A DNA stretch of 64,000 nucleotides from Flavobacteriales bacterium. GTDB taxonomy: Bacteria > Bacteroidota > Bacteroidia > Flavobacteriales_F > PHOS-HE28. This document shows, in pieces, positions 1-64,000 of this stretch (within the stretch, counting starts at the first letter, position 1; each line of letters opens with the position of its first letter). Where the stretch lies: positions 2,489,330 through 2,553,329 of the forward strand of contig JADJWA010000001.1 in NCBI GenBank assembly GCA_016716605.1. The letters are read 5' to 3'. The notes below the pieces were generated by a model that worked only from the letters and a program-made list of their open reading frames with translations, searched no databases and was not told where the DNA came from. The position numbers and the translations under genes were made by a program.

Positions 1-1
1 C

Positions 2-160
2 ATCGATCCGGTGAGCATCATCATGGAGATGCGCCGCTACAAGGTGATGGAGGAGAGCAGCACCCGGCCTGCGCTCACGAGCATGTTTAACAACGTGGAG
101 AACAACGGCGCGCCATGGGCGTTCGGGGCGGACAAACGAATGGATTGGGTGAATTCATGA
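2..160 (+). CDS. 3' end of an upstream Fe-S oxidoreductase subunit gene (partial, runs off the window start)
   Basis: Frame 2 is open from the window edge to TGA 158-160 (IDPVSIIMEMRRYKVMEESSTRPALTSMFNNVENNGAPWAFGADKRMDWVNS*). It lies directly upstream of a CCG-domain Fe-S protein, the usual two-gene arrangement. Function cannot be verified from 52 residues. Confidence 0.45.
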   Translation: MDPVSIIMEMRRYKVMEESSTRPALTSMFNNVENNGAPWAFGADKRMDWVNS

Positions 161-162
161 GT

Positions 163-245
163 AAGCTCCAAGCTCCAAGGCTCAAGCTTCAAGCTTCAAG
201 CTACGCAGTTGAAGCTTGTGGCTTGAGCCTTGTGGCTCGTGGCTT
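163..245 (+). repeat. Long imperfect hairpin whose two arms are each five tandem heptamers (AAGCTYC x5 / GWGSCTT x5)
   Basis: Hand pairing gives a perfect 10-bp apical stem (190-199 with 209-218) and about 37 stacked positions in total. Several mismatches are T:G, which are wobble pairs only in plus-sense RNA. It fills the spacer between two co-oriented genes. Confidence 0.8.
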
Positions 246-266
246 CGCATTCGATCTTTTTGTCCC

Positions 267-1058
267 ATGAGCCAGAGTCTCACCATCCCCACCATGGCCG
301 CTTTCACCGCTTCTGGCGAAGTGCCCGAAGTGCTTTTCTGGGTAGGCTGCGCGGGATCATTCGATGACCGTGCGCGCAAGATCACCAAGGCCTTCGTGCG
401 CATCCTGAATGCGGCCAAGGTGAAGTTCGCTGTGCTGGGGCAGGAAGAGACCTGCACCGGCGATCCCGCCCGTCGCGCGGGCAATGAGTTCCTCTTCCAG
501 ATGCAGGCGCTGCAGAACGTCACCGTGCTGAACGGCTATGGCGTGAAGCGCATCGTCACCGCCTGCCCGCACTGCTTCAACACGCTGAAGAACGAGTACC
601 CGGCGTTGGGCGGCAGCTACGAGGTGATGCATCACACGCAGTTCATCAATGCGCTGTTGAAGGAAGGCCGCATCAAGGTGCAGGGCGGCGGCTTCAACGG
701 CAAGCGCATCACCTTCCACGACCCTTGCTACCTCGGTCGCGGCAACAATGAGTACGAGGCCCCGCGCGAAGTGCTCCTGAAGCTCGATGCCGCGCTGGTG
801 GAGATGAAGCGCAGCAAGCAGAACGGCCTGTGCTGCGGCGCTGGCGGAGCGCAGATGTTCAAAGAAGCAGAGCCCGGCGCGCGTGAGGTGAACCACGAGA
901 GGGGCGAGGAAGCACTGGGCACCAAGCCGGACATCATCGCTGCGGGCTGCCCCTTCTGCAACACCATGCTTACTGATGGCGTGAAGCACTTCAACAAAGA
1001 GGGTGAAGTGGTGGTGAAGGACGTGGCGGAGCTGATCGCGGAGGCGGGGGAGCTGTAG
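267..1058 (+). CDS. (Fe-S)-binding protein with two CCG cysteine-rich domains (HdrD/GlpC/LutA-like oxidoreductase subunit)
   Basis: Two CCG-type cysteine patterns: VGCAGSFD...CTGDP...TACPHCFNTL and HDPCYLGR...GLCCGAGG...AGCPFCNTML. I chose ATG 267 over the track's TTG 216, which lies inside the upstream hairpin. Confidence 0.85.
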   Translation: MSQSLTIPTMAAFTASGEVPEVLFWVGCAGSFDDRARKITKAFVRILNAAKVKFAVLGQEETCTGDPARRAGNEFLFQMQALQNVTVLNGYGVKRIVTACPHCFNTLKNEYPALGGSYEVMHHTQFINALLKEGRIKVQGGGFNGKRITFHDPCYLGRGNNEYEAPREVLLKLDAALVEMKRSKQNGLCCGAGGAQMFKEAEPGAREVNHERGEEALGTKPDIIAAGCPFCNTMLTDGVKHFNKEGEVVVKDVAELIAEAGEL

Positions 1059-1201
1059 GTCCGGCTCGTTTGTTCCACCAACAACTGTTAATGAGTTCGG
1101 GCGGCGGTGGGCGATGGCGCGTTTATTTCAATCACTTTGGCCTCGACTCAGGCATCGGATGCCCTTTCGAGAAACGTCTGCACCACGAACACAGAAGGAC
1201 G

Positions 1202-1708
1202 ATGACGACCGAAGCACACGCCCCCATCCGTACCGTCGACTCCATGCCTGTGCATGCCCGCGTGTGGGCGTACAAGACCGCGCGCGACCTTAGCCAGGCC
1301 GAGCAGAAGCTCATCCGCGAGCGCGGTGCCGCCTTCACCGATTCGTGGGCCGCGCACGGCGCACCGCTCGATGCCTGCGTCGATGTGCTTTACAACCGCT
1401 TCGTCGTGATCGCCGTCGATGAAGAGCAGGCGAACGCCAGCGGCTGCAGCATCGACAAGAGCGTGGGCTTCATCAAGCAGCTCGAGCACGACCTCAACCT
1501 CATGCTCACCGATCGCATGGTGGTGGTGTTCGAGGGCAGCGATGGCAAGGTGCACAGCTGCCGCCTGCAGGAATTGCCCGAATTGATCAAGGAAGGTGCG
1601 ATCACCGCCGATACCGTTGTCTTCGACGATCTCGTAGGCACTGTGTCCGACCTGAACGAGCGCTTCCGCGTGCCCTTGCGCAGCAGCTGGATGCAGCGCT
1701 TCCTGTAA
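1202..1708 (+). CDS. Conserved hypothetical protein (resembles a small Bacteroidota family often auto-annotated as 'ABC transporter ATPase')
   Basis: In-frame ATG at 1202 gives a 168-aa product (MTTEAHAPIRT...VIAVDEEQANASGCSIDKSVGFIKQLE...) with no TM segment and protein-like composition. The antisense ORFs are Arg/His/Gly-rich junk. The family call is from memory only. Confidence 0.55.
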   Translation: MTTEAHAPIRTVDSMPVHARVWAYKTARDLSQAEQKLIRERGAAFTDSWAAHGAPLDACVDVLYNRFVVIAVDEEQANASGCSIDKSVGFIKQLEHDLNLMLTDRMVVVFEGSDGKVHSCRLQELPELIKEGAITADTVVFDDLVGTVSDLNERFRVPLRSSWMQRFL

Positions 1709-1789
1709 GATCCTACCAAGGGTCATTTGATAAGTCCTGGCCGGGCCCAGGTGGCAGCGCCTGGCTGCGCGCATCTTCGTCGGGCACGC

Positions 1790-2197
1790 ATGCGCAGTGA
1801 GGCCGATCGCTGGTTAGGGGCGCTCTTCCATGGATGGGTGGAGCTGCTCACGCTGTTCACTGTGCTGCTCACCGCGCTGGCGCTCATGGGTTGGGCCTGG
1901 AACCGGGGCTTCCGTCCGGCTGACCGCGGTCCATTGGTGAGCGTGCCCTTGCTGATGGCGGGCACGGCCATGGTCGTGCTCCTTCGCGCATTCCGTGAAG
2001 AGCTGATTCCCGCGATCATCATCGCCGTAGGGCTCGTTCTGGCGGGTCTGTTGGGCCGCAGCATGCATCCGCGCGGCCTCTGGATTCCGACCATGGCCTT
2101 TTCCGCGCTGCTTGGCATGGGACGCAATCTCAGCGCACTGGCCCTCGGGCTGGTGATCCTGCTCGCGCTGCTCTTCAGCGCGCGCCAGCAGCGATGA
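1790..2197 (+). CDS. Small multi-pass membrane protein, translationally coupled to the first CotH gene
   Basis: Three to four hydrophobic helices (WVELLTLFTVLLTALALMGWAW, LVSVPLLMAGTAMVVLL, IPAIIIAVGLVLAGLL, LSALALGLVILLALLF). Its stop overlaps the next start (ATGA at 2194-2197). The start codon is uncertain (1727 or 1790). Confidence 0.5.
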   Translation: MRSEADRWLGALFHGWVELLTLFTVLLTALALMGWAWNRGFRPADRGPLVSVPLLMAGTAMVVLLRAFREELIPAIIIAVGLVLAGLLGRSMHPRGLWIPTMAFSALLGMGRNLSALALGLVILLALLFSARQQR

Positions 2198-3789
2198 AGA
2201 AGCCCAGCTCACCGGCTGCGATCCTCCGCATCGGCTTCACGGTGCTGATCCTGCTTTCAATCCTGGGCTTCGCGGTCTCGCTCGGCCCATCGCGCGCCGC
2301 GCGCATTGCTGGTGCTGCTGTCGCGAACGTGCTGGTCGATGGCTTCGCGGAACAGCCCGGAGAGCACCGCATCCCCATCATCGATCTGCGTGTCGATCCT
2401 GCGGCGCTCGATAGCCTGAATGCCGACCTGCCCTGGAGCGGTGGCACCAATGTGAAGGCCCGGCTGATCGACAACGGGGTGGAGCACAAGGTGCGCTACC
2501 GCTATCGCGGGATGTACACGCCATCTCATTTCCTCGGCGGCAAGAAGTCGTTCCGCCTGAGCATGAAGCGCAGCAACCCGTGGGCGCCTTACCGCCGCGT
2601 GAACGTGATCAATCCCAAGGCGCACAACCTGGTGAACAACCACATGGCCGCGTGGGTGGCGGGCAGCATGGGCGTTCCGGTCCCGATGGATGAGATGGTC
2701 ATCGCGCGCATCAATGGCCAGGACATCGGCGTGATGGAGCTCTATGAGCAGGTCGATGGCGACTTCGAGCGCAATCGTCATATCTGGCCGGAGCAGGTGC
2801 CCGTGTACAAGGGCGATTTCCCACCGATCAACGGGAGGACCCTCTCCAAGGGCCGCACGCTCTGGGCCGATGCGGCGCACTGGGAATACAGCAGCAAGGC
2901 CGATAGCACGATCGCGCATGCCAAGCTCCTTCGGCTCATTGCCGCGCTGCGGAAGGACACCCTGCCCATGGCCGCGCACCGGGACAGCATCGCCGCGCTC
3001 CTCGATGTGGATGCATGGCTGCGCTATGAAGCCGCGTTGCTGGTGATCAACACCACCCATGTCGATCAGTACCACAACCAATGGCTCGTGCTGAATCCGC
3101 GCAGCGGCCGCTACTATCCCGTGCTCTGGGATGCGCTCATGCTCTTCGCGCCGCCCGGCGAGCCTCTTTACTACGTGAATGATGCGATGAGCTGGTGGAT
3201 CATGCGCATACCGGAGTGGCGGCTTCAGCGGGATCGTTATGCGCGCGACGCCATGCAGCGCTTGCATCGCGAAGGCGGGTTCAACCGCCATCTCGATGCC
3301 GTCGTTGAGCGCATCCGGCCCTCGGTGCTGGCCGATCGCAACAAGTTCGGGAACGTCACCTTGGAGCCTGAGGATGTGCACCGCGTCTCCGTGCTGCATG
3401 TGATCGGATCATTGGCCGGCTTGCGCGATGGAGCCGCTGCGCATTGGGAACAGGCGCTGAATCGGATGGAGCGTGCCGAGGCGGTTGTCGATCGCAGGGC
3501 GGCGCTGCGCATCCGCTCGGAAACCGAGGCCCCGATCCGCTTGCATTGGACGGATGCGCCGCAGCAAGTGCTGGTGAACGGAGAGGCGGTGCAGGCAGAA
3601 CCGTTCGCGGATGGATGGACCATCGTGCTGCACCGGGAGCTGGTCGCGAAGGAGGGCGGCAAGGATCATCCGCTCGCCGACAAACAAGCACTCGTTGTTG
3701 CGCCGCTCGATGCCACCATCGATTTCGGCGGATCCATCCCTGTGTCGCTCATGCTCACCAATGCCATCACCGATGAGCCGATCCGTTAA
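2194..3789 (+). CDS. CotH family protein (atypical-kinase fold family), N-terminally anchored
   Basis: CotH-like blocks: KKSFRLSMKR, NLVNNHMAAWVAGSMGVPVP, INGQDIGVMELYEQVDGDFERN, HVDQYHNQWLVLNP, YPVLWDALMLF. It has an N-terminal hydrophobic segment. Confidence 0.8.
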   Translation: MKKPSSPAAILRIGFTVLILLSILGFAVSLGPSRAARIAGAAVANVLVDGFAEQPGEHRIPIIDLRVDPAALDSLNADLPWSGGTNVKARLIDNGVEHKVRYRYRGMYTPSHFLGGKKSFRLSMKRSNPWAPYRRVNVINPKAHNLVNNHMAAWVAGSMGVPVPMDEMVIARINGQDIGVMELYEQVDGDFERNRHIWPEQVPVYKGDFPPINGRTLSKGRTLWADAAHWEYSSKADSTIAHAKLLRLIAALRKDTLPMAAHRDSIAALLDVDAWLRYEAALLVINTTHVDQYHNQWLVLNPRSGRYYPVLWDALMLFAPPGEPLYYVNDAMSWWIMRIPEWRLQRDRYARDAMQRLHREGGFNRHLDAVVERIRPSVLADRNKFGNVTLEPEDVHRVSVLHVIGSLAGLRDGAAAHWEQALNRMERAEAVVDRRAALRIRSETEAPIRLHWTDAPQQVLVNGEAVQAEPFADGWTIVLHRELVAKEGGKDHPLADKQALVVAPLDATIDFGGSIPVSLMLTNAITDEPIR

Positions 3790-3820
3790 GCATCGATTGA
3801 TCGGGGCGCGGGCCTGGCTC

Positions 3821-5947
3821 ATGGCCGTTGCGATGGTGGCCGTGCTGCTCTTCGTCGGGTTCCGCTTCGTGGATACCGACCGGCTTGCGGGCGATTGGCC
3901 CTTAGGCATCGAGCATCATGAGGTCGATGGCTACGCAGCCCTGCTCGATTGGCGCTCTGATACGGCTTCCGGCACAGCTGAGCGCTACTTGATTTCCAGC
4001 GCGCCCGAGGCGTGCCTTATGGAAGAGCGCGGACCCGGATGGAACACGCACTGGTTTGAGGCGGAAGGCTTTGGCGATTCGGTCGAGGTGCGCCGCTTGC
4101 GAACGGAGCCCGGCGGTTTCGTCATCAAGTTCAAGCGTTCAGAGCCGTTCCGTTCGCAGCGGCATATCGTGCTGTCTCCAGCACGTGTGTCAAGCCTGCG
4201 CGCCAAGTACCTCGAGATCCTTGCGGATGAATTGGGGCTGATCACCCCGGAGGTGAGCTTCGTGCGCATCATCGCCTGCGGCAAGGACCAAGGGCTCTTC
4301 CTGAAAGAGGAACGCATCGACGACGACTTCCTGGAGAAGCGCGGGCTTCCGGGCGCTGCCCTTGCGGAGTTCGGCCACGACGCTTCACGTCCTGACCACC
4401 TTTTCCCTGATTTCGATGATGATTCGCTGGCGATGACCGATCTCACGCCTGTGCTTGCACGGGCATACGGTGAGCTCGCCGCTGGCCGCACGGATCTGCT
4501 TCCTTACCTGGTCGATGCGCGCGCCGCTGGTGCGCTCTTGGTCATGGCTTGGATCGAGCATGGGCCATCGGCCTTCGATCATGCGCATGTGATGGCTTAC
4601 GATTGGTCACGCGGACGTTTGGTGCCCTTGTACCGACGGAGCCGTGCGAACCCGGTTGCACGGACCGCCGTCCCGTTCCGCATGAGCGATCCACTCACCT
4701 TGGCGATAGTGGATGGCACGATCCGCCAGTACGTTCGCGAGCGTTGGTCGAAGCTGAGTGATGAGGCCTGGCGCGTGCGCGAGCGCTTCGCCGCGATCGA
4801 TCGGGCATGGCTGCCCATTCTGGCTGAAGGCCAAGCGTTGGCCGTAGCGCAGGCGCGCATGAAACAGATTCAGGAGGAATTGCTGGGATCCGCGATGCTC
4901 GCCGCCGACCCCATCAAAGGGCTCGAAGCCTCCTTGGCCCGGCATGCGGGCGATGCGTCACTTAGCCTTGGATTGGAGACCACAGGCTATTGGCCCGGCG
5001 ATGACGATGCGGCCATCCTCGCGGGGTTCGCTGAGCGCACAAAGGCATTCGTGCGCGGTGATACACTGGTGTTCCCGCGTGGACGATACCTCATCTCCAG
5101 CGACCTAACCGTGCCGTACGGCCATGCCGTGGTGATGGAGCCAGGCGCGCGGATCGAGATCGCTGCTGGAGCGAGCGTGATGATCCAAGGTCCATGGCAT
5201 GTGCGCGGCACCAAGCGCAATCCGGTCTTCATCCGGGCAGCGGATGATGGAGCGCCCTTCGGCAGTTTCACTGTCGTAGGCGACGGCACCACCGATGTAC
5301 GCATCGAGGGCTTGCAGATGAGCGGCGGGAGCGAGGGCAGGCTCAACGGCGTGTACGCCAGCGGCATGCTCGCCATCCACGGCGCCGCGGGGACCATCAT
5401 GCGGGATTGCGTGATCAGCGGGTCGCACGGCGAGGATCTCATGAACATCAAGGGCGGCGAGGTGCAACTGCGCGATTGCATCTTCGAGAACGGTCACGCT
5501 GATCTGCTGGACTTGGACCGCTGCACAGGAACCATTGATCGCTCGGTCTTCCGCAACGGCCTCGCGGATGCGAACGGCGATGGCCTCGATGTGAGCGCTT
5601 CGCGCATCCTCGTGACCGGCTGCACATTCTCGAATTTGAAGGATAAGGGCATCAGTGTGGGCGAGGCCAGTCAGTTGCTGGCCATGGATTCGCGCTTCGA
5701 TGGAAATTCCGCAGCGCTTGTCTCCAAGGACCTCAGCGTCGCTTACGCTTCGGGTAATCGCTTCATCGGCAACGGGATCGCCTTCGCGGCTTATCGCAAG
5801 AAGCCGATCTACGGCGGGGCACGACTGGTGCGCTACACCAACGTGCTTGAAGCGAATGCGCGTGATGAGCAGGCGGACGAGCAGAGCGCCATCATCACCG
5901 AGGCGGTCCTCGATGAGAAGGTGCGCCGCATGTTCGGGATGCCTTGA
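3821..5947 (+). CDS. Membrane-anchored CotH-like domain fused to a C-terminal parallel beta-helix (pectin-lyase-fold) repeat region
   Basis: TM segment MAVAMVAVLLFVGF. CotH-like blocks: FVIKFKRSEPFRSQRHIVLSP, LRAKYLEILADELGLITPEVSFVRIIACGKDQGLFLKEERIDDDFLEKRG, MAYDWSRGRLVPLYR. The C-terminal repeats read CVISGSHGEDLMNIKGGEVQLRDCIFENGHADLLDLDRCTGTIDRSVFRNG...DGLDVSASRILVTGCTFSN. I set the start at the first ATG after the upstream stop (TTG 3797 is also possible). Confidence 0.7.
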   Translation: MAVAMVAVLLFVGFRFVDTDRLAGDWPLGIEHHEVDGYAALLDWRSDTASGTAERYLISSAPEACLMEERGPGWNTHWFEAEGFGDSVEVRRLRTEPGGFVIKFKRSEPFRSQRHIVLSPARVSSLRAKYLEILADELGLITPEVSFVRIIACGKDQGLFLKEERIDDDFLEKRGLPGAALAEFGHDASRPDHLFPDFDDDSLAMTDLTPVLARAYGELAAGRTDLLPYLVDARAAGALLVMAWIEHGPSAFDHAHVMAYDWSRGRLVPLYRRSRANPVARTAVPFRMSDPLTLAIVDGTIRQYVRERWSKLSDEAWRVRERFAAIDRAWLPILAEGQALAVAQARMKQIQEELLGSAMLAADPIKGLEASLARHAGDASLSLGLETTGYWPGDDDAAILAGFAERTKAFVRGDTLVFPRGRYLISSDLTVPYGHAVVMEPGARIEIAAGASVMIQGPWHVRGTKRNPVFIRAADDGAPFGSFTVVGDGTTDVRIEGLQMSGGSEGRLNGVYASGMLAIHGAAGTIMRDCVISGSHGEDLMNIKGGEVQLRDCIFENGHADLLDLDRCTGTIDRSVFRNGLADANGDGLDVSASRILVTGCTFSNLKDKGISVGEASQLLAMDSRFDGNSAALVSKDLSVAYASGNRFIGNGIAFAAYRKKPIYGGARLVRYTNVLEANARDEQADEQSAIITEAVLDEKVRRMFGMP

Positions 5948-7474
5948 TCAGGGAATGAAGATCCCTGCCCGATCTACCGGCCGTTCAGCGCTGCGGTCCA
6001 CTGCGCCTTGCAGGAGCAGTTCATCGGCCGGCGCCTTGTCAATCGGATAGAGCACCGCATCGGGCTTGTCGAGGAAGATCACGTCGCTGATGGCTCCTTC
6101 TTTCAGGAGCACGCGGATCCGGCTGCAATCAGCGCGGTTCACACCGAAGACCTCATCGGCGCCGTCTTTTTCTTCACGTGTGAAGTAAACCGTGCGGGCA
6201 TTGCCTTCCACATCGAGGCGGTCGAGCGCATTTTCCACGAAGTAGCCGGTCATGACGGTACCGGTCACTTGATCGTAGCGGCTGCTGTCGGCGCGCGAGA
6301 GCAGGAATCCGTTGCCGCGCACATGCAGCCGGTGGGCCTTGCCATCCTTGAGGGCGATGCGGATCGTATCTCCGGTGATCTGGTCGGCGCCGTTCCAGAG
6401 CACGGGCCGGTGATGCATGCGGATCAGGCTGTCGGCATCGCTGAAGAGCAGGGTATCGCAAGCGCCTTGCAGGTCGCGCTTGAAGAAGCGCACGCTCCGG
6501 CGCGCGGTGATGCGTCGGCCCGGGCCATCAGGCGCGGTGAAGAGCGTGTCGCCATGCACGAATAGCGTATCGTCGTCCATGCGCAGCTGCAGCTCGGCTT
6601 GTCCGGTGATCATGCTGCGCTCGTCGCGCTCGCTGTAGCGGCCTTCGCTTCCCAAGGCGCGCAGGTCGCCGCTGCTGTCGGTGATGGCCACATGGCCCCA
6701 AGCCCAGCCGATCCCGCCAGCGCGCTCGTAGTGCAGGCTGTCGCCCTCGATCATCCGGCCCTTGCTGCGCACCTGGGTCCGGCGGTTGAAGCGGGCGCGT
6801 TCGTTGCGTGTATCGTATGTGCCGCCGAGGGTGCTGATCTCGGTCTCGCCTTGCGTGATCGCGGTGGGCCCGAAGAAGGCCGCGATGCCGGTGGTCGTGG
6901 CGTAGTGCATGGTATCGCCGGTGATGCGGCGATCGGGGTGCTCCAGCAGCACGTTGCTGCCGAAGATGAATCGGCGTTGATCGGCGAGATAGGTGCCGGT
7001 GCCGCTGGTGAGCACGCTGCCGTCATCCTGGTTCACGATACGCCCCCCCTGGCTGTACACGGCGCGCTTGCCGCGCAGGTCGTAATCGAGCGCGGGAGCT
7101 GTGAGCTCCATGCTGCGGTCACGCAGGCGCACATTGCCCTCGAGGCGCGCTGCGCGCTGCTGGCCGTTGTAGCGCAGCAGGTCGGCGTCGGCGCGGAGCG
7201 TATCGCCCTGCTCGATGCTCACGTGACCGAAGGCATCCACGCGCTGATCAGCGAAGAGGAGCGCGCTGTCGCACCGCATCAGCGCTTCGGCATGCTTGAA
7301 GCGCACGTTGCCGCGGAGCCGTTGCGCGCCGCTGGCCGTCTGGTCATAGAGCCACACGTCGGCATTGAGGATCTCCACCCGGCCATCTCCTCCGCTCACC
7401 GCTGATTGCGCGGCGACCGCGGGGGAAATGATGGCCACGGGCATGAATAGCGCGGCACGCATGATGCTGCGCAT
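5948..7474 (-). CDS. Secreted OstA/LptA-like repeat protein
   Basis: Signal peptide MRSIMRAALFMPVAIISPAVAAQS, then reiterated OstA-N-like strands (LRGNVRFKH, LEGNVRLRD, GHVSIEQGDTL, GHVAITD). The family call is by resemblance. Confidence 0.65.
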   Translation of the reverse strand: MRSIMRAALFMPVAIISPAVAAQSAVSGGDGRVEILNADVWLYDQTASGAQRLRGNVRFKHAEALMRCDSALLFADQRVDAFGHVSIEQGDTLRADADLLRYNGQQRAARLEGNVRLRDRSMELTAPALDYDLRGKRAVYSQGGRIVNQDDGSVLTSGTGTYLADQRRFIFGSNVLLEHPDRRITGDTMHYATTTGIAAFFGPTAITQGETEISTLGGTYDTRNERARFNRRTQVRSKGRMIEGDSLHYERAGGIGWAWGHVAITDSSGDLRALGSEGRYSERDERSMITGQAELQLRMDDDTLFVHGDTLFTAPDGPGRRITARRSVRFFKRDLQGACDTLLFSDADSLIRMHHRPVLWNGADQITGDTIRIALKDGKAHRLHVRGNGFLLSRADSSRYDQVTGTVMTGYFVENALDRLDVEGNARTVYFTREEKDGADEVFGVNRADCSRIRVLLKEGAISDVIFLDKPDAVLYPIDKAPADELLLQGAVDRSAERPVDRAGIFIP

Positions 7475-7515
7475 GTTCAATGCGCATGCCGAGGCTTTTG
7501 GGAGCGGGGACCGCA

Positions 7516-8067
7516 TCAATTCAATGATACGCCGGGCAGCCGGCGCATCTGGCGGTAGTGCAGGCTCAGGCGGTCAAGCAGTTCGCGGATGGCGTGGTCG
7601 TCGGCCAGGGTGGCTTGGCTGATCTCCTTTCCCTGGGAGCGGAGCATCATCACTCCGTACACGGCGGTGAGCGCGCTGGTCACCGGGCCGTCGGGGTCGC
7701 CGCCCGCGTGCTGCTGCACGGCGGTGATACCGGCCTTCGCCTTGTCGAAAAGCGCTTGGTAGGCCTCATCCTCGATTGCTTCGAGCAGGGCTTCATGAAG
7801 GTGCTCCAATTCGTTCATCACCTCTTCAACCTCGCCCAGGTGGCCGATCCGCTCGAGACCTTCGGCGCGCATGCGGACGATCAACTCCCGGTACCAATCG
7901 CGCAAGGCTGCCTTGGCCGCCTCGTCGCCATCAGCAGTGGCGATCAATCGGTCCTCCACCTGCTGCAAGTCCAGCTCAAGCGCGCGCATGAGGTCCTCGA
8001 CCTGCCAAATGCCGATCACATAGCCCGCGATGTTCTCCTGCTTGCGCTGTGCGAGCGGGTCCATCAT
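7516..8067 (-). CDS. DUF4924 family protein
   Basis: The N-terminal signature RKQENIAGYVIGIWQVEDLMRALELD resembles the DUF4924 family of Bacteroidota. Its start overlaps the start-proximal end of the downstream ORF's open frame. Confidence 0.65.
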   Translation of the reverse strand: MMDPLAQRKQENIAGYVIGIWQVEDLMRALELDLQQVEDRLIATADGDEAAKAALRDWYRELIVRMRAEGLERIGHLGEVEEVMNELEHLHEALLEAIEDEAYQALFDKAKAGITAVQQHAGGDPDGPVTSALTAVYGVMMLRSQGKEISQATLADDHAIRELLDRLSLHYRQMRRLPGVSLN

Positions 8068-8069
8068 CG

Positions 8070-8714
8070 TTACTTATTGGCGGCCTTGCGCGCGCGATGG
8101 CGAGCATTCAGCCCATCGACCAGCTGCTGCGTGATATCCAGGCCCTCATTGCCCACCCAGATCTGCCCGCCTCCTTGCACGCTGAAGATGTAGTCGTGGC
8201 CGGCCCCTGCGTTGAATTCCTTCAGGTAATCCTCCAGTTCTTTGGCGATCTCTTTCAGCATCTCGCCCTCCATGCGGGCCAGCCGCTCTTCGCCTTCGAC
8301 CTGCATGCCTTGCAGCTTCTCCATCAATCCGCGCAGCTCGGCTTCGTCGCGCTCCACCTCCGCCTTCGTGCTGTAGGTCTGGTCCTTCTGCATCAATTGC
8401 TGGTACCGCTCGCGCGCCTTGGCCTGCTCGGCCTGCAGCCCGGCCTCCAGCCGTCGGCCTTCGGTGATGTAGCGCTGGTCCTTCTCCTTGATCAGCTCAT
8501 AGCCGAGGCGCAGGCTGTCCATGCGGAAGAAGGCGATGCGCGCGCGGTTCAGCCCGGCGCTGTCGGCCATTGAGGGCGCTGGGGCGACAGAGGGATCATG
8601 GACTGCCTCGGCAATCGCATCGGGGCTGGTAGGTTGGCGCATCATGAGCCAGCCGCAAAGGCCGGTCAGCGCGATGTTCCAGATGACGAGGATAGTGGGC
8701 AGGGGCTTGATCAT
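8070..8714 (-). CDS. OmpH/Skp-like periplasmic chaperone family protein
   Basis: N-terminal anchor MIKPLPTILVIWNIALTGLCGWLMM, then a long coiled-coil-like region rich in E/K/Q/R (LIKEKDQRYITEGRRLEAGLQAEQAKARERYQQLMQKDQ...). The C-terminal IFSVQGGGQIWVGNEGLDITQQLVDGLN is typical of the OmpH family. Confidence 0.7.
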   Translation of the reverse strand: MIKPLPTILVIWNIALTGLCGWLMMRQPTSPDAIAEAVHDPSVAPAPSMADSAGLNRARIAFFRMDSLRLGYELIKEKDQRYITEGRRLEAGLQAEQAKARERYQQLMQKDQTYSTKAEVERDEAELRGLMEKLQGMQVEGEERLARMEGEMLKEIAKELEDYLKEFNAGAGHDYIFSVQGGGQIWVGNEGLDITQQLVDGLNARHRARKAANK

Positions 8715-8778
8715 GGGCGTTGAGCGCGGCGCGCGAAGGTATTCGCCTCCAGGCGTGAACCCCATCGCGGGAGCACGT

Positions 8779-9291
8779 TCAGCGCATGCGGACCCAACTC
8801 AGCACCCAGACCAGGAGCACCGGCACGGGGTATTGCAGGGCATGAAGGATGGCGATGGCAACGGGCCTGAGCAGCGCCGGGTTGGCCCAGTAACAGATGC
8901 CAGCGCATGCGCCAAGCGCAGCGAAAAAGACCATGACGGGCACCGCGTAGCGGTGATCGCCGAATCGCGTGCGCGCCATGGCCGCAGTGAGCACGGCCAT
9001 GGAAACCATGAAGGCGCCAGCAGCCAGCCACTTCGCGCGTTGGGCGTCGGCGAGGTCCCAGCCTTGCGCCCAGTCACGGAACACCGAATGCGCGTAGTTC
9101 CGCTCGCGGCTGTTCGAGAGGAAGTCAATCTGGAAATTGATGTTGGTGGCCACGAATTCACGGGCAGCCCCGAGCAGTGAGGCGAGGCCAAGCCAGAACA
9201 GGCTCATCAACGCGCGTTTCTTCGGGATGACCAGGTTGGAGACCGCCGTACCGGCGCGTGATGCCCACGATTGAATCATGCCCGCGTTCAT
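8779..9291 (-). CDS. Exosortase F system-associated membrane protein
   Basis: Its ATG overlaps the xrtF stop (ATGA at 9288-9291). It is a roughly 170-aa multi-pass membrane protein in the position invariably paired with xrtF. Confidence 0.7.
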   Translation of the reverse strand: MNAGMIQSWASRAGTAVSNLVIPKKRALMSLFWLGLASLLGAAREFVATNINFQIDFLSNSRERNYAHSVFRDWAQGWDLADAQRAKWLAAGAFMVSMAVLTAAMARTRFGDHRYAVPVMVFFAALGACAGICYWANPALLRPVAIAILHALQYPVPVLLVWVLSWVRMR

Positions 9292-9836
9292 GCAACGCGC
9301 TTCGTCCAATTGCTGAACCGCTTCACCCAGAGGTACCAGAGCCCGAATACGGCGCCGTAAACCACCACATAGAAGGTGTAGTCGTGGTTGAATTCGAGCC
9401 AGCCATAACCGTGTGTGACAACGATGCACAGGACCGCGACACGAAGAGCATTGAGCAAATGGATCAGGGCGATGCCAGCAGGAATGAACCAGGCCTTGTG
9501 TTTCCAAGGTCCTGGAAAGGCGATGATGAAGACCATGAACACGGCGAAGAGCGGGATGCCATTGCAGGGATCGCCGATCCAGAGATGGCTTCCGCCCTGA
9601 ATACCGATGTAGCGCTCCAGATCGATGCGCGGCTCAGGCAGCATTTCGTGTCCGAGGCCCTCGAGGACGAAGGTGGCGATGGAGACCAGGCTGTTGATCA
9701 CGGCCCGATCGAGCTTGCCCCAGGAATGCAGCCCTAGGTGGTAGGTCAGGAGCCATGCCAGCCAAAGGCCTACTCCAACGACAAGGAAACGAATCAGCGG
9801 GTCACGCTTGGTCGCGGAGCCGGAAGAGAGGGACAT
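9288..9836 (-). CDS. xrtF: Exosortase family protein XrtF
   Basis: A 182-aa polytopic protein with the exosortase active-site context WIGDPCNGIPLFAVFMVF (Cys), NALRVAVLCIV (Arg) and a distal His (EFNHDYTFYV). Small size and the paired downstream membrane protein fit the F clade. Confidence 0.85.
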   Translation of the reverse strand: MSLSSGSATKRDPLIRFLVVGVGLWLAWLLTYHLGLHSWGKLDRAVINSLVSIATFVLEGLGHEMLPEPRIDLERYIGIQGGSHLWIGDPCNGIPLFAVFMVFIIAFPGPWKHKAWFIPAGIALIHLLNALRVAVLCIVVTHGYGWLEFNHDYTFYVVVYGAVFGLWYLWVKRFSNWTKRVA

Positions 9837-9838
9837 GC

Positions 9839-10045
9839 CTATGCCTGACGCCGGCGCATCTGCGCGGCCTTGGCGCCCCCGTATAGCAGGCCAGCTGCCA
9901 ACAAAGCGCTCAATCCGCCGTCAATCGGGATGCAAGGCGGGGGCCAGCAGGGCGGCGGCCCACCGACAGGCTGTGCCATGAGGGCACCAGCGCAGGGAAG
10001 CACAACCATACCGAGGACGAAGAGCGCGCGTAGGACCAGTTGCAT
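9839..10045 (-). CDS. 68-aa secreted mini-protein with a PEP-CTERM-like C-terminal sorting signal (P-I-D variant); candidate XrtF substrate
   Basis: Product is MQLVLRALFVLGMVVLPCAGALMA | QPVGGPPPCWPPPC | IPIDGG-LSALLAAGLLYGG-KAAQMRRRQA. The stop TAG 9839-9841 lies 2 nt before the xrtF ATG. A TACTTTTG -7 box lies 27 nt upstream of its ATG. Codon third positions are G/C-rich like the neighbours. Confidence 0.6.
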   Translation of the reverse strand: MQLVLRALFVLGMVVLPCAGALMAQPVGGPPPCWPPPCIPIDGGLSALLAAGLLYGGAKAAQMRRRQA

Positions 10046-10071
10046 CAGATCAGGAGGACTTTGATCGCCGC

Positions 10072-10079
10072 CAAAAGTA
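10072..10079 (-). promoter_or_regulatory. Bacteroidota-type -7 promoter box (TACTTTTG) for the mini-protein/xrtF operon
   Basis: It matches TAnnTTTG on the minus strand. A TTTG (-33-like) sits at 10101-10104, 21 nt further upstream. The box is 27 nt upstream of ATG 10045. Confidence 0.45.
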
Positions 10080-10161
10080 TCGAAAGCAAATCAATCTCGC
10101 CAAAATGACTTTTCGACCGACGAAGGCAGTGCTCCGTCCTAGGCACGCGGGACCCCCCACC

Positions 10162-10169
10162 TATATTTG
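10162..10169 (+). promoter_or_regulatory. Bacteroidota-type -7 promoter box (TATATTTG) for the glycan locus
   Basis: It matches TAnnTTTG 52 nt upstream of the Wzc-like ATG 10221. I found no clear -33 TTTG. Confidence 0.4.
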
Positions 10170-10220
10170 GCCGCTTTCATCGGCGGTAAACCGCGCCCTT
10201 GCGCGTCCGCACCCCACTGG

Positions 10221-12638
10221 ATGTCCTCCCCCAAGGCTCAGCAGCGCAACAGCATCATCGATGCGAAGGATGTCCGTGCCTTCCTGCGCATAGCCACGAA
10301 GAACTGGTACTTCGTGGCGGTTGCCCTTGGCGTCTCGGCCGTGCTGGCCTACCTGTACAGCTACAAATTGCCGGATGTATATGGCGCTCGGACCCAGATC
10401 CTGCTGCGCGACCGCGAGGTGTACGACTACCAGACCCAGGTGTACAAGAGCATCGGGTACGTTGGCGCTTACAGCGACCTCGTGAACCAGAAGCGGGTGC
10501 TCACCAGCTTCGACCTTGTGAACCGGACCCTGGACAAGCTGGATTTCGACGTTTCGTACTTCATCGTCGGCAGATTCAAGACCACGCAGCATTACGGCAA
10601 CATGCCCTTCAAGGTCAATATGCAGGTGCTCTCCAAGCGCTTGTATGACCGGCCGATCGACCTGCGGATCCTGGATATCGACCGCTACGAGCTGAGCTAC
10701 GACAAGGATGGGGAGGTCGCTCGCAAGACCTTCCGGTTCAATGTGGATGAGCGCGATGATGATTTCGTCATCCGCGTGGACCGCTCGCCGTACATGACTG
10801 CGAAGAATCAGGCCCAGTTCGCGCAGACCGATTACCAATTCGTGCGGCATGAGCGCGCCCGGCAAGTCAATGAGCGCATCAGGTCCATCAAGGTCGAGAA
10901 CCAGGAGTTCACCACCATCCTTGAGGTGACCACGGAGGATGAGGTGTCTGAGCGCGCCAAGCTCTTCCTGGATTCGCTCTCCGCGGAGTACATCCGGCAG
11001 ACGCTGAAGAGCGAATACGAGATCAATGAGAATACGGTGAACTACATCGACCGCCAGCTCGCTGAGGTCACCGTGGTGCTCGACCAGCATGAGCGCGAAT
11101 TGCTCAGCTACAAGCAGGATGAGGACGTCATCGACATCGAGCGGGAGGAGAACCTCTTCTTCAGCGAGATGGTCACCTACGACAAGCAGCGGAGGCAGTT
11201 CGAGCTCGACATGCAGGCGCTTGATGCGTTGGAGGAGTACGTCCTCAATAGCGAGGACGAGCGCCTGCTGCCGCCGGCCACCTTCATCATCGAGGACATG
11301 TTCCTCCGCGAAATGCTCGGCAGCCTCGTTAACAAGCAGATGGAGCGCAATGCCATGCTCTACTCCGGCACTGCAGCCAACATGGCGGTGCAAGAGGTTG
11401 ATAGCACGCTTCGCCGGGACCGCGCCAGCCTGCTCACCTACATCAATAACGCCCGTTCCGCCAAGCAAGGGCGCATGGCCGATGTGCAATCACAGGTCGG
11501 CGACTATGAGCGCATGCTCCAGAAGCTCCCGAGGAAGCAGCGCGACATGATCAACATCCAGCGCCGCCTTGCCGTGAACGAGCGGCTCTACACGTTCATG
11601 CTCGAGAAGCGCGCCAGCACCATCATTGCCCGCGCGGGCATCGTGCCGCAGACCAAGGTGATCGAGAGCGCGCGCGGCTTGGGCGTGATCCGGCCGGACA
11701 AGGCCAAGATCCTGTACACCTTCATGCTCGGCGGGGTGGTGGTGGCCCTGCTGGTGGTCTTCATCCGCGTGATGTTCTACGACCGCATCGAGAACGCCGA
11801 CCAGCTCAAGGAACTCACACCGCTGCCCATCTACGGCGAGATCATCGCCAGCGAGAAAGCCGAACAGAACTACGTGGTGGTGGATAGCGACCCCAAGGCC
11901 GCCATCACCGAGAGCTTCCGGTCCGTGCGCACCAATCTGGAATACGTGCAGGGCAGGGGCGAAGGCGGCAAAGTGGTGATGGTGACCAGCTACCGGCCCA
12001 ACGAAGGGAAGACCTTCTGCTCGGTGAACCTCAGCGCGATCCTGGCCAAGGCCGGCAAGCGCGTGCTGCTGCTCGAACTCGACCTGCACAAGCCCAAGGT
12101 GGCCACGGGCCTCGGCATGAGCAGCACTACGGGCCTGAGCAATGTGCTCATCGGAAAGGTGCCCTGGCGCGACGCCGTGCTGCCCACCCAGTTCGAGAAT
12201 TTCCATGTGATGCTCAGCGGCCCCACCCCGCCCAATGCCTCGGAGCTCGTGCTCAGCAAGAAGCTGGAGGAATTGTTCGCTGAGGCCCGACATGAGTTTG
12301 ACTATGTGCTCGTCGATACCCCGCCCGTGGGCCTGATCACCGATGCATTGCTCATGATGCGCTATGCCGACTGCACCATGTTCGTGGTGAACACGCAGTT
12401 CGCCAGCAAGGACCACGTGAACAATGCCTTGGAAGTGCTGGCCACCAACCCTGGCGTGAATGCTGGCTTCATCCTCAACGGCGTCCGGATGAAGAAGAGC
12501 AAGTACTACTACAATACCAATTACGGCTACGGATACCGTTATGCGTACGGCTACGGCAGCGGCTATGGCTATGGATATGGCTATGGCCGCCGGAGCAAAG
12601 GCAAGGAGAAGAGCGATGACCGGAACCAATCCGCATGA
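10221..12638 (+). CDS. Polysaccharide co-polymerase / bacterial tyrosine (BY) kinase, Wzc/GumC-like
   Basis: N-terminal Wzz-like TM segment (WYFVAVALGVSAVLAYLY), a long coiled periplasmic region and a second TM (LGGVVVALLVVFI). Kinase Walker A is YRPNEGKTFCSVNLS, A' is LLLELDLHKP, B is DYVLVDTPPVG. The C-terminal Tyr cluster reads YYYNTNYGYGYRYAYGYGSGYGYGYGYG. Confidence 0.9.
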   Translation: MSSPKAQQRNSIIDAKDVRAFLRIATKNWYFVAVALGVSAVLAYLYSYKLPDVYGARTQILLRDREVYDYQTQVYKSIGYVGAYSDLVNQKRVLTSFDLVNRTLDKLDFDVSYFIVGRFKTTQHYGNMPFKVNMQVLSKRLYDRPIDLRILDIDRYELSYDKDGEVARKTFRFNVDERDDDFVIRVDRSPYMTAKNQAQFAQTDYQFVRHERARQVNERIRSIKVENQEFTTILEVTTEDEVSERAKLFLDSLSAEYIRQTLKSEYEINENTVNYIDRQLAEVTVVLDQHERELLSYKQDEDVIDIEREENLFFSEMVTYDKQRRQFELDMQALDALEEYVLNSEDERLLPPATFIIEDMFLREMLGSLVNKQMERNAMLYSGTAANMAVQEVDSTLRRDRASLLTYINNARSAKQGRMADVQSQVGDYERMLQKLPRKQRDMINIQRRLAVNERLYTFMLEKRASTIIARAGIVPQTKVIESARGLGVIRPDKAKILYTFMLGGVVVALLVVFIRVMFYDRIENADQLKELTPLPIYGEIIASEKAEQNYVVVDSDPKAAITESFRSVRTNLEYVQGRGEGGKVVMVTSYRPNEGKTFCSVNLSAILAKAGKRVLLLELDLHKPKVATGLGMSSTTGLSNVLIGKVPWRDAVLPTQFENFHVMLSGPTPPNASELVLSKKLEELFAEARHEFDYVLVDTPPVGLITDALLMMRYADCTMFVVNTQFASKDHVNNALEVLATNPGVNAGFILNGVRMKKSKYYYNTNYGYGYRYAYGYGSGYGYGYGYGRRSKGKEKSDDRNQSA

Positions 12639-13516
12639 CCATGGCCATGCGTGATGCCGGGGACGCGCAATCGGAGCAATGGGAGGTAGTGGTACGTCCC
12701 GAACACGGTTGGTGGAGCCTGGACCTGCGCGAGATCTGGCGCTATCGTGACCTGCTGCTGCTGCTGGTCCGGCGCGACTTGCTCGCGGTGTACAAGCAGA
12801 CCCTCATCGGCCCTGCATGGCAGGTCCTGCAACCGCTGCTCACTTCCATCATGTTCGCCGTGGTCTTCGGGATCATGGCGCGCATGGCGCCGTCCGGCAT
12901 ACCGCCCTTGCTCTTCTACCTGAGCGCAGTGGTGCCCTGGGGCTTCTTCAGCGGCGTGGTCACACGCACCTCCCAGACCCTGTTGAGCAACGCCGCCTTG
13001 ATGACCAAGGTGTACTTCCCACGGCTGGTGGCGCCCTTGGCCACGGTGCTCGCCACCGGATTCAATTTCGGGGTGCAGCTCACGGCTTATCTGGTGTTCG
13101 CGCTCATCTACGCGCTGCTCGGCAAGCACCCATGGCCCGTGGGGGCCGAGGCCGCCATGTTGCCCGCGCTCATCGCCATCATCGCCGTCATGGGCCTGGG
13201 CGTCGGCCTCGGGGTCAGCGCGCTCACCGCGCGCTACCGCGACTTCGGCCTCCTCATCGGCTTCGCTGTGCAACTGCTGATGTACGCCAGCCCGGTGATC
13301 TTCCCCCTCTCGATGACCGCGCCCGGCAGCAAGCTCCGCGCTGCCATCGAATTGAACCCGCTCACCCCGGTGATCGAGGGCTTCCGTGCAGCCCTGCTCG
13401 GAATGCCCATGGAATGGGGCACCCTTTGGTACAGCGCAGGGGTGGCAGTCGTTGTGCTGGTGCTCGGCCTGCTTCTCTTCCAGCGCGTAGAGCGCTCATT
13501 CGCTGATGTGATATGA
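12635..13516 (+). CDS. ABC-2 type polysaccharide export permease (Wzm-like)
   Basis: Six-TM ABC-2 layout with the typical N-terminal LREIWRYRDLLLLLVRRDLLAVYKQTLIGPAWQVLQPLL. ATGA overlaps on both sides. Confidence 0.85.
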   Translation: MTMAMRDAGDAQSEQWEVVVRPEHGWWSLDLREIWRYRDLLLLLVRRDLLAVYKQTLIGPAWQVLQPLLTSIMFAVVFGIMARMAPSGIPPLLFYLSAVVPWGFFSGVVTRTSQTLLSNAALMTKVYFPRLVAPLATVLATGFNFGVQLTAYLVFALIYALLGKHPWPVGAEAAMLPALIAIIAVMGLGVGLGVSALTARYRDFGLLIGFAVQLLMYASPVIFPLSMTAPGSKLRAAIELNPLTPVIEGFRAALLGMPMEWGTLWYSAGVAVVVLVLGLLLFQRVERSFADVI

Positions 13517-14775
13517 GCGGGCGAAGTGATTTGGTGATCCAGGTCGAGGACCTGCGCAAGCGATACAGGCTGGGCGTGATGGGCAGCGACCTGCTTGCCG
13601 ATGAGGCCGCTGCGCTCTGGGGCCGAATGCGCGGTCGGGCCAATGCGGGCAAGAAGCGGCGCGCGCCGGAGGGTGAGCAGCGCGTGGGCGATTACTTCTG
13701 GTCGCTGCAAGGCGTGTCCTTCGAGGTGAAGCGCGGCGAGATGCTCGGGATCATCGGGCGCAACGGCGCGGGCAAGAGCACGCTCCTCAAGCTCCTCTCC
13801 CGGATCTCCCTGCCTACCGAAGGCGTGATCCGCATGCGCGGCAAGGTGAGCAGCTTGCTCGAGGTGGGCACGGGCTTCCACCCGGAGCTCACCGGACGCG
13901 AGAACATCTACCTCAACGGCGCCATCCTTGGCATGCGCAAGGCCGAGATCAACCGCAAGCTCGACCAGATCATCGCCTTCAGCGGCATCGAGCATCACCT
14001 CGATTCACCGATCAAGCGGTACAGCAGCGGCATGAAAGTGCGCTTGGGCTTCAGCGTGGCCGCGCACCTGGATCCGGAGATCCTGATCGTCGATGAAGTG
14101 CTCGCCGTGGGCGATGCCGAGTTCCAGCGCAAATGCATCGGCAGCATGCGTGAAGTGGCGTCCAGCGGGCGCACCATCCTCTTCGTGAGCCACAACCTGG
14201 TGAGCCTGCAGAGCCTCTGCACGCGGGCCATCTGGCTTGAGAAAGGACGGCTCCGAGCGGAAGGCCCAACGGATGAACTGGTGCGTGATTACCTGCTTGT
14301 GAGCACGCATCAGCACAGTGCCCAGGAATGGGCCGAAGGGGAGGGCCCTGGAACGGAGGACCTTCGCCTGGTCTCCGTTCGCGCGATCAGCGATGATCCT
14401 TCGGGAGCCTTCACCACCGATTCGGCCGTCCGCATCGAGATCGAGCTGGACAACCTGGGCATCGCCGATGCCGACCTCGATATCCGGCTGCAAGTGCGCA
14501 CGGGCAACGATGCCATCGCCTTCAGCAACGACCTCTCTGCCAGCCAACCGGCCCGGTTCTGGAATCTTGGACGCAGCAAAGTGGCCTGCACCATACCCGC
14601 GCAGCTGCTCAACTCCAATACCTATCGTTACCACTTGGTCTTCTTCCGTCAAGGACGGGTCCTCTTCAAGGCGGAGGATGTGCTGAGCATCGATGTGCAC
14701 GAAGGCGCCCGTTCGGGCTCCACCTTCCGCAAGATGCCCGGTGCGGTGAGGCCCATGCTCACCTGGCAGCGGTGA
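13513..14775 (+). CDS. ABC polysaccharide export ATPase (Wzt-like) with a C-terminal extension of about 160 aa
   Basis: Walker A GRNGAGKSTLLKLL, signature YSSGMKVRLGF, Walker B ILIVDEVLAVGD. The extra C-terminal beta-rich domain reads LRLVSVRAISDD...RIEIELDN...TYRYHLVFF. Confidence 0.9.
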   Translation: MSGRSDLVIQVEDLRKRYRLGVMGSDLLADEAAALWGRMRGRANAGKKRRAPEGEQRVGDYFWSLQGVSFEVKRGEMLGIIGRNGAGKSTLLKLLSRISLPTEGVIRMRGKVSSLLEVGTGFHPELTGRENIYLNGAILGMRKAEINRKLDQIIAFSGIEHHLDSPIKRYSSGMKVRLGFSVAAHLDPEILIVDEVLAVGDAEFQRKCIGSMREVASSGRTILFVSHNLVSLQSLCTRAIWLEKGRLRAEGPTDELVRDYLLVSTHQHSAQEWAEGEGPGTEDLRLVSVRAISDDPSGAFTTDSAVRIEIELDNLGIADADLDIRLQVRTGNDAIAFSNDLSASQPARFWNLGRSKVACTIPAQLLNSNTYRYHLVFFRQGRVLFKAEDVLSIDVHEGARSGSTFRKMPGAVRPMLTWQR

Positions 14776-15617
14776 TGGCGGCCATGCTCGGCAAAGCGCT
14801 GTTGACGATCACGCGGCCATTGCAGCCGCTGATGCCGCGCATGTCGCCGAAGCTGATCATCATCGGTGCCCAGAAAGCCGGTACCACGACACTGTTCGAC
14901 CTGCTGAGCCAGCATCCGAAGGTGATTCCTCCAGCCGTGAAGGAGATTGACTTCTTCAGCAGCGATGAACGGTACGGGGCAGGCCTTACCGCGTATTGGA
15001 AGAGTTTCCCGCGCAGGCCCGTGGCCATGAGCAGGCACATCACCCTTGAAGCATCGCCCAGCTACCTCATGTCGCCGGTGGCGGCGCAACGCATCGCACA
15101 GCACCTGCCGAAGGCCTTGTGCCTGGCAGTGCTCCGCGATCCCGTGTCCAGGGCCTACTCCGCGTGGAACATGTACCGCCAGTTCAAAGGCGGCAAGCAC
15201 CACCGCTTCCACGATCCAAGGACCTTTGAGCAGGCCGTTGCCGATGAACTTGAAGGCAAGCCATGCTACGCGCATCATGCCTATCTGGCCAACAGCACCT
15301 ACGCGCCACAAGTGCAGCGCTTCATCGACCATATCGGAGCAAGCGCATTGCTCGTGCGAAGTTTCCATGAACTCACCCGTGATCCGCAGGCCCTCGTGAA
15401 CGATGTGCTTACCCGGCTGGGGATCGAGACTTTCCCCGCAGGCCATCCGGCATTCGCCACCCGCAGCAATGCACGTGCGTATCCGTCGGCTATTCCTGCG
15501 GACCTCGCCGCTCTGCTGCATGCGCATTTCGAGCCTGACCTTCGCGCCTTGGAACGCACGGTCGGTCATGCCTTGGACATCGTGGATGCGGCGCCACAAC
15601 AAGACCCGAAGCCGTAG
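14775..15617 (+). CDS. Sulfotransferase (Sulfotransfer_1-like)
   Basis: 5'-PSB loop IIIGAQKAGTTTLFDLL and 3'-PB motif VLRDPVSRAYSAW. The start is ambiguous (GTG 14772, ATG 14775, or an internal Met). Confidence 0.85.
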   Translation: MAAMLGKALLTITRPLQPLMPRMSPKLIIIGAQKAGTTTLFDLLSQHPKVIPPAVKEIDFFSSDERYGAGLTAYWKSFPRRPVAMSRHITLEASPSYLMSPVAAQRIAQHLPKALCLAVLRDPVSRAYSAWNMYRQFKGGKHHRFHDPRTFEQAVADELEGKPCYAHHAYLANSTYAPQVQRFIDHIGASALLVRSFHELTRDPQALVNDVLTRLGIETFPAGHPAFATRSNARAYPSAIPADLAALLHAHFEPDLRALERTVGHALDIVDAAPQQDPKP

Positions 15618-15623
15618 GGGCGC

Positions 15624-16577
15624 ATGAGCACGGCCCGTTACCACCCGATCCTGGATCCGTCGAGACTGGTCTTCATCGTGGGTTCACCACGCAGCGGAAC
15701 CACATGGCTGAGCCGCATGCTGGGCGATCACCCGCAGGTCGCAGCGCTGGATCATGAGCTCACCTTGTTCTCAGCCTACCTCGCGCCGGTCCTCAGCGCA
15801 TGGTCAAAGGAAGCCGGGCGCTTGGAGCGAACGCAACGGCCCTTCGGCATGCCAGCGCTCTTCTCCAACGAAGAGTTCATGAGCGCTTTGCATGAAGTTG
15901 CCGCCCAGGTCTATGCTCGCGTGCAGGCCCGCAGGCCCGGCGCCACGCTCATCCTCGACAAGCATCCGGCTTACGTGCGGCATCTCTCCGCGATCGCGGC
16001 GCTGATGCCGGGCAGCAGGTGCATCCATCTTGTCCGCGATGGGCGCGCTGCCATTTCCAGCATGCTTGCCGCTCCCGACCTCATGGGGCATTCGGGCACT
16101 TCAGTGCAAGCCGCTGCACAAGAATGGGCACAGAGCACTGCGATGGCGCAAGTCCACGGCGCCGGGTTCGGCCCCCGCTTCCGCACCGTGCGCTACGAGG
16201 AACTGGTATCCGGAACACCCGGCCAACTGGCGGCGCTATTCGCATTTCTTGGGATCGACAACAATGAAGCGCTTTGCGGGTCCATCGCTGCGAATCACCA
16301 TCGCGAGAAGGGCCTTGTTGCGCAAGGGAAGGGCGATGCATCGGTTGTTCGGCGGACCTGGCGGCAGCACTTCACCCTGATCGATCGCTATTGGATCGAT
16401 GCCATCGCCGGGGCCCAGCTGCGCCATTGGGGCTACGCCAAGGAGGGCTGGTGGGCAATCGCTTCGGCCGATCGCCTGCGTATGGCCCTGTTCCCGCTGC
16501 GCGTGCGCCTTGGGGAGTCGCTTCGGGCGCTTAAGCGCATCTGGTCCTCGCCGATCACGCGCCAGGTGAGGCCCTGA
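15624..16577 (+). CDS. Sulfotransferase family protein
   Basis: 5'-PSB-like loop FIVGSPRSGTTWLSRML and 3'-PB-like HLVRDGRAAISSM. Confidence 0.8.
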   Translation: MSTARYHPILDPSRLVFIVGSPRSGTTWLSRMLGDHPQVAALDHELTLFSAYLAPVLSAWSKEAGRLERTQRPFGMPALFSNEEFMSALHEVAAQVYARVQARRPGATLILDKHPAYVRHLSAIAALMPGSRCIHLVRDGRAAISSMLAAPDLMGHSGTSVQAAAQEWAQSTAMAQVHGAGFGPRFRTVRYEELVSGTPGQLAALFAFLGIDNNEALCGSIAANHHREKGLVAQGKGDASVVRRTWRQHFTLIDRYWIDAIAGAQLRHWGYAKEGWWAIASADRLRMALFPLRVRLGESLRALKRIWSSPITRQVRP

Positions 16578-16609
16578 TCCAGAGGCGGACGGTAACTTGC
16601 ACGACCCCC

Positions 16610-17737
16610 ATGGCGGACACCCCGATCTACGTCACGCGCACCTTCCTTCCTCCGCAGGAAGAATACATGGCCTTGCTCCATGAGGCCTACGAGAGCCACG
16701 TGCTCACCAACAACGGCCCCTTGCACCGCCGCTTGGAAGGCGCCCTGCGCGAACGGCTCGAAGCACCGCATCTGTTGCTGATGGCCAATGGCACGCTCGC
16801 GATCCAATTGGCTATGCGTGCGCTCGGCGTGAAAGGCGAGGTGATCACCACGCCCTTCAGTTACGTGGCCACCACCAGCGCGATCCTGTGGGAAGGGTGC
16901 GCGCCGGTGTTCGTGGACATCAAGCCCGACACACTCTGCATCGACCCGGAACGGATCGAAGCGGCGATCACGCCCCGCACTTCGGCAATCCTCGCAACGC
17001 ATGTGTACGGCATCCCCTGCGACGTGGAGGCCATCGATGCCATCGCCAAGCGCCACGGCCTGAAGGTGATCTACGATGCCGCCCACGCCTTCGATGTGCG
17101 CTACAAGGGCAGGCCCATCACTTCCTACGGTGATGCCAGCACCTTGAGCTTCCATGCCACCAAGCTCTTCCACACCGTTGAAGGCGGTGCTACCATCGTG
17201 CATACGCCCGAGCTGGAGAAGGCCACCCGCTTGCTGCGCAGCTTCGGCCATGTGAACGACGACCACTTCACGCTGGGCATGAACGCCAAGATGAGCGAGG
17301 TGCACGCCGCCATGGGCCTGGCCGTGCTGCCGCACATGCCTGAGGTGCTGCGCAGCCGGGCGGCGCTTGCTGAGGTGTACTCGGAGGAACTCATCGATGC
17401 CGACATCACGCGCCCGGTGGTTCCGGCCGGCACCGAATACAACCACGCCTACTTCCCGATCCTGCTCCGTGATGGTGCCAAGCGGCAAGGCGTGATCGAG
17501 GCCTTGGCGGCGCATGGCGTCCACGCGCGCCGCTACTTCTACCCTTCGTTGAACACGCTGCCTTATGTCGAGCGAACGGCCATGCCGGTCTCAGAGGACG
17601 CCGCCGACCGCGCGATCTGCCTGCCTTTCTATCCGGGATTGGAGCATTCGGATGCGGAGCGCATCGCCAAGCTCATCCGTCAAGTGGCTGGAAGGCCGCA
17701 AGCAACCACCGCTTCGCCTGCACGGGTGAGGCATTGA
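16610..17737 (+). CDS. DegT/DnrJ/EryC1/StrS family sugar aminotransferase
   Basis: Typical N-terminus IYVTRTFLPPQEEY...VLTNNGP. PLP-lysine context LSFHATKLFHTVEGG. C-terminal ICLPFYPGL. Confidence 0.9.
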   Translation: MADTPIYVTRTFLPPQEEYMALLHEAYESHVLTNNGPLHRRLEGALRERLEAPHLLLMANGTLAIQLAMRALGVKGEVITTPFSYVATTSAILWEGCAPVFVDIKPDTLCIDPERIEAAITPRTSAILATHVYGIPCDVEAIDAIAKRHGLKVIYDAAHAFDVRYKGRPITSYGDASTLSFHATKLFHTVEGGATIVHTPELEKATRLLRSFGHVNDDHFTLGMNAKMSEVHAAMGLAVLPHMPEVLRSRAALAEVYSEELIDADITRPVVPAGTEYNHAYFPILLRDGAKRQGVIEALAAHGVHARRYFYPSLNTLPYVERTAMPVSEDAADRAICLPFYPGLEHSDAERIAKLIRQVAGRPQATTASPARVRH

Positions 17738-17739
17738 CC

Positions 17740-18612
17740 ATGGATCCATACCTGCATTACGATCTGCTCCGGCGCACGCATCGCGCGCTCGCGCTCAAGG
17801 CCATCATCCAGGAACGGATCAAGCCCGGCATGCGCGTGCTCGATGCCGGATGCGGCAGCGGAATCCTGAGCATCTGGGCAGGGCAGGCCGGTGCCGAAGT
17901 GGTCGGCGTGGACCTTGCGGACATCTCCTTGGCGCGTATGCTAGTCGCGGAGAACGGCTTGGCCGACCGCGTGCGGATCATGCAGGGCGACCTCTTCGAA
18001 GTGGATCTCGGCGAACAGCGCTTCGATGCCTTGCTGGCCATGGTGTACCTGAACGACCCGCGCCGCGACGAGGATCGGCCGAAGCTCGTCCACGGCCTCA
18101 AGCGATTCCTGAAGCCCGGAGCGCTCATGGTGCCCGACCGGGTGCGCTATACCGTTGCGGCGCTCGATTGGCCCGCTCAGCGGAGCCCGGCGCGCTGGCA
18201 AAGGGTGGACGACGGCATCGCTGAGTTCGAGCGGATCTATTCCATGCGCATGGGATCATTCAAAGGGCTGCTGCGACAGCGGCCGAACAAATCCGTGTTC
18301 CCGCACCGCGGCCCCGATGGTCTCATCGACCTGTCGGAAGCGAAACGTCTTACGCCGCAGCAGGAGATCATCGTGCAGCAGCTCCGTGACGAGCCTCGAT
18401 CATTCCCGGACCGCATCGTGCTCAGCACGCAGCAGGCCGGTGAACTCAATACGCTGCTCTTCGAGCAGGAACTCTTGTTCATGGACACCCTCATCTTCCG
18501 CAACCAGTCGATCAGTTGGGTCGATCCACCGGTGCAGGTGAGCGCCGCGCAGAGCGTGGAAGCCATGCTTGATGGACGATGGCGCACGGATAACCTGATC
18601 CACGCGCATTGA
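17740..18612 (+). CDS. Class I SAM-dependent methyltransferase (layout reminiscent of PRMT-type enzymes)
   Basis: Motif I VLDAGCGSGILSIWAGQAGAEVVGVD, post-I RVRIMQGDLFEV, ALLAMVYLND. A C-terminal domain of about 150 aa follows the Rossmann fold. ATG 17740 is preferred over TTG 17734. Confidence 0.75.
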   Translation: MDPYLHYDLLRRTHRALALKAIIQERIKPGMRVLDAGCGSGILSIWAGQAGAEVVGVDLADISLARMLVAENGLADRVRIMQGDLFEVDLGEQRFDALLAMVYLNDPRRDEDRPKLVHGLKRFLKPGALMVPDRVRYTVAALDWPAQRSPARWQRVDDGIAEFERIYSMRMGSFKGLLRQRPNKSVFPHRGPDGLIDLSEAKRLTPQQEIIVQQLRDEPRSFPDRIVLSTQQAGELNTLLFEQELLFMDTLIFRNQSISWVDPPVQVSAAQSVEAMLDGRWRTDNLIHAH

Positions 18613-19847
18613 TGCCGATCGCTGACGACTTGGGCCGTGATCGCCTGTGCCAGCTCCTCTCAGGGCACGGCGATTCCATCTACCTGCTCGATACCGAAGC
18701 CTACCGTCGCAACATCCGCGAGTTCTTCACGCAGTTCCGCAAACGCTATCCGCGCATCGGCCTCGGCCATTCATACAAGACCAACTACATCCCGCAGCTC
18801 TGCAAGGCCGCCTATGCGGAAGGAGCGTATGCCGAAGTGGTCTCACGCATGGAGTTCGACATGGCCTTGCGTTTCGGTGCGGCGCCCGAACGAATCATTC
18901 TCAACGGGCCGGTGAAGGATGACGCACTGCTGCGCGATGCCCTGCTCGCTGGGTGCATGGTGAATGTGGACAGCGAAGGTGAGGCGGTGCGCGTAATGGC
19001 CATCGCCGACGCGCATCCGGAAAAGCAGATCGCCTTTGGATTGCGGATGAACCTGCCCATGGATGGACGCCCGCGCTCGCGCTTCGGGATCGATGTGGAT
19101 GCCCGAGGCTTGCCGGACCTGATCGCTGCCATACGCGAGCGGAGCAACCTCGCGATCGAAGGGATCCATTGCCACATCGGCGGAGATCGGAGCGCCGCGA
19201 GCTACGCCGAGCGCACCGATCGCATGATAAAAGCGTCGAAGTGGATCTTCCACCGCACGAAGCCCCGCTACATAGACGTAGGCGGTGGGCTGGCGGGTCG
19301 CATGCCCGACGAATTGAAGTCGCAGCTGGCCAAAGAGCCGCCCAGCCTCGATTATTATGCTGAGGCCATAGCAGGTTCCTTCTCCAGTTCATTCCCCGAT
19401 GATGGTCCCGAGTTGATCGTGGAGCCCGGCATGGGCATCCTGGCCGATGTGGTCTGGTTCGCCTGCGAAGTGGCCAGCACCAAGCGCATCGGGGATCAGC
19501 TGCATGCCATCGTCACGGGCAGCATCTACAACCTGAAGCCCACGCTCAATTCCTTCGACCTGCCCTTCACGGTGCTGCCTAAGCCCGGCGTGGCGCGCGA
19601 GAAGGGGGAGTGGTGCGTGAGCGGCTACACCTGCATGGAGATCGATGTGATCCACAAGGGCTGGAAGGGCGCGCTCGCCGAAGGTGACATCCTGCTCTTC
19701 GGCAACGCAGGCGCCTATACGGTGGTGCTCAAGCCGCCCTTCATCAAGGCAGCGCCCGCCATCGTTGAGCTGCACGCCGACGGGACAGCCACGTGCGTGA
19801 AGGCTGCCGAGACGCTCGATGACGTGCTGAGCACTTACCGCTGGTAG
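18612..19847 (+). CDS. PLP-dependent decarboxylase, Orn/DAP/Arg decarboxylase (fold-type III) family
   Basis: PLP-lysine context GLGHSYKTNYIP, HCHIGG, and a C-terminal beta-barrel segment CVSGYTCMEIDV...GAYTVVLKPPF. TGATG overlap with the upstream gene. Confidence 0.85.
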   Translation: MPIADDLGRDRLCQLLSGHGDSIYLLDTEAYRRNIREFFTQFRKRYPRIGLGHSYKTNYIPQLCKAAYAEGAYAEVVSRMEFDMALRFGAAPERIILNGPVKDDALLRDALLAGCMVNVDSEGEAVRVMAIADAHPEKQIAFGLRMNLPMDGRPRSRFGIDVDARGLPDLIAAIRERSNLAIEGIHCHIGGDRSAASYAERTDRMIKASKWIFHRTKPRYIDVGGGLAGRMPDELKSQLAKEPPSLDYYAEAIAGSFSSSFPDDGPELIVEPGMGILADVVWFACEVASTKRIGDQLHAIVTGSIYNLKPTLNSFDLPFTVLPKPGVAREKGEWCVSGYTCMEIDVIHKGWKGALAEGDILLFGNAGAYTVVLKPPFIKAAPAIVELHADGTATCVKAAETLDDVLSTYRW

Positions 19848-19874
19848 TCGGAACGCGCGCCGCATCTTCGCGGC

Positions 19875-20897
19875 ATGAACCTGCTCTTCTCCTGCATCGG
19901 CAAGCGCGGCTACATGGCGCGCCTGTTCCGTGAGCAGCTCGGGCCAGATGATCGCATCATCGGCACCAGCAACACGCGCTGGACGCCCGGCTTCAACGCC
20001 TGCGACAAGGGCGTGCTCATGCCCGACCTCAATTCGCCGGAGTACATCCCCGCCGTGCTCGAGCTCTGCAGGCGCGAGCGCATCGATGGCCTGCTCTCCT
20101 TCTTCGACATGGATGTGCACCGGCTCAGCAAGCACGTCCACGAGTTCGAGGCGATCGGCGTGAAGTGCTTCATCCCGCGCGCTGAGGCCGCTGATATCTG
20201 CTTCGACAAGTGGCGCACCTTCCAATTCCTGCGCGCCAATGGATTCGAGACCGCAGAGACCTGGCTCGACCTTGTGAGCGTGAAGCGCGCCATGGAAGAA
20301 GGCGCACTCGCTTTCCCGGTGTACGTGAAGCCGCGTTCCGGATTCGGCAGCCGCAACACCTTCAAGGCCCGCAATTGGAAGGAATTGGAGGTCTTCTTCG
20401 ACCTGGAGCCTGACATGATCGTGCAGGAAACGCTGGGCGGCGACGCCTACGACTTCGATATCCTCAACGACCTGAATGGCCGCGCCATCAGCGTGGTGTG
20501 CTGGCGGAAATCGCTCAGCCGCATGGGCGAGACCGAGCAGGCCGTCACGGTGCACGATGAGCAGATCACGGAGGTCGGCCTGCGTCTGGCCAATACCCTC
20601 GGCTTCGTTGGCCCATTGGATGCCGATCTCTTCCTCTGGAACGGCAAGGTTTACGTGCTTGAGATCAACCTGCGCTTCGGCGGCGGTTATCCCACCTCGC
20701 ACCTGGCGGGCGCTGCCTTCCCGAAAGCAATCATGCAGATGATCACCGGCGAGCCGGTCACCATCAAGCAAGGCGATTACAAGGCAGGCGTGGTGATGAT
20801 GAAGGAGCTGCACATCCTCGGCGGCGAGGAGCAGTCGTTCTTCCAGGAGCGTATCCATGTGGATGAAAGCCTGCGGACGCCATCCGTTTCCCACTGA
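19875..20897 (+). CDS. ATP-grasp domain ligase
   Basis: FPVYVKPRSGFGSRNTFKA, MIVQETLGGDAYDFDIL, YVLEINLRFGGGYP (ATP-grasp B and C subdomain motifs). Confidence 0.85.
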   Translation: MNLLFSCIGKRGYMARLFREQLGPDDRIIGTSNTRWTPGFNACDKGVLMPDLNSPEYIPAVLELCRRERIDGLLSFFDMDVHRLSKHVHEFEAIGVKCFIPRAEAADICFDKWRTFQFLRANGFETAETWLDLVSVKRAMEEGALAFPVYVKPRSGFGSRNTFKARNWKELEVFFDLEPDMIVQETLGGDAYDFDILNDLNGRAISVVCWRKSLSRMGETEQAVTVHDEQITEVGLRLANTLGFVGPLDADLFLWNGKVYVLEINLRFGGGYPTSHLAGAAFPKAIMQMITGEPVTIKQGDYKAGVVMMKELHILGGEEQSFFQERIHVDESLRTPSVSH

Positions 20898-20899
20898 AC

Positions 20900-21913
20900 A
20901 TGGACCCCATCCGCACGGAGGCCTTCCAGCGCAACGACAGCCTTGAGGCGCTGCTGCGCGAGTTGAATGATGCGCTTGGCGGTGCGGAGGAACGGTTGGC
21001 GGCCTTGCCGGATGAGCCGCCCTACCCCACGATCCTCATCATCGGCGCGCCGCGCAGCGGCACCACCTTGCTCATGCAATGGCTGGCGGCCAGCGGGCTG
21101 GTGGCCTTCCCGAGCAATCTCCTCTCGCGATTCTACCAAGCACCTTACCTCGGCGCGCGCATCCAGCAGCTGATTGCCGATCCGCGCTTCAATTACAAGG
21201 ACGAGCTCAGTGGCTTGTTGGGCGCTCCTGCGGAATTCGCGAGCGAAGTGGGCAAGACCAAAGGCGCGCTTCAGCCCAACGAGTTCTGGTACTTCTGGCG
21301 GCGCTTCATACCGAACGTCGATCCGGAATGGATCACGCCCGAGCAGGAGGACTTGATCGATGGCGCTGGCTTCCGTCGCGGCATCGCGCACATCCAGCAT
21401 GCTTTCGGAAAGCCATTCGCCACCAAGGGAATCATCCTCCAATACAATCTGGAGGCGCTGCGACGGGCCTTGGGCAAGGTGATCTTCGTGCATACCCGGC
21501 GGAATGCGTTCTTCAACACGCAATCGCTCCTGCAGGCCAGGGTGAAGTACCATGGCAGCATCGACACCTGGTTCAGCGTGAAGCCGCGCGAGTACGAAGA
21601 GCTGCGCAAGCGTGATCCGGTGGAGCAAGTGGCCGGTCAGGTGATCCTGACGCAGCGCCATATCGAGGAACAATTGGCCAGCATGCCAGCGGAGCATGTG
21701 CTCACCATTGACCACGAAGCGTTCTGCGCCGACCCCGCGGCTTTCCATGCGGCGCTTGGTGCGAAGCTCAAGCAATGGGGCTGCGAATGGCCGGATGCAT
21801 ACACGGGCCCTGCGCGTTTCGAGGTCAGTGATCGCGTCCGAGTGGATGATGCCATGCGGGCGCGGATCATGGAGGCGTGCAAATGGCTCGAGGGCGCTTA
21901 TCCGAGCATCTGA
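20900..21913 (+). CDS. Sulfotransferase family protein
   Basis: 5'-PSB-like loop ILIIGAPRSGTTLLMQWL and 3'-PB-like FVHTRRNAFFNTQSLL. Confidence 0.75.
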   Translation: MDPIRTEAFQRNDSLEALLRELNDALGGAEERLAALPDEPPYPTILIIGAPRSGTTLLMQWLAASGLVAFPSNLLSRFYQAPYLGARIQQLIADPRFNYKDELSGLLGAPAEFASEVGKTKGALQPNEFWYFWRRFIPNVDPEWITPEQEDLIDGAGFRRGIAHIQHAFGKPFATKGIILQYNLEALRRALGKVIFVHTRRNAFFNTQSLLQARVKYHGSIDTWFSVKPREYEELRKRDPVEQVAGQVILTQRHIEEQLASMPAEHVLTIDHEAFCADPAAFHAALGAKLKQWGCEWPDAYTGPARFEVSDRVRVDDAMRARIMEACKWLEGAYPSI

Positions 21914-21919
21914 TCGATC

Positions 21920-22909
21920 ATGGATGCGATCGATGGCCGTTCCGCCGAGGCCCCATTGGTCTCCATCTCCATCACGACATACCAGCACGCCGAGTACCTC
22001 GCGCAATGCCTCGACAGCATCCTCGCGCAGCAATGCCCATTCGCTTACGAGGTGCTCTTGGGCGAGGACGATAGTTCGGATGGCACGCGCGCCATTGCCC
22101 AGCGCTATGCCGCGGAGCACCCGGACAGGATCCGCCTCTTCCTGCACCGGCGCGATCAGATGATCCGCATCGATGGGCGGCCTACGGGAAGGCACAACTT
22201 CCTCAACAACCTGCGCCACGCGCGCGGCCGCTACTTATGCCACATCGACGGCGACGACTACTGGCCCGATCCGCAGCGGCTGCGCATCATGGTGGAGAAG
22301 ATGGAGGCGGAGCCCGACCTGGGACTGGCCTTCCACAATGCGATGAATGTGTGGGACGATGGACGGGAGCAGCCCTACTTCGATCCCGCCAAGGCCAAGC
22401 CGCGCTTCACCCTCGAAGAGCTCACCGAGGCCAACTTCATCCCGACCTCCGGTGTGATTTGGCGCTGGGAGGGAATGCAGGCGTTCCCGGAAGCCTTTCG
22501 CACCGCGCCCTTCGGCGATTGGGCGCTCAACGTGCATTTCGCGATGAAGGGCCCGATCGGTTACGTTGACCGGATCATGAGCGTGCGCCGGGTGCACGAA
22601 GGCGGGATCATGAGCGTGATGGGCGAGTTGCGCACCATGCGCGGCATCGCGCTGGCGTATGAAGTGATGCATGGGCAGGCCGGCGACCGGCTCGCGCCAG
22701 CCGCCCTGGTCCGCTGGGCCAAGCAGATCACCGATGGCTTCGATCGCGCGATGCACGCCGGCGATCGCGAGAACGCCGCATGGTTCCTTGCGCATGCCGG
22801 GCGCGTGCCGCATGGCCATATCAGCCTCCGCCTTCGCGCGCGCTGGTGGTTGCAACTGCACTTTCCGAGGCTGATGCGCGCCTATGGTGCTTGGCGCAAG
22901 GGTCACTGA
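21920..22909 (+). CDS. Family 2 glycosyltransferase
   Basis: VSISITTYQHAEYLAQCLDSILAQ, EVLLGEDDSSDGT, DXD-type HIDGDDYW. Confidence 0.85.
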   Translation: MDAIDGRSAEAPLVSISITTYQHAEYLAQCLDSILAQQCPFAYEVLLGEDDSSDGTRAIAQRYAAEHPDRIRLFLHRRDQMIRIDGRPTGRHNFLNNLRHARGRYLCHIDGDDYWPDPQRLRIMVEKMEAEPDLGLAFHNAMNVWDDGREQPYFDPAKAKPRFTLEELTEANFIPTSGVIWRWEGMQAFPEAFRTAPFGDWALNVHFAMKGPIGYVDRIMSVRRVHEGGIMSVMGELRTMRGIALAYEVMHGQAGDRLAPAALVRWAKQITDGFDRAMHAGDRENAAWFLAHAGRVPHGHISLRLRARWWLQLHFPRLMRAYGAWRKGH

Positions 22910-22935
22910 ATGGTGCTTCGGGACTCCGCAGGCGA

Positions 22936-23844
22936 TCAAAGGCCGAGGGTATCGGCGAGTATCGCGGTGAGCTTGCGGTTGCCCGCAGCGCTCACGTGAT
23001 CGCTGTTGCTGAAGTCCCCTTCGAGGAAGCGCGGGTCATCGGACAGGTCGTGGTAGCTGACATGGCCGTGCCGGTGCGCGAGATCGCGGCCGATGGCCCG
23101 GGCCAACCGCAGCTGGCGATCATCCACTTCCTTGAGGTAGGCTGGATGCATCGGTGGGAAGAACAGGTGGACCCGCGCATCGTGCAAGGCCGCGAGCGCG
23201 ATGATGGCTTCCAAGTGGTTCAGATTCCGCAGGATCCGTTCATGGTCGCTGCAGGTATGCCGGTCAGCGGTCTTCTTGGCGTCGGCAAGGAGATCCAATC
23301 CGGGCTTCGGCCGGTTGAATGCGCCACCGAGATCCCCGCAGCTGCGGTTGTCCAAGCCATGCAATAGGTGATCGCGCAGCATGGCCAGCAGCACCGGCTT
23401 GCGGTTGTTGAGCAGTTCGAAGCGATGGTCGAGCCGGGAGGCTTGCTCGGGCATGTCCATGTGGATCACATAGTTCTTCACGCGCCACGGCTCGCGGCCA
23501 TGCTCGATGCTGGCGCCGATGGAGGCATAGGAGACCGGGATGATGATGGACCGCAGTTGGGGCAGATGACCGATGCACTGCTCCGCGATCGCGAGATCGC
23601 GCCGATGGTCCTGACTGATGTTCGCGGCATTGTAGGCAGGGCTGCTGAATCCCCGGGGATCAATGCCGTTGTATGCATGCGAGTTGCCCAGGATCAGCAG
23701 CTCGATGCTGTCGCCGCGCTGGGTCAGGAGGTCGTGCGTGTACCGGTAATCGTTCGGGATCCTCCGCAAGGCGATCTCGGTGAGCGCTATCACCACCAGC
23801 AGGGGGAGCAGGAATAGCGAGGCACGGCGCAGGTACTGCTTCAT
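22936..23844 (-). CDS. Membrane-anchored SGNH/DltD/AlgX-like putative acyl-transfer partner of the MBOAT
   Basis: N-terminal TM segment (LFLLPLLVVIALTEIAL). LILGNSHA replaces the GDS(L) block, and a distal NSDHVSAAG resembles a DxxH block. It lies 3 nt downstream of the MBOAT gene on the same strand. The family call is tentative. Confidence 0.55.
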   Translation of the reverse strand: MKQYLRRASLFLLPLLVVIALTEIALRRIPNDYRYTHDLLTQRGDSIELLILGNSHAYNGIDPRGFSSPAYNAANISQDHRRDLAIAEQCIGHLPQLRSIIIPVSYASIGASIEHGREPWRVKNYVIHMDMPEQASRLDHRFELLNNRKPVLLAMLRDHLLHGLDNRSCGDLGGAFNRPKPGLDLLADAKKTADRHTCSDHERILRNLNHLEAIIALAALHDARVHLFFPPMHPAYLKEVDDRQLRLARAIGRDLAHRHGHVSYHDLSDDPRFLEGDFSNSDHVSAAGNRKLTAILADTLGL

Positions 23845-23847
23845 GCT

Positions 23848-25299
23848 TCAGAACTGGAAGTAGATGAAGGAGACCTCACGGCCGGTGTGCACGAGCGACG
23901 CGATCGCGAGCGCATAGTACACGGCCCACCGGATGCTGCGCGGAAGCGTACGTTCAATCGCCGCCAGCCCATGCGCGTGGCTTCGCTGCAACCATTCGAC
24001 GGCAAGCATCGCCCAAACGAAAGGCATGGGCCCACGGGTGAGAAGGTCCCGGGCAAGCAGCGCCAATTGGCCGGGGTGGGTGGCCAGGCCTGTCGGGATC
24101 CGTTGAACGATCTCCAATGCTGTGGATAGGTCAGGGGCGCGGAAGAAGATCCACGCCAAATCCACCAGGGCGAAGGTGATGATCATGCGCAGTGCATCGC
24201 CCGGGGAGGGTAGCCAGCCTTCGGGCGCGGACAATCGTTTGCGGTTGGTTCCCTGCAGGAGCAGCGGAAGGAAGAACAAGGCATGGAGCGCGCCCCATGC
24301 CACGAAGGTGTAGTTGGCGCCATGCCAGAAGCCGCTCACCAGGAAGATGATGAAGGTGTTTCGAACGCGGTTGCTCATCGACCCTTGGCTCCCGCCCAAG
24401 GGGATGTAGAGGTAGTCGCGGAACCAGGTGCTCAGCGAGATGTGCCACCGTCGCCAGAACTCAGCGATGTCCCGTGCGAAATAGGGGTACGCGAAATTCC
24501 GCATCAGCGAGATGCCGAAGAGCCGGGCCGCTCCGATGGCGATGTCGGAGTACCCGCTGAAATCACCGTAGATCTGGAAGGCGAAGAGGATGGCGGCGAA
24601 GGCGAGCTCACCGCCGCCGCTCGCTGCATGGTCGTTGAAGATCCGGTCAACGATCGGGGCGCATTGGTCGGCGATCACGATCTTCTTGAAGAAGCCCCAG
24701 AGCATCTGCCGGGAGCCATCGATGGCCTGGGTGTAATCGAACACCCGCCTCTTCTGGAATTGCGGCAACAAGGCTGTGCCGCGCTCGATGGGGCCCGCCA
24801 CCAGCTGCGGGAAGAACATCAGGTATGCGCCGAAGGCCACAGGGTCACGCTCGGCGCGCAGCTGCCCGCGGTACACATCGATGGTGTAGCTCAGGCTCTG
24901 GAAGGTGTAGAAGCTGATTCCCACCGGCAGCACGATGCCCAGCGTGGTTGGGCTGAATGGCTGTCCGAAAAGGGTGAAGGCATCGCTGAAGGCCGTGATG
25001 AAGAAATCCCAGTACTTGAAGAAGCCCAATGAGCCCAGGTTGCCGATCAGGCTTGCTGCGAGCCATTGCTTCCGGCCACGAGGGCTTTTCGCGTGCGCGA
25101 TGCCGAGTGCGGCCACGTAATCCAAGGCGCCGCTGAAGAACACCAGCCCAAGGAAGCGCCAGTCCCACCAGCCGTAGAAGAACATGCTGGCCGCCAGCAG
25201 CCAGAGGTTGCCCAAGCGGTGCGAGCGCCGATCAAGGGGCCAGAACAGCAGCAGCACCAAAGGCAGGAATGCCGCGAATTCGATCGAGTTGAACAGCAT
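23848..25299 (-). CDS. MBOAT family O-acyltransferase (AlgI/DltB-like)
   Basis: MLFNSIEFAAFLPLVLLLFW start, WRRWHISLSTWFRDYLYIPLGGS, and the conserved His context LVSGFWHGANYTF. Confidence 0.9.
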   Translation of the reverse strand: MLFNSIEFAAFLPLVLLLFWPLDRRSHRLGNLWLLAASMFFYGWWDWRFLGLVFFSGALDYVAALGIAHAKSPRGRKQWLAASLIGNLGSLGFFKYWDFFITAFSDAFTLFGQPFSPTTLGIVLPVGISFYTFQSLSYTIDVYRGQLRAERDPVAFGAYLMFFPQLVAGPIERGTALLPQFQKRRVFDYTQAIDGSRQMLWGFFKKIVIADQCAPIVDRIFNDHAASGGGELAFAAILFAFQIYGDFSGYSDIAIGAARLFGISLMRNFAYPYFARDIAEFWRRWHISLSTWFRDYLYIPLGGSQGSMSNRVRNTFIIFLVSGFWHGANYTFVAWGALHALFFLPLLLQGTNRKRLSAPEGWLPSPGDALRMIITFALVDLAWIFFRAPDLSTALEIVQRIPTGLATHPGQLALLARDLLTRGPMPFVWAMLAVEWLQRSHAHGLAAIERTLPRSIRWAVYYALAIASLVHTGREVSFIYFQF

Positions 25300-25403
25300 G
25301 CCTGGTCGCCGCTACAGCGGCGCGAAGAAAGCGAGCCGGGATACACCGGCTCAAACGGACGCAGCATGGAGATCGGTTGGATGCGCACCTTTGCCGACCT
25401 GAA

Positions 25404-26519
25404 ATGCCCTTGCGCATCGCCATCGCCACACCCAGCCACAATGTGTACAGCGAGACCTTCATCGCTGCGCACATTGAGCGGCTTGCCGGCGTGGAGCTCG
25501 TGCTTTCCGGCGGCGAATTGCCCAAGCGGGTGGTGAATGGTCCCGAGCTGTGCCATCATGGAGGCTTCGCCTTCGCGCGCGATCAGTTCATGGCCAGGCT
25601 GCTCCGCACAGATCAACGCGGGTTGCTTTCGCGGCGGATCGCCGCCGAGCTGCGCAAGGCACGCATCGATGTGGTGCTGGCCGAGTACGGCTCCACTGCT
25701 GATGCCATGCGCGAGGCCTGCAAGCGGGCAGGGGTCCCCATGGTGGCGCACTTCCACGGATTCGATGCGCACAAGCAGGTGGTGATCGATGAGAAGGGTG
25801 GTTATCGAGCGCTCTTCGCGCAGGCTAAGGCGATCATTGCGGTGAGCCACTTTATGGAGGAACAGCTCCTGCGCCTCGGCGCCCCGCGCGAGAAGCTGGT
25901 ATACAGCTGCTACGGCATCGATGTGGAGCGCTTCACCGCCGGTGATCCCGTTCAAGCTCCGCCGCATTTCGTGGCTGTGGGCCGCTTCGTCGACAAGAAG
26001 GCGCCGCACCTCACCCTGAGCGCGTTCGAGCGGGTGGTACAGCGCGTGCCCGAGGCGCGGCTCACCATGGTGGGGCAGGGGCCTCTTTGGGAGAGTTGCG
26101 TGCAGCGCACGGCATCCGCGCCATTGGCCGGTCGTGTTGATCTGCCTGGTGTGCGCAGCCCCGAGGAGATCGCCGCCTTGATGCGCGGCTCGCGGGCCTT
26201 CGTGCAGCACAGCATGCGCGCCCTCAGCGGCGATTGCGAAGGCACGCCACTGGCCGTGCTCGAAGCCATGGCCACGGGCATCCCGGTGGTGTCCACGCGT
26301 CATGCAGGCATAGGCGACGTGGTGCAGCATGAGGTGCATGGGCTGCTTTGCAACGAAGCTGACGTGGAGGGCATGGCGAGGAACATGGAACTCATCGCGC
26401 GCGATGCGGATATGGCGGGCCGGATGGGACGGGCCGGTCGCGCGAAGGCAGAACAGGAGCATCGGGTGCAGGACAGCATCGCTCGCTTGCAGTCCGTGCT
26501 AGAAGGCGCTGTGAAATGA
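25404..26519 (+). CDS. Family 4 (GT-B) glycosyltransferase, paralog A
   Basis: VGRFVDKKAPHL and E-x7-E-like GDCEGTPLAVLEAMATGIPVVSTRHAGIGDVV. The start is at MPLRIAIATPSHN. Confidence 0.85.
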   Translation: MPLRIAIATPSHNVYSETFIAAHIERLAGVELVLSGGELPKRVVNGPELCHHGGFAFARDQFMARLLRTDQRGLLSRRIAAELRKARIDVVLAEYGSTADAMREACKRAGVPMVAHFHGFDAHKQVVIDEKGGYRALFAQAKAIIAVSHFMEEQLLRLGAPREKLVYSCYGIDVERFTAGDPVQAPPHFVAVGRFVDKKAPHLTLSAFERVVQRVPEARLTMVGQGPLWESCVQRTASAPLAGRVDLPGVRSPEEIAALMRGSRAFVQHSMRALSGDCEGTPLAVLEAMATGIPVVSTRHAGIGDVVQHEVHGLLCNEADVEGMARNMELIARDADMAGRMGRAGRAKAEQEHRVQDSIARLQSVLEGAVK

Positions 26520-26631
26520 ACGCCCGGATGAGTGCCAACTTTATGAGCCCGCAGTCCGCATTGGATGGTTCTCCGTTCAACTGCGTGGTCCGTGGCCATC
26601 AGCGCTGCGTAGGTCCTGAAAGCGAAATGGC

Positions 26632-27789
26632 ATGAGCGCAACGGCAGCACCCATCCGACTGGCCATTGTAACGCCGAAGGAGAATGCTTGGAGCGAGACC
26701 TTCATCGCCGCGCACATCGAACGATTGAAAGGCGTGGAACTGGTGCTTGCCGGAGGTGAGTTGCCCACGCATGTGGTGAATGGAAAGGTGCTGCGCGGGA
26801 AAGGGGCGTTCGCTTATCTGCGCGATCAGGCTGCTGCACGCGCGCTTCGCACGGATCAGGATGGCATCCTGGTGCGGCGCATTGCGGCCGTGCTGCGGCG
26901 GGCGCGCATTGATGTGGTGCTCGCCGAATACGGCACCACGGCCCACGCCATGCTCGCTCCATGCGCCTTGGCGGGCGTGCCGCTCGTGGCGCACTTCCAC
27001 GGCTTCGATGCGCATGTTGATGCGGTGATCAAGGCCCACCACGACTACCGCGCGCTCTTCGCGCAGTCCAGCGCATTGGTGGTGGTGAGCCGCGGCATGG
27101 AACAGCAGCTATTGGATTTGGGCGCGCTGCGCGAGAAAGTGGTGCGCAACAGTTGCGGAGTCGATGCCGAGCGCTTCGCCATGGGCGATCCAGCCCGCAC
27201 GCCGCCTCATTTCTTGTTCGTGGGCCGCTTCGTCGATAAGAAAGCGCCGCACCTCGCGCTGAGCGCCTTCGAGCGCCTCGTGGAGCGCGTGCCCGAGGCC
27301 AAGCTCACCATGGTGGGTCAAGGTCCGTTGTGGGAGAGTTGCGCGCAGCGGGTGCGTTCATCGCCCTTGGCCGGACGCGTCGAGTTGCCTGGGATTCTGA
27401 GCCCTGATGAGGTCGCTTCGCTGCTGCGCGGTGCACGTGCCTTCGTGCTGCACAGCGTGCGCGCGCTCAATGGCGATTGTGAGGGCACGCCGGTGGCCGT
27501 GCTCGAGGCGATGGCTTCGGGCATCCCCGTGGTGGCCACGCGGCATGCGGGCATCGGTGATGTGGTGGTGCATGAGGAGCACGGGCTGCTCTGCGATGAG
27601 CACGATGTGGAGGCCATGGCCATGAACCTGGAGCGCGTGGCGCGTGATCCGCAGCTCGCAGGTGAACTGGGCCGCGCTGGCCGTGCGAAGGCCGAGCGCG
27701 AGCATCGCGTGGAGGACAGCATCGCGGGCTTGCAGGCGATCCTGGAGCGCGTTGCGCGAGGGACAGGGCGTCTTGTTGAGCGCAGCTGA
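26632..27789 (+). CDS. Family 4 (GT-B) glycosyltransferase, paralog B (tandem duplicate of 25404-26519)
   Basis: Colinear with paralog A along its whole length, with roughly two thirds to three quarters of residues identical by eye. Examples: SETFIAAHIERL, ARIDVVLAEYG, VGRFVDKKAPHL, LTMVGQGPLWESC, GDCEGTPVAVLEAMASGIPVVATRHAGIGDVV. Confidence 0.85.
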   Translation: MSATAAPIRLAIVTPKENAWSETFIAAHIERLKGVELVLAGGELPTHVVNGKVLRGKGAFAYLRDQAAARALRTDQDGILVRRIAAVLRRARIDVVLAEYGTTAHAMLAPCALAGVPLVAHFHGFDAHVDAVIKAHHDYRALFAQSSALVVVSRGMEQQLLDLGALREKVVRNSCGVDAERFAMGDPARTPPHFLFVGRFVDKKAPHLALSAFERLVERVPEAKLTMVGQGPLWESCAQRVRSSPLAGRVELPGILSPDEVASLLRGARAFVLHSVRALNGDCEGTPVAVLEAMASGIPVVATRHAGIGDVVVHEEHGLLCDEHDVEAMAMNLERVARDPQLAGELGRAGRAKAEREHRVEDSIAGLQAILERVARGTGRLVERS

Positions 27790-27807
27790 TTGAAGTTCAT
27801 TCCCTGC

Positions 27808-28027
27808 GTCTCGTCGGGCCTTCAGCCCTCCCGATGCTTGGGCTGGTGGATCGGCGGCACCACGGGTGCCGCCGGGGATGTGGTCGGCCCTTCAGGCCTA
27901 CCATTTGTCACGTTCATGGGATTGGAAATGCTGGTTGTTTCTGGCAGCGCCGGATGCTTTGCTAACGGGGAAATAGCAACGGACTGAAAGCCTGGCCAGA
28001 AAGCGGCTTGCGCCCGTGGTGCAAGCC
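27808..28027 (+). repeat. 220-bp hairpin-rich repeat element, copy L (3' side of the RAYT-like gene)
   Basis: Aligns without indels to 28545-28764 (offset 737 bp), with roughly nine in ten positions identical by eye. It contains CGGGCCTTCAGCCCTCC, a perfect hairpin CGGCGGCACC-ACG-GGTGCCGCCG (27852-27874), GGCCCTTCAGGCC and a TGAAAGCC core. Confidence 0.85.
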
Positions 28028-28052
28028 TTAGTTCACGCAAGGCCCGATGAAC

Positions 28053-28505
28053 TCAATCCCAGACGTACCGCTCATCGAAGTCAATGCCATTATCGATGAG
28101 TAGGCTCCGATACTCGTCCTGGAAGGATTGACGACGATGATGCTCGACTTGTCCATCGATGTACGCGAGCAGTCGGTCAACATCCATATAGTAGGCTGAG
28201 AACGCAGCATACCCCGTTTGCCAAGCGAATTTCTGGCATCGTTCGTCCTGGGTCTTCACCCAGCGCGAGGACCCCGTTTTGACTTGCTCCACCAGATCAG
28301 CAACCGACATGGTCCGTGCGAGACGAATCGCGAGATGCACATGGTCCTCGATGCCCCCGGCCCGATAACACTCAGACCCATGGTTCCTCACTATGCTGGC
28401 GAGGTACTCGTGCATGCGCTGCTTGATTCCGTCGTGGAGGAAGGGCTCTCGGTGCTTGGTGCTGAATGTGACATGGATGATGATGTTGCCGAGTGATTGG
28501 GGCAT
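28053..28505 (-). mobile_element. HUH / Y1 single-domain transposase-like gene (IS200-like fold, REP-associated tyrosine transposase [RAYT]-like), 150 aa
   Basis: IIIHVTFSTKHREPFL, HUH motif IEDHVHLAIRL, catalytic-Tyr context FAWQTGYAAFS, and YIDGQVEHHRRQSF. No tnpB-like second ORF is present. Third codon positions are visibly richer in A/T (CAT, GAT, TAT, CAA, CGT, ATT) than in neighbouring genes. Confidence 0.85.
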
Positions 28506-28544
28506 GGAGCAGGGGGTTATTGCTGTGAATTTAGGTTTGATCAG

Positions 28545-28764
28545 GTCTCGTCGGGCCTTCAGCCCTCCTGATGCTTATGCTGGTGAAACGGCCGTACCAC
28601 GGGTGCCGCCGGGGATGTGGTCGGCCCTTCAAGCCTTCCATATGTCACGTCCGTGGAATTGGAACTGCTGGTTGCTTCTGGCAGCGCCGGATGCTGCGTT
28701 AACGGGGAAATATCTGAGGGCTGAAAGCCGGACCAGATAGCGGCTTGCGCCAGTGGCGCGAGCC
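28545..28764 (+). repeat. 220-bp hairpin-rich repeat element, copy R (5' side of the RAYT-like gene), merging into the tandem array
   Basis: A direct repeat of 27808-28027. Its last roughly 51 bp (from 28714) are identical in sequence class to the start of the 139-bp tandem unit. Confidence 0.85.
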
Positions 28765-29222
28765 AATGGACGCGATAGGAAATTGGAGGGCTGAAGGCCC
28801 GATGAGCTCCCGGCATGCGCCACGAAGCGAGTGGATAACGAGGACAGCGAATCTGAGGGCTGAAAGCCCGACCAGATAGCGGCTTGCGCCAGTGGCGCGA
28901 GCCAATGGACGCGAAAGGGTATTGGAGGGCTGAAGGCCCGATGAGCTCCCGGCATGCGCCACGAAGCGAGTGGATAACGAGGACAGGGAATCTGAGGGCT
29001 GAAAGCCCGACCAGATACGGCTTGCGCCAGTGGCGCGAGCCAATGGACGCGAAAGGGTATTGGAGGGCTGAAGGCCCGATGAGCTCCCGGCATGCGCCAC
29101 GAAGCGAGTGGATAACGAGGACAGGGAATCTGAGGGCTGAAAGCCCGACCAGATAGCGGCTTGCGCCAGTGGCGCGAGCCAATGGACGCGAAAGGGTATT
29201 GGAGGGCTGAAGGCCCGATGAG
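28714..29222 (+). repeat. Tandem array, about 3.7 copies of a 139-bp unit carrying REP-like hairpins
   Basis: Unit starts (CTGAGGGCTGAAAGCC) are at 28714, 28853, 28992 and 29130, giving periods of 139, 139 and 138. Copies are near-identical. Each unit holds GGGCTGAAAGCCC (5-bp stem), GCGCCAGTGGCGC (6-bp stem) and GGAGGGCTGAAGGCCCG. Confidence 0.95.
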
Positions 29223-29301
29223 ACCTAATCGCGCCAAGTGTGAATTGACGGCCACCCTTGAGGCTGTCATCGATCATTCGAGGATTCCCCATCTTGGCCC
29301 C

Positions 29302-30732
29302 ATGAAGGCATCGCTCCCGCTGCGCATCCTCATCGGCCTCGGTGCCGGCATCATCTGGGCCGTGACCAGCAGCACGCTCGGCTTCAGCGAATTCACCCTC
29401 GATTGGATCGCGCCCTTCGGCGACATCTTCATCAATCTGCTGAAGCTCATCGCGATCCCGCTCGTGCTCTTCAGCATCATCAGCGGGGTGAGCGGATTGG
29501 GCGATGTGGCCAAGCTGGGGCGCACCGGCTTGCGCATGCTCGCGCTCTACCTCGCCACCACGGTGATGGCCATCAGCGTGGGCCTTTTGCTGGTGAATGT
29601 GATCAAGCCCGGTGAATGGTCGGATGATGCCCAGCGCCTGCGCAACCGCATCGGCTATGAGCTCTGGGTGCAGGAGACCGCCAGCGTGGAGAAGCCCAAG
29701 GATGGCCGCTGCGTGAGCTGCGACCCTGCGAATGCCGCACTGGTGGCCGAGGTGCTCGCGGCTCGGAAGGCCTCGCCGCCCGATCCCGCGCTCATGGGCA
29801 AGGTGGAGCAGGCGAAACAGGTGCAGGGCGGTCCGCTCCAGTTCCTCGTGGACATGGTGCCCAGCAACATCTTCCTCAGCTTCAACAATGCCCTGATGCT
29901 GCAGGTGATCTTCTTCGCGCTCTTCTTCGGCATCGTGCTGCTCATGGTCCCGGCGGCAGCTGCCGCGCCCGTGGTGTCGCTGGTGAACGGCCTCAACGAG
30001 GTGTTCATGAAGATGGTGGACGTGGTGATGCGCGCGGCCCCCTGGTTCGTGTTCGCGCTCATGGCCGGCGTGGTGTCGCGCATCGCGGGCGATGACCCGG
30101 CGGCCGTGCTCCAGTTGTTCAAGTCGCTGGCCGGCTACAGCCTCACCGTGCTCATCGGGCTGGCGCTCATGGTCTTCCTGGTCTATCCCGTGGTGATGAC
30201 GCTGCTGATGCGCCGCAACGTGTTCGCGCGCTTCCTCAAGGCCATCAGCCCGGCGCAGCTGCTCGCCTTCAGCACCAGCAGCAGCGCCGCCACCTTGCCC
30301 GCCACGATCGAGTGCGTGGAGGAGCGCATCGGCGTGAGCAAGAGCACGGCGAGTTTCGTGCTGCCCATCGGTGCCACGGTGAACATGGATGGCACCAGCC
30401 TGTACCAGGCCGTGGCCGTGATCTTCCTCGCGCAATTCCATTGGGTCGATCTCTCGATCGGCCAGCAGCTCGGCGTCATCCTCACCGCCACGCTCGCGAG
30501 CATCGGGGCCGCTGCGGTGCCCAGTGCGGGCCTCATCACGCTCTTCATCGTGCTCACGGGGCTCGGCCTCGACCCGGCGTGGATCGCCATCATCCTGCCG
30601 GTTGACCGCCTGCTCGACATGTGCCGCACCGTGGTGAACGTGACCGGCGATGCCGCCTGCTGCAGCATCGTGGCGCACAGCCAAGGCGAGAAGCTCTTCC
30701 CGGATGAGGAGGCCGTGGCCTCAGGCTCCTGA
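29302..30732 (+). CDS. Dicarboxylate/amino acid:cation symporter (DAACS, GltP-like)
   Basis: FSTSSSAATLPATIECVE, LPIGATVNMDGTSLYQAVAVIFLAQ, AAVPSAGLITL. The start is at MKASLPLRILIGLGAG. The track's 29161 start lies inside the tandem repeat. Confidence 0.9.
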   Translation: MKASLPLRILIGLGAGIIWAVTSSTLGFSEFTLDWIAPFGDIFINLLKLIAIPLVLFSIISGVSGLGDVAKLGRTGLRMLALYLATTVMAISVGLLLVNVIKPGEWSDDAQRLRNRIGYELWVQETASVEKPKDGRCVSCDPANAALVAEVLAARKASPPDPALMGKVEQAKQVQGGPLQFLVDMVPSNIFLSFNNALMLQVIFFALFFGIVLLMVPAAAAAPVVSLVNGLNEVFMKMVDVVMRAAPWFVFALMAGVVSRIAGDDPAAVLQLFKSLAGYSLTVLIGLALMVFLVYPVVMTLLMRRNVFARFLKAISPAQLLAFSTSSSAATLPATIECVEERIGVSKSTASFVLPIGATVNMDGTSLYQAVAVIFLAQFHWVDLSIGQQLGVILTATLASIGAAAVPSAGLITLFIVLTGLGLDPAWIAIILPVDRLLDMCRTVVNVTGDAACCSIVAHSQGEKLFPDEEAVASGS

Positions 30733-31605
30733 TTCGAGCACCTCTTCGATGTTCCCCTTGATGGTGGCCGCGATCCGCTGCATCGGCAGGTCGTTCTGGT
30801 CCTTGCCGAAGGGGTCCTCGATCTCCTCGGCGATGATCTCGAGGCTGGCCATCACGTAGAAGATGAACATCACCACGGGCACGGCGATCCAGCCCAGCGT
30901 GAACGCGAAGCCGAAGGGCAGGGTGAGCACGTAGATCACGATGAACTTCTTGATGAAGCTGCTGTAGGAGTAGGGGATGGGTGTGTTCTTGATGCGCTCG
31001 CAGGCGCCGCAGATCTCCAGCAATTGCGCCAGCTCGCGGTCCACGGTGAGCAGCTGCTCGCCGCTGATGACGCCTTCCTTCAGCATGCGGCGCACGCGCG
31101 CGGTCATGAGCTGCACGATCTGTGCGGGCACATGCTTGCTGCGGTTGAAGTCGGGGATCTCCGGGTGCGGCTTCGAATCCAGCTCCAGACGCGTCTTCTC
31201 GCGCAGCAAGTGAAGGCGCAGCTCATGCGCGAAGAGCGGGATCAGCTTGGCGAAGAAGGCGCGCGCGTCCTTGTCCTCGGGCAGCAGCGCATCGAGCTTG
31301 ACGGCGAGGTTGCGGCTGGCGTTCACCAGCTGGCCCCAGAGCTTGCGGCCCTCCCACCATCGGTCGTACGCGGTGTTGGTACGGAACACCAGCAGCATGC
31401 TGATCGCGAAGCCCAGCAGGCTGTGCATCACGGGCAGGTTCTTCACCAGGCTCTCATCGCCAAGGCCCATGCGCCGCAGCTCGATGAATCCGATCCCGTA
31501 GGTGAAGGCCCCCACCAGGATGAGCCATGGCCAGAGCTTGCGGAAGGTGTCGGCCTTATGGAGGGCGAGCGCCTTGAACCAGTCGGAGGGGTCGTAGGAG
31601 ACCAT
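30721..31605 (-). CDS. Bestrophin-family (UPF0187/YneE-like) anion channel
   Basis: LLVFRTNTAYDRWWEGRKLWGQLVNASRNLA is the family hallmark, with four TM segments. Its 3' end overlaps the convergent symporter gene by 12 nt. Confidence 0.8.
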   Translation of the reverse strand: MVSYDPSDWFKALALHKADTFRKLWPWLILVGAFTYGIGFIELRRMGLGDESLVKNLPVMHSLLGFAISMLLVFRTNTAYDRWWEGRKLWGQLVNASRNLAVKLDALLPEDKDARAFFAKLIPLFAHELRLHLLREKTRLELDSKPHPEIPDFNRSKHVPAQIVQLMTARVRRMLKEGVISGEQLLTVDRELAQLLEICGACERIKNTPIPYSYSSFIKKFIVIYVLTLPFGFAFTLGWIAVPVVMFIFYVMASLEIIAEEIEDPFGKDQNDLPMQRIAATIKGNIEEVLESGA

Positions 31606-31608
31606 CGG

Positions 31609-32418
31609 CTATTGATAGTGCTTGCCGACCATGCGTTGGAACATCCGGCCCGGCAGCAGCTTCTTCGCCAGCACGCTGATGCGCTGCACGCCTTGCGCCA
31701 CGAGGTAGGTGGCCTTGGGCTTCGGCGCGGCGATGATGCGCGCCACGACGCGGGCCAGCTCGTCGGGGTCGCGGCTGTAATGCATGCTTCCGCCCAGTAG
31801 TTCCATGGCGCGCGCGTAGCCCGGCTCGTGCTCCGGACTGATGCGCTCGGGCCTCAATCGGCCTTCGGCGATCGGCGTGCGGAACTCGCCGGGCTGCACA
31901 TTCACCACGGTGATGCCGAAGCGCTCCTCCTCGATGGCCAAGGCTTCGCCGTAGCGCTCCAGGGCCGCTTTGCTCGCGCTGTAGAAGGCGCGGTAGGGCA
32001 GCCCGAAGTTGGCCGCCACGCTGGTGATGTTGATGATGAGCCCGCTCTTCTGCGCGCGCATCCCGGGCAGCACGGCACGGCAGAGGCGATGAGCGCCCAG
32101 CACGTTGGTGTCGAGCAGCCGCATGGCCAATCCCGGTTCAATGTCCTGCGCGGGGCCTTGGATGCCGAGCCCGGCGTTGTTCACCAGCACGTCGATGCCG
32201 CCCAGTCGTGTGAGCGCTTCCTGCACGCCGTGCCGCACCGAGGCCTCATCGGTGATGTCCATGCGCACCAGCGTTACCCCGTTGGCGACCGCGCCATCGT
32301 CCACGCGCCTTCCAGTGCCCACTACGGAATGCCCTTGCGCCACTAAGCGTTCGGCCATGGCCTTGCCCAGGCCGCTGCTCGCGCCGGTCACCAGCACGCG
32401 CTTCGCGTAGCTCCCCAT
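31609..32418 (-). CDS. Short-chain dehydrogenase/reductase (SDR)
   Basis: VLVTGASSGLGKAMA (TGxxxGxG), NNAG, and catalytic YSASKAAL. The start is set at MGSYAKRVLVTG. Confidence 0.85.
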   Translation of the reverse strand: MGSYAKRVLVTGASSGLGKAMAERLVAQGHSVVGTGRRVDDGAVANGVTLVRMDITDEASVRHGVQEALTRLGGIDVLVNNAGLGIQGPAQDIEPGLAMRLLDTNVLGAHRLCRAVLPGMRAQKSGLIINITSVAANFGLPYRAFYSASKAALERYGEALAIEEERFGITVVNVQPGEFRTPIAEGRLRPERISPEHEPGYARAMELLGGSMHYSRDPDELARVVARIIAAPKPKATYLVAQGVQRISVLAKKLLPGRMFQRMVGKHYQ

Positions 32419-32675
32419 GCGGGGCAAGGTAGAAGCGGGTGATTGAATGGTTCGCCGCGCGGACCCGATTGCTGCCATGCTCCCTACATTCGCGCCGGGG
32501 CAAGTCCCGTACGACCAGCTCCCGCCGAATCCCCCAGGGCCGGAAGGCAGCAAGGGCAGGCGGTTGTAGCGGTGCGATGCGGATCGCTTGCCCCTCTTTT
32601 TTTCTGCCGCCCCAACTGCACGGCTCTTAACCGGCGCTGCATCTATTTTCGACCCGAACCAAAACCAACTGAGAC

Positions 32676-33101
32676 ATGGGCATGATGAAGGAATTCAAAG
32701 AGTTCGCGATGAAGGGCAACCTGGTCGATATGGCCGTGGCCTTCGTCATGGGCGCGGCCTTCGGCAAGGTCACCTCGGCGTTCATCGACGGCATGGTGAT
32801 GCCTATTATCGGCCAGCTCACCGGCGGCGTTGACTTCAACAACAAGAAGTTCGTGCTCACCAAAGCAACGGCCGAATCAGCGGACGCCGCTGGCAACGTG
32901 GTGCCGGCTGTCGCCGAGGTCGCCGTGAAATGGGGCTCCTTCGTCACCGTGGCCATCGAGTTCCTCGTGATCGCCTTCGTGATGTTCATGGTGATCAAGG
33001 CCATCAACCGCATGAAGAAGGCCGAGCCGCCGCCTGCGCCCGCCGGTCCGTCCAACGAGGAGATGCTCCTGATGGAGATCCGCGACGCGCTGAAGAAGTA
33101 A
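32676..33101 (+). CDS. mscL: Large-conductance mechanosensitive channel
   Basis: MKEFKEFAMKGNLVDMAVAFVMGAAFGKVTSAFIDGMVMPIIG is a canonical MscL N-terminus and TM1. The start could be ATG 32676 or 32685. Confidence 0.9.
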   Translation: MGMMKEFKEFAMKGNLVDMAVAFVMGAAFGKVTSAFIDGMVMPIIGQLTGGVDFNNKKFVLTKATAESADAAGNVVPAVAEVAVKWGSFVTVAIEFLVIAFVMFMVIKAINRMKKAEPPPAPAGPSNEEMLLMEIRDALKK

Positions 33102-33120
33102 CCGCTCTCCGTTTCCCGCG

Positions 33121-33147
33121 CGAGCCTCGCCACCACGGCGGGGCTCG
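33121..33147 (+). terminator. Hairpin downstream of mscL (putative intrinsic terminator)
   Basis: CGAGCCTCGCC-ACCAC-GGCGGGGCTCG (11-bp stem with one G-U) followed by TTGCTTTC. It starts 20 nt after the mscL stop. Confidence 0.5.
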
Positions 33148-33208
33148 TTGCTTTCAAGGCCCGTTCGCCCTTCCATCGGCACGATGCTTGGCCAATACAT
33201 TCGCCGCC

Positions 33209-34327
33209 ATGCGCCCCGCGATCCTTGCCCTCGCCCTCCTGCTCTGCGGCTGTGCCGCGAAGCGCGCGCTGCAGCAGGCGCAAGTGCTGGAGCAGTCCGC
33301 GCAATTGGAATCGGCGGCCTCCGCTTACCTCGAGGCCTGGGACCGCAAGCCCAATAGCCTGCAGGCCCGCGAAGGCTATGCGCGCACCGCGCAACGCCTG
33401 CTCGACGATCGCATGAGCGCTGCCATCATGAGCTACCGCATGGCTGGCCTGGCCGAAGGCGACCGCGACCGCCAGACCGCCGTGGACTTCCGTCAGCGCA
33501 TCGCCCTCAAGGGGATTGAACTGCGCTGGAACCAAGAGGTGGACGATGCCCGCAACGAAGCCAAGAACCGCGAGGCCGAAGCGCGCTACCAAGAAGCCGA
33601 AGCCGAGCTGCGCGCGGACCGATTCCCAGAGGCCATCGCCCTGGCGCGCCAATGCCTGCAGCTGAATCCCGCGCACAAGCAGGCGCCTTTCCTGATCCGC
33701 ATGGCCGAAGCCGAACCCTTGTACCGCGAGGCACTTCGTGCCGAGGAACTCGGCCTCTGGCGCCAGGCCCATGAGCGCTACACCGCCGTATCCGCCATCG
33801 ATGCCGCCCACCGCGATGTAATGGCCCGCATGGAGGCCTGTCGGCAGAAAGCACGCTTCACGCTGGCCTACCTGCCGGTGCAGCAATCGCGAGCCAAGCG
33901 CACCATCATGGGCTTCGAAATCGGCAGCGGACCGGTTGACACGGAGCTGGCCGGCCTCGTGCAGCGCGAACTGCTCGCGCTGAAGGACCCCTTCCTGCAA
34001 CTGATCGATCGCGGCAGCACCGATGTGGTCCTGGCCGAGCAGCGCCGCCAGATGAGCGGCAACTACAACGAGCAGATGGCGCAGGCCGGCAAGCTCCTCG
34101 GCGCGCGCTACCTGCTCACGGGCCGCGTGACCAAGTACGACGACCTGCTCAAGCGCGACCTCGAGGTGCAGGTTCAGCTCATCGACGCGCAGACCGGGCG
34201 CATCCACCTCAGCGAGCAGGTGCGCGCCGCCAAGGCCGATCTGGCGCGTGAGGGCGCTGCCCGCCTCACCGACCTCGCCGCGCGGCGCATTGCCGAGCGC
34301 TTGCGGGGCTTCGCACCTGAGATGTAG
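33209..34327 (+). CDS. Lipoprotein with helical (TPR-like) N-terminal half and CsgG/LpoB-like C-terminal domain
   Basis: Lipobox LALLLCGC. The C-terminal [22 protein letters not shown]...[18 protein letters not shown]...[13 protein letters not shown] resembles the CsgG/LpoB-type fold. The family call is tentative. Confidence 0.6.
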
Positions 34328-34356
34328 CAGCAGCGGTCCCGTTACTTTCGCGGGCC

Positions 34357-35628
34357 ATGCCCCAACTCACCCGCACCTTCTCCAAGTCGCAGCGCGCCAT
34401 TGACCTCGAGGAGCGCTACGGCGCCCACAACTACCATCCGCTGCCCGTGGTGCTCGACAGCGGCAAGGGCGTCTTCGTGTGGGATGTGGACGGCAAGCGC
34501 TACTACGACTTCCTCAGCGCGTACAGTGCCGTGAACCAGGGCCATTGCCACCCGCGCCTGGTGAAGGTGATGCAGGAGCAGGCCGAGCGCATGACGCTCA
34601 CCAGCCGCGCCTTCTACAACAGCGTGCTCGGCGAATACGAGAAGACCGTTTGCGAGCTCTTCGGCTACGACAAGATGCTGCCCATGAACACCGGCGCCGA
34701 GGCGGTGGAGACCGCGATCAAGATGGCGCGCAAGTGGGGCTACGAGAAGAAGGGCATCCCGGCCGGACAGGCCAAGGTGCTGGTGTGCGAGGGCAACTTC
34801 CATGGGCGCACCATCACCATCGTGAGCATGAGCACCGATCCCGACAGCCAAGGCGGCTTCGGACCGTTCACCCCCGGCTTCGAGGTGATCCCCTATGACG
34901 ATATCCCGTCTCTTGAACGAGCGCTGGAAGACCCCAACGTGTGCGCCTTCCTCGTGGAGCCGATCCAGGGCGAGAAGGGCGTGTACGTGCCGGCCGACGA
35001 TTACATCCCGAAGGCCATCGCTGCGTGCAAGGCCCGCAAGGTGCTCTTCATCGCCGACGAGATCCAGACCGGCATCGCGCGCACCGGGCGTTTGCTCTGC
35101 AGCGTGCCCGATGAAGAGAAGGATCCTACCCGCCGCCCCGATGCGGTGATCCTGGCCAAGGCCCTCAGCGGCGGCATGTACCCGGTGAGCGCCGTGCTCG
35201 CGAGCGACGAGGTCATGGGCGTGTTCACGCCCGGCACGCACGGCAGCACCTACGGCGGCAATCCCATGGGCGCGCGCATCGCCATGGAAGCGCTCGCCAT
35301 CGTGAAGGACGAAGGCCTCACGCCCAATGCGGAGCGCCTCGGCAAGCTCTTCCGCGCGGAGATGCAAAAGCTGGTGGATGCCTATCCCTTCGTGAAGGGG
35401 GTGCGCGGCAAGGGCCTGCTGAACGCGCTCGTGATCGAATCGCGCACCGCGCCCGATGGCTCACCGAAGACCGCTTGGGAGCTCTGCCTCTTGCTGCGCG
35501 ACAATGGCCTGCTGGCCAAGCCCACCCACGGCGACATCATCCGTTTCGCGCCGCCGCTGGTGATCACCGAAGAGCAAGTGCTGGAGGCCTGCGCGATCAT
35601 TGCGCTCAGCGTACGACAGTTCGCGTGA
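34357..35628 (+). CDS. rocD: Ornithine--oxo-acid aminotransferase
   Basis: [75 protein letters not shown]. Confidence 0.9.
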
Positions 35629-35827
35629 GGAAATCCGAAGGCAAATGAGCTGCGCCGCGTGCTGCCTATAAGCGGTGGTCATTCGCTGTTGGACGCTGTT
35701 GCGCGGCTCAATGCGCAATGATCCTGAGAAGGTCCACCCGGCAGGCCTAGGTATGCGCCGTGTCCGATCAGGAAGCCTGCCGCCCCATGGCCTGTGCCAT
35801 CATCGCGCCCGGCAACAGGCCTTTCGC

Positions 35828-37117
35828 TTAATGCGCGATGATGAGCCGGGCTACGAACGGATACCCGAACTGATTGACGAATCGCAGCGCGTAGCTGCCG
35901 GAAGCAAGCGCGGTCACATCCGCGCTTCCATTCACGAAGGTGATGGCATGCCTGCGGCCATCCGCGCCAATCACTTCAGCAATGCCGGTTGCTGCTGGGA
36001 GCTTGATCCGGTCCGATGCCGGATTCGGGGAAAGCAGCACGTCGCCTGTGCGGATCGATTCGGCCGTGGCGGTGCTGGTGCAGATCACGTTGTTGAGCTG
36101 CTCCCAGATCTGGTTGTTGTACACGTTGGGAACGAAGATCCCGCCGGGCAGGTCGCCCATGCGCACCACCACGAGGCCGGTGGAGGGCGATACGTTGCAG
36201 AGCTGGCCGTTCTTGCCCATGGCGCAATAGGCATCAGCGGGCATGGCGGGGCAGAGCATGCCGGGCAGCTGCACCTGGAAGCCGGGCAGCATGTAGCTGC
36301 TCTGGCCATTGAGCCACCACAGGTAGCCATAGGACTGGTTCAACGACTGCGAAGGCGTGACCATGGCATTGAAGTAGTCGGCGTCAACCATCACGGCGTT
36401 TCCGTTCCAGTTGCCCTGGTCCAAGCACAACAGGCCGAAGCGTGCCAATGCCCGCGCCTTGCTGAAGAACACGTTATTGTAATCGAGCTGGACGAACGCG
36501 CCCTGCAATCCCGTGGGAAGGGTGAGCTTGTTGAAGAGGTAGCTGTTAAGGGTTTGACCGGTGCTGCCCTCGATCACGCCATCGAGCAGGGTGTAAGGTG
36601 CGTTGTGGTACGCCCAGCGCGTTCCGGGCTCCACCAGGCATTCGAGGCAGGCGGGGTCGGTGCAGTCGTTGTCCGAGCCAGCATCATCGAGCCCGGAGGT
36701 CATGGTGAGCTGATGCCGGATGGTGATCTGCTCTTCCTGCTGCGCAGTGCAATTGGTCCAGCCCGCACCGAGGAATTCGCTGCTGGGCTGATCGATATCG
36801 AGGAAGCCCTCTTCCTGGGCCTTGCCCACCAGGAAGGCCGTGAGGCTCTTGCCGGCGCTGGCCCAGTACCAGAGGCTGTCTTGCGTGAAGGTGCCGAAGT
36901 AGTGCTCGATGGCGATACGGCCATCCTTGAGTACGATGAAGGCTTTCGTATTGCTCTGCTCCAGGAAATCGAGGAGCGCGGGTACCTCGTCCGTGCACCA
37001 GCCGAGCGCAGCGGGATCAACGGTTTCCCACGTGCTGCCCGCAAGCGGCGGGTAATAGGTCTGCGCGTTGATGGCGCTTGCGACGGCGGCGCCGGCGAGT
37101 AGGCAGGTGATTCTCAT
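35828..37117 (-). CDS. Secreted serine hydrolase (beta-lactamase/transpeptidase-like fold) with T9SS C-terminal sorting domain
   Basis: Signal peptide MRITCLLAGAAVASAINAQ and the S-x-x-K candidate WASAGKSLTAFLV. The C-terminal LLSPNPASDRIKL...IGADGRRH...LASGSYALRF matches the Por-secretion-tail pattern. Confidence 0.8.
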   Translation of the reverse strand: MRITCLLAGAAVASAINAQTYYPPLAGSTWETVDPAALGWCTDEVPALLDFLEQSNTKAFIVLKDGRIAIEHYFGTFTQDSLWYWASAGKSLTAFLVGKAQEEGFLDIDQPSSEFLGAGWTNCTAQQEEQITIRHQLTMTSGLDDAGSDNDCTDPACLECLVEPGTRWAYHNAPYTLLDGVIEGSTGQTLNSYLFNKLTLPTGLQGAFVQLDYNNVFFSKARALARFGLLCLDQGNWNGNAVMVDADYFNAMVTPSQSLNQSYGYLWWLNGQSSYMLPGFQVQLPGMLCPAMPADAYCAMGKNGQLCNVSPSTGLVVVRMGDLPGGIFVPNVYNNQIWEQLNNVICTSTATAESIRTGDVLLSPNPASDRIKLPAATGIAEVIGADGRRHAITFVNGSADVTALASGSYALRFVNQFGYPFVARLIIAH

Positions 37118-37224
37118 GGGGCGGTGGTTCAGGGGCATCGACACGGACCGGGCCTCAAGGTTCAATCGCGTCAGCGCAGCTCGCCGCGTGCACCTCCTTC
37201 GCCGCATTCCCCGGCTTCGTGGCG

Positions 37225-37614
37225 CTATTGCGGCTTGCTCCGGTCCACCTCCTTCACCAAGCGCCCTTTGTCGTAATGCAGTTCGCGGTACACCTGGCCA
37301 TCGGGGCTGTAGTCGTAGTGGATGCCATGCTCTACGCCATTCTCCCAATGCTCCACGTACTTCTTGGTGCCGCTCTCATAGTAGTAGGTCCACAAGCCAT
37401 GCTCCACGCCGTTCTGGAACTGCCCGATGTACTCCAGCTTGCCGTTCGGGTAGTACACCTTCTCCATCACCTTCACCGCTTCCTCGCCCTTGCCCTTCAT
37501 GTACACGATCACTTCGGGCTTGCCATTGGGATGACTGGCCGCCACGTATTTGTGGGTGCTGCACGCGGCTAGCAGCGCTGGCAGGAGGATGAATGCAATC
37601 AGGGAGCGCATCAT
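37225..37614 (-). CDS. MORN-variant repeat (YwqK-like) lipoprotein
   Basis: Lipobox LLAACS, with repeats YYPNGKLEYIGQFQNGVEHGLWTYYYESGTKKYVEHWENGVEHGIHYDYSPDGQ. Confidence 0.75.
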   Translation of the reverse strand: MMRSLIAFILLPALLAACSTHKYVAASHPNGKPEVIVYMKGKGEEAVKVMEKVYYPNGKLEYIGQFQNGVEHGLWTYYYESGTKKYVEHWENGVEHGIHYDYSPDGQVYRELHYDKGRLVKEVDRSKPQ

Positions 37615-37655
37615 GGCCCGCTAAAGTAGAGGAATGGCCACTGGCGGCAAGCGCA

Positions 37656-38780
37656 TCAAGGAACCACGAAGCGCCGGGCTTCGCGTGTGGCCATGCGGAA
37701 CGCGATGCAGTGGCCGCTGCTCCAGCCCGTCGGCACGATAGGGCCATTGCCAGGTGTTTCCAGCAGCCTGCGGCCGAGGGCATCCAGAATGACCAATCGC
37801 TCGCCGGCTCCGAGCCCGAAGGGATGCAGGCGGCCATCAGGCATGAGGGCCAAGCCCCACGATGGTTCGGCTTGCCGCTCAGGCACGCTTACCGCGTTCA
37901 CCATCCAGCCGATGTCGCGCATTACCCCGATGGCGATGGGTCCTGGCCAGTGGTTGGCATTGCCGGCACTGCTGAATGGGGTCATCAGCTCATTCGGATT
38001 CCCGACCGGGTAGGTGCTCTCATTGAGGTGCACGCAGCTGCTGCCGAGGGCGAAGGAGGAAGGGGAGTAAATGCGCACATCGGCGCCGCCGCTCGCGTCG
38101 AGGGCATGGGCGCCGTTCCAGCGCAATTGGTTGCTGGTGAAGTAGGAGCCGAGCGCCACCGAAGGATTCGGCGCATCAACGAGCAACTCGAGCGTGGGGG
38201 CTTGCAGGTAGCGGTCGAAGATGCCAGGCAGCCCTTCTTGCTCCGGCCATGGAAAGGTGGTGATCAGGGGCGCGAAATCGGCGAGCAGCACTTGGCCGAA
38301 GGAACCCTCGCTGCCCACCTTCTTCGCGAGGCCGACGAAGCCGAGGCCATGCCCGAGCTCGTGCATGGCCACGGTCACCAGGTCGTGCTGGCCGGCTGGC
38401 GTGTTGCCATCGAGGCCCAAGTACCAATTGGTGCCGCTGTTGAGATAGACGTTGATGTCATCCTCGCCGGGATTGAGCTCCACGCCCGCGATGCTATTGG
38501 CCAGCGCGGTGGCATACCAGGTTGAATCGGCCGGCGCTCCCAGGAAATCCTTGCGCCCATTCGGGAAGGTGACGCCCAGGGCCGAAGCCCCGAGCGGGAA
38601 CCAGCTCACGGCCACCTTGATGGGTACATCGCTCACCAGGATGCTGCCCCAGATCTCCGCCGCGCGCTCGATGGCGGGCTGCGCATTGGCCGGCGTGCCG
38701 AAATGGGTGATGGTGAAGGTGGCGGCGGGGGAGGAGGTCCCTAGAGATAGCGCCGCGATGCAGAGAAGTACCGAACGCAT
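37656..38780 (-). CDS. Secreted zinc metalloprotease (HExxH, metzincin-like) with probable T9SS C-terminal domain
   Basis: Signal peptide MRSVLLCIAALSLG, zinc site VAMHELGHGLGF, and a C-terminal tail LVILDALGRRLLE...SSGHCIAFRM. The start is set at the signal-peptide Met. Confidence 0.7.
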   Translation of the reverse strand: MRSVLLCIAALSLGTSSPAATFTITHFGTPANAQPAIERAAEIWGSILVSDVPIKVAVSWFPLGASALGVTFPNGRKDFLGAPADSTWYATALANSIAGVELNPGEDDINVYLNSGTNWYLGLDGNTPAGQHDLVTVAMHELGHGLGFVGLAKKVGSEGSFGQVLLADFAPLITTFPWPEQEGLPGIFDRYLQAPTLELLVDAPNPSVALGSYFTSNQLRWNGAHALDASGGADVRIYSPSSFALGSSCVHLNESTYPVGNPNELMTPFSSAGNANHWPGPIAIGVMRDIGWMVNAVSVPERQAEPSWGLALMPDGRLHPFGLGAGERLVILDALGRRLLETPGNGPIVPTGWSSGHCIAFRMATREARRFVVP

Positions 38781-38806
38781 GGTTCCGAAAGTACGTGCGT
38801 TTTGCT

Positions 38807-40609
38807 CTATGGCTTGATGTGAGGGATCCTCCGCTTCTGCAGGCTGATTTCCCGCTTCAGCGCGCGCTTGCCGACTGCCCGGCTCATGACGTACCAATTG
38901 CGGTCGGCTTGCTCTATTCCTTCCAACCGGTCGCAGGGAAGGCTTCGCCATGTGGAGAGCGGCGTCAGTAGCTCACCGTCTGAGCATGATAGGCGTACCG
39001 GCAGACTGAACCCTGGAACGCAGTTGGACCATCGCGCATAAGCGCGGTTCTTGTACCGCCCCCACTCCAGCACCGGCACCTTGTTCGTGCGCAGGTATTG
39101 ATCGAAGATGCCCTTATTCAGCAGCGACTTCGTCCGCTCGTTGAAGTCGATCATGAATTCCTCGATCTGCGCGCTGGTGACGATCGAGTGCTTGAATCGC
39201 CGGTTGATCTCCAGCAGCATGGCCTTGAAGGTGCTGTCGCCAACGATGTGGCGGATCATATGGATCAGGTTGGCGCCCTTGTAGTACATGTCGCCGCTGC
39301 CTTCCTCGTTCACGCCATAGGGGCCGATGATGGGCTTGTCGTTGCGGATGTTCCTGCGCAGGCCGATCACGTATTCCTCGGCGGCCTGCTTGCCCTGCTG
39401 GCACTCGGTGAAGATGGTCTCGCTGTAATCGGTGAAGCCCTCATGCACCCACATGTCGGCGATGTCGGCCGTGGTGATGCTGTTGCCGAACCACTCGTGC
39501 CCGCTCTCATGGATGATGATGTAGTCCCAGTTCAGCCCATGGCCCGTGCCGCTCAGGTCGCTGCCGCGGTATCCGTTCATGAATCCGTTGCCGTAGGCGA
39601 TGGCGCTCTGGTGCTCCATGCCGAGGTGCGGCGATTCCACCAGCTTGTAGCCATCGGCATAGAACGGATAGGGGCCGAACCACTCCTCGAAGCATCCCAG
39701 CATTTCCGGCACTTGCTTGAATTGGGTCGCGGCCTTCCGCAGCCATTGCTCATCCTCTTCGCGGTTCCCTCGGAATTCACCTTGGCCCCATGGAGCATGG
39801 TGCTGCAGGATCCAGAAGGCCAGGTCGAGATTTCCCTCCGTGCCTGCGAACGTGTCGGATAGCTGCACGTACTTCCCGATGTAGGGAACCAGGTTGTAGG
39901 TGTTGATCGGATTCCTCACCTGCCAATGCCAGGTGCTCGTGCCATCGCCATTCCTCACGGTGCTGCGCAACCCCCCATTGCCGATAGCCTGCAGACTGTC
40001 GGGCACGATGATGCGCAGATTGGCGCCTTGCTCGGGCTCATCGCTCTGGTGGTCCTTGCAGGGGTACCATACGCTGGCGCCGAGGCCCTGGCAGGCCACG
40101 CTCATCCACGGGTTCCCGCGCGCGTCGGTCTTCCAGATCCAGCCGCCATCCCACGGCGGATTCCTCGCGGCGCGCGGGATCCCGTGGTAGTGGATGGTGA
40201 TGGTGGAGGCCTCGCCTTTCTTCATGGGCTGCGGCAGCTCCACCCAGGCCACGTTCCCGTCGCGATGGAATGGAACGGCCCGGTAGCTCACGCCGATGGT
40301 TCCATCCTTATAGGTAGCCACGTCCGTGAGGATGCTGTCGATGAGGAGCGGCTGCTGCAGGTCGATCTGCAAGCGCTGGCCATCTTTTACCGCATCGAAG
40401 GCGATGATGGTGCGGCCTTCGACGGAGCGAGCCACGAAATCTGGCTTCACTGTGACATCGTAGCCGACCACGTTCCACCACGCTCGATACGGACCGAGGC
40501 TTCCCCTGAGTGTATCGGCCTTGTTGAATGCGTCCCTGCCATCCTGCAGCTGGGCCGTCGCTGCAGCATGTGCTGCGATCAGGAGAACCACAAATGGCAT
40601 GCGCAACAT
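38807..40609 (-). CDS. M1 family metallopeptidase (aminopeptidase N-like)
   Basis: HESGHEWFGNSIT plus the downstream WVHEGFTDY (HExxH-x18-E). Signal peptide MLRMPFVVLLIAAHAAATAQ. Confidence 0.85.
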   Translation of the reverse strand: MLRMPFVVLLIAAHAAATAQLQDGRDAFNKADTLRGSLGPYRAWWNVVGYDVTVKPDFVARSVEGRTIIAFDAVKDGQRLQIDLQQPLLIDSILTDVATYKDGTIGVSYRAVPFHRDGNVAWVELPQPMKKGEASTITIHYHGIPRAARNPPWDGGWIWKTDARGNPWMSVACQGLGASVWYPCKDHQSDEPEQGANLRIIVPDSLQAIGNGGLRSTVRNGDGTSTWHWQVRNPINTYNLVPYIGKYVQLSDTFAGTEGNLDLAFWILQHHAPWGQGEFRGNREEDEQWLRKAATQFKQVPEMLGCFEEWFGPYPFYADGYKLVESPHLGMEHQSAIAYGNGFMNGYRGSDLSGTGHGLNWDYIIIHESGHEWFGNSITTADIADMWVHEGFTDYSETIFTECQQGKQAAEEYVIGLRRNIRNDKPIIGPYGVNEEGSGDMYYKGANLIHMIRHIVGDSTFKAMLLEINRRFKHSIVTSAQIEEFMIDFNERTKSLLNKGIFDQYLRTNKVPVLEWGRYKNRAYARWSNCVPGFSLPVRLSCSDGELLTPLSTWRSLPCDRLEGIEQADRNWYVMSRAVGKRALKREISLQKRRIPHIKP

Positions 40610-40701
40610 GCGGGCAAGGTAAATGCCTCGTGAGTGCATGAGTTCCGTCTGGTGCGCAGCGTTCACCGTCGGATATCTTTCGCCGCGCCAAACACGGAGC
40701 C

Positions 40702-41349
40702 ATGAGCGAGAAACGGCATTTGCATCATCGCGTGGAGTATGGAAAGGCCGAGCTCTTGGAGGAGCATGCCGGCCAGGATCCCATCGCGCTCTTCGGCCAC
40801 TGGCTCGAAGATGCGATCGGTGATGGGCTGCCCGAGCCCCACGCCATGGCCATGGCCAGCATGGGCACGCTCACCATCAGTTGCCGCATGGTGCTGCTGC
40901 GGGCCTTCGATCCGCAGGGCTTCGTGTTCTACACCAATCACAACAGCCGCAAGGCCATGGACCTTGAGCGCGACCCGCGCGTGGCGCTCACCTTCTTCTG
41001 GGCCGCTCACGAGCGGCAGGTGCGCATCGAAGGCAGAGCCGAGCATGTGACCGCCGAGGAGAGCGACGCTTACTTCGCATCTCGGCCGCGCGAGAGCCGC
41101 ATCGGCGCATGGAGCAGTGACCAGAGCAGGCCCGTGGCCGACCGTGCATCCCTGGAAGAGCGCTACCAGCGCTGGACCGACCGTTTCAAGGATCAAGAAG
41201 CGGTGCCCAGGCCCCTGCATTGGGGCGGTTATCGCGTGCGCCCCGCCCGCATCGAGTTCTGGCAGGGCCGGCCCAGCCGCTTGCACGACCGCATCGCCTT
41301 CGAGGCCCTCCGTGATGGCCAATGGCTGCGTGTCAGGCTGCAGCCCTGA
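40702..41349 (+). CDS. pdxH: Pyridoxamine 5'-phosphate oxidase
   Basis: MVLLRAFDPQGFVFYTNHNSRKA, RQVRIEG, YFASRPRESRIGAWSSDQS, RIEFWQGRPSRLHDRI. Confidence 0.9.
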   Translation: MSEKRHLHHRVEYGKAELLEEHAGQDPIALFGHWLEDAIGDGLPEPHAMAMASMGTLTISCRMVLLRAFDPQGFVFYTNHNSRKAMDLERDPRVALTFFWAAHERQVRIEGRAEHVTAEESDAYFASRPRESRIGAWSSDQSRPVADRASLEERYQRWTDRFKDQEAVPRPLHWGGYRVRPARIEFWQGRPSRLHDRIAFEALRDGQWLRVRLQP

Positions 41350-41363
41350 AGGCGTTCAATAGC

Positions 41364-41389
41364 GAGCCCCCCGGATCGCCGGGGGGCTC
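41364..41389. terminator. Perfect 11-bp GC-rich hairpin between convergent pdxH and THX genes (possible bidirectional terminator)
   Basis: GAGCCCCCCGG-ATCG-CCGGGGGGCTC. There is no flanking U-tract on either strand, so the terminator function is inferred from position only. Confidence 0.5.
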
Positions 41390-41410
41390 TGCATGATCAG
41401 CATTGCGCGA

Positions 41411-41638
41411 TCAGTCCTTCTTCGGCGCAGCCTTCTTGGCGGCGGCTTTCTTCGGAGCGGCCTTGCTCGCAGCAGGAGCCTTCTTGGCGGCCTTCTTCGG
41501 TGCGGCCTTCTTGGCCGGCTTGGCGCTGCCTGCTGCCTTGCGCGCGGCGCGGCGCTTGTTGCGCAGGCTGGGGCGCGTCTTGCCCGCGCTGCCCATACGG
41601 CGCTTGCCTTTCTTCGTCTTGAGATCACCTTTTCCCAT
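41411..41638 (-). CDS. 30S ribosomal protein THX with a Lys/Ala/Pro-rich histone-H1-like C-terminal extension
   Basis: The N-terminus MGKGDLKTKKGKRRMGSAGKTRP follows the THX pattern GKGDxxTxxGKxxxGxxGKxRP. The tail reads AARKAAGSAKPAKKAAPKKAAKKAPAASKAAPKKAAAKKAAPKKD. Confidence 0.7.
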   Translation of the reverse strand: MGKGDLKTKKGKRRMGSAGKTRPSLRNKRRAARKAAGSAKPAKKAAPKKAAKKAPAASKAAPKKAAAKKAAPKKD

Positions 41639-41738
41639 TGTGCTTCGAGGTTGTTGGTTGCGCGGCGAAAGTATCGTGCGGCTGAGATTGGCCCGTGGTG
41701 AGCCGCTGCCCTTGTGAACCCGCGCATGTCGAAAAGGA

Positions 41739-42416
41739 TCAGGCGCCTGGCTCCTGCCTGAAGCGCTCTTCGAGGTGCGCCGCGCTGTGCACCACTTTGC
41801 GCGCCCACCGCAGCTTCAGCGCATCAAGCTCCGCTTCGTCGAGCCGCCATGGGACACTCGACGCGCGCAGCCGTTCCATCACCGTGTACAAAGTGATGGC
41901 GGCCGATACGCTGATGTTGTAGCTCTCGGTGAAGCCATGCATCGGGATCCGCAGCGTAAGGTCCGATTGCCCGATGAGCGCTTCGCTGGCGCCCGTGAGC
42001 TCCGTCCCGAAGCAGAAGGCGAGCGGCCGTTCAAGCGGGATGGTGGCGGGCGTGCATTCAGTGGCGCGCGGTGATGTGGTGACTATCGCATAGCCCTTCG
42101 CCTTCAGGTGGGCGATGCAGCGCGCCGTGTTGTCGGGCTGCTCCCGCCAGCGATGCATGTCCACCCACTTCGATGAGCCCAGCGTCACGTCGGGGTTCAC
42201 CGTGTACTTGTTGCGGTTCTCGATGATGTGCAGGTCCTGGATGCCGAGCAGGTCGCAGGTGCGCACCACCGCGCTCGCGTTGTGCGCCTGATAGATGTCC
42301 TCAAGGACGCAGGTGATGTGGCGCGTGCGCTCCGCTGAGATGCGTTCGAAGAGCGCGCGCTTGTTGGGCGTGATGAACGCGCATAGGCGCTCGTACAGGT
42401 CGCGGTCGGAGATCAT
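41739..42416 (-). CDS. SpoU/TrmH family RNA 2'-O-methyltransferase
   Basis: VLEDIYQAHNASAVVRTCDLLGIQ, FGTELTGAS, IPMHGFTESYNISVSAAITLY. Confidence 0.85.
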   Translation of the reverse strand: MISDRDLYERLCAFITPNKRALFERISAERTRHITCVLEDIYQAHNASAVVRTCDLLGIQDLHIIENRNKYTVNPDVTLGSSKWVDMHRWREQPDNTARCIAHLKAKGYAIVTTSPRATECTPATIPLERPLAFCFGTELTGASEALIGQSDLTLRIPMHGFTESYNISVSAAITLYTVMERLRASSVPWRLDEAELDALKLRWARKVVHSAAHLEERFRQEPGA

Positions 42417-42427
42417 GGAAGCGCCGC

Positions 42428-42460
42428 AAAAGAAAAGCCCCCCGCGATGCGAGGGGCTTT
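42428..42460 (-). terminator. Intrinsic terminator of the HU gene
   Basis: The minus-strand RNA is AAAGCCCC-UCGCAUCGCGG-GGGGCUUU followed by UCUUUUG. It starts 19 nt after the HU stop codon. Confidence 0.6.
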
Positions 42461-42478
42461 CCCGGTAGCGGAAGGGGA

Positions 42479-42754
42479 TTACTTCACGCGGTTGGCGAGG
42501 TCGGCGCCGGCCTTGAACTTCACCACCTTCTTGGCAGCGATCTTGATCTCCTTGCCGGTCTGAGGGTTGCGGCCCTTGCGAGCGGCGCGCTTGGTGATGC
42601 TGAAGGTGCCGAAGCCCACGAGGGTCACGCGCTCGCCCTTCTTCAGGGACTTGGTGGTGTTGCCCACGAAGGCGTCGAGTGCGCGCTTCGCATCGGCCTT
42701 GGAAATCTTCGCGTCGTTGGCGATGCTCTCGATCAGTTCTGCTTTGTTACCCAT
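42479..42754 (-). CDS. hup: HU family DNA-binding protein
   Basis: [29 protein letters not shown]...[41 protein letters not shown]. Confidence 0.92.
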
Positions 42755-42797
42755 GGTCGTGTTGTGTTGGTGAGTTGTTGGTTTGTGAACTCGCGTA

Positions 42798-42805
42798 CAA
42801 AGCTA
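42798..42805 (-). promoter_or_regulatory. Bacteroidota-type -7 box (TAGCTTTG) upstream of the HU gene
   Basis: The minus strand reads TTGACA-N16-TAGCTTTG. The box ends about 43 nt upstream of ATG 42754. Confidence 0.45.
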
Positions 42806-42963
42806 TCCGGGAACCCGCGCCTGTCAACGGTTTCCGAGCGGATAGCCGGAGAATGTTGAAAAATCAGGGGGTTTGTTCATAAGTCGCCCTGTATCCCGCT
42901 GCCAGCAAGGGTTTCAGGAATCGCACTCTGTTGATCTCCGGTGGCTTCGCCGAAAGCGTTGAT

Positions 42964-43365
42964 TCAACGTTCCACGGGCACCCGGTCGCTCCCGTCGAAG
43001 TGCGGCGACTGCACGCTCACCACCTTCAATGGAACGTCTGATCGCGTGGAAACCGCATGCACCGTGCCTTTCGGGATGGCCACGGCATCGCCCGCCCGCA
43101 CCGTGAATACCGAGTCGCCGAGCAGCATCTCCGCTTCGCCCTCGAGCACCACTACGTGCTCCGTATGCCGTGCATGGTAGTGCGCCTTCACCTCCAACGG
43201 CACGCAGATCAGGAACGAGGAGCAGAGGCTGTCGCTATGCAGCGGCACAACGCTGTTCGCCGGGCCGTTGCCGCACGGTGCCAAGGCCATGTGGAAGCGC
43301 TGGGCCGCCGCCGCCATGCTTGCAGACGCGGCTGCGATGATCATCGTGATGCGAAAAGCGGTCAT
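42964..43365 (-). CDS. Secreted cupin domain protein
   Basis: Signal peptide MIIAAASASMAAAAQ. Cupin motifs HYHARHTEHVVVLEGEAEM and AGDAVAIPKGTVHAV. Confidence 0.7.
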   Translation of the reverse strand: MTAFRITMIIAAASASMAAAAQRFHMALAPCGNGPANSVVPLHSDSLCSSFLICVPLEVKAHYHARHTEHVVVLEGEAEMLLGDSVFTVRAGDAVAIPKGTVHAVSTRSDVPLKVVSVQSPHFDGSDRVPVER

Positions 43366-44312
43366 GCGAATCGGCAGTTGTCCAGCGATCCCGCCCCGCG
43401 CAGGAAGTCTGCCGCGCTCATGCGCGTGCGGCCTTCAGGCTGCAGTTCCAGGATGGTGAGCCAGGCATCGGCGCATGCGGCCATCATCATTCCTTGCTGC
43501 ACCAGCACCGCACCAGGGGCGGAATTCACAGGGCCGGTGGCACTTCGGGCTGTGCGCAGGACCTTGAAGCGTTCGTGCCGTCCATCGGGGCGCTCGAGCA
43601 TGGTCCAGGCTCCGGGGTACGGGGAGAGCCCGCGGATCAGGTCATGCACACGGGCCGCTTGTTGGTCCCAACGCACTCGGCAGTTCTCCGGAGTCAGTTT
43701 CGGCGCCGTAGGAAGGCCTTCCGGATCGGGTTGCGGGGTGCAGTTGCGATCGCCTCGCAGCACGCGTTGCACCGTGTGCACGAGCAATGCCGCGCCCGCC
43801 AGCATGAGCGCGTCATGCAGTTCGCCAGCGGTGGTCTCCGGGCCGATGGCGACCTCCGTGCGATCGAGCATATCACCGGTGTCGATCTCTTCACGGATGA
43901 AGAAGGTCGTGGTGCCGGTGCGCTGTTCACCGTTGATGATGGCCCAGTTGATCGGTGCGGCGCCTCGGTAAGCGGGCAGCAAGGAGCCATGGAGGTTGAT
44001 GGTGCCCAGCTTCGGTTTCTGCCACACCGCGGAAGGAAGCATGCGGAAGGCCACCACCACGAAGAGGTCGGCGCCAAGGGAATCGAGCGCTTGCAGGAAA
44101 GCCGGGTCGCGCAGCTTCTCCGGTTGGAGCACCGGCAGCCCTTGCGCGATCGCGAATCGCTTAACGGGGCTCATGCGGAGTTTCCGCCCGCGACCAGCAG
44201 GGCGATCGGGCGCCGTGACCACGGCTGCCACCTCGATGCCCGCTCCCAGCAGCGCGCGCAGGCTGCCCACGGCGAAATCGGGCGTGCCCATGAATGCGAT
44301 GCGCTGGTTCAT
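43362..44312 (-). CDS. fmt: Methionyl-tRNA formyltransferase
   Basis: MNQRIAFMGTPDFAV, HGSLLPAYRGAAPINWAIINGE. ATGA overlaps at both ends. Confidence 0.9.
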   Translation of the reverse strand: MNQRIAFMGTPDFAVGSLRALLGAGIEVAAVVTAPDRPAGRGRKLRMSPVKRFAIAQGLPVLQPEKLRDPAFLQALDSLGADLFVVVAFRMLPSAVWQKPKLGTINLHGSLLPAYRGAAPINWAIINGEQRTGTTTFFIREEIDTGDMLDRTEVAIGPETTAGELHDALMLAGAALLVHTVQRVLRGDRNCTPQPDPEGLPTAPKLTPENCRVRWDQQAARVHDLIRGLSPYPGAWTMLERPDGRHERFKVLRTARSATGPVNSAPGAVLVQQGMMMAACADAWLTILELQPEGRTRMSAADFLRGAGSLDNCRFA

Positions 44313-44905
44313 CCCTTCCACGGTGAAGGGTGCGAAGGTGCTACGCGGAACCGATAGGGCAGCAGTGCGTCCGGGCCGGCATAGTCAACGCCCACGCGCG
44401 GGCCTATGACGATCGCGCTTCGCTTGGGCACGATGCCGTGATCCTCGATGGTGATCGGTCCTGCGATGAGGTCGCAACCCGTATGCGACGTGCGGATCCC
44501 GAGCGCTGCGCTCACCAGGCCCGGCCCATGCGTCCGGAGCACACGGCCGTTGCGGCGCGCGCGCATTCGCTCAACTCCCTCCAGCGGCTCCATCGCCCTG
44601 ATCAGCACCGCGTGCGGGGTTCCGCGCCCGTGGGTCACCACATTGAAGAGATGATGAATGCCATAGCACAGGTAAACGTATGCGGTGCCGCCCTGTGCGT
44701 ACATCACTTCGGTGCGGGCGGTCCTCCTTCCGCCGAAGGCATGCGAAGCGCGGTCGTTGACGCCGGCATAAGCCTCGGTCTCCGTGATGATGCCACTGGT
44801 GCGAGCGCCTTCGAATGCGGTCACCAGCACCTTGCCCAGCAGCTCGTGCGCGATGCGGACCGCAGCGCTCCGGGTATAGAATGCGCGTGGCAGCAAGGTG
44901 CTCAT
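44309..44905 (-). CDS. DNA-3-methyladenine glycosylase (Mpg/AAG family)
   Basis: IITETEAYAGVNDRASHAFGGRRTARTEVMYAQGGTAYVYLCYGIHHLFNVV. Confidence 0.85.
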   Translation of the reverse strand: MSTLLPRAFYTRSAAVRIAHELLGKVLVTAFEGARTSGIITETEAYAGVNDRASHAFGGRRTARTEVMYAQGGTAYVYLCYGIHHLFNVVTHGRGTPHAVLIRAMEPLEGVERMRARRNGRVLRTHGPGLVSAALGIRTSHTGCDLIAGPITIEDHGIVPKRSAIVIGPRVGVDYAGPDALLPYRFRVAPSHPSPWKG

Positions 44906-46749
44906 GGCGTCGCAGGGCCATCGCCGTACTCATCGCGCAGCGCCCGTTCGGCAGGGGTTACGCGCGCGTATCCGGCCAACGGCTCCATGGACAATGATGC
45001 GTCGGCCCCGGATGCAGCGGCCTTCTTCGCATGGCGTCGGCAACTGTCGCATCGGCCGCAATCGCTCTGGAGATGCTCGCCGAAATAGTCGAGCACGCTG
45101 CCCATGCGGCAGGCTGAGGTGCCATCCGCGAAGGCGAGCATCGCAGCCAATCGCTCTGCGGCGCGCTTCCGTCGATCGGCCAGTGCGGCGGGATCGAGCG
45201 TGAGCTTGGCGGCATCGGTGCGGGGCTGGAGCAAGGTGGCCAGGGGCGCATCGATGCGGGGCTGATAGGATAGGATGCCTTGCCGATCGAGGTCCCTCAG
45301 CCGCTTGTTCACTGATTCAACCGGGTTGCCGAGCAGCCGTGCGATGCGGGCCTCGTCGATAAGCGTGGCTTCCTCGAACAAGCCGCCATGCAAGCGCAAC
45401 AGGATCTCGATCACCGGCCCGAGGCGCTGATCGCTCACGCGCAGCCGGTGCACGCTTGCATGGTCGGCCGTGATGAGCACGCGCGACGGGCTGTGCGCGC
45501 CTTCGCTCAATGCGATGCGGCCATCGAGCTCCAGCGCCTTCAGTGAATTAGCCACCACGGGGGCGCGCAGCCCCGTGCGCTGTGCAAGTGCGCTGATGTC
45601 CACTGCATAGGATTCATGCAGGCCGGAACCCATGGCGATGGCGTGCATATCCGCGAAGGCTTGATACACCAGGCGGACCGTTTCGAGCGGCGGGAAGCTG
45701 TTGCGCAGCCGCTCCAGCGCTCGGTCCGCATCGCCGGGCCCGGTGATCAGGAATGCCCAGGCTTCCTGGCCATCGCGACCGGCGCGTCCCGCCTCCTGGT
45801 AGTAGCTCTCTAGGTCCGGAGGGGGCTCGAGGTGGATCACGCAGCGCACATCGGCCTTGTCGATGCCCATGCCGAAGGCGTTGGTGGCGGCCACGCAGCG
45901 GATCCTCCCTTCGGTCCATTCGCGCTGCACGCGATCACGCTCCGCCGTGCCGAGGCCGGCATGGTAGGCGGCGGCAGGAATGCCATGCTCCGAAAGGAGC
46001 TGCGCGATGCGCACCGTGGCCTTGCGCTCGCGGGCGTACACGATCGCGCTGCCCGTCACTTCGCGCAGGATGCGCAGCATGCGGCCGGTGCGGTCCTCGC
46101 CGCGGCTCACCCATAGAGCCAGCTCCGGGCGCGCGAATGAGGAGCGCATGAGCCGCCCCTCCGTGAAGGTGAGCTGCTGCATGATGTCAGCCGCGACGGC
46201 CGGCGTGGCCGAGGCGGTGAGCGCGAGCACAGGCACCTTGGGCAGCAGCGCCCGGGTCTCGGCGATGCGCCGATAGGCAGGCCTGAAATCGTGCCCCCAT
46301 TGAGAGATGCAGTGCGCTTCATCAACCGCGAGCAGGCCGATGGGAAGACGTGCAAGCCTGGCCTTGAGCAGGTCTGTGACCAATCGCTCGGGCGAGAGGT
46401 AGAGGAAGGCGAGCTTGCCCATCGCTGCCGCCTCGAGCGCATTATCGATCTCAGCTGCCTTCATGCCTGCGATGAGCGCGCGGGCCGTGATGCCCCGCCG
46501 CTTCAGGCCTTCGACCTGGTCCTTCATCAGCGCGATCAAGGGCGAGACCACCACGCAGAGCTGTCCCATGCACAAGGCGGGCACCTGGTAACAGATGCTC
46601 TTGCCCCCGCCTGTGGGCAGCAGCGCAAGCGTATCCTTCCCTTCGAGCGCGCGTGCGATGATCGCTTCCTGCCCTGGCCTGAAGCCGTCATAGCCCCAAT
46701 GCTGACGGAGAACATCCAAAGGCTGCCTGCGTGCTCTAGCGCCTAGCAT
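44902..46749 (-). CDS. recQ: ATP-dependent DNA helicase RecQ
   Basis: LLPTGGGKSICYQ, DEAHCISQWGHDFRPAY, TNAFGMGIDKADVRCVIH, and the Zn-finger cysteines CRMGSVLDYFGEHLQSDCGRCDSC. Confidence 0.92.
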   Translation of the reverse strand: MLGARARRQPLDVLRQHWGYDGFRPGQEAIIARALEGKDTLALLPTGGGKSICYQVPALCMGQLCVVVSPLIALMKDQVEGLKRRGITARALIAGMKAAEIDNALEAAAMGKLAFLYLSPERLVTDLLKARLARLPIGLLAVDEAHCISQWGHDFRPAYRRIAETRALLPKVPVLALTASATPAVAADIMQQLTFTEGRLMRSSFARPELALWVSRGEDRTGRMLRILREVTGSAIVYARERKATVRIAQLLSEHGIPAAAYHAGLGTAERDRVQREWTEGRIRCVAATNAFGMGIDKADVRCVIHLEPPPDLESYYQEAGRAGRDGQEAWAFLITGPGDADRALERLRNSFPPLETVRLVYQAFADMHAIAMGSGLHESYAVDISALAQRTGLRAPVVANSLKALELDGRIALSEGAHSPSRVLITADHASVHRLRVSDQRLGPVIEILLRLHGGLFEEATLIDEARIARLLGNPVESVNKRLRDLDRQGILSYQPRIDAPLATLLQPRTDAAKLTLDPAALADRRKRAAERLAAMLAFADGTSACRMGSVLDYFGEHLQSDCGRCDSCRRHAKKAAASGADASLSMEPLAGYARVTPAERALRDEYGDGPATP

Positions 46750-46810
46750 GTCGTTACGGTTCCTTCGTGGCAGGGGGCTACATTGCGCCGTTCACATAAG
46801 GCAGGCCCTC

Positions 46811-46818
46811 TACATTTG
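46811..46818 (+). promoter_or_regulatory. Bacteroidota-type -7 box (TACATTTG) upstream of ilvE
   Basis: It matches TAnnTTTG and ends 27 nt before ATG 46846. Confidence 0.4.
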
Positions 46819-46845
46819 GCACTGGCCCTTAGAAAGACGACGCGC

Positions 46846-47913
46846 ATGATCACCACCGGCGAAAAGATAGCCATCGAGCGCACCAAGGCCTCGCGGCTGC
46901 CGCAGACCGACCTGCAGAACATCAAGTTCGGCAGGGTCTTCAGCGACCACATGTTCGTGATGGACTTCGCCGATGGCGCTTGGCGCAAACCGCGCATCGA
47001 GCCGTTCGCGAACCTGAGCATGAGCCCGGCATCGCTGGTGCTGCACTACAGCCAGACCATATTCGAGGGCCTCAAGGCGTATCGCAGCGTTCAGGGAAGC
47101 ATCAACCTCATCAGGCCCCAGGACAACATCGCGCGCATGAAGCATAGCGCTGAGCGCATGTGCATGCCGCCCGTGCCTGAGGAGATCTTCCTCGAAGCGC
47201 TCATCGAGCTCATCCGCACCGATCGATCATGGATCCCGGATGACGAGGATGCGTCGCTCTACATCCGGCCCTTCCTCTTCGCCAGTGATGAGTTCATCGG
47301 CGTTCGTCCGAGCGACGGGTACCGCTTCATCATCTTCACATGCCCGGTGCGCGGCTATTACAATGAACCCGTGCGCGTGAAGATCGAGACCCGTTACAGC
47401 CGTGCCTTCCCGGGCGGCACCGGTGAGACCAAGTGCGGTGGCAACTATGCGGCAGCGCTGTACCCGGCCAAAATGGGCCAGGACCAGGGCTTCCACCAGC
47501 TGGTCTGGACGGATGGCCTCACGCATCAATACATTGAGGAGAGCGGCACCATGAATGTGTTCTTCAATATCGACGGCACGCTGGTGACCCCCGCGCTCGA
47601 TGGCACCATCCTCCGCGGCATCACGCGCGACAGCATCATCCGCATCGCCAAGGATGAGGGCATCAAGGTGGAGGAGCGCCGCGTATCCGTTGAGGAAGTG
47701 GAGGTCGCAGCGCGCAATGGCCGTTTGCGCTCGGCCTTCGGGGCCGGCACCGCTGCCACCATCGCGCACATCCAGACCATCGCCTTCGATGGTGCCACTT
47801 ACGACCTCCCGGGTGTGGAAACGCGGGAGCTCGCCAACCGGATCGGCAAGAAGCTCGATGACATCCGGCGCGGGCGCATCGCTGATCCATACGGATGGGT
47901 GGTGCCGGTGTGA
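46846..47913 (+). CDS. ilvE: Branched-chain amino acid aminotransferase
   Basis: FGRVFSDHMF, LHYSQTIFEGLKAYR, GTGETKCGGNYAA, GITRDSII. Confidence 0.9.
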   Translation: MITTGEKIAIERTKASRLPQTDLQNIKFGRVFSDHMFVMDFADGAWRKPRIEPFANLSMSPASLVLHYSQTIFEGLKAYRSVQGSINLIRPQDNIARMKHSAERMCMPPVPEEIFLEALIELIRTDRSWIPDDEDASLYIRPFLFASDEFIGVRPSDGYRFIIFTCPVRGYYNEPVRVKIETRYSRAFPGGTGETKCGGNYAAALYPAKMGQDQGFHQLVWTDGLTHQYIEESGTMNVFFNIDGTLVTPALDGTILRGITRDSIIRIAKDEGIKVEERRVSVEEVEVAARNGRLRSAFGAGTAATIAHIQTIAFDGATYDLPGVETRELANRIGKKLDDIRRGRIADPYGWVVPV

Positions 47914-47933
47914 GCCATACGCAGCATGTTTTT

Positions 47934-47957
47934 GGAAGCCGCCTCTTGGCGGCTTCC
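47934..47957. terminator. Perfect 10-bp hairpin between convergent ilvE and the J-domain gene
   Basis: GGAAGCCGCC-TCTT-GGCGGCTTCC, followed on the plus strand by ATCATTT. It abuts the minus-strand stop at 47959. Confidence 0.55.
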
Positions 47958-47958
47958 A

Positions 47959-48450
47959 TCATTTGGCCCTGAGGCCCGCGATGCTGTCCGGCAGCACGGC
48001 AAGGCCTGGCAGGGTGAACAGAAGCACGTAAGAGGGCCAGCCGAAGAAACCGCAGCCGATGCAGATGCCGCTCACCAGGAGCACGCCGAAGGCCAGGCCT
48101 GTGAGGTGCAAGCTGTGGAAGAGCGTTCGGTCGGCGCGTGTTGCCGGCCCATCCTCCACCGCAGTTCGACGTGCTCGGGTATTAAAGGTGGGCCTACGGG
48201 GCGCAGCGGCCTCCTCGGCCGAACGATAGAAGCGGAGCTGCTCATCGTAGGCGGTGCGGAGGCCTTGATCCTTCAGTGTGAGGTAGGCCTCGTGCAAGGC
48301 ATGGAAGACCTCGCTGGCCTTGATGGAATCGTTGCGGTCCGGGTGCCATTGCTTGACGCGCTCCCGGTAGGCCCGCTTCACCTCATCCGTGGTGGCATCC
48401 CGCGGCACGCCGAGCACCTTGTAATGGTCGTAGCGCAACGATCGCTGCAT
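47959..48450 (-). CDS. J-domain (DnaJ-like) protein with C-terminal membrane segments
   Basis: YKVLGVPRDATTDEVKRAYRERVKQWHPDRN (HPD motif). C-terminal hydrophobic LHLTGLAFGVLLVSGICIGCGFFGW. Confidence 0.75.
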   Translation of the reverse strand: MQRSLRYDHYKVLGVPRDATTDEVKRAYRERVKQWHPDRNDSIKASEVFHALHEAYLTLKDQGLRTAYDEQLRFYRSAEEAAAPRRPTFNTRARRTAVEDGPATRADRTLFHSLHLTGLAFGVLLVSGICIGCGFFGWPSYVLLFTLPGLAVLPDSIAGLRAK

Positions 48451-48531
48451 GCCTTCTTGGTTCAGTCTTGATCGGATTCCGGCCGCCTTCTATGCGATCG
48501 GCAGCGCCAAGTTATCTTACCACGGCAACGC

Positions 48532-49869
48532 ATGCGCACCGGGATCCTTGCCCTCTCTGTCCTGGCCCTGGCACCGATGTGCCTGTCGGCGCAGCCCGTT
48601 GCGCTCAATGGCATCGTGCTCGATGCGGAGACCAACCTGCCACTCCCAGGCGCCCACGTGCGCTTGGCGGGCTCTGTGAAGGGCGCCGTCGCCGATGCCA
48701 CCGGCAGATTCCAGATGTCCGTGATGAGCGGCGAGGATGCGTCCTTGCGCATCAGCTTCACGGGGTATTCGGAGCTCAAGCTGAAGGTGCTCGCGTTTGA
48801 GCTGGAAACCAGTGAGACGCTGATCGCACGCTTGCAGCGTGCCGTGATCCTGCTCGATCCCGCTGAAGTGCGCGCGAGGCAGGCGCCCGAAGTGGTGTTC
48901 CAACGGCCTGACCTGCACGTCGGCGGCTTCCTCGCCAATGGTGAAGGGCTCTGGGTGCTGGCCTACGATAAGCCCCAGCTCTGGCATGCGCAGGCCGATG
49001 CGGGGCAACGCGTGATGCGTGCGCCACGCCTCGTGCTGCTCGATACGATGCTGCGCGAAACGGCCACGGCGGCTTTGCCCGCGGATGCGCGCGCCATGCA
49101 CCGCGACCATGCTGGAAGGCCCGTGGTGGAGGGCCGCGACGAAGGTTGGATGGCGCGCCGAGATGGGGACGGGATGGTGCTCGGCCGCATCGACCAGGAG
49201 CTGCTGCGTGAAGCCGTGCTGCCTTGGACCGACAGCATCAGCGGCCGATTGCTCGGCAACAACCGCAATGAGGCGTATCCGGCATTCGAGCATTTCGCGC
49301 GCGACCTGAAGGCTGGCAAGGATCGGCTGCTCTGCACCGTGCAGGATGATTTCATGATGGAGCTCTTCCGCAGCCAGTACAAGTACATGAGCGGCCCCGA
49401 CAAGGTGATCGCCATGGACCTTGAGATCGAGACCGGCATCGACCGCGAGATCATCGCGGGCTTCATGACCGGCTTCCACAAGGACCTCTACTTCAAGGTA
49501 CCCTATGCTCCGCTATTCGTGGTTCGCGATACACTATGCGTGTTCGACCACGCCAGGGAGCGCATCCGCCGGTTCCTGCCCGATGGAACCGCGATCACGG
49601 AAGTCGCGATGCGCCATGCCGGGGAGCGGCATTGGGCCAAGGCCCTGATCCAGGATCAACACGGCGGGCAGGTGTACGCGCTCTTCCGGCAGGGGCCGCG
49701 CACTTGGCTGCGTGCGGTTGATGCGCGGGATGGATCGATGGGCGCGCCTTCGATGCTCGTGCACCCGTTCCCGGAGGATGTGCAGGTGCATGAAGGCCAC
49801 GCGTACTACGTGTACCGGCCCCATGGGTCAACGCAGAAGCGGACGCTGTACCGGGAGCGGTTGAAGTAA
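48532..49869 (+). CDS. Secreted protein with N-terminal carboxypeptidase-regulatory-like domain
   Basis: Signal peptide MRTGILALSVLALAPMCLSAQ, then NGIVLDAETNLPLPGAHVRLAGSVKGAVADATGRFQMSV (CarboxypepD_reg pattern). The remainder is unassigned. Confidence 0.6.
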   Translation: MRTGILALSVLALAPMCLSAQPVALNGIVLDAETNLPLPGAHVRLAGSVKGAVADATGRFQMSVMSGEDASLRISFTGYSELKLKVLAFELETSETLIARLQRAVILLDPAEVRARQAPEVVFQRPDLHVGGFLANGEGLWVLAYDKPQLWHAQADAGQRVMRAPRLVLLDTMLRETATAALPADARAMHRDHAGRPVVEGRDEGWMARRDGDGMVLGRIDQELLREAVLPWTDSISGRLLGNNRNEAYPAFEHFARDLKAGKDRLLCTVQDDFMMELFRSQYKYMSGPDKVIAMDLEIETGIDREIIAGFMTGFHKDLYFKVPYAPLFVVRDTLCVFDHARERIRRFLPDGTAITEVAMRHAGERHWAKALIQDQHGGQVYALFRQGPRTWLRAVDARDGSMGAPSMLVHPFPEDVQVHEGHAYYVYRPHGSTQKRTLYRERLK

Positions 49870-49877
49870 GGGTTGAT

Positions 49878-50339
49878 TCAGGCTGCGGAAACAGTCGGCT
49901 CGCAATTCACCGGGAAATTCACGCTGCGCGCAATGAAGCAGTACTTGTGCGCCTCACCATGGAAGTAGCGGGCCTTCTCCATCATGCCCATGCCCTCCAC
50001 CACTACCTGGGGCCGAAGCACGGCCTTGGTGAAATGCCCGCCGCCATCCTTGGTGAGCAGGAGAGCGCCCTCGGCTTGATCGCGATAGCTGAGCACGTTG
50101 ATGCGCGCGCGCGCGCAGAGCGCGAGGTAGGTGAGCAGGTGGCAGCTGCTGAGCGCGGCGAGCAGGAGGTCTTCCGGATTGTGCAAGCTCCCGTCGCCGC
50201 GGAATGCACGGTCGGCGGTGACGCGCATCTCGCTCTTGCCATTGATGCGGATGAGATGCTCGCGCGTGTATTCCTCATAGTTCCGCGTATGGTCACCGCG
50301 CCACAGCAGTTCCACCGCATAAAGGTGCATATCGGACAT
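49878..50339 (-). CDS. OsmC family peroxiredoxin-like protein
   Basis: NPEDLLLAALSSCHLLTYLALCARARINV and KYCFIARSVNFPV (the two conserved Cys contexts). The start is set at MSDMHLYAV. Confidence 0.8.
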   Translation of the reverse strand: MSDMHLYAVELLWRGDHTRNYEEYTREHLIRINGKSEMRVTADRAFRGDGSLHNPEDLLLAALSSCHLLTYLALCARARINVLSYRDQAEGALLLTKDGGGHFTKAVLRPQVVVEGMGMMEKARYFHGEAHKYCFIARSVNFPVNCEPTVSAA

Positions 50340-50400
50340 GGGGTGAAAGTAAACGCCCGATCCATCGCTGGACCGGGCGCTGCCTTGGCTTGTTCGCGAC

Positions 50401-52566
50401 TTAATGCTTCGCCTCCCCAGCGAAAGTGGGCGTGATCCCCACGCTCTTGAAAAAGAAGGCCCACTTATCCGCCTGCTCCTCGATGATCTTGCTGGTGGGT
50501 TTGCCAGCACCGTGTCCGGCTTGCGTCTCCACGCGGATCAGCACTGGCGCATCACCTTGCTGCGCGGGCTGCAGCGCGCTGATGAACTTGAAGCTGTGCG
50601 CGGGCACCACGCGGTCGTCGTGATCGGCGGTCATCACCAAGGTAGCGGGGTACTTCGCGGGCTTGCAGTTATGCAAGGGCGAGTACTTGATCAGGTAGTC
50701 GAACTCCTCCTTGCTGTTCTCGGCGTTGCCGTACTCGGGCACCCAGCCAAAGCCGGCCGTGAACTTCTGGTAGCGCAGCATGTCGAGCACGCCCACCTCC
50801 GGGAAGCACACCCCGAAGAGATCGGGGCGCTGCGTCATCACGGCACCCACGAGCAGGCCGCCGTTGCTGCCGCCGTTGATTCCCAAGTGCGCGCTGTCGG
50901 TCCATTTCTCCTTGATCAGGTATTCAGCGGCAGCGATGAAATCATCGAACACGTTCTGCTTCTTGTCCTTCATGCCGGCCTTGTGCCAGTCCTCGCCGTA
51001 CTCACCGCCGCCGCGCAGATTGGCCAGCGCGAACACGCCGCCTTGCTCCAGGAGGAGCATTCGGCTGGTGCTGAAGCTGGGGGAGAGACTGATGTTGAAT
51101 CCGCCGTAGGCGTAGAGCAGGGTGGGGTTCTGGCCATTCTTCTCCACGCCTTTCTTGCGCACAATGAACATCGGGACCTTCGTACCGTCCTTGCTGGGAT
51201 AGAAGACCTGATCGGTGACGAACTGTGAAGGGTCGAACTTCAGCTCAGGGCGGAACCACACTTCACTCTGCCCGGTGGCGTAATCGTACTTGAAGATGCT
51301 ACCCGGATCGGTGAAGCTGGTGAAGCTGTAAAAGCTATAGGTATCGTTTCGCTTGCCGCCGAAGCCGCCCGCGCTGCCGATGTCGGGCAATGCGATCTCT
51401 TGCTTGCCGCTGCCATCGAGCTTCAAGCGGTAGAAGCGGCTGGTGGCATCCTTCAGGTATTCGGCGAAGAGATTCCCGCCGCCGGTGCTCACGCCTTGCA
51501 GCAGCTCTTTGGCCTCGGGGATGATGTCCTTCCAGTTCTCCTTGGCGGGGTTCTTCGGATCCACCTCCACCAAGCGGTAGTTGGGCGCATCCACCTCGGT
51601 CATCACCAAGAATCTGCCGGTGGCGGGTACGAAGTCGATGATGCTCGTCTTGTGGTCGAATCCGGTCTGCAGGGGCACCCACTTGGTGGCAGGTGAGGGC
51701 AGGCCGCCGCTGCGCAGATCATGGAAGTGCATCTCGAAGCCGTTGGTGCCCGTGCTGATGTAGAGCGTCGCGAATTCCTCTTCCTCTGTGACGCCAACGC
51801 CCACGTAGAGGTCTCCGTTGTCCTTGTTCTCCCAAACGAGCTGGTCCTTCTCTTGCGCATCGCCCAGCTTGTGGTAATAGACCTTCTGGAATTTGCTGGC
51901 CGCGCTGAGCTCGGTGCCCTTGGCCGGCGTGGGGTAGCGGCTATAGAAGAAGCCGTCCTTATAGAAGGAGGCGCCGCTGAATTTGCTCCACTTGATCAGG
52001 TCAGTGGTAGGCTGCAGGGTGATGAGGTCGTACACCATGATCTCCTGCCAATCGCTGCCGGCCTTCTGCACGCTCACGGCCATGTATCGGTCGTCTTTGC
52101 TGGTGCCGATGGGATTGTAGGTGGTGGTGCCCGCGGGATCGAGCTGGTTCGGGTCGATGAAGACCTTGTCCTGGCCTTCGAGCCCTTCGCGCACATGGAT
52201 CACGGCTTGGTTCTGCAAGCCGCTGTTCTTCCACACGAAATACAGATTGCCCACGCGCATGGGGCCATACACCTTCGGGAAGTTGTAGAGTTCCTCGTAG
52301 CGCTTGGCCAGTGCGCTGCGGAAGGGGACCTTCTCCAGGATGGCGTTGGTGACCGCGTTTTGCCGCTTCACCCAATCGGCTGTTTCGGCGCTGGTATCGT
52401 TCTCGAGCCAGCGGTAGGGGTCGGCTACCCAGGTGCCATGCAGTTCGTCGCCAGCGGTTGAGTCTTTGCGGGTCTCCGGGTAGGTGATTCGCTCCACGGG
52501 CTGCTCGGTTGTGCCACAGGCGCCGAGAAGAGCCAAGGGCAGGGCAAGGATAAGAGGCTTGTGCAT
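50401..52566 (-). CDS. Prolyl oligopeptidase (S9A family)
   Basis: DPYRWLEND, the beta-propeller region, catalytic GGSNGGLLVG, DHDDRVVPAHS, and lipoprotein-like signal LLGACG. Confidence 0.92.
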   Translation of the reverse strand: MHKPLILALPLALLGACGTTEQPVERITYPETRKDSTAGDELHGTWVADPYRWLENDTSAETADWVKRQNAVTNAILEKVPFRSALAKRYEELYNFPKVYGPMRVGNLYFVWKNSGLQNQAVIHVREGLEGQDKVFIDPNQLDPAGTTTYNPIGTSKDDRYMAVSVQKAGSDWQEIMVYDLITLQPTTDLIKWSKFSGASFYKDGFFYSRYPTPAKGTELSAASKFQKVYYHKLGDAQEKDQLVWENKDNGDLYVGVGVTEEEEFATLYISTGTNGFEMHFHDLRSGGLPSPATKWVPLQTGFDHKTSIIDFVPATGRFLVMTEVDAPNYRLVEVDPKNPAKENWKDIIPEAKELLQGVSTGGGNLFAEYLKDATSRFYRLKLDGSGKQEIALPDIGSAGGFGGKRNDTYSFYSFTSFTDPGSIFKYDYATGQSEVWFRPELKFDPSQFVTDQVFYPSKDGTKVPMFIVRKKGVEKNGQNPTLLYAYGGFNISLSPSFSTSRMLLLEQGGVFALANLRGGGEYGEDWHKAGMKDKKQNVFDDFIAAAEYLIKEKWTDSAHLGINGGSNGGLLVGAVMTQRPDLFGVCFPEVGVLDMLRYQKFTAGFGWVPEYGNAENSKEEFDYLIKYSPLHNCKPAKYPATLVMTADHDDRVVPAHSFKFISALQPAQQGDAPVLIRVETQAGHGAGKPTSKIIEEQADKWAFFFKSVGITPTFAGEAKH

Positions 52567-52645
52567 GGTGCTTCGCGATGAAGGACGGCCAAGCTACCAG
52601 TAGAATGCAATGCGCGCGGAAGGGAGGGAGTGACCAGCGGTTGGC

Positions 52646-53962
52646 TCAGGCCACCTTGCGGCGGGACAGCTTCTGGCTGGCCAGTTCGAATTGCGTGCCC
52701 GGCTCGTCGAGCAAGCGGATGTCGCAATCGAGTTGTCCGGCGAGGGTATGGATCAGCTCCATGCCAAGGCTGTTGGGCCGATGGAAGCCATCGCGGCTCT
52801 TGAGTCCCACCCCGTCATCGCCCACGCGCATGCGCAAGCCATCGGCCTCACTGCCATGCAGGTGGAAGGTGATGGTGCCGCTGCTGCGCCCGGGGAAGGC
52901 GTATTTGAAGCTGTTGCTGATCACCTCGTTCACCAAGAGGCCGAGGGGCACCAGCGTGTCCACGGTAAGGGTCTTCACGCTGATATCGATGTCCATCTTC
53001 AGCTTGATGTTCACGGAATAGGCGTAAACGAGGTCGCGCACCAGGCTGTTCAGGTAGCCATCAACAGGGATGTTCGCCAGGTCCTTGGTGAGGTAGGTCT
53101 GTTCGTGCACCAGGGCCATGGCGCTCACGCGGTTCACGCATTCATTGAAGAGTTCATTCGTGCGCGGATCCTTCACCTGGTCCATCTGGAATCGGATGAG
53201 GCTCTTCACGATCTGAAGGTTGTTCTTCACGCGATGATGGATCTCCTTGATCATCACCTCTTTCTCCTCTTTGCTGAGCATGGTCTCGCGGAGCTCGCGG
53301 TTGGCTCGTTCCACGCTCTGCCGCGCCGCATCGAGCTGCTCCGCGCGCGAGCGGCTCTCCGCGAGCAGCTTGCCCCTTGCACCCACGAGCCAGGCCATGG
53401 CCACGGCCAGGAGGCAAGCTGCGATGAGCAGGACCTGGGCTTCGTTCCATTGCTGGCTGAGCGTGCTTGAGTGCGCGCTCAGGCCCTTCTCGTGGACCGC
53501 GCGTGCGTTGCGGTCGATGGCCTTCTGCGCACGGCCCATCATGATCTGGAACACGGCCTCCACGGATCTCAGGTCCGTGATGTGGTCGCCGCGGAGCACG
53601 GCCTGGGCGTGCAGCGAATCGGCCTGCGTGAGCGCCGGTAGGAGGTCGGGCACCAGGCGCTCAACGCCGGGCAGCCCTGCGAATGAAGCATCAATGCTCA
53701 GTGCGCGGCGCTGCAACTCATCCAGGCCGGCGGGCCATTGGTGCTGTCCACTGTTCACGTCGACGCGATGCACCACGTTCAAGCGATGGAGTTCGTCGCC
53801 TATTTGGCTCAGGGCATCGAGCAGGCGCACCTCCTTGGTGATGCGTTCCTGCACCATCCGTGAACGGGATACCAGGCTGATCCCATATCCGATGAAGAGA
53901 AGGGCGAGCAATCCGGCGGCGACGGGCCATCGGCGCCATGCGTGGAATGGAGAATGGGACAT
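52646..53962 (-). CDS. Membrane sensor histidine kinase (HisKA_2-type)
   Basis: Two TM segments flank a periplasmic region of about 150 aa. H-box EIHHRVKNNLQIVKSLIRFQ, N-box LLVNEVISNSFKYAF, G-box GDDGVGL. Confidence 0.8.
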   Translation of the reverse strand: MSHSPFHAWRRWPVAAGLLALLFIGYGISLVSRSRMVQERITKEVRLLDALSQIGDELHRLNVVHRVDVNSGQHQWPAGLDELQRRALSIDASFAGLPGVERLVPDLLPALTQADSLHAQAVLRGDHITDLRSVEAVFQIMMGRAQKAIDRNARAVHEKGLSAHSSTLSQQWNEAQVLLIAACLLAVAMAWLVGARGKLLAESRSRAEQLDAARQSVERANRELRETMLSKEEKEVMIKEIHHRVKNNLQIVKSLIRFQMDQVKDPRTNELFNECVNRVSAMALVHEQTYLTKDLANIPVDGYLNSLVRDLVYAYSVNIKLKMDIDISVKTLTVDTLVPLGLLVNEVISNSFKYAFPGRSSGTITFHLHGSEADGLRMRVGDDGVGLKSRDGFHRPNSLGMELIHTLAGQLDCDIRLLDEPGTQFELASQKLSRRKVA

Positions 53963-54006
53963 GCGCCGCCTTTCAACGGCGGTGCGCCCCACGGGTTGCG
54001 CCGCGT

Positions 54007-54567
54007 TCAGGGCTCAGCGCTGGCGCGGAGCTTGGCCTCGAATGCGCCAAGGAGCGCCTGCACCCGTGATTCGGCGACATCCTTCACTTCCGCGTAGAGA
54101 CGCCTACGCGAAGGGATGCTCGCGCCGCGGATGCGCGTGGGCGGGTCCGGGGAGCGCGTAAGCTGGCCCAAGTGGACCCCACCCCGCGGCGAGGTCCGGT
54201 TGCCGGTGTGGGAGAACTGGGTCACCCTTACGGTGCATTCGCCCGCGCGCGCGGTCAAGGTCACATGGTACTGCACCACCCCCATGCTCTCCTGTCTGAG
54301 CCACATGCCCTCGGAGCGGAAATTCACCCGTGCCATGCCTTCCAGCACGCCGTTCTCGCGGTCTGACCGCAGCACTTTCGCACCCGGCTCCTTGCCGAAG
54401 GTCCAGGTCCACGCATCATGGGCCTTGTCGAATAGCAGAACCGCATTCAGCGGCACTGAGATCGATCGGGCATAGGAGATGGGCTGTCCTGGCTCCGGAT
54501 CCTGGCCGCGGGCATCAGCAACCCAGGAGCAGCACATGATCAGGCTGACGCACCAGCGCGCGAACAT
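54007..54567 (-). CDS. Secreted DUF4468-like protein
   Basis: Signal peptide, then AWTWTFGKEPGAKVLRSDRENGVLEGMARVNFRS...YHVTLTARAGECTVRVTQF. The family call is from memory. Confidence 0.55.
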   Translation of the reverse strand: MFARWCVSLIMCCSWVADARGQDPEPGQPISYARSISVPLNAVLLFDKAHDAWTWTFGKEPGAKVLRSDRENGVLEGMARVNFRSEGMWLRQESMGVVQYHVTLTARAGECTVRVTQFSHTGNRTSPRGGVHLGQLTRSPDPPTRIRGASIPSRRRLYAEVKDVAESRVQALLGAFEAKLRASAEP

Positions 54568-54599
54568 GGCGGCAAGTTAGCCGGGCTCCGCAGCGGGCC

Positions 54600-54607
54600 T
54601 ACATTTG
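54600..54607 (+). promoter_or_regulatory. Bacteroidota-type -7 box (TACATTTG) upstream of the NYN-CSD gene
   Basis: It matches TAnnTTTG and ends 21 nt before ATG 54629. Confidence 0.4.
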
Positions 54608-54628
54608 GCGACCTTATTCACTTCAAGC

Positions 54629-55558
54629 ATGAGCAGCACAGGAAGCGTGGCCCTGAAAGTGGGCGTGTTCTATGACGGCAGCTACTTCACCCACGTGAGC
54701 AACTATTACAACTACGTCCATCCGCACCGCCGAAGGCTGCACATCGGCGGGGTCCATGAGTTCATTAAGCACAGCCTGGCCGAGCGCGAGGGCACCCGCC
54801 CCAGCCTGTGCCATATCATCGACGCGCACTTCTTCCGTGGCCGGTTCAGCGCGCGCGATGCCATGGAGAAGACGAATCAGCTATACTATGACCGCGTGTT
54901 CGACGATGTGCTCATGTACAACGGCGTGCAGACGCACTATCTGCCCGTGAAGGACCTGATGGGCCGCAAGCGCGAGAAGGGCATCGACGTGCTCATGGCG
55001 CTCGAGACCTATGAGCTGTGCATGCTCAAGCGCTTCGATGTGGCCGTGATCATCGCCAGCGATAGCGATCACATGCCCCTGGTGCGCAAGCTTCACGCCT
55101 TGGGCTGCAAGACCATGCTCCTGGGATGGGACTTTGAGTTCACGGATCAGGAGACCGGCGAGGTTCAGACCACCAAGACCAGCACGGACCTGTGGAACGA
55201 GGTGAGCTATCCCATGCCCATGCACGACCTCATCGAGGAAGGGCTGAAGGACGATGATGAGGTGGTGCGCGACATGTTCGTGACGCGCGATGCCCGCGAT
55301 GCCGAGCCTGAGGGAGACCGGCCGGCCCCTACACTGGTTGACGAGGAGCGCCATCGCAGCGCCATCATGAGCCTGATGAACGGCTATGGCTTCATCCGCT
55401 ACCCGGACAACAACCTCTTCTTCCGCCATGACGACCTGCAGGGCATCAGCTTCGAGGAATTGTCCGTGAGCGATGAGGTGGAATTCAATGTGGCGATCAA
55501 TCACCGTGGTCAGCGCGTGGCCAAGAACATCACCTGGCCGGCGGAGGGAGCCGCTTGA
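54629..55558 (+). CDS. NYN (LabA/PIN-like RNase) domain protein fused to a C-terminal cold-shock (OB-fold) domain
   Basis: NYN: LKVGVFYDGSYF, KGIDVLMALETYE, VIIASDSDHMPLVRKLHALGCK. CSD: IMSLMNGYGFIRYPDNNLFFRHDDL...EVEFNV. Confidence 0.75.
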   Translation: MSSTGSVALKVGVFYDGSYFTHVSNYYNYVHPHRRRLHIGGVHEFIKHSLAEREGTRPSLCHIIDAHFFRGRFSARDAMEKTNQLYYDRVFDDVLMYNGVQTHYLPVKDLMGRKREKGIDVLMALETYELCMLKRFDVAVIIASDSDHMPLVRKLHALGCKTMLLGWDFEFTDQETGEVQTTKTSTDLWNEVSYPMPMHDLIEEGLKDDDEVVRDMFVTRDARDAEPEGDRPAPTLVDEERHRSAIMSLMNGYGFIRYPDNNLFFRHDDLQGISFEELSVSDEVEFNVAINHRGQRVAKNITWPAEGAA

Positions 55559-56248
55559 TCAGGCCATCGGCAAGCGCACGGTAAAGGCACAGCCGGCGCC
55601 CGGACCATCACTATGCCCGGTCAGGGTGCCCCCGTGGGCCTCGGCCCATTGCCTGGCGCGTGACAGGGATGAACGACCTTGGGCTTCGCCAGCGGTGGAG
55701 CGGCCCTTCAGCATGGCATAGCGCGTGAACACATGGGCGAGATCCTCGGCGTCGAGTCCGATGCCGCGGTCGCGAACGGTGATCACGGCGTGCTTGCCAT
55801 CGTGATTCGCTTCCACCGCGATGGAGGTGCCGGCCGGGCTGAATTTCGAGGCGTTGCTGAGCAGGGCGGCGAAGAGCTCCTCGAGAAGGCGTGCATCGCC
55901 TTGGGCCATAAGGCCAGTTGCGATGCGCCGCTCAACCGATTGCCGCTTGCGATCGAACCGGTGGCTCAAGGAATCGATCGCGTGCTCCATGCATTCACCC
56001 AGATCAACCGGAGCGGGTGCTGCGATGGACGGGGAGCGTTCCACCTTGAATTCATCGAGCAGGTCCTCTGAGGCGCGCATGGCCTTGAAGTATTGCTGCT
56101 CCGCGAAGGCGATTAGCTCTGTGCGATCCGCCTCCGAGCTCCCATCCAGCTGACCGAGCACTTGCTGGATGGCGGCCAACCGATTGCGCAAGTCGTGCGC
56201 GAACCGGTGCAACCGCTCTGCCTGCTCAGGCGAAGCCTTCATGACCAT
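55559..56248 (-). CDS. Soluble histidine kinase (HisKA + HATPase_c only)
   Basis: H-box FAHDLRNRLAAI, N-box ALLSNASKFS, G1 DRGIGL. At 229 aa it has no TM or sensor domain. Confidence 0.8.
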   Translation of the reverse strand: MVMKASPEQAERLHRFAHDLRNRLAAIQQVLGQLDGSSEADRTELIAFAEQQYFKAMRASEDLLDEFKVERSPSIAAPAPVDLGECMEHAIDSLSHRFDRKRQSVERRIATGLMAQGDARLLEELFAALLSNASKFSPAGTSIAVEANHDGKHAVITVRDRGIGLDAEDLAHVFTRYAMLKGRSTAGEAQGRSSLSRARQWAEAHGGTLTGHSDGPGAGCAFTVRLPMA

Positions 56249-56251
56249 GGC

Positions 56252-56620
56252 TCATTCGCGGGCGAAACGCTGGAGCGTGTCCTCCAAGCTATCGCTGTTG
56301 ATGGGCTTGGGGAGGTAGTGGCAGCCCTTGAGCGCTCGAATGGCCTCCACGACCTCCGGCTTGGTGCTGGCGGTGAGGAATAGAATGGGAATCGGCATGG
56401 GGTCGCTGGCATGGATCTCCTGGGCGAGCTCAAGGCCGGTCTTCGGCCCTTTGAGGTACACATCCATGATGATCAGGTCCGGGCGCTCGGCGCGCAGCAG
56501 GGCCTCCGCCTCTTCTGCGCTCTTGGCCGTGCCGGTGACCTCAAAGCCCATGCGCTCCATCTGGAGCCGGTAACTGAACGAGATGATGGCCTCGTCCTCG
56601 ATGATCAGGATCTTCTTCAT
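56252..56620 (-). CDS. Single-domain response regulator (REC only)
   Basis: MKKILIIEDE, phospho-acceptor context PDLIIMDVYL, FLTAS, and K in YLPKP. Confidence 0.85.
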   Translation of the reverse strand: MKKILIIEDEAIISFSYRLQMERMGFEVTGTAKSAEEAEALLRAERPDLIIMDVYLKGPKTGLELAQEIHASDPMPIPILFLTASTKPEVVEAIRALKGCHYLPKPINSDSLEDTLQRFARE

Positions 56621-56655
56621 GGTTGGTCCGTGGGAGAGGTTTGCGGCGACCAACT

Positions 56656-57078
56656 TCACTTCCGCCTGGCGAGGCGGTCAGCCAATACGCGCTCGAAGCT
56701 ATCCACCGAGAGGGCCTTCTCGACATAACCCATCACGCTACGGAAGGATAGCGCGCGCTCCAGGTCGCTGGGGCGGTTGCTGCTGCTGAACATCACCACG
56801 CTGGTGAGCCCGTTGGGCAGCAGGCCCTCGGATTCGCAGGTGGCCAGGAACTCGAAGCCGGTCACCGCCGGCATGTTGATGTCCACGAAGAGCAGGTCAG
56901 GCAGGTCCTGCCCTTTGCGGAAATGCTCCAGGGCTTCGGTGGCGCTGGTGTAGCACGTCAATTGGCCCGTATAGCCGGCCTTCTTCAGCACCAGCTTCGT
57001 CACGAAGTTGCAGTCTTCCTCATCGTCCACCACGATGATGTGGCGCACGGCGGTGTGCTGGAGGGTCTCTTGGGTCAT
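56656..57078 (-). CDS. Single-domain response regulator (REC only)
   Basis: IIVVDDEEDCNF, PDLLFVDINMP, VVMFSSS, YVEKA. Confidence 0.8.
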   Translation of the reverse strand: MTQETLQHTAVRHIIVVDDEEDCNFVTKLVLKKAGYTGQLTCYTSATEALEHFRKGQDLPDLLFVDINMPAVTGFEFLATCESEGLLPNGLTSVVMFSSSNRPSDLERALSFRSVMGYVEKALSVDSFERVLADRLARRK

Positions 57079-57185
57079 TCCAAATGCTGGGATAAGGCGC
57101 CTCAAACGGTGCTCGAGGATCGAATGTTCCTTCGGGATCGAACCTCGGCTGCACGGGCGGGTACCGCTCCCCGAAGACACCCCTC

Positions 57186-58103
57186 ATGAACGCCGTGATT
57201 GATTTCCTCCGCCGTGATGCGCGCCATTTCCAGATCCTCTTCCTATCGGCCTTCCTTGCTTATGGTATCGCGATGCTGCAATGGGATGCCGAGTGGCGCC
57301 GGTACCTGGTCCTCCTCGCCACTTGTCTCACGGTGCAAGCCTTGTTCATCCGTTGGTTGAAGCTGCCTTGGCATTCGATGAAGAGCGCCATGGTCACCGG
57401 ATTGGGCATGAGCCTGCTCTTGAACGCAGGATCGCCCTGGGTGCTCGTGCTGGGCGCAACGGTGGCGATCGCCAGCAAGTTCCTGATCCGCAGCAATGGC
57501 AAGCATGTGTTCAATCCCGGCAATCTCGGGATCGCCGCCGCGGTGCTGCTCACAGGCGATGGGTGGGTTAGTCCGGGGCAATGGGGCAGCGGCGCCACGC
57601 TCGCCTTCCTGGTGGGCGCAGCTGGCTTCATGGTGGTGCTGCGCGTGGGGCGCATCGATACGAGCCTGGCCTTCCTCGGCGTATTCGCAGCGCTGGACTT
57701 CGCGCGGCAGGTGCTCTATCTGGGCTGGGAGCCCGATGTGTGGCTGCACCGCATGAGCAACGGATCGGTGCTGCTCTTCACCTTCTTCATGATCACCGAC
57801 CCCATGACCACGCCCAAGGCCCAAGGCGCGCGCATCGGATGGAGCATCGCCATCGCGCTGCTGGCCTTCGTGCTCGGCTGGAAATGGTGGGTGAATGCCA
57901 CGCCGATCTGGGCCTTGCTCATCGTCAGCGCCTTCACTCCATTGATCGACCGGCTCTGGAAGGGCGATGCGTTCCGGTGGATGAAGAATGCGGTCGACCG
58001 ACCAGCCAGCAGTGAATCCGAGACACAGGCACTGAGCCTGCTTCGCCCTACTTCCACGGTTGCGCCAGGAAGCAGGCCTCGCATTGACCGGATGCTCCAA
58101 TAA
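57186..58103 (+). CDS. Stand-alone RnfD/NqrB-family membrane protein
   Basis: Family hallmarks GKHVFNPGNLG and LLFTFFMITDPMTTP. WGSGATL resembles the S-G-A-T flavinylation site. No other Rnf/Nqr subunit genes are nearby. Confidence 0.75.
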   Translation: MNAVIDFLRRDARHFQILFLSAFLAYGIAMLQWDAEWRRYLVLLATCLTVQALFIRWLKLPWHSMKSAMVTGLGMSLLLNAGSPWVLVLGATVAIASKFLIRSNGKHVFNPGNLGIAAAVLLTGDGWVSPGQWGSGATLAFLVGAAGFMVVLRVGRIDTSLAFLGVFAALDFARQVLYLGWEPDVWLHRMSNGSVLLFTFFMITDPMTTPKAQGARIGWSIAIALLAFVLGWKWWVNATPIWALLIVSAFTPLIDRLWKGDAFRWMKNAVDRPASSESETQALSLLRPTSTVAPGSRPRIDRMLQ

Positions 58104-58121
58104 CCCTCAACCTCAATAGAC

Positions 58122-59549
58122 ATGAGAACCCTTCTGCTTCCCGCCCTTGCGCTCATGGCGCACCAAGCCGGTGCCTTCTGCGGCTTCTATGTGGCCAAGG
58201 CCGATGCCACGCTCTTCAACGACCGCAGCGAGGTGATCCTCGTGCGCGACGGCCAGCGCACCATCCTCACCATGAGCAATGACTTCAAGGGCGACGTGAA
58301 GGGCTTTGCCTTGGTGGTGCCCGTGCCCACCGTGCTTCTGCGCGACGACATCAAGGTGGTGGAGCGCCGTGTATTCGATGCGCTCGATGCCTACAGCGCG
58401 CCACGGCTGGTGGAGTATTATGATGAGAATCCGTGCCAGCGCTGGCTCTATAGCAATGCAGACATGCAGGAGAGCGTGGCCGCTCCGAGGTCCGCCTCGG
58501 CCATGAAGCAAGAGGAACGTGAAGCCAAGGACAAAGGCGTCACCATCGAGGCGCGTTACACGGTAGGGGAGTATGACATCCTGATCCTGAGCGCGAAGGA
58601 GAGCGTGGGCCTTAAGGAATGGCTGATGGAGAATGGGTACAAGATCCCGCAGACGGCGCACGAAGTGCTGGACCCCTACATCAGGAGCAACCTGAAGTTC
58701 TTCGTGGTGAAGGTGAACCTGAAGGAACTCCAGGCATCGGGTTACAGCACCTTGCGGCCCATTCAGATCCGGTATGAGAGCCACAAGTTCATGTTGCCCA
58801 TCCGATTGGGCATGGCCAACAGCAACGGCTCGCAGGACATGATCGTGCATGCCTTCACGCGCACGGGCCGTGTGGAGTGCGTGAACTATCGCACGGTGAA
58901 AGTGCCCAGCGACCGGAACATCCCGCTCTTCGCGAAGCAGCGATTCGGTCCTTTCTACAAGGATCTCTTCGCGCGGGCGCATCGCCGTGAGGGCCGCAAC
59001 ACGGTCTTCCTGGAGTACGCGTGGAACGTGACGCCCAGCTTCAATGGCATGAAGTGCGACCCCTGCGTGGGCCCGCCGCCCATGCCACGCGAATTCGCGC
59101 AGGCCGGAGCCGATTGGAGCCAGCAGGGCGCTCCCACTTTCTACACACGGCTGCATGTGCGCTACTCCCGCGATCGTTTCCCGCAGGACCTCGTTTTTCA
59201 AGTGACGCCCAACACCGAGCATTTCCAAGCACGCTACGTCCTCACCCACCCGGCCCAGGGCGACCTTACCTGCTCCGATGGACAGGATTACCTGGAGCAG
59301 CTCTACTACCGCCGCCATCGTGAACTGGAAGAGCTCCATTCACTCACCGGATGGAACGTGGACAAGCACCGCGACTACGCGGATGAGGTGAGGCGTCGCA
59401 TGAGCCCGGAGCGACGCAACACGGTCGCGCCACCGGTGCCATTCAATGGCCCAGGAGGCATGGGCGGGCGCTGGATGATCGCGATGCTGGGGGCGTTGGC
59501 CTTCGCGCTGGTCGAATACACCGCAAGACGCCGCTGGAAACTCGCATAG
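58122..59549 (+). CDS. DUF2330-like secreted protein with C-terminal TM anchor
   Basis: Signal peptide then AFCGFYVAKADATLFNDRSEVILVRDGQRTILTMSNDFKGDVKGFALVVPVP. C-terminal helix WMIAMLGALAFALVEY followed by RRRWK. It starts 18 nt after the RnfD-like gene. Confidence 0.7.
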   Translation: MRTLLLPALALMAHQAGAFCGFYVAKADATLFNDRSEVILVRDGQRTILTMSNDFKGDVKGFALVVPVPTVLLRDDIKVVERRVFDALDAYSAPRLVEYYDENPCQRWLYSNADMQESVAAPRSASAMKQEEREAKDKGVTIEARYTVGEYDILILSAKESVGLKEWLMENGYKIPQTAHEVLDPYIRSNLKFFVVKVNLKELQASGYSTLRPIQIRYESHKFMLPIRLGMANSNGSQDMIVHAFTRTGRVECVNYRTVKVPSDRNIPLFAKQRFGPFYKDLFARAHRREGRNTVFLEYAWNVTPSFNGMKCDPCVGPPPMPREFAQAGADWSQQGAPTFYTRLHVRYSRDRFPQDLVFQVTPNTEHFQARYVLTHPAQGDLTCSDGQDYLEQLYYRRHRELEELHSLTGWNVDKHRDYADEVRRRMSPERRNTVAPPVPFNGPGGMGGRWMIAMLGALAFALVEYTARRRWKLA

Positions 59550-59630
59550 CTTGGATCGGCGAAAGGCCATGACCTCCGTCAATTCCAAACGCGCGGCACC
59601 GGGTACCTTCGCTGCACAACCCTACGAATC

Positions 59631-60089
59631 ATGGACCGCATCGCCACCAAACGCCTTGTGCTGCAGGCCGCACGTGCCCGCCTGGAAACCACTGCAGCGG
59701 AATTGCGATCCCGCATCGAGGAATTGAAAGCCGTCACCATCGGCGACGACAACGCCGATAGTGCCAGCCAATCCGAGAGCACGCATGGAAACGATCTGGA
59801 CCTCATGCGTTCGATCGGCGTGCAATTGGAGCATGTGCAGCAGGACCTCGACCGGCTAGGCATCGTGGCGCCCGATGCATGCATGGACACCGTTCAGTTC
59901 GGGGCGGTGGTGCATACCGATGTGCGCAACCTGCTCATTGGCTTCAGCTTGGAGGAATTCGGCGCAGCGGGCCGGCAATACCTTGGTGTAACGCCGAAGG
60001 CGCCGCTGGTGCAGGCGCTCTATGGGCGTAAGGTGGGCGAGAGCGCCGTGGTGAACGGTGTGCGCTATACGGTGCAGGAAATCTGCTGA
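59631..60089 (+). CDS. GreA/GreB C-terminal-domain-like protein
   Basis: N-terminal coiled-coil (LETTAAELRSRIEELKAV). C-terminal VQFGAVVHTD...YLGVTPKAPLVQALYGRKVGESAVVNGVRYTVQEI resembles the GreA C-terminal fold. Confidence 0.55.
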   Translation: MDRIATKRLVLQAARARLETTAAELRSRIEELKAVTIGDDNADSASQSESTHGNDLDLMRSIGVQLEHVQQDLDRLGIVAPDACMDTVQFGAVVHTDVRNLLIGFSLEEFGAAGRQYLGVTPKAPLVQALYGRKVGESAVVNGVRYTVQEIC

Positions 60090-60124
60090 GCCGCACTTTC
60101 TTTGGCGGAAAGAACCCGTCAAGG

Positions 60125-60664
60125 ATGGAACTCTATGAAATCGCGATCGGCGCGCGCGTGAAGCACCCCACCATGGGCGTGGGCGTGGTGTACGATATGG
60201 ATCCGCGCACGGTGCACATCTTCTTCAAGGAGCATGGTGAGCAACCCGTTAGCCGGAGCTTCGAAGGCCTCGTTACGATCGCTCCGGGTGTTGAGGTTGG
60301 TCAGGAGCCGCTGGACCTTGATGCCGTGCGGGATTGCCTCAAGGAGGTGCTCGAGGAGTTGCAGCAGCCGCAACGACCGGTGGATATGGCACGGCGCTAC
60401 GAAGGCGGTACTTTGGAACTGAAGCCAAAGGACCCCTCGCTCAAGAGCAAGGAGATGCCCATCGACGACTTCTTCCACAAGATCGTGATGATCCGCGACC
60501 GCTTCCGCGTGCTGGAGCAGAAGATCAACGCGCACGAGAAGCTCAGCGAGGCAGACAAGGTGGAACTGCAGCAGTACATCACGCGCTGCTACGGTTCGCT
60601 CACCACCTTCAACATCCTCTTTGAGGATAAGGAGGACCACTTCGTTGGCCAGAAGGGCGATTGA
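60125..60664 (+). CDS. Hypothetical protein
   Basis: Protein-like composition, whereas the antisense ORF is His/Ala/Leu-rich junk. I recognised no motif. Confidence 0.5.
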   Translation: MELYEIAIGARVKHPTMGVGVVYDMDPRTVHIFFKEHGEQPVSRSFEGLVTIAPGVEVGQEPLDLDAVRDCLKEVLEELQQPQRPVDMARRYEGGTLELKPKDPSLKSKEMPIDDFFHKIVMIRDRFRVLEQKINAHEKLSEADKVELQQYITRCYGSLTTFNILFEDKEDHFVGQKGD

Positions 60665-60819
60665 GGCACGCACATAGCGAACGGCAGGTAAACTCAGGTC
60701 CGTCTTGCCAAGTACTGTCATACGGCTAGCTCCAATGGCGGAGCCACGCGTTGGAGTCTTAGGAACGGGCGATTGGCAAATCAGCAGCGGAGGAACAGAT
60801 GGCGCATTGGGCGGCTATG

Positions 60820-61236
60820 CTACTCCTCGAACGCCTCGATCGTGGCCTGGCGCTCCACAAGCTTGGTGAACTTGCCATCGTAGCGCGTGGCGCGCACGAT
60901 ATGGTTGTCGATCCAATGGTAGTTGCCGCCGCGCGGCTTGCCGAAGAGGATCGCGTGGTACTTGAAGCCGTGCGCATCGAGCCACGCCATGGTCACTTCG
61001 CGGTGCTCCTCGGTCCGACTGGTGAAGAAGGTGATGATGTGCCCTTCATCGAACCAGCCGTTGCAGATCTCCAGCGCGCCCTCGTAAATGGAGGCGATTG
61101 CCATGCGCTCGGGCTCCTCGTTGGGGATGTCCTCGCAGATGGTGCCGTCGATGTCGATGAGGAAGTTCTTCTTCCCTTCGGGCAGCCTTGGGCTGATGCG
61201 CTTGCCATCCTCGAAGGCGTCGTTGAGCTGTGCCAT
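60820..61236 (-). CDS. HAD-superfamily phosphatase-like protein
   Basis: DxDxT motif FLIDIDGTICED, FFTSRTE, and GKPRGGNYHWIDN. It starts 13 nt downstream of acs on the same strand. Confidence 0.65.
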   Translation of the reverse strand: MAQLNDAFEDGKRISPRLPEGKKNFLIDIDGTICEDIPNEEPERMAIASIYEGALEICNGWFDEGHIITFFTSRTEEHREVTMAWLDAHGFKYHAILFGKPRGGNYHWIDNHIVRATRYDGKFTKLVERQATIEAFEE

Positions 61237-61249
61237 GGGGTAAAGTTGG

Positions 61250-63145
<1,896 letters not shown>

Positions 63146-63527
63146 GGTGCCGGCGAAGTTGGGCGTTCGGCATACAAGATCGTCAGTTCCCATGTCAAGG
63201 CGGTTCGTCTAAAGAAAATCAGCATTCGTCTTGACTTTCGCCCATTGCACCTGAAATCTTGCGGCCACTTTTCCGACTGGCAACAGACCCCAACGAATAA
63301 CCCAACACGCATGTGGCCAGTACAGACACTCACGCTCCTGCTCTGCCTTACCGACGAAGAACAGCTCTATGCCCAACAGATCCCGCATGAAGCGGTCCCG
63401 GCCACGATTGAAGTGACGGCTCCAGAGGAAGAGCCGATCGAGAACGCTCTCGTGCTTTCCATAGAAGCCGAAGCCTGAGCCAAGCCTACCCCGGACCCGG
63501 TCTGCCGCAAGGTGGGCCGAGTACGAC

Positions 63528-63567
63528 GACCCCGGTGCCACCTGCCCAGGTGCCGGGGTCAACTTTT
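63528..63567 (+). terminator. Orphan terminator-like hairpin plus T-tract in the acs-upstream intergenic region
   Basis: GACCCCGGTGCC-ACCTGCCCA-GGTGCCGGGGTC (12-bp stem including two G-U pairs valid only in plus-sense RNA) followed by AACTTTTAT. No annotated plus-strand gene ends here. Confidence 0.35.
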
Positions 63568-63611
63568 ATCATAGCGGTCACGGCCTAGCTTCGCCGCCTC
63601 ACCAATTGACC

Positions 63612-64000
63612 ATGAAGCACCTGACCGTCGCTGCGTTCACCTTCTTCGCCATTCATGCCTCCGCCGTTGACCGGATCGTTGAGGAATTCGGCGTGCCGCC
63701 CACCTACCCGAACATCGCCTCCGCCGTCGCGGCTGCGGCCGATGGTGATCGGATCATCGTCAAGAACCGCGCGGGCGAGATTCCCTGGATCGAGAACATC
63801 ACCATCGACAAGAGCCTCGAGTTCCTGAGCTATGCGAACGACGGTTACTTCGTGGTGCAGGGCACGTACAACATCGTTCCTGCGAACGGCCGCGTGGTGC
63901 TGATCAACGGCATGCGGAACACCGCAGGCGGGATTGGCGCAGGGGCAGGCACCTCAAGCATCCGCGGAACGCGCGTCCGGGTGGTGGACAGCTACTTCGT
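63612..64000 (+). CDS. 5' part of a secreted protein gene (partial, runs off the window end), probably a beta-helix/adhesin-like protein
   Basis: ATG 63612, signal peptide MKHLTVAAFTFFAIHASA, then ...YPNIASAVAAAADGDRIIVKN..., typical of right-handed beta-helix N-termini. The frame is open to the window end. Confidence 0.55.
   Translation, partial: MKHLTVAAFTFFAIHASAVDRIVEEFGVPPTYPNIASAVAAAADGDRIIVKNRAGEIPWIENITIDKSLEFLSYANDGYFVVQGTYNIVPANGRVVLINGMRNTAGGIGAGAGTSSIRGTRVRVVDSYF

What the first reader, a model, noticed from the sequence alone, without database searches (positions are those of the whole stretch)
9839..10045. Candidate dedicated substrate for exosortase XrtF: 68-aa protein with a P-I-D-G-G / TM helix / basic-tail sorting signal, encoded 2 nt upstream of xrtF
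What the sequence shows:
- The ORF product has three parts: MQLVLRALFVLGMVVLPCAGALMA (signal-peptide-like), QPVGGPPPCWPPPC (Pro/Cys-rich, two PPPC repeats), and IPIDGG-LSALLAAGLLYGG-KAAQMRRRQA.
- Its stop (TAG 9839-9841) lies 2 nt before the xrtF ATG (9836).
- A TAnnTTTG box (10072-10079) with a TTTG 21 nt further upstream precedes it. It would therefore be the first gene of the xrtF operon.

Established knowledge: PEP-CTERM-type exosortase substrates end in a short signature motif, a hydrophobic helix and an Arg/Lys cluster. The last ~30 residues here have exactly that tripartite layout, with P-I-D in place of P-E-P.

Inference: as far as I recall, XrtF (always paired with its small partner membrane protein, here 8779-9291) has had no clear cognate substrate. 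This ORF would make it a one-enzyme/one-substrate system. After signal-peptide removal and sorting-signal cleavage the mature product would be only about 18 residues (QPVGGPPPCWPPPCIPID). That suggests a processed or attached peptide rather than a normal surface protein. I cannot check whether current HMM libraries already model a PID-type CTERM domain.
Basis: partly seen in the sequence, partly recalled or inferred. Interest (0 to 1): 0.78.

Follow-up and report, generated by a model that had tools for sequence, protein, structure and literature searches.

The report
PID-CTERM minipeptide with exosortase XrtX
The 68-residue ORF is a real, strongly conserved secreted mini-protein encoded first in an operon with a membrane sorting enzyme, but that enzyme is exosortase X rather than XrtF, and NCBIfam and Pfam already model the pair, although no paper I could search describes or tests it.

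Summary
ORF 9839..10045(-) exists as described. Its stop lies 2 nt before the next ATG. It follows the only full Bacteroidota-type promoter match in the window.

The ORF is a real gene. 213 homologue clusters of about 70 aa were found. The core CWPPPC[IV]P[IV]DGG is invariant in protein, yet third codon positions differ in 51% of pairwise comparisons against 2% at positions 1+2.

The C-terminus is an exosortase sorting signal and the gene is tightly linked to the exosortase gene. The enzyme, however, is XrtX (NF046081, 173.2 bits, cutoff 170), not XrtF (81.5, cutoff 90).

The system is already curated: NF046080 PID_CTERM (28.1 bits, cutoff 26), Pfam PF28310 PID_CTERM, and NF046082 XrtX-associated membrane protein. 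No searchable paper mentions it.

All 20 testable XrtX loci carry the minigene directly upstream. Six of six reverse look-ups of CWPPPC-type peptides found it between XrtX-partner and a divergent Wzc / ABC-2 / ABC-ATPase polysaccharide-export module.

Function is inferred: Sec export, cleavage at A24|Q25, then XrtX cleavage at P-I-D and transfer of an ~18-residue Pro/Cys peptide to an unknown acceptor.

This is a correct rediscovery with a wrong family label. Interest is low to moderate.

The parts
10072..10104 (-). Bacteroidota-type promoter: -33 TTTG (10101-10104), 21-nt spacer, -7 box TACTTTTG (10072-10079); it ends 26 nt before the ATG
   Evidence: Sequence. It is the only TTTG-N17-23-TAnnTTTG match in the window, with 0.08 expected. 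A TAnnTTTG box is conserved upstream of the orthologue in 15 of 20 loci. Function as a promoter is inferred.
9974..10045 (-). Signal peptide, residues 1-24 (MQLVLR / ALFVLGMVVLPCAGALMA); predicted SPase I site is A24|Q25
   Evidence: Hydrophobic core, residues 1-24. R6, P17 and A24 are at least 90% conserved. A [small]|Q junction occurs in 91 of 150 family representatives and fits the Bacteroidetes Q-rule (PMC5837995, PMC10653852). No SignalP-type predictor was available, so the site is inferred.
9920..9973 (-). Predicted mature peptide, residues 25-42, QPVGGPPPCWPPPCIPID; it includes the invariant core and the P-I-D motif (P40-D42 = 9920..9928)
   Evidence: G29, P31-P32, C33, W34, P35-P37, C38, I39, P40, D42, G43 and G44 are invariant in 36 homologues. 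The codon-position test shows selection on the protein. The exact XrtX cleavage point is unknown.
9842..9919 (-). Rest of the PID-CTERM sorting signal: GG, Gly/Ala/Leu-rich helix (residues 43-58), basic tail KAAQMRRRQA; the stop codon is at 9839-9841
   Evidence: NF046080 PID_CTERM, 28.1 bits against cutoff 26, residues 40-58. Hydropathy. Homologues carry Pfam PF28310 PID_CTERM.
9288..9836 (-). xrtX, exosortase X, 182 aa; its start lies 2 nt after the minigene stop
   Evidence: NF046081, 173.2 bits against cutoff 170; XrtF TIGR04128, 81.5 bits against cutoff 90. C91, N129, R132 and H151 are invariant in 23 sequences. No solved structure is detectable by sequence.
8779..9291 (-). Divergent XrtX-associated four-helix membrane protein; the ATG at 9291 overlaps the xrtX stop (ATGA), and the real start may be the internal ATG at 9207
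   Evidence: The 170-aa form has no NCBIfam or Pfam hit. From M29 (142 aa) it hits NF046082 at E 3e-4, 20.5 bits, over model positions 16-143 of 147. It is linked by phmmer to partners in 15 loci, e.g. L003 at 9e-30, and those partners hit NF046082 at 25-63 bits. Four hydrophobic segments.
10167..14775 (+). Conserved divergent neighbours, not part of the operon: Wzc-like co-polymerase / tyrosine autokinase (10167-12638), ABC-2 permease (12635-13516), ABC ATPase (13513-14775)
   Evidence: Wzc and related NCBIfam/Pfam hits. ABC2_membrane and ABC_tran. The same divergent module sits beside PID-XrtX-partner in L068-L073, and Wzc is adjacent in most genome loci.

Best explanation
This is an ordinary, somewhat divergent instance of the curated three-gene PID-CTERM / exosortase X system of uncultured Flavobacteriales. 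The genes are the precursor minigene, xrtX, and the XrtX-associated membrane protein.

Shown:
- The three genes form a tightly coupled unit behind a Bacteroidota-type promoter.
- The precursor has a signal-peptide-like N-terminus, an invariant Pro/Cys core, a P-I-D-G-G motif, a short helix and a basic tail.
- XrtX keeps the family's invariant Cys, Arg and His.
- The unit is syntenic with a divergent Wzc / ABC-2 / ABC-ATPase polysaccharide-export module.

Inferred, by analogy with PEP-CTERM/exosortase and PGF-CTERM/archaeosortase:
- The precursor is exported by Sec.
- Signal peptidase I cuts at A24|Q25, and the new N-terminal Gln is probably cyclised to pyroglutamate.
- The C-terminal helix holds the peptide in the inner membrane.
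- XrtX cleaves at or just after P-I-D through its Cys and passes the ~18-residue peptide QPVGGPPPCWPPPCIPID to an acceptor.
- The most likely acceptor is a component of the neighbouring polysaccharide pathway or a lipid.

The cargo is essentially a Pro-rich linker with a C-x4-C pair, not a folded protein. The peptide itself, or its conjugate, is therefore the product.
For: - Family assignment: curated HMM hits above cutoff for PID_CTERM and XrtX; partner homology to NF046082; PF28310 is PID_CTERM.
- Reality of the gene: 213 homologue clusters of 68-75 aa, an invariant core, and codon-position differences of 0.023 against 0.512.
- Linkage: the minigene lies directly upstream of xrtX in 20 of 20 testable loci, and six of six reverse look-ups agree. 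Stop/start spacing is 2 nt here, and stop and start overlap (TGATG or TAATG) in nine of the other loci.
- Enzyme: C91, N129, R132 and H151 are invariant.
- Specificity: there is only one PID-type ORF in the 64-kb window. None occurs in about 40 Bacteroidales loci, apart from one that sits next to an XrtX-like gene.
- Polysaccharide link: the Wzc / ABC-2 / ABC module is conserved, and the window continues into sulfotransferase, DegT aminotransferase, methyltransferase, MBOAT and GT4 genes.
- General model of exosortase action: PMC12188702.
- Q-rule: PMC5837995 and PMC10653852.
Against: - There is no experimental evidence for translation, cleavage, or any acceptor.
- No paper on PID-CTERM or XrtX was found.
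- All scores in this lineage are marginal: 173.2 against 170, 28.1 against 26, and the partner at 20.5 against a cutoff of 75.
- A mature part this short is atypical for sorted surface proteins, so 'substrate' may be the wrong word.
- Some PID-CTERM minigenes lie away from any exosortase gene.
- The cleavage position and the signal-peptidase site are predictions made without a dedicated predictor.
Confidence: 0.8

Rival explanations
1. One reading: the ORF is the long-missing dedicated substrate of exosortase XrtF and its partner protein.
For: XrtF is the second-best model for the enzyme (81.5 bits). Some JGI records call close homologues XrtF. Partner homologues show faint similarity to the XrtF partner TIGR04127, at E 0.01-0.055. 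XrtF targets are still unknown (PMC12188702; PMC10936215).
Against: The XrtF score is below its cutoff of 90 and far below the XrtX score of 173.2. The window partner has no TIGR04127 hit. A separate curated family set, NF046080 to NF046082, fits all three genes.
Confidence: 0.04
2. The mini-protein is not a cargo to be delivered. It is a bitopic membrane subunit, pseudo-substrate or regulator that stays with XrtX and its partner, or with Wzc. It could, for example, hold XrtX in an acyl-enzyme state or tune polysaccharide export.
For: The 'cargo' is only a 13-50-residue Pro/Gly-rich linker across the family. Conservation is highest at and just before the motif itself. Stoichiometric co-expression is suggested by translational coupling.
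Against: The precursor has the full tripartite sorting-signal architecture and the enzyme keeps an intact catalytic Cys/Arg/His set, which points to turnover. Tandem PID minigenes away from any XrtX gene fit substrates better than subunits.
Confidence: 0.1
3. The processed peptide is released as a free, disulfide-constrained extracellular peptide such as a signal or an antimicrobial. XrtX would act as a maturation protease, with water as the acceptor.
For: The product would be small. The C-x4-C pair is invariant in this clade and N-terminal pyroGlu is probable, and both features would stabilise a free peptide.
Against: About a tenth of family representatives lack Cys altogether. No receptor, immunity or exporter genes are conserved nearby; the conserved neighbours are polysaccharide-export genes. 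The near-invariance of the peptide across genera is unusual for signals or bacteriocins.
Confidence: 0.05
4. The ORF is a chance open frame in GC-rich DNA, or the conserved element is a non-coding leader of xrtX.
For: Spurious ORFs are abundant in this 63% GC window. No Shine-Dalgarno sequence is evident.
Against: Third-position variation accompanies an invariant protein sequence. The ORF passes a curated HMM cutoff. Hundreds of homologues share the same length and architecture.
Confidence: 0.01

Closest known systems
PID-CTERM / exosortase X / XrtX-associated membrane protein (NCBIfam NF046080, NF046081, NF046082; Pfam PF28310 PID_CTERM)
   Same: All three genes match, in the same order. The motif is P-I-D-G-G followed by a helix and a basic tail. 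PGAP already names homologues 'PID-CTERM protein-sorting domain-containing protein'.
   Different: This lineage is divergent. The partner scores far below its cutoff (20.5 against 75), and XrtX and PID-CTERM scores are only just above theirs. The databases give names only; I found no published description or experiment.
XrtF / exosortase F system-associated protein of Flavobacteriia (TIGR04128 / TIGR04127; Fjoh_1448/1449)
   Same: It has a small exosortase of similar length and a small multi-helix partner encoded immediately downstream, in the same phylum. In F. johnsoniae both genes are needed for biofilm formation and surface colonisation (PMC10936215).
   Different: XrtF has no known target (PMC12188702). 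The window enzyme fails the XrtF cutoff and the partner does not hit TIGR04127.
VPEID-CTERM / exosortase E, a dedicated single-target system of Alphaproteobacteria (Haft et al. 2012, J Bacteriol 194:36; from my own knowledge, the paper could not be opened)
   Same: One exosortase is paired with one adjacent target that carries a variant motif with an acidic residue.
   Different: Different phylum and exosortase subfamily. This resemblance was not tested here.
PEP-CTERM / XrtA-XrtB and cyanoexosortase CrtB
   Same: Tripartite signal, association with an EPS locus, and a proposed route of tethering, cleavage and possible linkage to polysaccharide (PMC12188702).
   Different: Those systems have many targets per genome with real folded domains. 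The PEP-CTERM model does not hit this ORF at E<=0.1.
PGF-CTERM / archaeosortase A and GlyGly-CTERM / rhombosortase (from my own knowledge)
   Same: In these precedents, cleavage of a C-terminal sorting helix is coupled to attachment of a lipid.
   Different: ArtA is an archaeal enzyme and rhombosortase is unrelated. The cargo is a large protein in both.

Membership tests
PID-CTERM protein-sorting domain (NF046080 / PF28310) | HMM score at or above the curated cutoff | tested here: met
   28.1 bits against cutoff 26, residues 40-58 on model positions 2-20 of 25. Homologues carry precomputed PF28310 PID_CTERM. PF28310 is absent from the local Pfam copy.
PID-CTERM protein-sorting domain (NF046080 / PF28310) | Motif, hydrophobic helix and basic cluster at the extreme C-terminus | tested here: met
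   P40-I-D-G-G44, a hydrophobic segment at 43-58, and KAAQMRRRQA ending the protein.
PID-CTERM protein-sorting domain (NF046080 / PF28310) | N-terminal Sec signal peptide | tested here: inconclusive
   R6 and a hydrophobic core to A24, followed by a conserved A|Q junction. This is consistent, but no signal-peptide predictor was available.
PID-CTERM protein-sorting domain (NF046080 / PF28310) | Cleavage of the signal by the cognate exosortase | not testable with these tools
   Needs proteomics or genetics.
Exosortase X (NF046081) | HMM score at or above the cutoff and best among exosortase models | tested here: met
   173.2 bits against cutoff 170. The next best is XrtF at 81.5.
Exosortase X (NF046081) | Conserved exosortase/archaeosortase Cys, Arg and His | tested here: met
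   C91, R132 and H151 (plus N129) are invariant in 23 sequences. The TIGR04178 signature scores 58.1 bits against cutoff 23.
Exosortase X (NF046081) | Co-occurrence with a PID-CTERM target | tested here: met
   Adjacent here. The minigene is present in 20 of 20 XrtX loci with upstream sequence.
XrtX-associated membrane protein (NF046082) | HMM score at or above cutoff 75 | tested here: not met
   No hit for the 170-aa form. 20.5 bits, E 3e-4, from M29. Homology is supported indirectly: phmmer links it to partners in 15 loci, and those partners hit NF046082 at 25-63 bits. It is a divergent relative, not a member by the curated threshold.
XrtX-associated membrane protein (NF046082) | Encoded immediately downstream of xrtX | tested here: met
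   The ATG at 9291 overlaps the xrtX stop. The same position is seen in L001-L015, L017, L018 and L020.
XrtF (TIGR04128) | HMM score at or above cutoff 90 and best-scoring model | tested here: not met
   81.5 bits, outscored by XrtX at 173.2.
XrtF (TIGR04128) | Adjacent exosortase F system-associated protein (TIGR04127, cutoff 35) | tested here: not met
   No hit for the window partner even at E<=10. Partner homologues from L017 and L018 reach only 13.6-16 bits.
PEP-CTERM (XrtA/XrtB targets) | Match to the PEP-CTERM sorting-domain model | tested here: not met
   PID_CTERM is the only NCBIfam family reported at E<=0.1.

The most novel reading that the evidence does not exclude
The PID-CTERM minigene may encode no surface protein at all. 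It may instead encode a ribosomally made peptide 'handle'. On this reading, XrtX transfers the pyroGlu-capped, polyproline-like 18-mer from its Cys onto an amino group of the polysaccharide, or of its lipid carrier, exported by the adjacent Wzm/Wzt/Wzc machinery. The invariant C-W-P-P-P-C pair would then form intermolecular disulfides, much as an antibody-hinge CPPC does, and cross-link glycan chains into a matrix. If that is right, the related XrtF system might use a similar overlooked minigene or a non-protein nucleophile.
Probability: 0.12. Interest if true: 0.75.

Novelty: already known. Interest (0 to 1): 0.3.

Why it matters
As a discovery claim it matters little. The sorting signal, the enzyme and the partner already have curated NCBIfam models, and the signal also has a Pfam model. 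A near-identical locus is in GenBank (L001, a Flavobacteriales MAG from contig JADIYA010000018, 99% identical XrtX). Current PGAP runs already name such ORFs.

What remains of value:
- The system is experimentally untouched and unpublished as far as I could search.
- Its 'cargo' is extraordinarily small and conserved, which makes it one of the simplest exosortase systems for asking what exosortases attach their substrates to.
- It is the nearest relative of XrtF that has a recognisable target. It also has a conserved link to a Wzc / ABC-transporter polysaccharide module, so it could guide the search for XrtF substrates in tractable Flavobacterium.

The correction from XrtF to XrtX also matters for annotation, because some JGI records still label these enzymes XrtF.

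Tried and rejected
- Literature: searches for 'PID-CTERM', 'XrtX' and 'exosortase X' gave no relevant paper. Haft et al. 2012 (PMC3256604) is not held.
- Local Pfam: no hit for the minigene, because PF28310 is newer than the local copy.
- PDB: a sequence-profile search with the XrtX alignment gave no hit at E<=1. I therefore did not spend structure-prediction jobs. The tools return no coordinates, so proximity of the catalytic residues could not have been tested anyway.
- Other substrates: I looked for an equivalent small substrate beside the roughly 40 Bacteroidales XrtX-like exosortases (L023-L065), using a motif regex and a generic filter for signal peptide plus C-terminal helix plus basic tail. 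Only L042 has one.
- Promoter and terminator scan: the sigma-70 scan is uninformative for Bacteroidota, and no intrinsic terminator was found between 7400 and 10400.
- Mature N-terminus: my first heuristic cut inside the hydrophobic core, so I discarded it. I replaced it with the [small]|Q junction count.
- First core regex: it was mis-specified and caught only 7 loci. The corrected version is.
- Lipoprotein reading: I rejected a lipobox at 'VLPC'. That Cys is not conserved in homologues, where the position is occupied by other residues (F, L, S, M, W, A and others).
- Not done: I could not check whether bona fide xrtF genes have an overlooked upstream minigene.

Full report
**1. What is in the sequence**

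On the minus strand, 9839..10045 is a 68-codon ORF. Its product is MQLVLRALFVLGMVVLPCAGALMA | QPVGGPPPCWPPPCIPID | GGLSALLAAGLLYGGAKAAQMRRRQA.

- The stop TAG (9839-9841) is followed by GC and then the ATG (9836) of a 182-aa gene at 9288..9836.
- The stop of that gene overlaps (ATGA) the ATG at 9291 of a 170-aa membrane protein at 8779..9291.
- Upstream, TTTG (10101-10104), a 21-nt spacer and TACTTTTG (10072-10079) form a Bacteroidota-type promoter. This is the only TTTG-N17-23-TAnnTTTG match in the 64-kb window on either strand. The number expected by chance is 0.08, and 8 of 100 shuffles gave at least one match.
- Fifteen of 20 orthologous loci have a TAnnTTTG box 16-63 nt before the ATG.
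- Hydropathy shows two hydrophobic segments, residues 1-24 and 43-58.

**2. Is it a real gene?**

Yes.

- The 5.8-billion-protein search returned 213 clusters, and those listed are almost all 68-75 aa. They come almost entirely from uncultured Flavobacteriales or other Bacteroidota.
- In an alignment of 36 of them, G29, P31, P32, C33, W34, P35, P36, P37, C38, I39, P40, D42, G43 and G44 are invariant. The signal peptide and the helix vary.
- Across 19 distinct DNA versions of the 12-codon core C-W-P-P-P-C-[IV]-P-[IV]-D-G-G, mean pairwise difference is 0.023 at codon positions 1+2 and 0.512 at position 3. That is purifying selection on this reading frame. It rules out both a chance ORF and a purely RNA or DNA element.
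- A profile search of 1.84 billion cluster representatives gave 1070 hits at E<=1e-3 and 83 at E<=1e-10. The best 150 are all 53-130 aa.

**3. What it is**

NCBIfam places the three genes in one curated set with consecutive accessions.

- *Minigene.* NF046080, 'PID-CTERM protein-sorting domain', 28.1 bits against cutoff 26.
- *Enzyme.* NF046081, 'exosortase X', 173.2 bits against cutoff 170. The XrtF model TIGR04128 reaches only 81.5 bits against cutoff 90.
- *Downstream protein.* No hit at full length. From its internal Met (M29) it matches NF046082, 'XrtX-associated membrane protein', over model positions 16-143 of 147, but at only 20.5 bits against cutoff 75.
  - Its homologues in 15 related loci are linked to it by phmmer, for example L003 at 9e-30. 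Those homologues hit NF046082 at 25-63 bits.
  - Only faint similarity to the XrtF partner TIGR04127 is seen, at E 0.01-0.055.
- *Pfam.* The precomputed accession on nearly all homologues, PF28310, is named PID_CTERM. It is missing from the local Pfam copy, which explains the empty result.
- *Existing annotation.* PGAP already names some homologues 'PID-CTERM protein-sorting domain-containing protein'.

They do. The 'XrtF' label is wrong by the curated thresholds, although some JGI records carry the same label for close homologues.

The window is from, or very close to, a Flavobacteriales MAG. L001 (JADIYA010000018) has XrtX 99% identical, and its minigene has an identical core DNA sequence and the same profile score.

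**4. Linkage**

Starting from the enzyme, the genome-collection scan gave 65 loci.

- The 22 loci with at least 44% identity to the window enzyme form the XrtX group. The two members tested, L016 and L018, score 188-197 bits on NF046081.
- Twenty of the 22 have sequence upstream, and all 20 carry the minigene ending 0-30 nt before xrtX. The other two begin at a contig edge.
- In many of them stop and start overlap as TGATG or TAATG.

Starting from the peptide, I looked up six CWPPPC-type proteins: P0094 (two contigs), P0017, P0081, P0055 and P0119. Every one lies between a divergent [ABC ATPase, ABC-2 permease, Wzc] block and [XrtX, 150-170-aa membrane protein]. The window has the same arrangement:

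- A Wzc-like tyrosine autokinase with a Tyr-rich tail (10167-12638), an ABC-2 permease and an ABC ATPase.
- Then sulfotransferase, DegT aminotransferase, methyltransferase, MBOAT and GT4 genes.

Genes downstream of the partner are not conserved. The window, L001 and L002 have OmpH, DUF4924 and OstA_2 genes there; other loci have SHMT. The functional unit is therefore three genes.

The full-length family HMM finds exactly one such ORF in the 64-kb window. It finds none in the roughly 40 Bacteroidales loci, apart from L042.

**5. The wider family**

Representatives show one theme:

- A signal peptide.
- Then usually a [small]|Q junction, seen in 91 of 150.
- Then a stretch from that Gln to the P-x-D motif of 13-50 residues, median 22, and about 50% Pro+Gly.
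- Then P-[IVL]-D-G-G (PIDGG in 105 of 150), a Gly/Ala-rich helix and a Lys/Arg tail.

CWPPPC is exact in 62 of 150, and a C-x4-C-x pair directly abuts the motif in 77. About a tenth have no Cys at all.

These proteins are essentially 'cargo-less' sorting signals. One Bacteroidia MAG (L066/L067) has two tandem Cys-free copies with a terminator-like hairpin after them and no exosortase within 4 kb. Single-copy adjacency is therefore typical of the window's clade, not a rule of the family.

**6. Mechanism**

*Shown:* the gene order, the coupling, the sorting-signal architecture, the invariant C91/N129/R132/H151 in XrtX, and the conserved synteny with polysaccharide export.

*Inferred:*
- Sec export and SPase I cleavage at A24|Q25. 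The conserved A|Q junction fits the Bacteroidetes Q-rule, under which the exposed Gln is cyclised to pyroglutamate (PMC5837995, PMC10653852).
- Retention by the C-terminal helix.
- Cleavage at or after P-I-D by XrtX.
- Transfer of the ~18-mer to an acceptor. The published working model for exosortases has the same steps and also leaves the acceptor open, with polysaccharide as the favoured guess (PMC12188702).

XrtF and its partner are needed for biofilm formation and surface colonisation in F. johnsoniae, and their targets are still unknown (PMC10936215; PMC12188702).

Nothing here distinguishes among attachment to glycan, attachment to lipid, release as a free peptide, or a role as subunit or pseudo-substrate. 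I rank these 'transfer to an acceptor', then 'subunit or pseudo-substrate', then 'free peptide'.

**7. Comparison and novelty**

The locus is a member, by curated cutoffs, of PID-CTERM and XrtX. Its third gene is a divergent relative of NF046082. It is not a member of XrtF/TIGR04127 or of PEP-CTERM.

The closest conceptual precedent for one enzyme with one adjacent target is VPEID-CTERM/XrtE. That rests on my own knowledge of Haft et al. 2012, because the paper could not be opened.

The system is already known to the curated databases, and a near-identical locus is public, so I rate novelty as 'already known'. What is not known, as far as six literature searches show, is anything experimental.

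**8. Verdict**

Interest is 0.3. This is a correct blind rediscovery of a curated but uncharacterised system. Its odd feature, a tiny invariant Pro/Cys peptide as the only cargo next to a Wzc/ABC polysaccharide exporter, makes it a good minimal model but not a new kind of system.

Noticed in passing
L042 3549..3809 (+) and 3860..4432 (+): A Lentimicrobiaceae MAG has an 86-aa Cys-free PID-like minigene (...GGSPIDGG, helix, RWKRKK; NF046080 24.2 bits, just under cutoff 26). It lies 50 nt upstream of a Bacteroidales-type XrtX-like exosortase. Members of that Bacteroidales clade reach no NCBIfam exosortase cutoff (XrtX 73-103 bits in L023, L040 and L056). About 40 sister loci show no comparable ORF.
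   Followed up: partly
L067 4001..4213 and 4210..4410 (+) (also L066): Two tandem, overlapping Cys-free PID_CTERM minigenes (70 and 66 aa; mature parts such as QGPPPPPPNPAAVPID) are followed by a hairpin. They sit between giant Por_Secre_tail and Beta_helix proteins, with no exosortase within 4 kb. PID-CTERM peptides are therefore not always single-copy or adjacent to xrtX.
   Followed up: partly
window 10167..14775 (+); L068-L073: A divergent module of ABC ATPase, ABC-2 permease and Wzc-like tyrosine autokinase is conserved next to PID-XrtX-partner across Flavobacteriales MAGs. The glycan-modifying genes beyond it vary: sulfotransferase and DegT here and in L068/L069, and Methyltransf_21, WbqC or GT61 elsewhere.
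   Followed up: partly
window 5948..8765 (-): OmpH/Skp-like (8070-8765), DUF4924 (7516-8067) and a 523-aa OstA_2/LptD_N-like protein (5948-7519) are packed head-to-tail directly behind the XrtX partner gene. This occurs only in the window, L001 and L002; in other lineages SHMT follows. It is probably an unrelated envelope-biogenesis cluster that may be co-transcribed here.
   Followed up: partly
window 8779..9291 (-): The partner gene's annotated-style start (the ATG at 9291, overlapping the xrtX stop) adds a 28-residue N-terminal extension. Partner homologues from L007, L011, L017 and L018 are 153-158 aa, against 170 aa here. The NF046082 match appears only when translation is taken from the internal ATG at 9207, so the true start is uncertain.
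   Followed up: partly
window 10167..12638 (+): The Wzc-like protein ends in an unusually long Tyr/Gly repeat (YYYNTNYGYGYRYAYGYGSGYGYGYGYGRRSKGKEK), which is presumably the autophosphorylation tail.
   Followed up: no
window 2194..5947 (+): A CotH-kinase-domain protein (531 aa) is followed by a 778-aa right-handed beta-helix protein, upstream of the envelope cluster. Two neighbouring ORFs (1070-1708 and 1727-2197) have no Pfam match.
   Followed up: no
window 19389..23844 (-) and 28699..30684 (-): Several large ORFs inside the polysaccharide locus have no Pfam hit at E<=1e-5. They are 501, 480, 234 and 302 aa, plus a 661-aa ORF. Their third-position GC is lower (0.61-0.67, against about 0.8 elsewhere) for all but the 302-aa ORF (0.82). 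This may be a horizontally acquired, variable part of the glycan cluster.
   Followed up: no

Follow-up and report, generated by a model that had tools for sequence, protein, structure and literature searches.

The window, that is, the whole 64,000-nt stretch of DNA analysed here, belongs to a Flavobacteriales-like bacterium and holds an 11-gene glycan operon with export through a Wzm/Wzt ABC transporter. From 10167 to 22909 consecutive genes either share 4 nt or lie no more than 32 nt apart, and those described here are on the + strand. The Wzm permease (ABC2_membrane), the Wzt ATPase with its long C-terminal extension (ABC_tran) and two further sulfotransferases (Sulfotransfer_1/3) occupy 12635-16577. 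They are followed by a DegT/DesI-like PLP sugar aminotransferase (16610-17737), a two-domain PRMT-fold SAM methyltransferase (MT, 17734-18612), a fold-type III PLP decarboxylase (DC, 18609/18612-19847), an ATP-grasp ligase (AG, 19875-20897), a PAPS-type sulfotransferase (ST3, 20900-21913) and a GT2 glycosyltransferase (PF00535, 21920-22909). The four open reading frames from aminotransferase to ligase, which a first-pass annotation had picked out, are all present on the + strand at these coordinates. The enzyme families that it assigned, including the PRMT-like layout of MT, are borne out by profile, PDB sequence and AlphaFold/Foldseek comparison.

Read directly from the sequence, the TGA stop of the aminotransferase (17735-17737) overlaps TTG 17734, one of two start candidates for MT, the other being ATG 17740; likewise, the MT stop overlaps the ATG of DC (18612) within TGATG at 18610-18614. 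The stop-start overlaps described earlier are in place and the genes are translationally coupled; the 27-nt gap (19848-19874) between DC and AG is confirmed as well, and only 2 nt separate the AG stop from ST3.

The aminotransferase (DegT_DnrJ_EryC1 PF01041, 324 bits) has DesI as its best PDB match (2po3, E 5.6e-62) and keeps the SFHATK lysine motif; it scores 278 bits against TIGR04427, under the cut-off of 650, and is predicted to make the amine that serves as acceptor. RmlB, Gmd-like and PglF-like genes, possible sources of sugar precursors, are found elsewhere in the genome. Of the 28 loci with an AG of at least 45% identity, 21 have a DegT gene no more than 10 kb away. Across the cassette loci its identity is only 31-70%, and two of the compared loci (L-numbers: L091 and L095) have no DegT. 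The scaffold sugar is not fixed.

The conserved, swappable unit of the locus is MT-DC-AG-ST3 (17734-21913), read here as a horizontally mobile tailoring module, and the aminotransferase is part of the conserved locus backbone outside it. In the near-identical sister genome GCA_016712535.1 (L092), the flank proteins are 93-98% identical, ST1 95%, ST2 97%, GT4a 93% and the aminotransferase 89%, despite a different downstream cassette: MT-DC-AG-ST3 is swapped for WbqC-unknown-GNAT-kinase-MT-GT2-ST3', in which ST3' is 61% identical, against 85-97% for the flanking genes. Because the swap occurs behind the same aminotransferase, the cassette is allelic to a canonical N-acyltransferase module. The boundaries drawn in the first-pass annotation have to be moved accordingly, since the sister locus keeps the aminotransferase, and ST3, which had been left out, belongs in.

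The MT-DC-AG-ST3 order recurs in Flavobacteriales (L002, L006, L007), Thermodesulfobacteriota (L004), Pirellulaceae, Acidobacteriota and one gammaproteobacterium, as well as in L095 and L096. In the Pirellulaceae locus (L009) the four genes were found in cassette order by tblastn, MT being missing from the gene call; in Luteitalea (L018) a PGT gene is inserted between MT and DC; HdN1 (L091) combines DC-AG-ST3 with a divergent MT, and in L001 a sulfotransferase occupies the MT position. A GT2 gene is the immediate 3' neighbour of ST3 in L001 and L002, and in L004 one gene intervenes. Among the 75 ATP-grasp loci with enough flank, DC sits directly 5' of AG on the same strand in 31, and the gene sets are nested (31 DC-AG pairs, 13 of these with ST3, 11 also with MT); in about 20 loci the same DC clade accompanies the ATP-grasp gene without an MT homologue. 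The gene grouping goes beyond chance, and the co-occurrence expected at first holds, all four genes from aminotransferase to ligase being present together in seven or more further loci, which come from several phyla.

Most cassette loci sit between Wzm/Wzt or Wzx genes and glycosyltransferases. PglF-like dehydratases and PglC-like PGTs are frequent neighbours, and in L028 a polysaccharide de-N-acetylase stands in for DegT. Other settings would suit enzymes that make a small molecule not attached to any glycan, such as a methylated and sulfated amine or a pseudo-dipeptide acting as osmolyte or signal, and that are only loosely tied to glycan loci. In HdN1 the unit is isolated: it has an HD-GYP-type gene next to it and no glycan gene (glycosyltransferase, DegT or exporter) within 9 kb; the DC-AG pair of L003 lies amid riboflavin genes, and several Acidobacteria and Planctomycete pairs, likewise devoid of obvious glycan genes, have a sigma factor or a HEAT-repeat protein as neighbour. 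Such a product is nonetheless improbable for the window, where the genes lie in the middle of the glycan operon with its 4-nt overlaps, and in view of the setting of most cassette loci, of the members of the DC clade that are fused to a phosphoglycosyl transferase (PGT, Bac_transf) or to GT8, and of the sister strain, which swaps the cassette against a sugar N-acyl module.

DC (Orn_Arg_deC_N PF02784, Orn_DAP_Arg_deC PF00278) belongs to a distinct AG-linked clade of 487 clusters and keeps the catalytic Lys, His, GGG, Cys and Tyr. Its top NCBIfam match is lysA, which invites the view that it is the diaminopimelate decarboxylase of the cell, lodged in a glycan operon by chance; moreover, in this genome, 99.9% complete, the only other match to the lysA model is a SpeA-like arginine decarboxylase. 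The first-pass annotation would have given up the cassette had DC grouped firmly with housekeeping LysA in a genome with no other lysA. The second part formally applies, the first does not: with 127 bits DC stays far under the lysA cut-off of 298, and the EPGR, CESGD and IRPxLY of LysA are replaced by EPG[M/I/V], TCMEID and NxKPT. These replacements, at the residues of LysA that bind the distal carboxylate of diaminopimelate, are conserved across the AG-linked clade, and a true LysA in L032 retains the three original motifs. Nor is there a lysA in five congeners (two with genomes 99-100% complete), which carry neither this DC gene nor the ATP-grasp gene. As DC is unlike LysA at its substrate residues and the cassette-less congeners lack lysA too, the absence of another lysA is no refutation; with the synteny of DC and AG across phyla added, the housekeeping role is scarcely credible, and by its sequence motifs DC is not LysA.

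The best PDB match of DC is instead Francisella FslC of rhizoferrin synthesis (7kh2, E 7e-29, 104 bits), the closest solved structure, aligned over residues 13-388; BtrK is matched more weakly (44 bits). FslC and DC have in common a C-M motif after the catalytic Cys region and, possibly, the decarboxylation of an amide-linked amino acid. They differ in that FslC keeps the Arg of ELGR, which is Met, Ile or Val in the DC clade, and in that its partner is an NIS synthetase in a siderophore pathway, not an ATP-grasp enzyme in a glycan pathway; against the FslC model (NF041039) DC reaches only 108 bits, the family cut-off being 500. These nearest characterised relatives act on linked amino acids, namely N-citrylornithine (FslC) and Glu-S-ACP (BtrK). 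Together with the gene fusions and the clade-wide replacement of the distal-carboxylate residues of LysA, they make decarboxylation of a linked substrate likelier than the earlier proposal that DC first makes a free amine, though decarboxylation before ligation would lead to the same final product as decarboxylation after it.

MT (Methyltransf_25, Methyltransf_11, PrmA) is one tight family of about 55 full-length homologues, and all the loci that bear it also have DC and ST3. Its best PDB sequence matches are PRMT1/6/8, followed by the N-methyltransferases MitM, CypM, GenN and PEAMT, and its AlphaFold model (pLDDT 93.2) matches PRMT6/3/7/1 over the full length in Foldseek (TM 0.62-0.72). The full PRMT fold and the N-methyltransferases next in line favour N- over O-methylation, so MT is predicted to act on a side-chain amine. 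A different role is suggested by MccD, a SAM-dependent enzyme which installs an aminopropyl group together with the group IV PLP decarboxylase domain at the N-terminus of MccE (PMC11350588): MT would transfer a 3-amino-3-carboxypropyl group, DC would trim it to aminopropyl, and AG would act separately. The translational coupling of MT and DC through TGATG agrees with this pairing. However, the 20 or so DC-AG loci devoid of an MT homologue imply that MT is not needed to make the substrate of DC, the MT position of L001 is taken by a sulfotransferase, and the best matches of MT, with its full PRMT fold, are PRMT, PrmA and N-methyltransferase enzymes; a transferase of the MccD kind is therefore very unlikely.

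AG (PylC-like_N, ATP-grasp_3, ATPgrasp_Ter) is a predicted amide-bond former of the PRK12767/2PN1 type, with 519 relatives in species genomes; K152, E263, N265, R267 and the GGG are invariant in 21 homologues. The nearest family is that of the "carbamoyl phosphate synthase-like" proteins (2pn1, E 2.6e-44), whose 2PN1 entry has a generic name only and for which no assigned function came up in searches of the PDB and the literature. AG itself reaches the curated cut-off of none of the five PRK12767 sub-models (257 bits against NF009404, cut-off 316). Relatives at 35-55% identity have a PALP enzyme and a GNAT as partners, a pairing which fits the known N-acetyl-aminoacyl amino sugars. More distant relatives adjoin a HAD phosphatase, a neighbourhood that recalls the carboxylate-amidation logic of Campylobacter.

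In the HS:2 capsule of Campylobacter jejuni (Cj1438C, Cj1437, Cj1436, Cj1435), the PLP enzymes which supply the nitrogen partner are of the class I/II aminotransferase fold, not DegT or fold-type III. The precedent had been described correctly in the first-pass annotation: the ATP-grasp enzyme Cj1438C makes an amide on a capsule sugar, amidating GlcA with ethanolamine-P or serinol-P (PMC11800379). On this model, AG would amidate a glycan carboxylate (uronic acid, ulosonic acid or pyruvyl), MT would methylate the pendant amine, and DC would either yield the free amine first or trim a diamino acid linked by its side-chain amine, as in FslA/FslC. In keeping with it, the substrate of FslC is an ornithine joined to a carboxylate by an amide at its side-chain amine, AG matches the N-domain family of PylC, in which the nucleophile is the lysine epsilon-amine, the HAD phosphatase beside distant AG relatives has its counterpart in Cj1435, and two NDP-sugar dehydrogenases are encoded elsewhere in the genome. 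On the other hand, Cj1438C is TupA-like, and a profile search of AG with an E cut-off of 0.01 found no match to the TupA-like ATP-grasp family; in HS:2 a phospho-amine is joined to the uronic acid and a HAD phosphatase then acts, whereas the locus in the window has neither a dehydrogenase nor a HAD gene. Only 5 of 84 AG loci have an NDP-sugar dehydrogenase gene; in all five the AG is at most 35% identical, and no cassette locus is among them. Furthermore, the sister genome puts a GNAT module behind the same aminotransferase, and in L028 the de-N-acetylase replaces DegT. Amidation of a uronic acid, one of the two options raised at first, is hence the weaker one, and the amidation of any glycan carboxylate is unlikely, if still worth considering.

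The acceptor is rather a candidate sugar amine, because of the DegT genes near AG, the de-N-acetylase of L028, the PglF/PglC-like neighbours and the PALP-GNAT pairing. A functional parallel is Neisseria PglB2, an ATP-grasp domain fused to a PGT, where the ATP-grasp takes the place of an acetyltransferase and the 4-amino-trideoxyhexose carries a glyceramido in place of an acetyl group (PMC11130364). Here, too, AG belongs to a module that is exchanged for one with a GNAT at the same site; in several loci a PGT gene is found next to DC-AG, and in one case PGT and DC are fused. PglB2, which serves protein O-glycosylation, has no decarboxylase, methyltransferase or sulfotransferase partner.

ST3 (PF13469), the fourth conserved member of the cassette, has an invariant PRSGTT loop and invariant R201/S209; the best folds for its model (pLDDT 90.8) are mycobacterial Stf1/Stf9, TPST and the CurM sulfotransferase. 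It lies directly 3' of AG in 13 of the 28 loci with an AG of at least 45% identity. Since relatives of 45-61% identity occur where AG and DC are absent (L092, L094), ST3 may act on the sugar backbone, not on the side chain.

The reading preferred here, tentatively and at a little less than even confidence, is that the four enzymes attach a trimmed, methylated amino-acid side chain to an amino sugar within a surface polysaccharide that is sulfated. In its general form, the idea put forward in the first-pass annotation, an amide decoration made on the glycan by an ATP-grasp enzyme, holds. The DesI-like aminotransferase (16610-17737) would make a 4-amino-6-deoxy sugar; AG would convert a carboxyl of an amino acid, most likely that in the side chain of Glu or Asp, to an acyl phosphate and form the amide with the sugar amine; DC would strip the free alpha-carboxyl of the linked amino acid, so that a 4-aminobutanoyl- or beta-alanyl-type omega-aminoacyl side chain remains; the PRMT-fold enzyme would N-methylate the terminal amine; and ST3 and the two upstream sulfotransferases would sulfate the same residue or polymer.

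Along the same line, BtrJ of the butirosin pathway is an ATP-grasp enzyme. In BtrJ/BtrK, CtaD/CtaF and FlvN/FlvO, a ligase tethers Glu or Asp by its side-chain carboxyl, and the alpha-carboxyl of the tethered amino acid is cleaved off by a fold-type III PLP decarboxylase. The GABA or beta-alanyl unit formed in this way finally N-acylates an amino sugar (PMC11350588). These systems belong to aminoglycoside clusters, not to a polysaccharide locus, and use an acyl carrier protein and a separate acyltransferase; in the cassette, with its gaps of 32 nt or less, no gene for a carrier protein fits. In the literature searched, no description of such a decoration route was found, and no reported glycan with an N-(omega-aminoacyl) group of this kind. 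If the proposed route is true, its product would be a glycan that bears cationic and sulfate groups together.

Eleven genes on the forward strand of the window (10167-22909), called with 4-nt overlaps or gaps of no more than 32 nt, encode, according to Pfam scans, a Wzc-like tyrosine kinase/co-polymerase, a Wzm permease, a 420-aa Wzt ATPase, two sulfotransferases (ST1 and ST2), a DegT/DnrJ/EryC1 aminotransferase (DegT, 16610-17737), a class I SAM methyltransferase (MT, 17734-18612), an enzyme of the Orn/DAP/Arg-decarboxylase fold (DC, 18612-19847), an ATP-grasp protein (AG, 19875-20897), a third sulfotransferase (ST3, 20900-21913) and a GT2, in this order. The four families that the first-pass annotation had named at 16610-20897 are confirmed by family matches, and the junctions it described are found on direct reading of the sequence, namely TGA 17735-17737 over the start candidates TTG 17734 and ATG 17740, TGATG at 18610-18614, and a 27-nt gap before AG; the AG stop and the ST3 gene are 2 nt apart. 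DUF4924 and OstA_2 genes, typical of Bacteroidota, lie upstream in the window and, like the flank identities given below, indicate a Bacteroidota genome. The glycan locus (10167-27789) contains neither an initiating phosphoglycosyl transferase (PGT) nor a nucleotide-sugar dehydratase. Elsewhere in the genome are PGT-like genes (C1:3126567, C1:1808868 and C2:338155, C1 and C2 being its contigs) and RmlB and Ugd-type genes near C1:457771-467121; besides RmlB, a Gmd-like protein and also a PglF-like 4,6-dehydratase are encoded outside the locus.

The boundaries of the unit emerge from a sister genome (GCA_016712535.1, locus L092), a 'Flavobacteriales bacterium' MAG whose flank proteins are 93-98% identical to those of the window. 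Protein identity is 97-98% for the SDF, bestrophin and SDR flank genes, 95% for ST1, 97% for ST2, 89% for DegT, 93% and 85% for the two GT4 proteins (GT4a and GT4b), 74% for GT2 and 61% for ST3. From DegT to GT2, L092 (JADJQW010000002.1, 2337-10014) carries WbqC, an unknown 315-aa protein, a GNAT, an APH-type kinase, a methyltransferase, a GT2 and an ST3-like gene, where the window (compared over 16610-21913) has MT-DC-AG-ST3. Because L092 has another block between DegT and GT2, the swapped unit comprises the four genes at 17734-21913, hereafter the cassette, which is horizontally exchanged, and DegT is part of the conserved locus backbone. The grouping DegT-MT-DC-AG proposed earlier is accordingly redrawn: MT, DC and AG are indeed swapped together, but DegT stays behind in the L092 backbone and ST3 belongs to the unit. 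On the reverse strand (22936-25299), an MBOAT gene with a 302-aa partner is a second strain-specific insertion, missing from L092, where the GT4 genes directly follow GT2; a similar pair occurs in two other loci with cassette-gene relatives (L040 and L045), and MBOAT homologues in L006 and L007.

Neither AG nor DC was found in any of 30 sampled relatives of this genome, 18 congeners among them. Many AG homologues of 50-96% identity occur across phyla, and one-genome-per-species contigs hold at least 519 AG relatives. The neighbours of AG were counted in 88 loci, of which 75 had enough upstream flank; gene calls were chosen by conservation, since in high-GC DNA antisense ORFs win if the longest non-overlapping ORF is picked. 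Where AG is at least 45% identical to that of the window (28 loci with flank), DC lies directly upstream in 19, ST3 directly downstream in 13, MT is present in 10 and DegT within 10 kb in 21; the corresponding counts are 11, 0, 1 and 6 among the 16 loci at 35-45% identity, 1, 0, 0 and 12 among the 31 below 35%, and 31, 13, 11 and 39 over all 75. DC and AG are co-oriented in all 31 loci where they adjoin, and both DC and ST3 are present wherever an MT homologue occurs in the set. The gene sets are therefore nested, with DC-AG pairs containing a subset with ST3 and this a subset with MT, which fits a base reaction by AG and DC that was elaborated later.

Three Flavobacteriales MAGs (L002, L006 and L007) have the full order MT-DC-AG-ST3, as do a Thermodesulfobacteriota MAG (L004), two further metagenome genomes (L095 and L096) and, by tblastn, a Pirellulaceae MAG (L009) whose gene call had missed MT; Luteitalea (L018) has all four genes with a PGT gene between MT and DC. 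Co-occurrence beyond this genome, on which the first-pass annotation had made its proposal depend, is hence observed across phyla. DegT is frequent near the cassette, though variable in position and of low identity (31-70%). A case in point of substitution is L001, in which a sulfotransferase takes the MT position, suggesting that the two enzymes act on one and the same free group. In several long-read Flavobacteriales MAGs, MT or DC is split into short ORFs (L002 5865-6739, L005 8473-9412 and L007 7882-9051), a sign of either pseudogenes with frameshifts or faulty assembly. The glycan setting has its chief exception in the gammaproteobacterium HdN1 (L091, FP929140.1, 4295-9966), where DC-AG-ST3 form one operon and MT is divergent, with no glycosyltransferase, aminotransferase or exporter within 9 kb; the operon there diverges from an HD-GYP-like gene, behind which lies the PRMT-fold MT. 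MT-DC-AG-ST3 is a widespread and well-supported module with a putative chemistry.

DC matches both domains of the fold-type III PLP decarboxylases (PF02784, 86.9 bits; PF00278, 26.3 bits) and conserves the fold-III motifs HSYKTN, HCHIGG, DVGGGL, TCME and GAYT, so that it is assigned by sequence to this group, that is, to the Orn/DAP/Arg decarboxylase fold. That it might be the housekeeping diaminopimelate decarboxylase LysA, a doubt raised in the first-pass annotation, is barely credible. One half of that doubt holds, for the 99.9%-complete genome has no lysA above cut-off, its sole matches being DC (127 vs 298 bits) and a SpeA-like arginine decarboxylase (C1:3052370-3053536). The other half, a grouping of DC with LysA, fails by score and congeners when the lysA model is run on this genome and 30 relatives, and by a comparison of motifs. 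DC scores 126.7-127.6 bits against TIGR01048, under the cut-off of 297.9, versus 372-404 bits for the true LysA of congeners. The LysA motifs EPGR, IRPxLY and CESGD, which I take to hold the residues binding the distal carboxylate and amine of DAP, read EPGM, LKPTLN and CMEID in DC; 27 AG-linked DC homologues likewise have EPG[M/I/V], NxKPT (or NPLRS) and TCMEID in their place, while keeping the PLP lysine, the HxH, the GGG loop, the catalytic Cys and the Tyr of GAY, and a bona fide LysA elsewhere in L032 retains EPGR, IRPALY and CESGD. Moreover, five congeners (G007, G008, G009, G011 and G013, two of them 99-100% complete) have no lysA, no DC and no AG, whereas most other congeners have a LysA of 380-404 bits; losing lysA thus appears to be a trait of the lineage, one that DC probably does not make good, and could mean that one sub-lineage of the genus is auxotrophic for lysine or makes it by a route so far unrecognised.

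Also against a LysA role, DC and its clade make up a family of their own, with 487 clusters at 50% identity (E <=1e-30). Its nearest characterised relative is FslC (PDB 7kh2, E 7e-29), which decarboxylates an amide-linked ornithine and to which DC is related by sequence, scoring 108.4 bits against the FslC model NF041039, under the cut-off of 500; more remote is BtrK, a decarboxylase of carrier-protein-bound Glu. Pfam scans of the operon genes gave no match to the NIS synthetase family, the partner of DC being an ATP-grasp enzyme. Two fused clade members, both with the clade motifs, join the decarboxylase to a PglC-type phosphoglycosyl transferase (P0410) and to a GT8 (P0471). Further fusions (P0401, P0480 and P0101) combine HpcH/HpaI aldolase with decarboxylase, DUF7916 with decarboxylase, and ATP-grasp with WbqC.

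AG belongs by sequence to the ATP-grasp superfamily (PF02655, 49.7 bits), with K152, E263, N265 and R267 invariant in 21 homologues, presumably including the conserved Lys and the Mg-binding Glu and Asn. Its Pfam matches at E <=0.01 are confined to PylC-like_N, ATP-grasp_3, ATPgrasp_Ter and Dala_Dala_lig_C, with none to the TupA-like family, to which Cj1438C, the C-terminal amidoligase domain of Cj1438, has been ascribed. Nearest to AG are a structural-genomics entry, 2PN1 (E 2.6e-44), and the PRK12767 models NF009402-NF009406, all matched below threshold (256.7, 243.5, 208.5, 149.3 and 138 bits against cut-offs of 316, 271, 390, 286 and 218); no assigned function was found for the 2PN1/PRK12767 family. 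In eight loci (L050, L053, L060, L061, L064, L067, L070 and L082), distant AG relatives (~31%) sit in a recurrent arrangement of PglC-like PGT, ATP-grasp and HAD hydrolase, often also with DegT and a PglF-like dehydratase; the arrangement suggests that a phosphorylated acid or amine is ligated and then dephosphorylated.

The predicted model of MT (pLDDT 93) has the two-domain PRMT architecture of Rossmann fold and beta-barrel, aligning over ~300 columns in Foldseek with PRMT6, PRMT3, PRMT7 and PRMT1 (TM 0.62-0.72, probability 1.0), and this full-length superposition substantiates the PRMT-like layout noticed before. The loop after strand 4, matched by reading to the PRMT double-E loop, which along with the THW loop holds the arginine guanidinium, is AMVYLNDPRRDED; D108, R110, R111 and D112 are invariant or nearly so in the family and the first E position has no Glu. 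Because of these invariant acidic residues and the missing first Glu, MT is termed PRMT-fold with no implication that it is an arginine methyltransferase. Its sequence matches beyond PRMTs are mainly N-methyltransferases. ST3 is a putative PAPS-dependent sulfotransferase (PF13469, 44 bits vs a cut-off of 27) with a PRSGTT PAPS loop and invariant R201 and S209; a sequence search of the PDB returned nothing, so its predicted fold was searched instead, the nearest being those of TPST, the CurM sulfotransferase and the mycobacterial Stf1 and Stf9. The DegT product is a probable DegT/DnrJ/EryC1 sugar aminotransferase (PF01041, 324 bits), closest to DesI (E 5.6e-62) yet missing the DesI equivalog (278 vs 650 bits); its SFHATK motif has the lysine, the PLP-binding residue of aminotransferases that is His in the dehydratases of the family.

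Several neighbourhood features suggest that the acceptor is a sugar amine. Behind the same aminotransferase, the cassette is allelic to the GNAT N-acyl module of L092; DegT is enriched near AG (21/28 loci with AG >=45%), replaced in L028 by a polysaccharide de-N-acetylase; AG often has PglF-like dehydratases and PglC-like transferases nearby; and AG relatives of 35-55% identity have a PALP enzyme and a GNAT as partners, an enzyme set to be expected behind the well-known N-acetyl-aminoacyl amino sugars. NDP-sugar dehydrogenases (queried with the two Ugd-type proteins of the genome) are scarce, occurring in 5/84 loci and in no cassette locus, that of the window included; the latter has no HAD gene either (10167-27789). 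Between the two amide decorations envisaged at first, N-acylation of an amino sugar is therefore favoured, and amidation of a uronic acid, for which such dehydrogenases are needed, is down-weighted; carboxylate amidation is rated unlikely, distant AG relatives that adjoin a HAD phosphatase, as in Campylobacter, counting against N-acylation. A genetic precedent for the favoured N-acylation is Neisseria PglB2, in which an ATP-grasp domain replaces an acetyltransferase and yields a glyceramido sugar (PMC11130364). The likeness lies in function and in PGT adjacency or fusion among DC and AG relatives.

A PLP decarboxylase requires a free alpha-amino acid end, so the donor must be joined via another group. 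The best precedent is offered by BtrJ/K, CtaD/F and FlvN/O, which tether Glu or Asp through its side chain and then decarboxylate it, giving GABA or beta-alanine (PMC11350588). BtrJ/BtrK-type systems and the cassette alike pair a ligase with a fold-III decarboxylase (adjacent in 31/75 loci); they differ in the tether, for the cassette has no counterpart of the carrier protein BtrI. An ACP tether was considered and discarded: at 16610-21913 gaps are <=32 nt, every ORF is assigned and there is no carrier-protein gene. In the sequence that I infer, AG would form the amide, DC would decarboxylate the linked amino acid, MT would N-methylate it and ST3 would sulfate the same unit; decarboxylation ahead of ligation would lead to the same product. 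It is tentatively proposed that PLP decarboxylation on a sugar-linked amino acid, then PRMT-type N-methylation, gives a cationic, possibly quaternary, omega-aminoacyl arm beside sulfate esters, and hence zwitterionic sulfated polysaccharides, by a widespread and horizontally exchanged module.

Against this proposal, besides the HAD neighbours, stand HdN1, which carries the unit without nearby glycan genes, several DC-AG pairs without obvious glycan neighbours, and ST3 relatives found without AG. Owing to these points the rivals are retained: that the four enzymes make a free small molecule seems improbable, and aminopropylation of the MccD/MccE type, down-weighted because most DC-AG pairs lack MT, much more so.

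No description of the cassette was found in the literature searched on the enzyme combination, ATP-grasp N-acylation of O-antigens and aminobutanoyl or beta-alanyl glycans, the last yielding no report of a glycan that bears the predicted substituent. Known in kind are the making of amides on glycans by ATP-grasp enzymes (Cj1438C, PglB2), decarboxylases that act on tethered substrates (BtrK, FslC, MccE) and PAPS-dependent sulfotransferases; new, within that literature, is their combination with a PRMT-fold enzyme as a portable glycan-tailoring cassette, which by membership falls outside LysA, FslC, the BtrIJK system and the TupA-like amidoligases.

The charge and antigenicity of bacterial surface glycans, and their recognition by phages and the immune system, depend on sulfate esters and on unusual N-acyl groups of amino sugars, yet few of the enzymes behind amino-acid-derived glycan substituents are known. 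The cassette offers a testable route borrowing the 'tether, then decarboxylate' logic of antibiotic and siderophore pathways, and gives a predicted function to the orphan 2PN1/PRK12767 family and to bacterial PRMT-fold proteins; with the L092 block it forms a natural allelic pair for glycan chemistry, in near-identical genomes that amount to a ready-made natural experiment. If the proposal is true, it would be the first on-glycan decarboxylation of an amino acid, and a bacterial PRMT-fold enzyme would for the first time have a small molecule or a glycan as its substrate.

Follow-up and report, generated by a model that had tools for sequence, protein, structure and literature searches.

A probable low-copy mobile element of IS200 type with cognate REP-like repeats in a Flavobacteriales genome

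A single HUH/Y1 enzyme gene and the hairpin-rich repeats that surround it form a compact locus between a GT4 gene and a symporter gene in the 64-kb stretch of Flavobacteriales DNA that we analyzed (hereafter, the window). We read this locus, with a probability of about 0.65, as an element of the IS200 kind that is mobile, low in copy number and accompanied by cognate, REP-like repeats. We establish here the class and fold of the protein, the architecture and covariation of the hairpin arms, the linkage between gene and arms across phyla, two empty sites in relatives and the restriction of the arms to a single locus in this genome. The core of the locus (approximately 27980-28642) is the usual element, composed of an arm, the gene and an inverted arm. 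What the first-pass annotation of this DNA had taken for an unusual geometry is this usual core, plus extra and partly duplicated arms. The features of the locus are as follows.

27808-29224, no strand: whole block, most likely inserted; its ends are the 24-nt inverted hp1 sequences GTCTCGTCGGGCCTTCAGCCCTCC ... GGAGGGCTGAAGGCCCGATGAGAC (inverted repeat I4, 96% complementary)
27808-28027, plus strand: direct repeat L, composed of a reversed arm, a spacer and the start of a forward arm
27807-27905, minus strand, as the gene: extra three-hairpin arm (hp0', perfect 10-bp hp2, hp1), left part of L
27980-28053, plus strand: stop-codon arm, pointing to the gene (nhmmer E=3.9e-12; families D3/D4)
28053-28505, minus strand: HUH/Y1 enzyme gene, 150 aa, with DHVHLAI and WQTGYAAFS
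28544-28642, minus strand, as the gene: start-side arm, left part of R (model R1, 24.3 bits, E=2.3e-4)
28545-28764, plus strand: direct repeat R (87% identity with L)
28711-29225, plus strand: four head-to-tail arms (28711-28809, 28850-28948, 28989-29086 and 29127-29225) that form a 139-bp tandem array

The 150-aa HUH gene on the minus strand, already recognized in the first-pass annotation, is confirmed by its open reading frame, by its two motifs, by Pfam (Y1_Tnp, 78 bits with a cut-off of 23) and by NCBIfam (transpos_IS200, NF033573, 60.7 bits with a cut-off of 55). The 4.07-Mb genome contains no other Y1_Tnp match and, as the annotation had also stated, no tnpB-like partner is seen beside the gene in the list of open reading frames. 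The A/T-richer third codon positions that had been noticed are equally real, with a GC3 of 0.675 while the GT4 genes reach 0.76-0.77 and the symporter gene reaches 0.91, and the overall GC content is 0.55 as compared to 0.65-0.66 for the neighbours. The protein carries the HuH motif D54-H55-V56-H57, the pair W95-Q96, the Y motif Y115-IDG-Q119-VE-H122-H123 and the C-terminal FDERYVWD. Across 46 homologues, H55, H57, W95 and Q96 never vary; Q119, H122 and H123 are likewise invariant, Y115 is found in at least 90% of the homologues, and F128, E131, D144, W149 and D150 are conserved at the C terminus. When the AF2 model of the enzyme (pLDDT 87.6) was compared to known structures with Foldseek, the top matches were the TnpA proteins of ISDra2 and IS608 (E ~1e-7, TM 0.63/0.74), while 4ER8 was matched more weakly (E=3.5e-4). 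A phmmer search of the protein against PDB returned only IS200/IS605 TnpAs and did not match 4ER8.

The Y1 protein fits subclass 1.2 of TnpA-Y1, for which Table 1 of Quentin, Siguier, Chandler & Fichant 2018 (PMC6006769) gives a length of ~148 aa, the motifs DH[IV]H, WQ and YIKNQKEHH, a C-terminal domain and 1.7 copies per genome. Both the HuH and the W motifs are present, as are the pattern Y---Q--HH, the C-terminal domain, a length within the ~148-150 aa range and a low copy number (one in this genome), and the signature positions show little or no variation among 46-49 homologues. The occurrence in Bacteroidetes is also shared. The same study enters "no" for secondary structures associated with subclass 1.2 and denies it IS properties, whereas here conserved three-hairpin arms enclose both the gene and its homologues, insertion polymorphism is seen, and the homologues are found well outside Cyanobacteria and Bacteroidetes. 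Our literature search for the core sequence or for later work on subclass 1.2 returned nothing beyond this study. We rejected the RAYT/TnpA-REP (class 2) identity that the first-pass annotation had proposed: Y[IV]..NP is absent and replaced by YIDGQVEHH, and the fold is closer to the TnpA of IS608 and ISDra2 than to 4ER8. The GTAG tag at the hairpin foot is absent as well, the conserved flanks being GGA-[hairpin]-GA(T/C).

Each arm is ~95 nt long and composed of the three short hairpins hp0, hp2 and hp1, whose triloops are of the GAA type. The longer hairpin, hp2, has a co-varying stem, and hp1 is the near-invariant 17-mer GGAGGGCTGAAGGCCCG; locus L199 carries a compensated GAGCCCTGTAGGGGCG form of hp1. 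In an alignment of 146 distinct arms fitted to the model, 98.6% of the cells are paired and compensatory changes affect 15 of the 18 pairs. None of 500 shuffles reaches the observed value, and only 16-55% of the cells are paired in slid controls. Since the exact hp1 17-mer served to retrieve most of the loci, the invariance of hp1 is partly due to construction. T-G wobble cells on the arm strand number ~186, as compared to 36 unpaired cells. Whole-arm folding of single-stranded DNA gave mixed results (z = -4.0, -3.7 and -0.5), and hp0 and hp1 are also able to pair with each other, so that folding alone leaves the structure undecided. A covariance model (R1), built on 15 Acidobacteriaceae arms only, detected exactly six full-length arms in the window, all of them inside the block, and the window arms are homologous to those of Acidobacteriaceae.

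The direct repeats that the first-pass annotation had described stand as ungapped copies with an offset of 737 and 87% identity; their extent of 220 bp does not, as the true repeat unit is a composite of ~262 nt that extends into the next hp1 core (families D3/D4). Also the shared start of L and R, CGGGCCTTCAGCCCTCC, is where it had been placed (27814 and 28551), and the 10-bp stem at 27852-27874 is indeed perfect in L with two mismatches in R. The gene lies 25 nt from L, as reported, and 39 nt rather than 40 from R. The direct repeats exist because an inverted arm pair and its spacer flank the gene on either side. The extra arm in L scores 32.8 bits with model R1 (E=1.7e-6) and folds as DNA at -28.3 kcal/mol (z=-4.0). 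In the start-side arm, whose hp1 ends 45 nt upstream of the ATG, hp2 has two mismatches and the DNA fold is no better than shuffles (z=-0.5). Half of hp1 is missing at the stop codon (CACGCAAGGCCCGATGAACTC); contig L196, from a sister strain, carries it whole (GGAGGGCTGAAGGCCCGATGAACTCA).

The tandem array to which the annotation had referred is present downstream at 28712-29222, where TRF returns a period of 139 with 3.7 copies and 98% matches, and also a period of 69. Its four arms score 36.7-43.5 bits with model R1 (E 3.6e-9 to 1.9e-7). The 139-bp unit is made of two related ~69-nt modules, the A-half and the B-half, which can be aligned with each other over 37 nt. Given that its units are 98% identical and therefore recent, the array appears to be young. 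The sister-strain contig seems to carry two 139-bp units fewer. We considered the 44-nt tail that follows hp1 in the array as a remnant of the 3' end of the gene and ruled this out, as 818 of 1,000 shuffles score equally. A CRISPR-like array was also discarded, the "spacers" being merely two alternating sequences.

In this genome, the repeats are confined to the locus. The 17-mer occurs six times within 1.4 kb and nowhere else at up to one mismatch, with a reversed-pattern control that returns 0-1 matches per genome. No copy of the arm or of the core was found outside the locus by blastn, nhmmer or a pattern search with up to two mismatches, apart from one stray match. The first-pass annotation had made its RAYT/REP reading depend on copies of the repeat or core elsewhere in the genome, and these are absent. 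The element may be inert in this genome.

In other genomes, gene and arms occur together. The core adjoins the gene in every genome of the genus with a homologue at least 59% identical. Among the 17 homologues at or above 50% identity, 16 show the core at a fixed place and orientation, with sense copies upstream and a single antisense copy 9-42 nt past the stop codon. When six homologues were chosen by protein similarity alone, five had full arms on both sides, which end 3-25 nt before the ATG and start 2-19 nt after the stop. The association of a Y1 enzyme with flanking cognate hairpins, as put forward in the first-pass annotation, is thus upheld. Arms also flank homologues of only 41-47% identity, and the usual layout across several phyla is an arm, the gene and an inverted arm, for a total of ~680 bp. 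The REPIN-like doublets that the annotation had envisaged do occur in other genomes. Core copies number 103, 79, 134 and 24 in four genomes that belong to other phyla, as compared to 0-1 in controls; two of these genomes are from Acidobacteriaceae and one each from Sumerlaeota and Verrucomicrobiota, and all four host a Y1 homologue. The dispersed units are ~190-nt palindromes of two arms, often REPIN-like. Orphan arms are detectable in genomes with no copy of the gene, such as G055 (100% complete). Some exact 17-mer matches of the genome-wide scan, such as those in Streptomyces, Rhizobium and archaeal genes reading GGLKARGHP, stand apart; we took them as chance because they lack arm context and lie inside coding sequence.

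In two relatives (G009 and G007), only 57 nt and 23 nt separate the stop codon of the GT4 gene from the ATG of the symporter gene, with neither the Y1 gene nor the core in between. Since the two genes are adjacent in these genomes, the block 27808-29224 is most likely an insertion, a point that the first-pass annotation had proposed to check in relatives. An empty site could in principle also mean loss in two lineages. When the borders of the block were compared with the two empty sites, neither a site of cleavage or targeting nor a duplication of the target could be read, the spacers being too diverged to align. The 16 Y1 loci have no neighbours in common, and the protein identity across phyla (57-60%) is similar to that within the genus (59-75%). 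The block parts the symporter gene from a glycan operon that adjoins it in relatives.

The preferred reading has to be weighed against known systems. With IS200, IS608 and ISDra2 the locus shares the HUH/Y1 fold and TnpA profile (NF033573; Foldseek), a size of ~680-700 bp, ends that bear hairpins and enclose the gene, and mobility over evolutionary scale. It differs from these IS200/IS605 (subclass 1.1) elements in having copies that are divergent and one to a few in number instead of numerous and identical (one copy here and 1-9 per genome in relatives, with 24-60% identity to the query), mirror-image arms with several hairpins rather than two unlike subterminal hairpins recognized on one strand, and chains of modules in tandem upstream of the gene, and in the lack of tnpB in the list of open reading frames. 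The resemblance to REPtrons, such as E. coli TnpA-REP (PDB 4ER8) and the Pseudomonas REPINs (PMC3116915, PMC3479197, PMC8266576), raises the alternative of a domesticated RAYT/REP-type system, namely a host-retained and vertically inherited enzyme that maintains REP-like repeats useful to the cell and for which the locus is the home site. A single-copy Y1 gene indeed lies between inverted cognate hairpins here and in the homologues, the repeats are dispersed at high copy number in other genomes, often as inverted doublets, the hairpin sequence varies with the protein clade, and the dN/dS of 0.16 between the gene and its copy in L196, derived from only 8 differences, suggests purifying selection. 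We nonetheless consider this alternative improbable. The protein belongs to class 1 rather than class 2, without Y..NP and with a fold nearer to IS200 TnpA, the GTAG tag is missing, and a 95-nt three-hairpin arm takes the place of a REP of 20-40 nt. In addition, hp1 is the same across phyla whereas REPs are typically lineage-specific, and the repeats of this genome are found at the locus only. RAYT groups 2/3 are inherited vertically and keep a conserved chromosomal position (Bertels et al. 2017, PMC5581495), while here the gene neighbourhood differs in every genome examined, two relatives have an empty site, GC3 is below that of the neighbours, and identity across phyla matches that within the genus, as in horizontal spread. 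Rather than the domesticated resident of the first-pass annotation, the gene therefore behaves as a mobile element.

The arms could instead be RNA genes or RNA-level signals, such as the Acido-Lenti-1 sRNA or terminators, stabilisers and regulators of the Y1 mRNA or of the neighbours, on which the Y1 enzyme does not act. In Acidobacteriaceae and Sumerlaeota, hp0-linker-hp2, the outer half of the arm, reaches 39-48 bits with RF01687 (Acido-Lenti-1) when read as its reverse complement, above the gathering score of 37, and this motif was rated "probably RNA" (Weinberg et al. 2010, PMC2864571) and is still termed an sRNA of unknown function (bioRxiv 10.64898/2026.10.21.760802). Also the strand-biased structure, with its many T-G wobble cells, and the position of the array 78 nt upstream of the symporter ATG would agree with a role as RNA. 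However, the Rfam model does not include hp1, the window arms remain below 37 bits and every other Rfam threshold, and scans of the window at E<=1 and E<=10 returned no meaningful family and no RF01687 match. A scan of 27700-29400 for sigma-70 promoters, Bacteroidota-type promoters excluded, and for intrinsic terminators found none. Palindromic arm pairs in both orientations, which mirror each other around the gene, better fit a DNA element, and DNA hairpins tolerate T-G pairs too. Hirao et al. reportedly found that DNA hairpins with a GAA triloop and a closing C-G pair are very stable, a further point against RNA, and we regard this explanation as very doubtful. A decaying relic, inactive in this lineage and with the 220-bp repeats and the 139-bp array produced only by slippage or unequal recombination of hairpin modules, is unlikely but in line with the absence of dispersal, the damaged hp1 at the stop codon, the weakened hp2 in R, the mere 87% identity between L and R and the apparently shorter array of the sister strain. 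Against it are the intact open reading frame with all catalytic residues, the low dN/dS and the recent array units; moreover, it touches only the present state of the element, whose identity it does not dispute.

Under the preferred reading of a mobile IS200-like element, the enzyme would be a HUH/Y1 single-strand DNA endonuclease that recognizes single-stranded DNA at hp1 or perhaps over the entire arm. By analogy with IS608 and ISDra2 TnpA and E. coli TnpA-REP, which act on their own hairpins, it would cut and rejoin DNA next to hp1 and move the gene-bearing element. Arm pairs devoid of the gene could be moved in trans, and would give rise to the REPIN/MITE-like palindromes of other phyla, with their 24-134 core copies. 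As to this genome, the element would have entered the GT4-symporter spacer by horizontal transfer and not dispersed since, gaining extra arms only locally, as a reversed arm and spacer on each side of the gene and as the 139-bp array. These local arrays may derive from the action of the enzyme or from slippage and recombination.

We favour, with moderate confidence, a broader interpretation in which subclass 1.2 enzymes and three-hairpin arms constitute a second, independent REP/RAYT-like system, which would have evolved from IS200 class 1, extend over at least seven phyla and rely on a near-invariant 17-nt recognition hairpin. The abundant orphan Rfam family Acido-Lenti-1 would in that case represent the outer half of the single-stranded DNA substrate of the enzyme and not an RNA gene, and the window would capture a seed state, newly acquired and undispersed, with local amplification. 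If the link between gene and arms holds, subclass 1.2 enzymes gain a DNA partner, the orphan motif Acido-Lenti-1 is explained, and a second case of a Y1 nuclease with dispersed hairpin repeats is added outside the class 2 RAYTs. The same 17-mer is found from Flavobacteriales to Acidobacteriota, so that a substrate for direct tests is available. The natural states of the system, from zero to more than 100 dispersed copies, would be useful to understand how such repeats invade genomes.

The finding at this locus is real. The gene encodes 150 amino acids with DHVHLAI and WQTGYAAFS, as first described, and its third codon positions are indeed less G+C-rich than those of neighbouring genes (GC3 0.675 versus 0.76-0.91). 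It matches Pfam Y1_Tnp with 78 bits and NCBIfam transpos_IS200 with 60.7 bits (cut-off 55), and represents the single Y1_Tnp match across the whole genome (4.07 Mb, 99.9% complete). The surrounding repeats ("arms") are composed of three hairpins, hp0, hp2 and hp1, the last being the 17-mer core. We built a covariance model of arms (R1) from 15 Acidobacteriaceae arms only and searched it over the whole 64-kb window. This returned exactly six full-length matches, all inside the block between the GT4 and symporter genes, which is composed as follows.

27807-27905, minus: reversed arm (R1, 32.8 bits), then a spacer up to the next arm
27808-28027: direct repeat L, gap-free, 87% identical to R, offset 737
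27980-28053, plus: forward arm, damaged, abutting the stop codon
28053-28505, minus: HUH/Y1 gene
28544-28642, minus: reversed arm (R1, 24.3 bits), then a spacer up to the array
28545-28764: direct repeat R, gap-free, 87% identical to L, offset 737
28711-29225, plus: four forward arms (R1 matches 28711-28809, 28850-28948, 28989-29086 and 29127-29225; 36.7-43.5 bits)
28712-29222: downstream tandem array, period 139, 3.7 copies, 98% matches, with a weaker 69-nt period

The first-pass annotation had read the protein as RAYT-like. This family assignment is not supported: signature and fold are nearer to IS200 TnpA. A phmmer search of the PDB returned only IS200/IS605 transposases, with weak matches (E 0.008-0.09), and missed E. 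coli TnpA-REP. The best structural matches of the AlphaFold model (pLDDT 87.6) were ISDra2, IS608 and Sulfolobus TnpA (E ~1e-7, TM 0.63/0.74), while the TnpA-REP structure 4ER8 ranked 30 (E = 3.5e-4). The protein resembles TnpA-Y1 subclass 1.2 in having DHVH, WQ, YIDGQVEHH and a C-terminal FDERYVWD, positions that vary little or not at all among 46-49 homologues. In Quentin et al. 2018 (PMC6006769), Table 1 gives this subclass 148 aa, DH[IV]H, WQ, YIKNQKEHH (Y---Q--HH), a specific C-terminal domain and 1.7 copies per genome in Cyanobacteria and Bacteroidetes, with associated structures listed as "no"; according to the same authors it is without IS properties and was left undescribed in Bertels et al. 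2017. Our literature search found no paper with the core sequence or a follow-up of subclass 1.2. The protein family is large (> 3,800 clusters at E <= 1e-10), and its named members with 56-60% identity come from Flavobacteriales, Verrucomicrobia, Acidobacteria, Hydrogenedentota and Marinimicrobia.

As an unbiased check of the gene-arm linkage, six homologues on long contigs were chosen solely for the similarity of their proteins. Five of them have a full arm whose end is 3-25 nt ahead of the ATG, together with a mirror-image arm beginning 2-19 nt past the stop; in the sixth, there are six arms and all lie upstream. The usual element thus consists of arm, gene and inverted arm, spans approximately 680 bp and is IS200-sized. 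Two of the six (L200, L202) lie inside type I restriction-modification clusters, between HsdS/HsdM-like genes. Within the genus, homologues are patchy and divergent and likewise repeat-flanked. The 17-mer is found in 18 of 61 genomes (1-13 copies; reversed control about 0), and wherever a homologue reaches 59% identity or more, the 17-mer sits beside the gene. The core lies within the flanks of 16 of the 17 homologues with at least 50% identity, and in most of these 1-7 sense cores lie upstream at intervals of about 70 nt, with a single antisense core 9-42 nt past the stop. R1-detectable arms also occur at homologues of 41-47% identity, including that of the relative G009; at those of 32-38% identity examined, R1 arms were not detected and other hairpin repeats are present instead. 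These sequence comparisons lend good support to a partnership of enzyme and repeats.

In Carboxylicivirga (L067 1789-2400 and L074 4474-5262; G+C context 40-46%), a 38%-identity homologue has the exact 17-nt hp1 core and R1-detectable arms beside it, so the conservation of hp1 reaches well past the protein clade. An exact 17-mer scan of one genome per species identified at least 120 loci. Those listed fall in Flavobacteriales, Acidobacteriota, Verrucomicrobiota, Sumerlaeota, Kiritimatiellota, Planctomycetota and Hydrogenedentota, and include some chance or coding matches. At three loci (L090, L095, L096) the 17-mer lies within archaeal and other coding sequences reading GGLKARGHP, a thiolase-type motif, so exact-match scans of the core yield coding false positives. 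Whole-genome counts reach 103 in a Sumerlaeota MAG, 79 in Verrucomicrobia subdivision 3, and 134 and 24 in two Acidobacteriaceae (controls, 0-1), and all four genomes also have a gene for a homologue, at 45-57% identity. Exact hp1 cores with no detectable Y1 homologue occur in two genomes of the genus, the 100% complete G055 (C44:22305, 22373; C69:10804) and G011 (C10); these orphan arms resemble REPINs left after RAYT loss.

The unit dispersed through the 134-copy genome is a palindromic pair of arms, ~190 nt in total, and each arm runs hp0 (GCGCTGAAGGCGC), TTCTATACCAGCC, hp2 (8 bp, GAA loop, variable stem), ~23 nt, hp1 (GAGGGCTGAAGGCCCG) and ATCTAT. All three hairpins align in the R1 matches of the window, where hp0 and hp2 differ in sequence yet remain paired. 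Across 146 distinct arms drawn from many phyla, in an alignment fitted to the model and with most loci retrieved via hp1, 98.6% of cells are paired, and compensatory changes are seen at 13/13 pairs of hp0 and hp2; 0/500 shuffles attain such values, and slid controls are 16-55% paired. Nearly every wobble pair is a T-G on the arm strand (~186 cells, versus 36 unpaired cells), a hint that it is this strand which folds. On RF01687 (Acido-Lenti-1; gathering score 37), the reverse-complemented hp0-linker-hp2 segment of Acidobacteriaceae and Sumerlaeota arms reaches 39-48 bits and arms of genus relatives 25-35 bits; an Rfam search of the window gave its arms no RF01687 score. Weinberg 2010 (PMC2864571) lists Acido-Lenti-1 as probably an RNA, from Acidobacteria and Lentisphaerae. 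In about a quarter of Acidobacteriaceae arms, the 5' half of hp2 houses a second small palindrome as an insert, GGGGTCCCCGGCGAGCGCTTTTGCTCGCTGGGGTGG, a repeat within a repeat (in G079: L181 229-330, L184, L185, L188 and L190). At L199 (1150-1176 and 1672-1700), hp1 is replaced by GAGCCCTGTAGGGGCG / CGCCCCTACAGGGCTC, altered in stem and loop and still self-complementary, in otherwise typical arms.

The middle parts of the block (forward arm 27980-28053, gene and reversed arm 28544-28642) are the usual element. A composite of reversed arm, spacer and forward arm is present on both sides of the gene, which accounts for the 220-bp direct repeats, correctly recognized at first as two gap-free copies. 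The geometry is therefore a partial duplication and not the unusual layout originally suggested. A direct repeat of 263 nt, with spacing 816, occurs at a homologue of 35% identity. The 139-bp unit consists of two related modules of ~69 nt, in agreement with the 68-72-nt core spacing upstream of homologues. A sister-strain metagenome contig (L196) has an intact hp1 at the stop codon, and its positions 830-1240, compared to 28712-29222 of the window, appear to hold ~1.7 instead of 3.7 units, through either real copy-number variation or short-read assembly collapse.

REP-like dispersal was not recovered in this genome. L, R and the 139-bp unit match only local copies (blastn), and the 17-mer GGAGGGCTGAAGGCCCG has six copies at up to one mismatch, all within the locus, with one stray match at two mismatches. 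A profile built from the seven arms at this locus recovers, with nhmmer, only those seven (E <= 4e-12; best match outside, E = 0.66). Arms and core are therefore confined to the locus, an outcome that the first-pass annotation had listed as speaking against its reading.

Comparison of the site in relatives, as had been proposed, revealed that the block is missing: GT4 stop and symporter ATG are 57 nt apart in G009 (symporter 97% identical) and 23 nt in G007 (88%), with no Y1 gene and no core in between. The homologue of G009 (47% identity) lies 167 kb away. At its two borders the block (27808-29224) carries 24-nt inverted hp1 ends, and the flanks of 16 homologues share no neighbours, one Acidobacteriaceae pair excepted. 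The sister-strain contig carries the same insertion (94-97% nucleotide identity), with a gene dN/dS of 0.16 from only eight differences. The 1.4-kb block (borders 27790-27807 and 29225-29301) parts the symporter gene from the GT4/glycan operon, and transcription of the symporter must now begin within the hairpin array or pass through it; a scan limited to sigma-70-type promoters, which leaves Bacteroidota promoters aside, gave no match. In this genome the element seems to be a copy gained by horizontal transfer whose arms were amplified only locally. By analogy with IS608/ISDra2 TnpA and TnpA-REP, the enzyme would recognize hp1 on single-stranded DNA, then cut and rejoin the DNA, and may mobilize arm pairs in trans.
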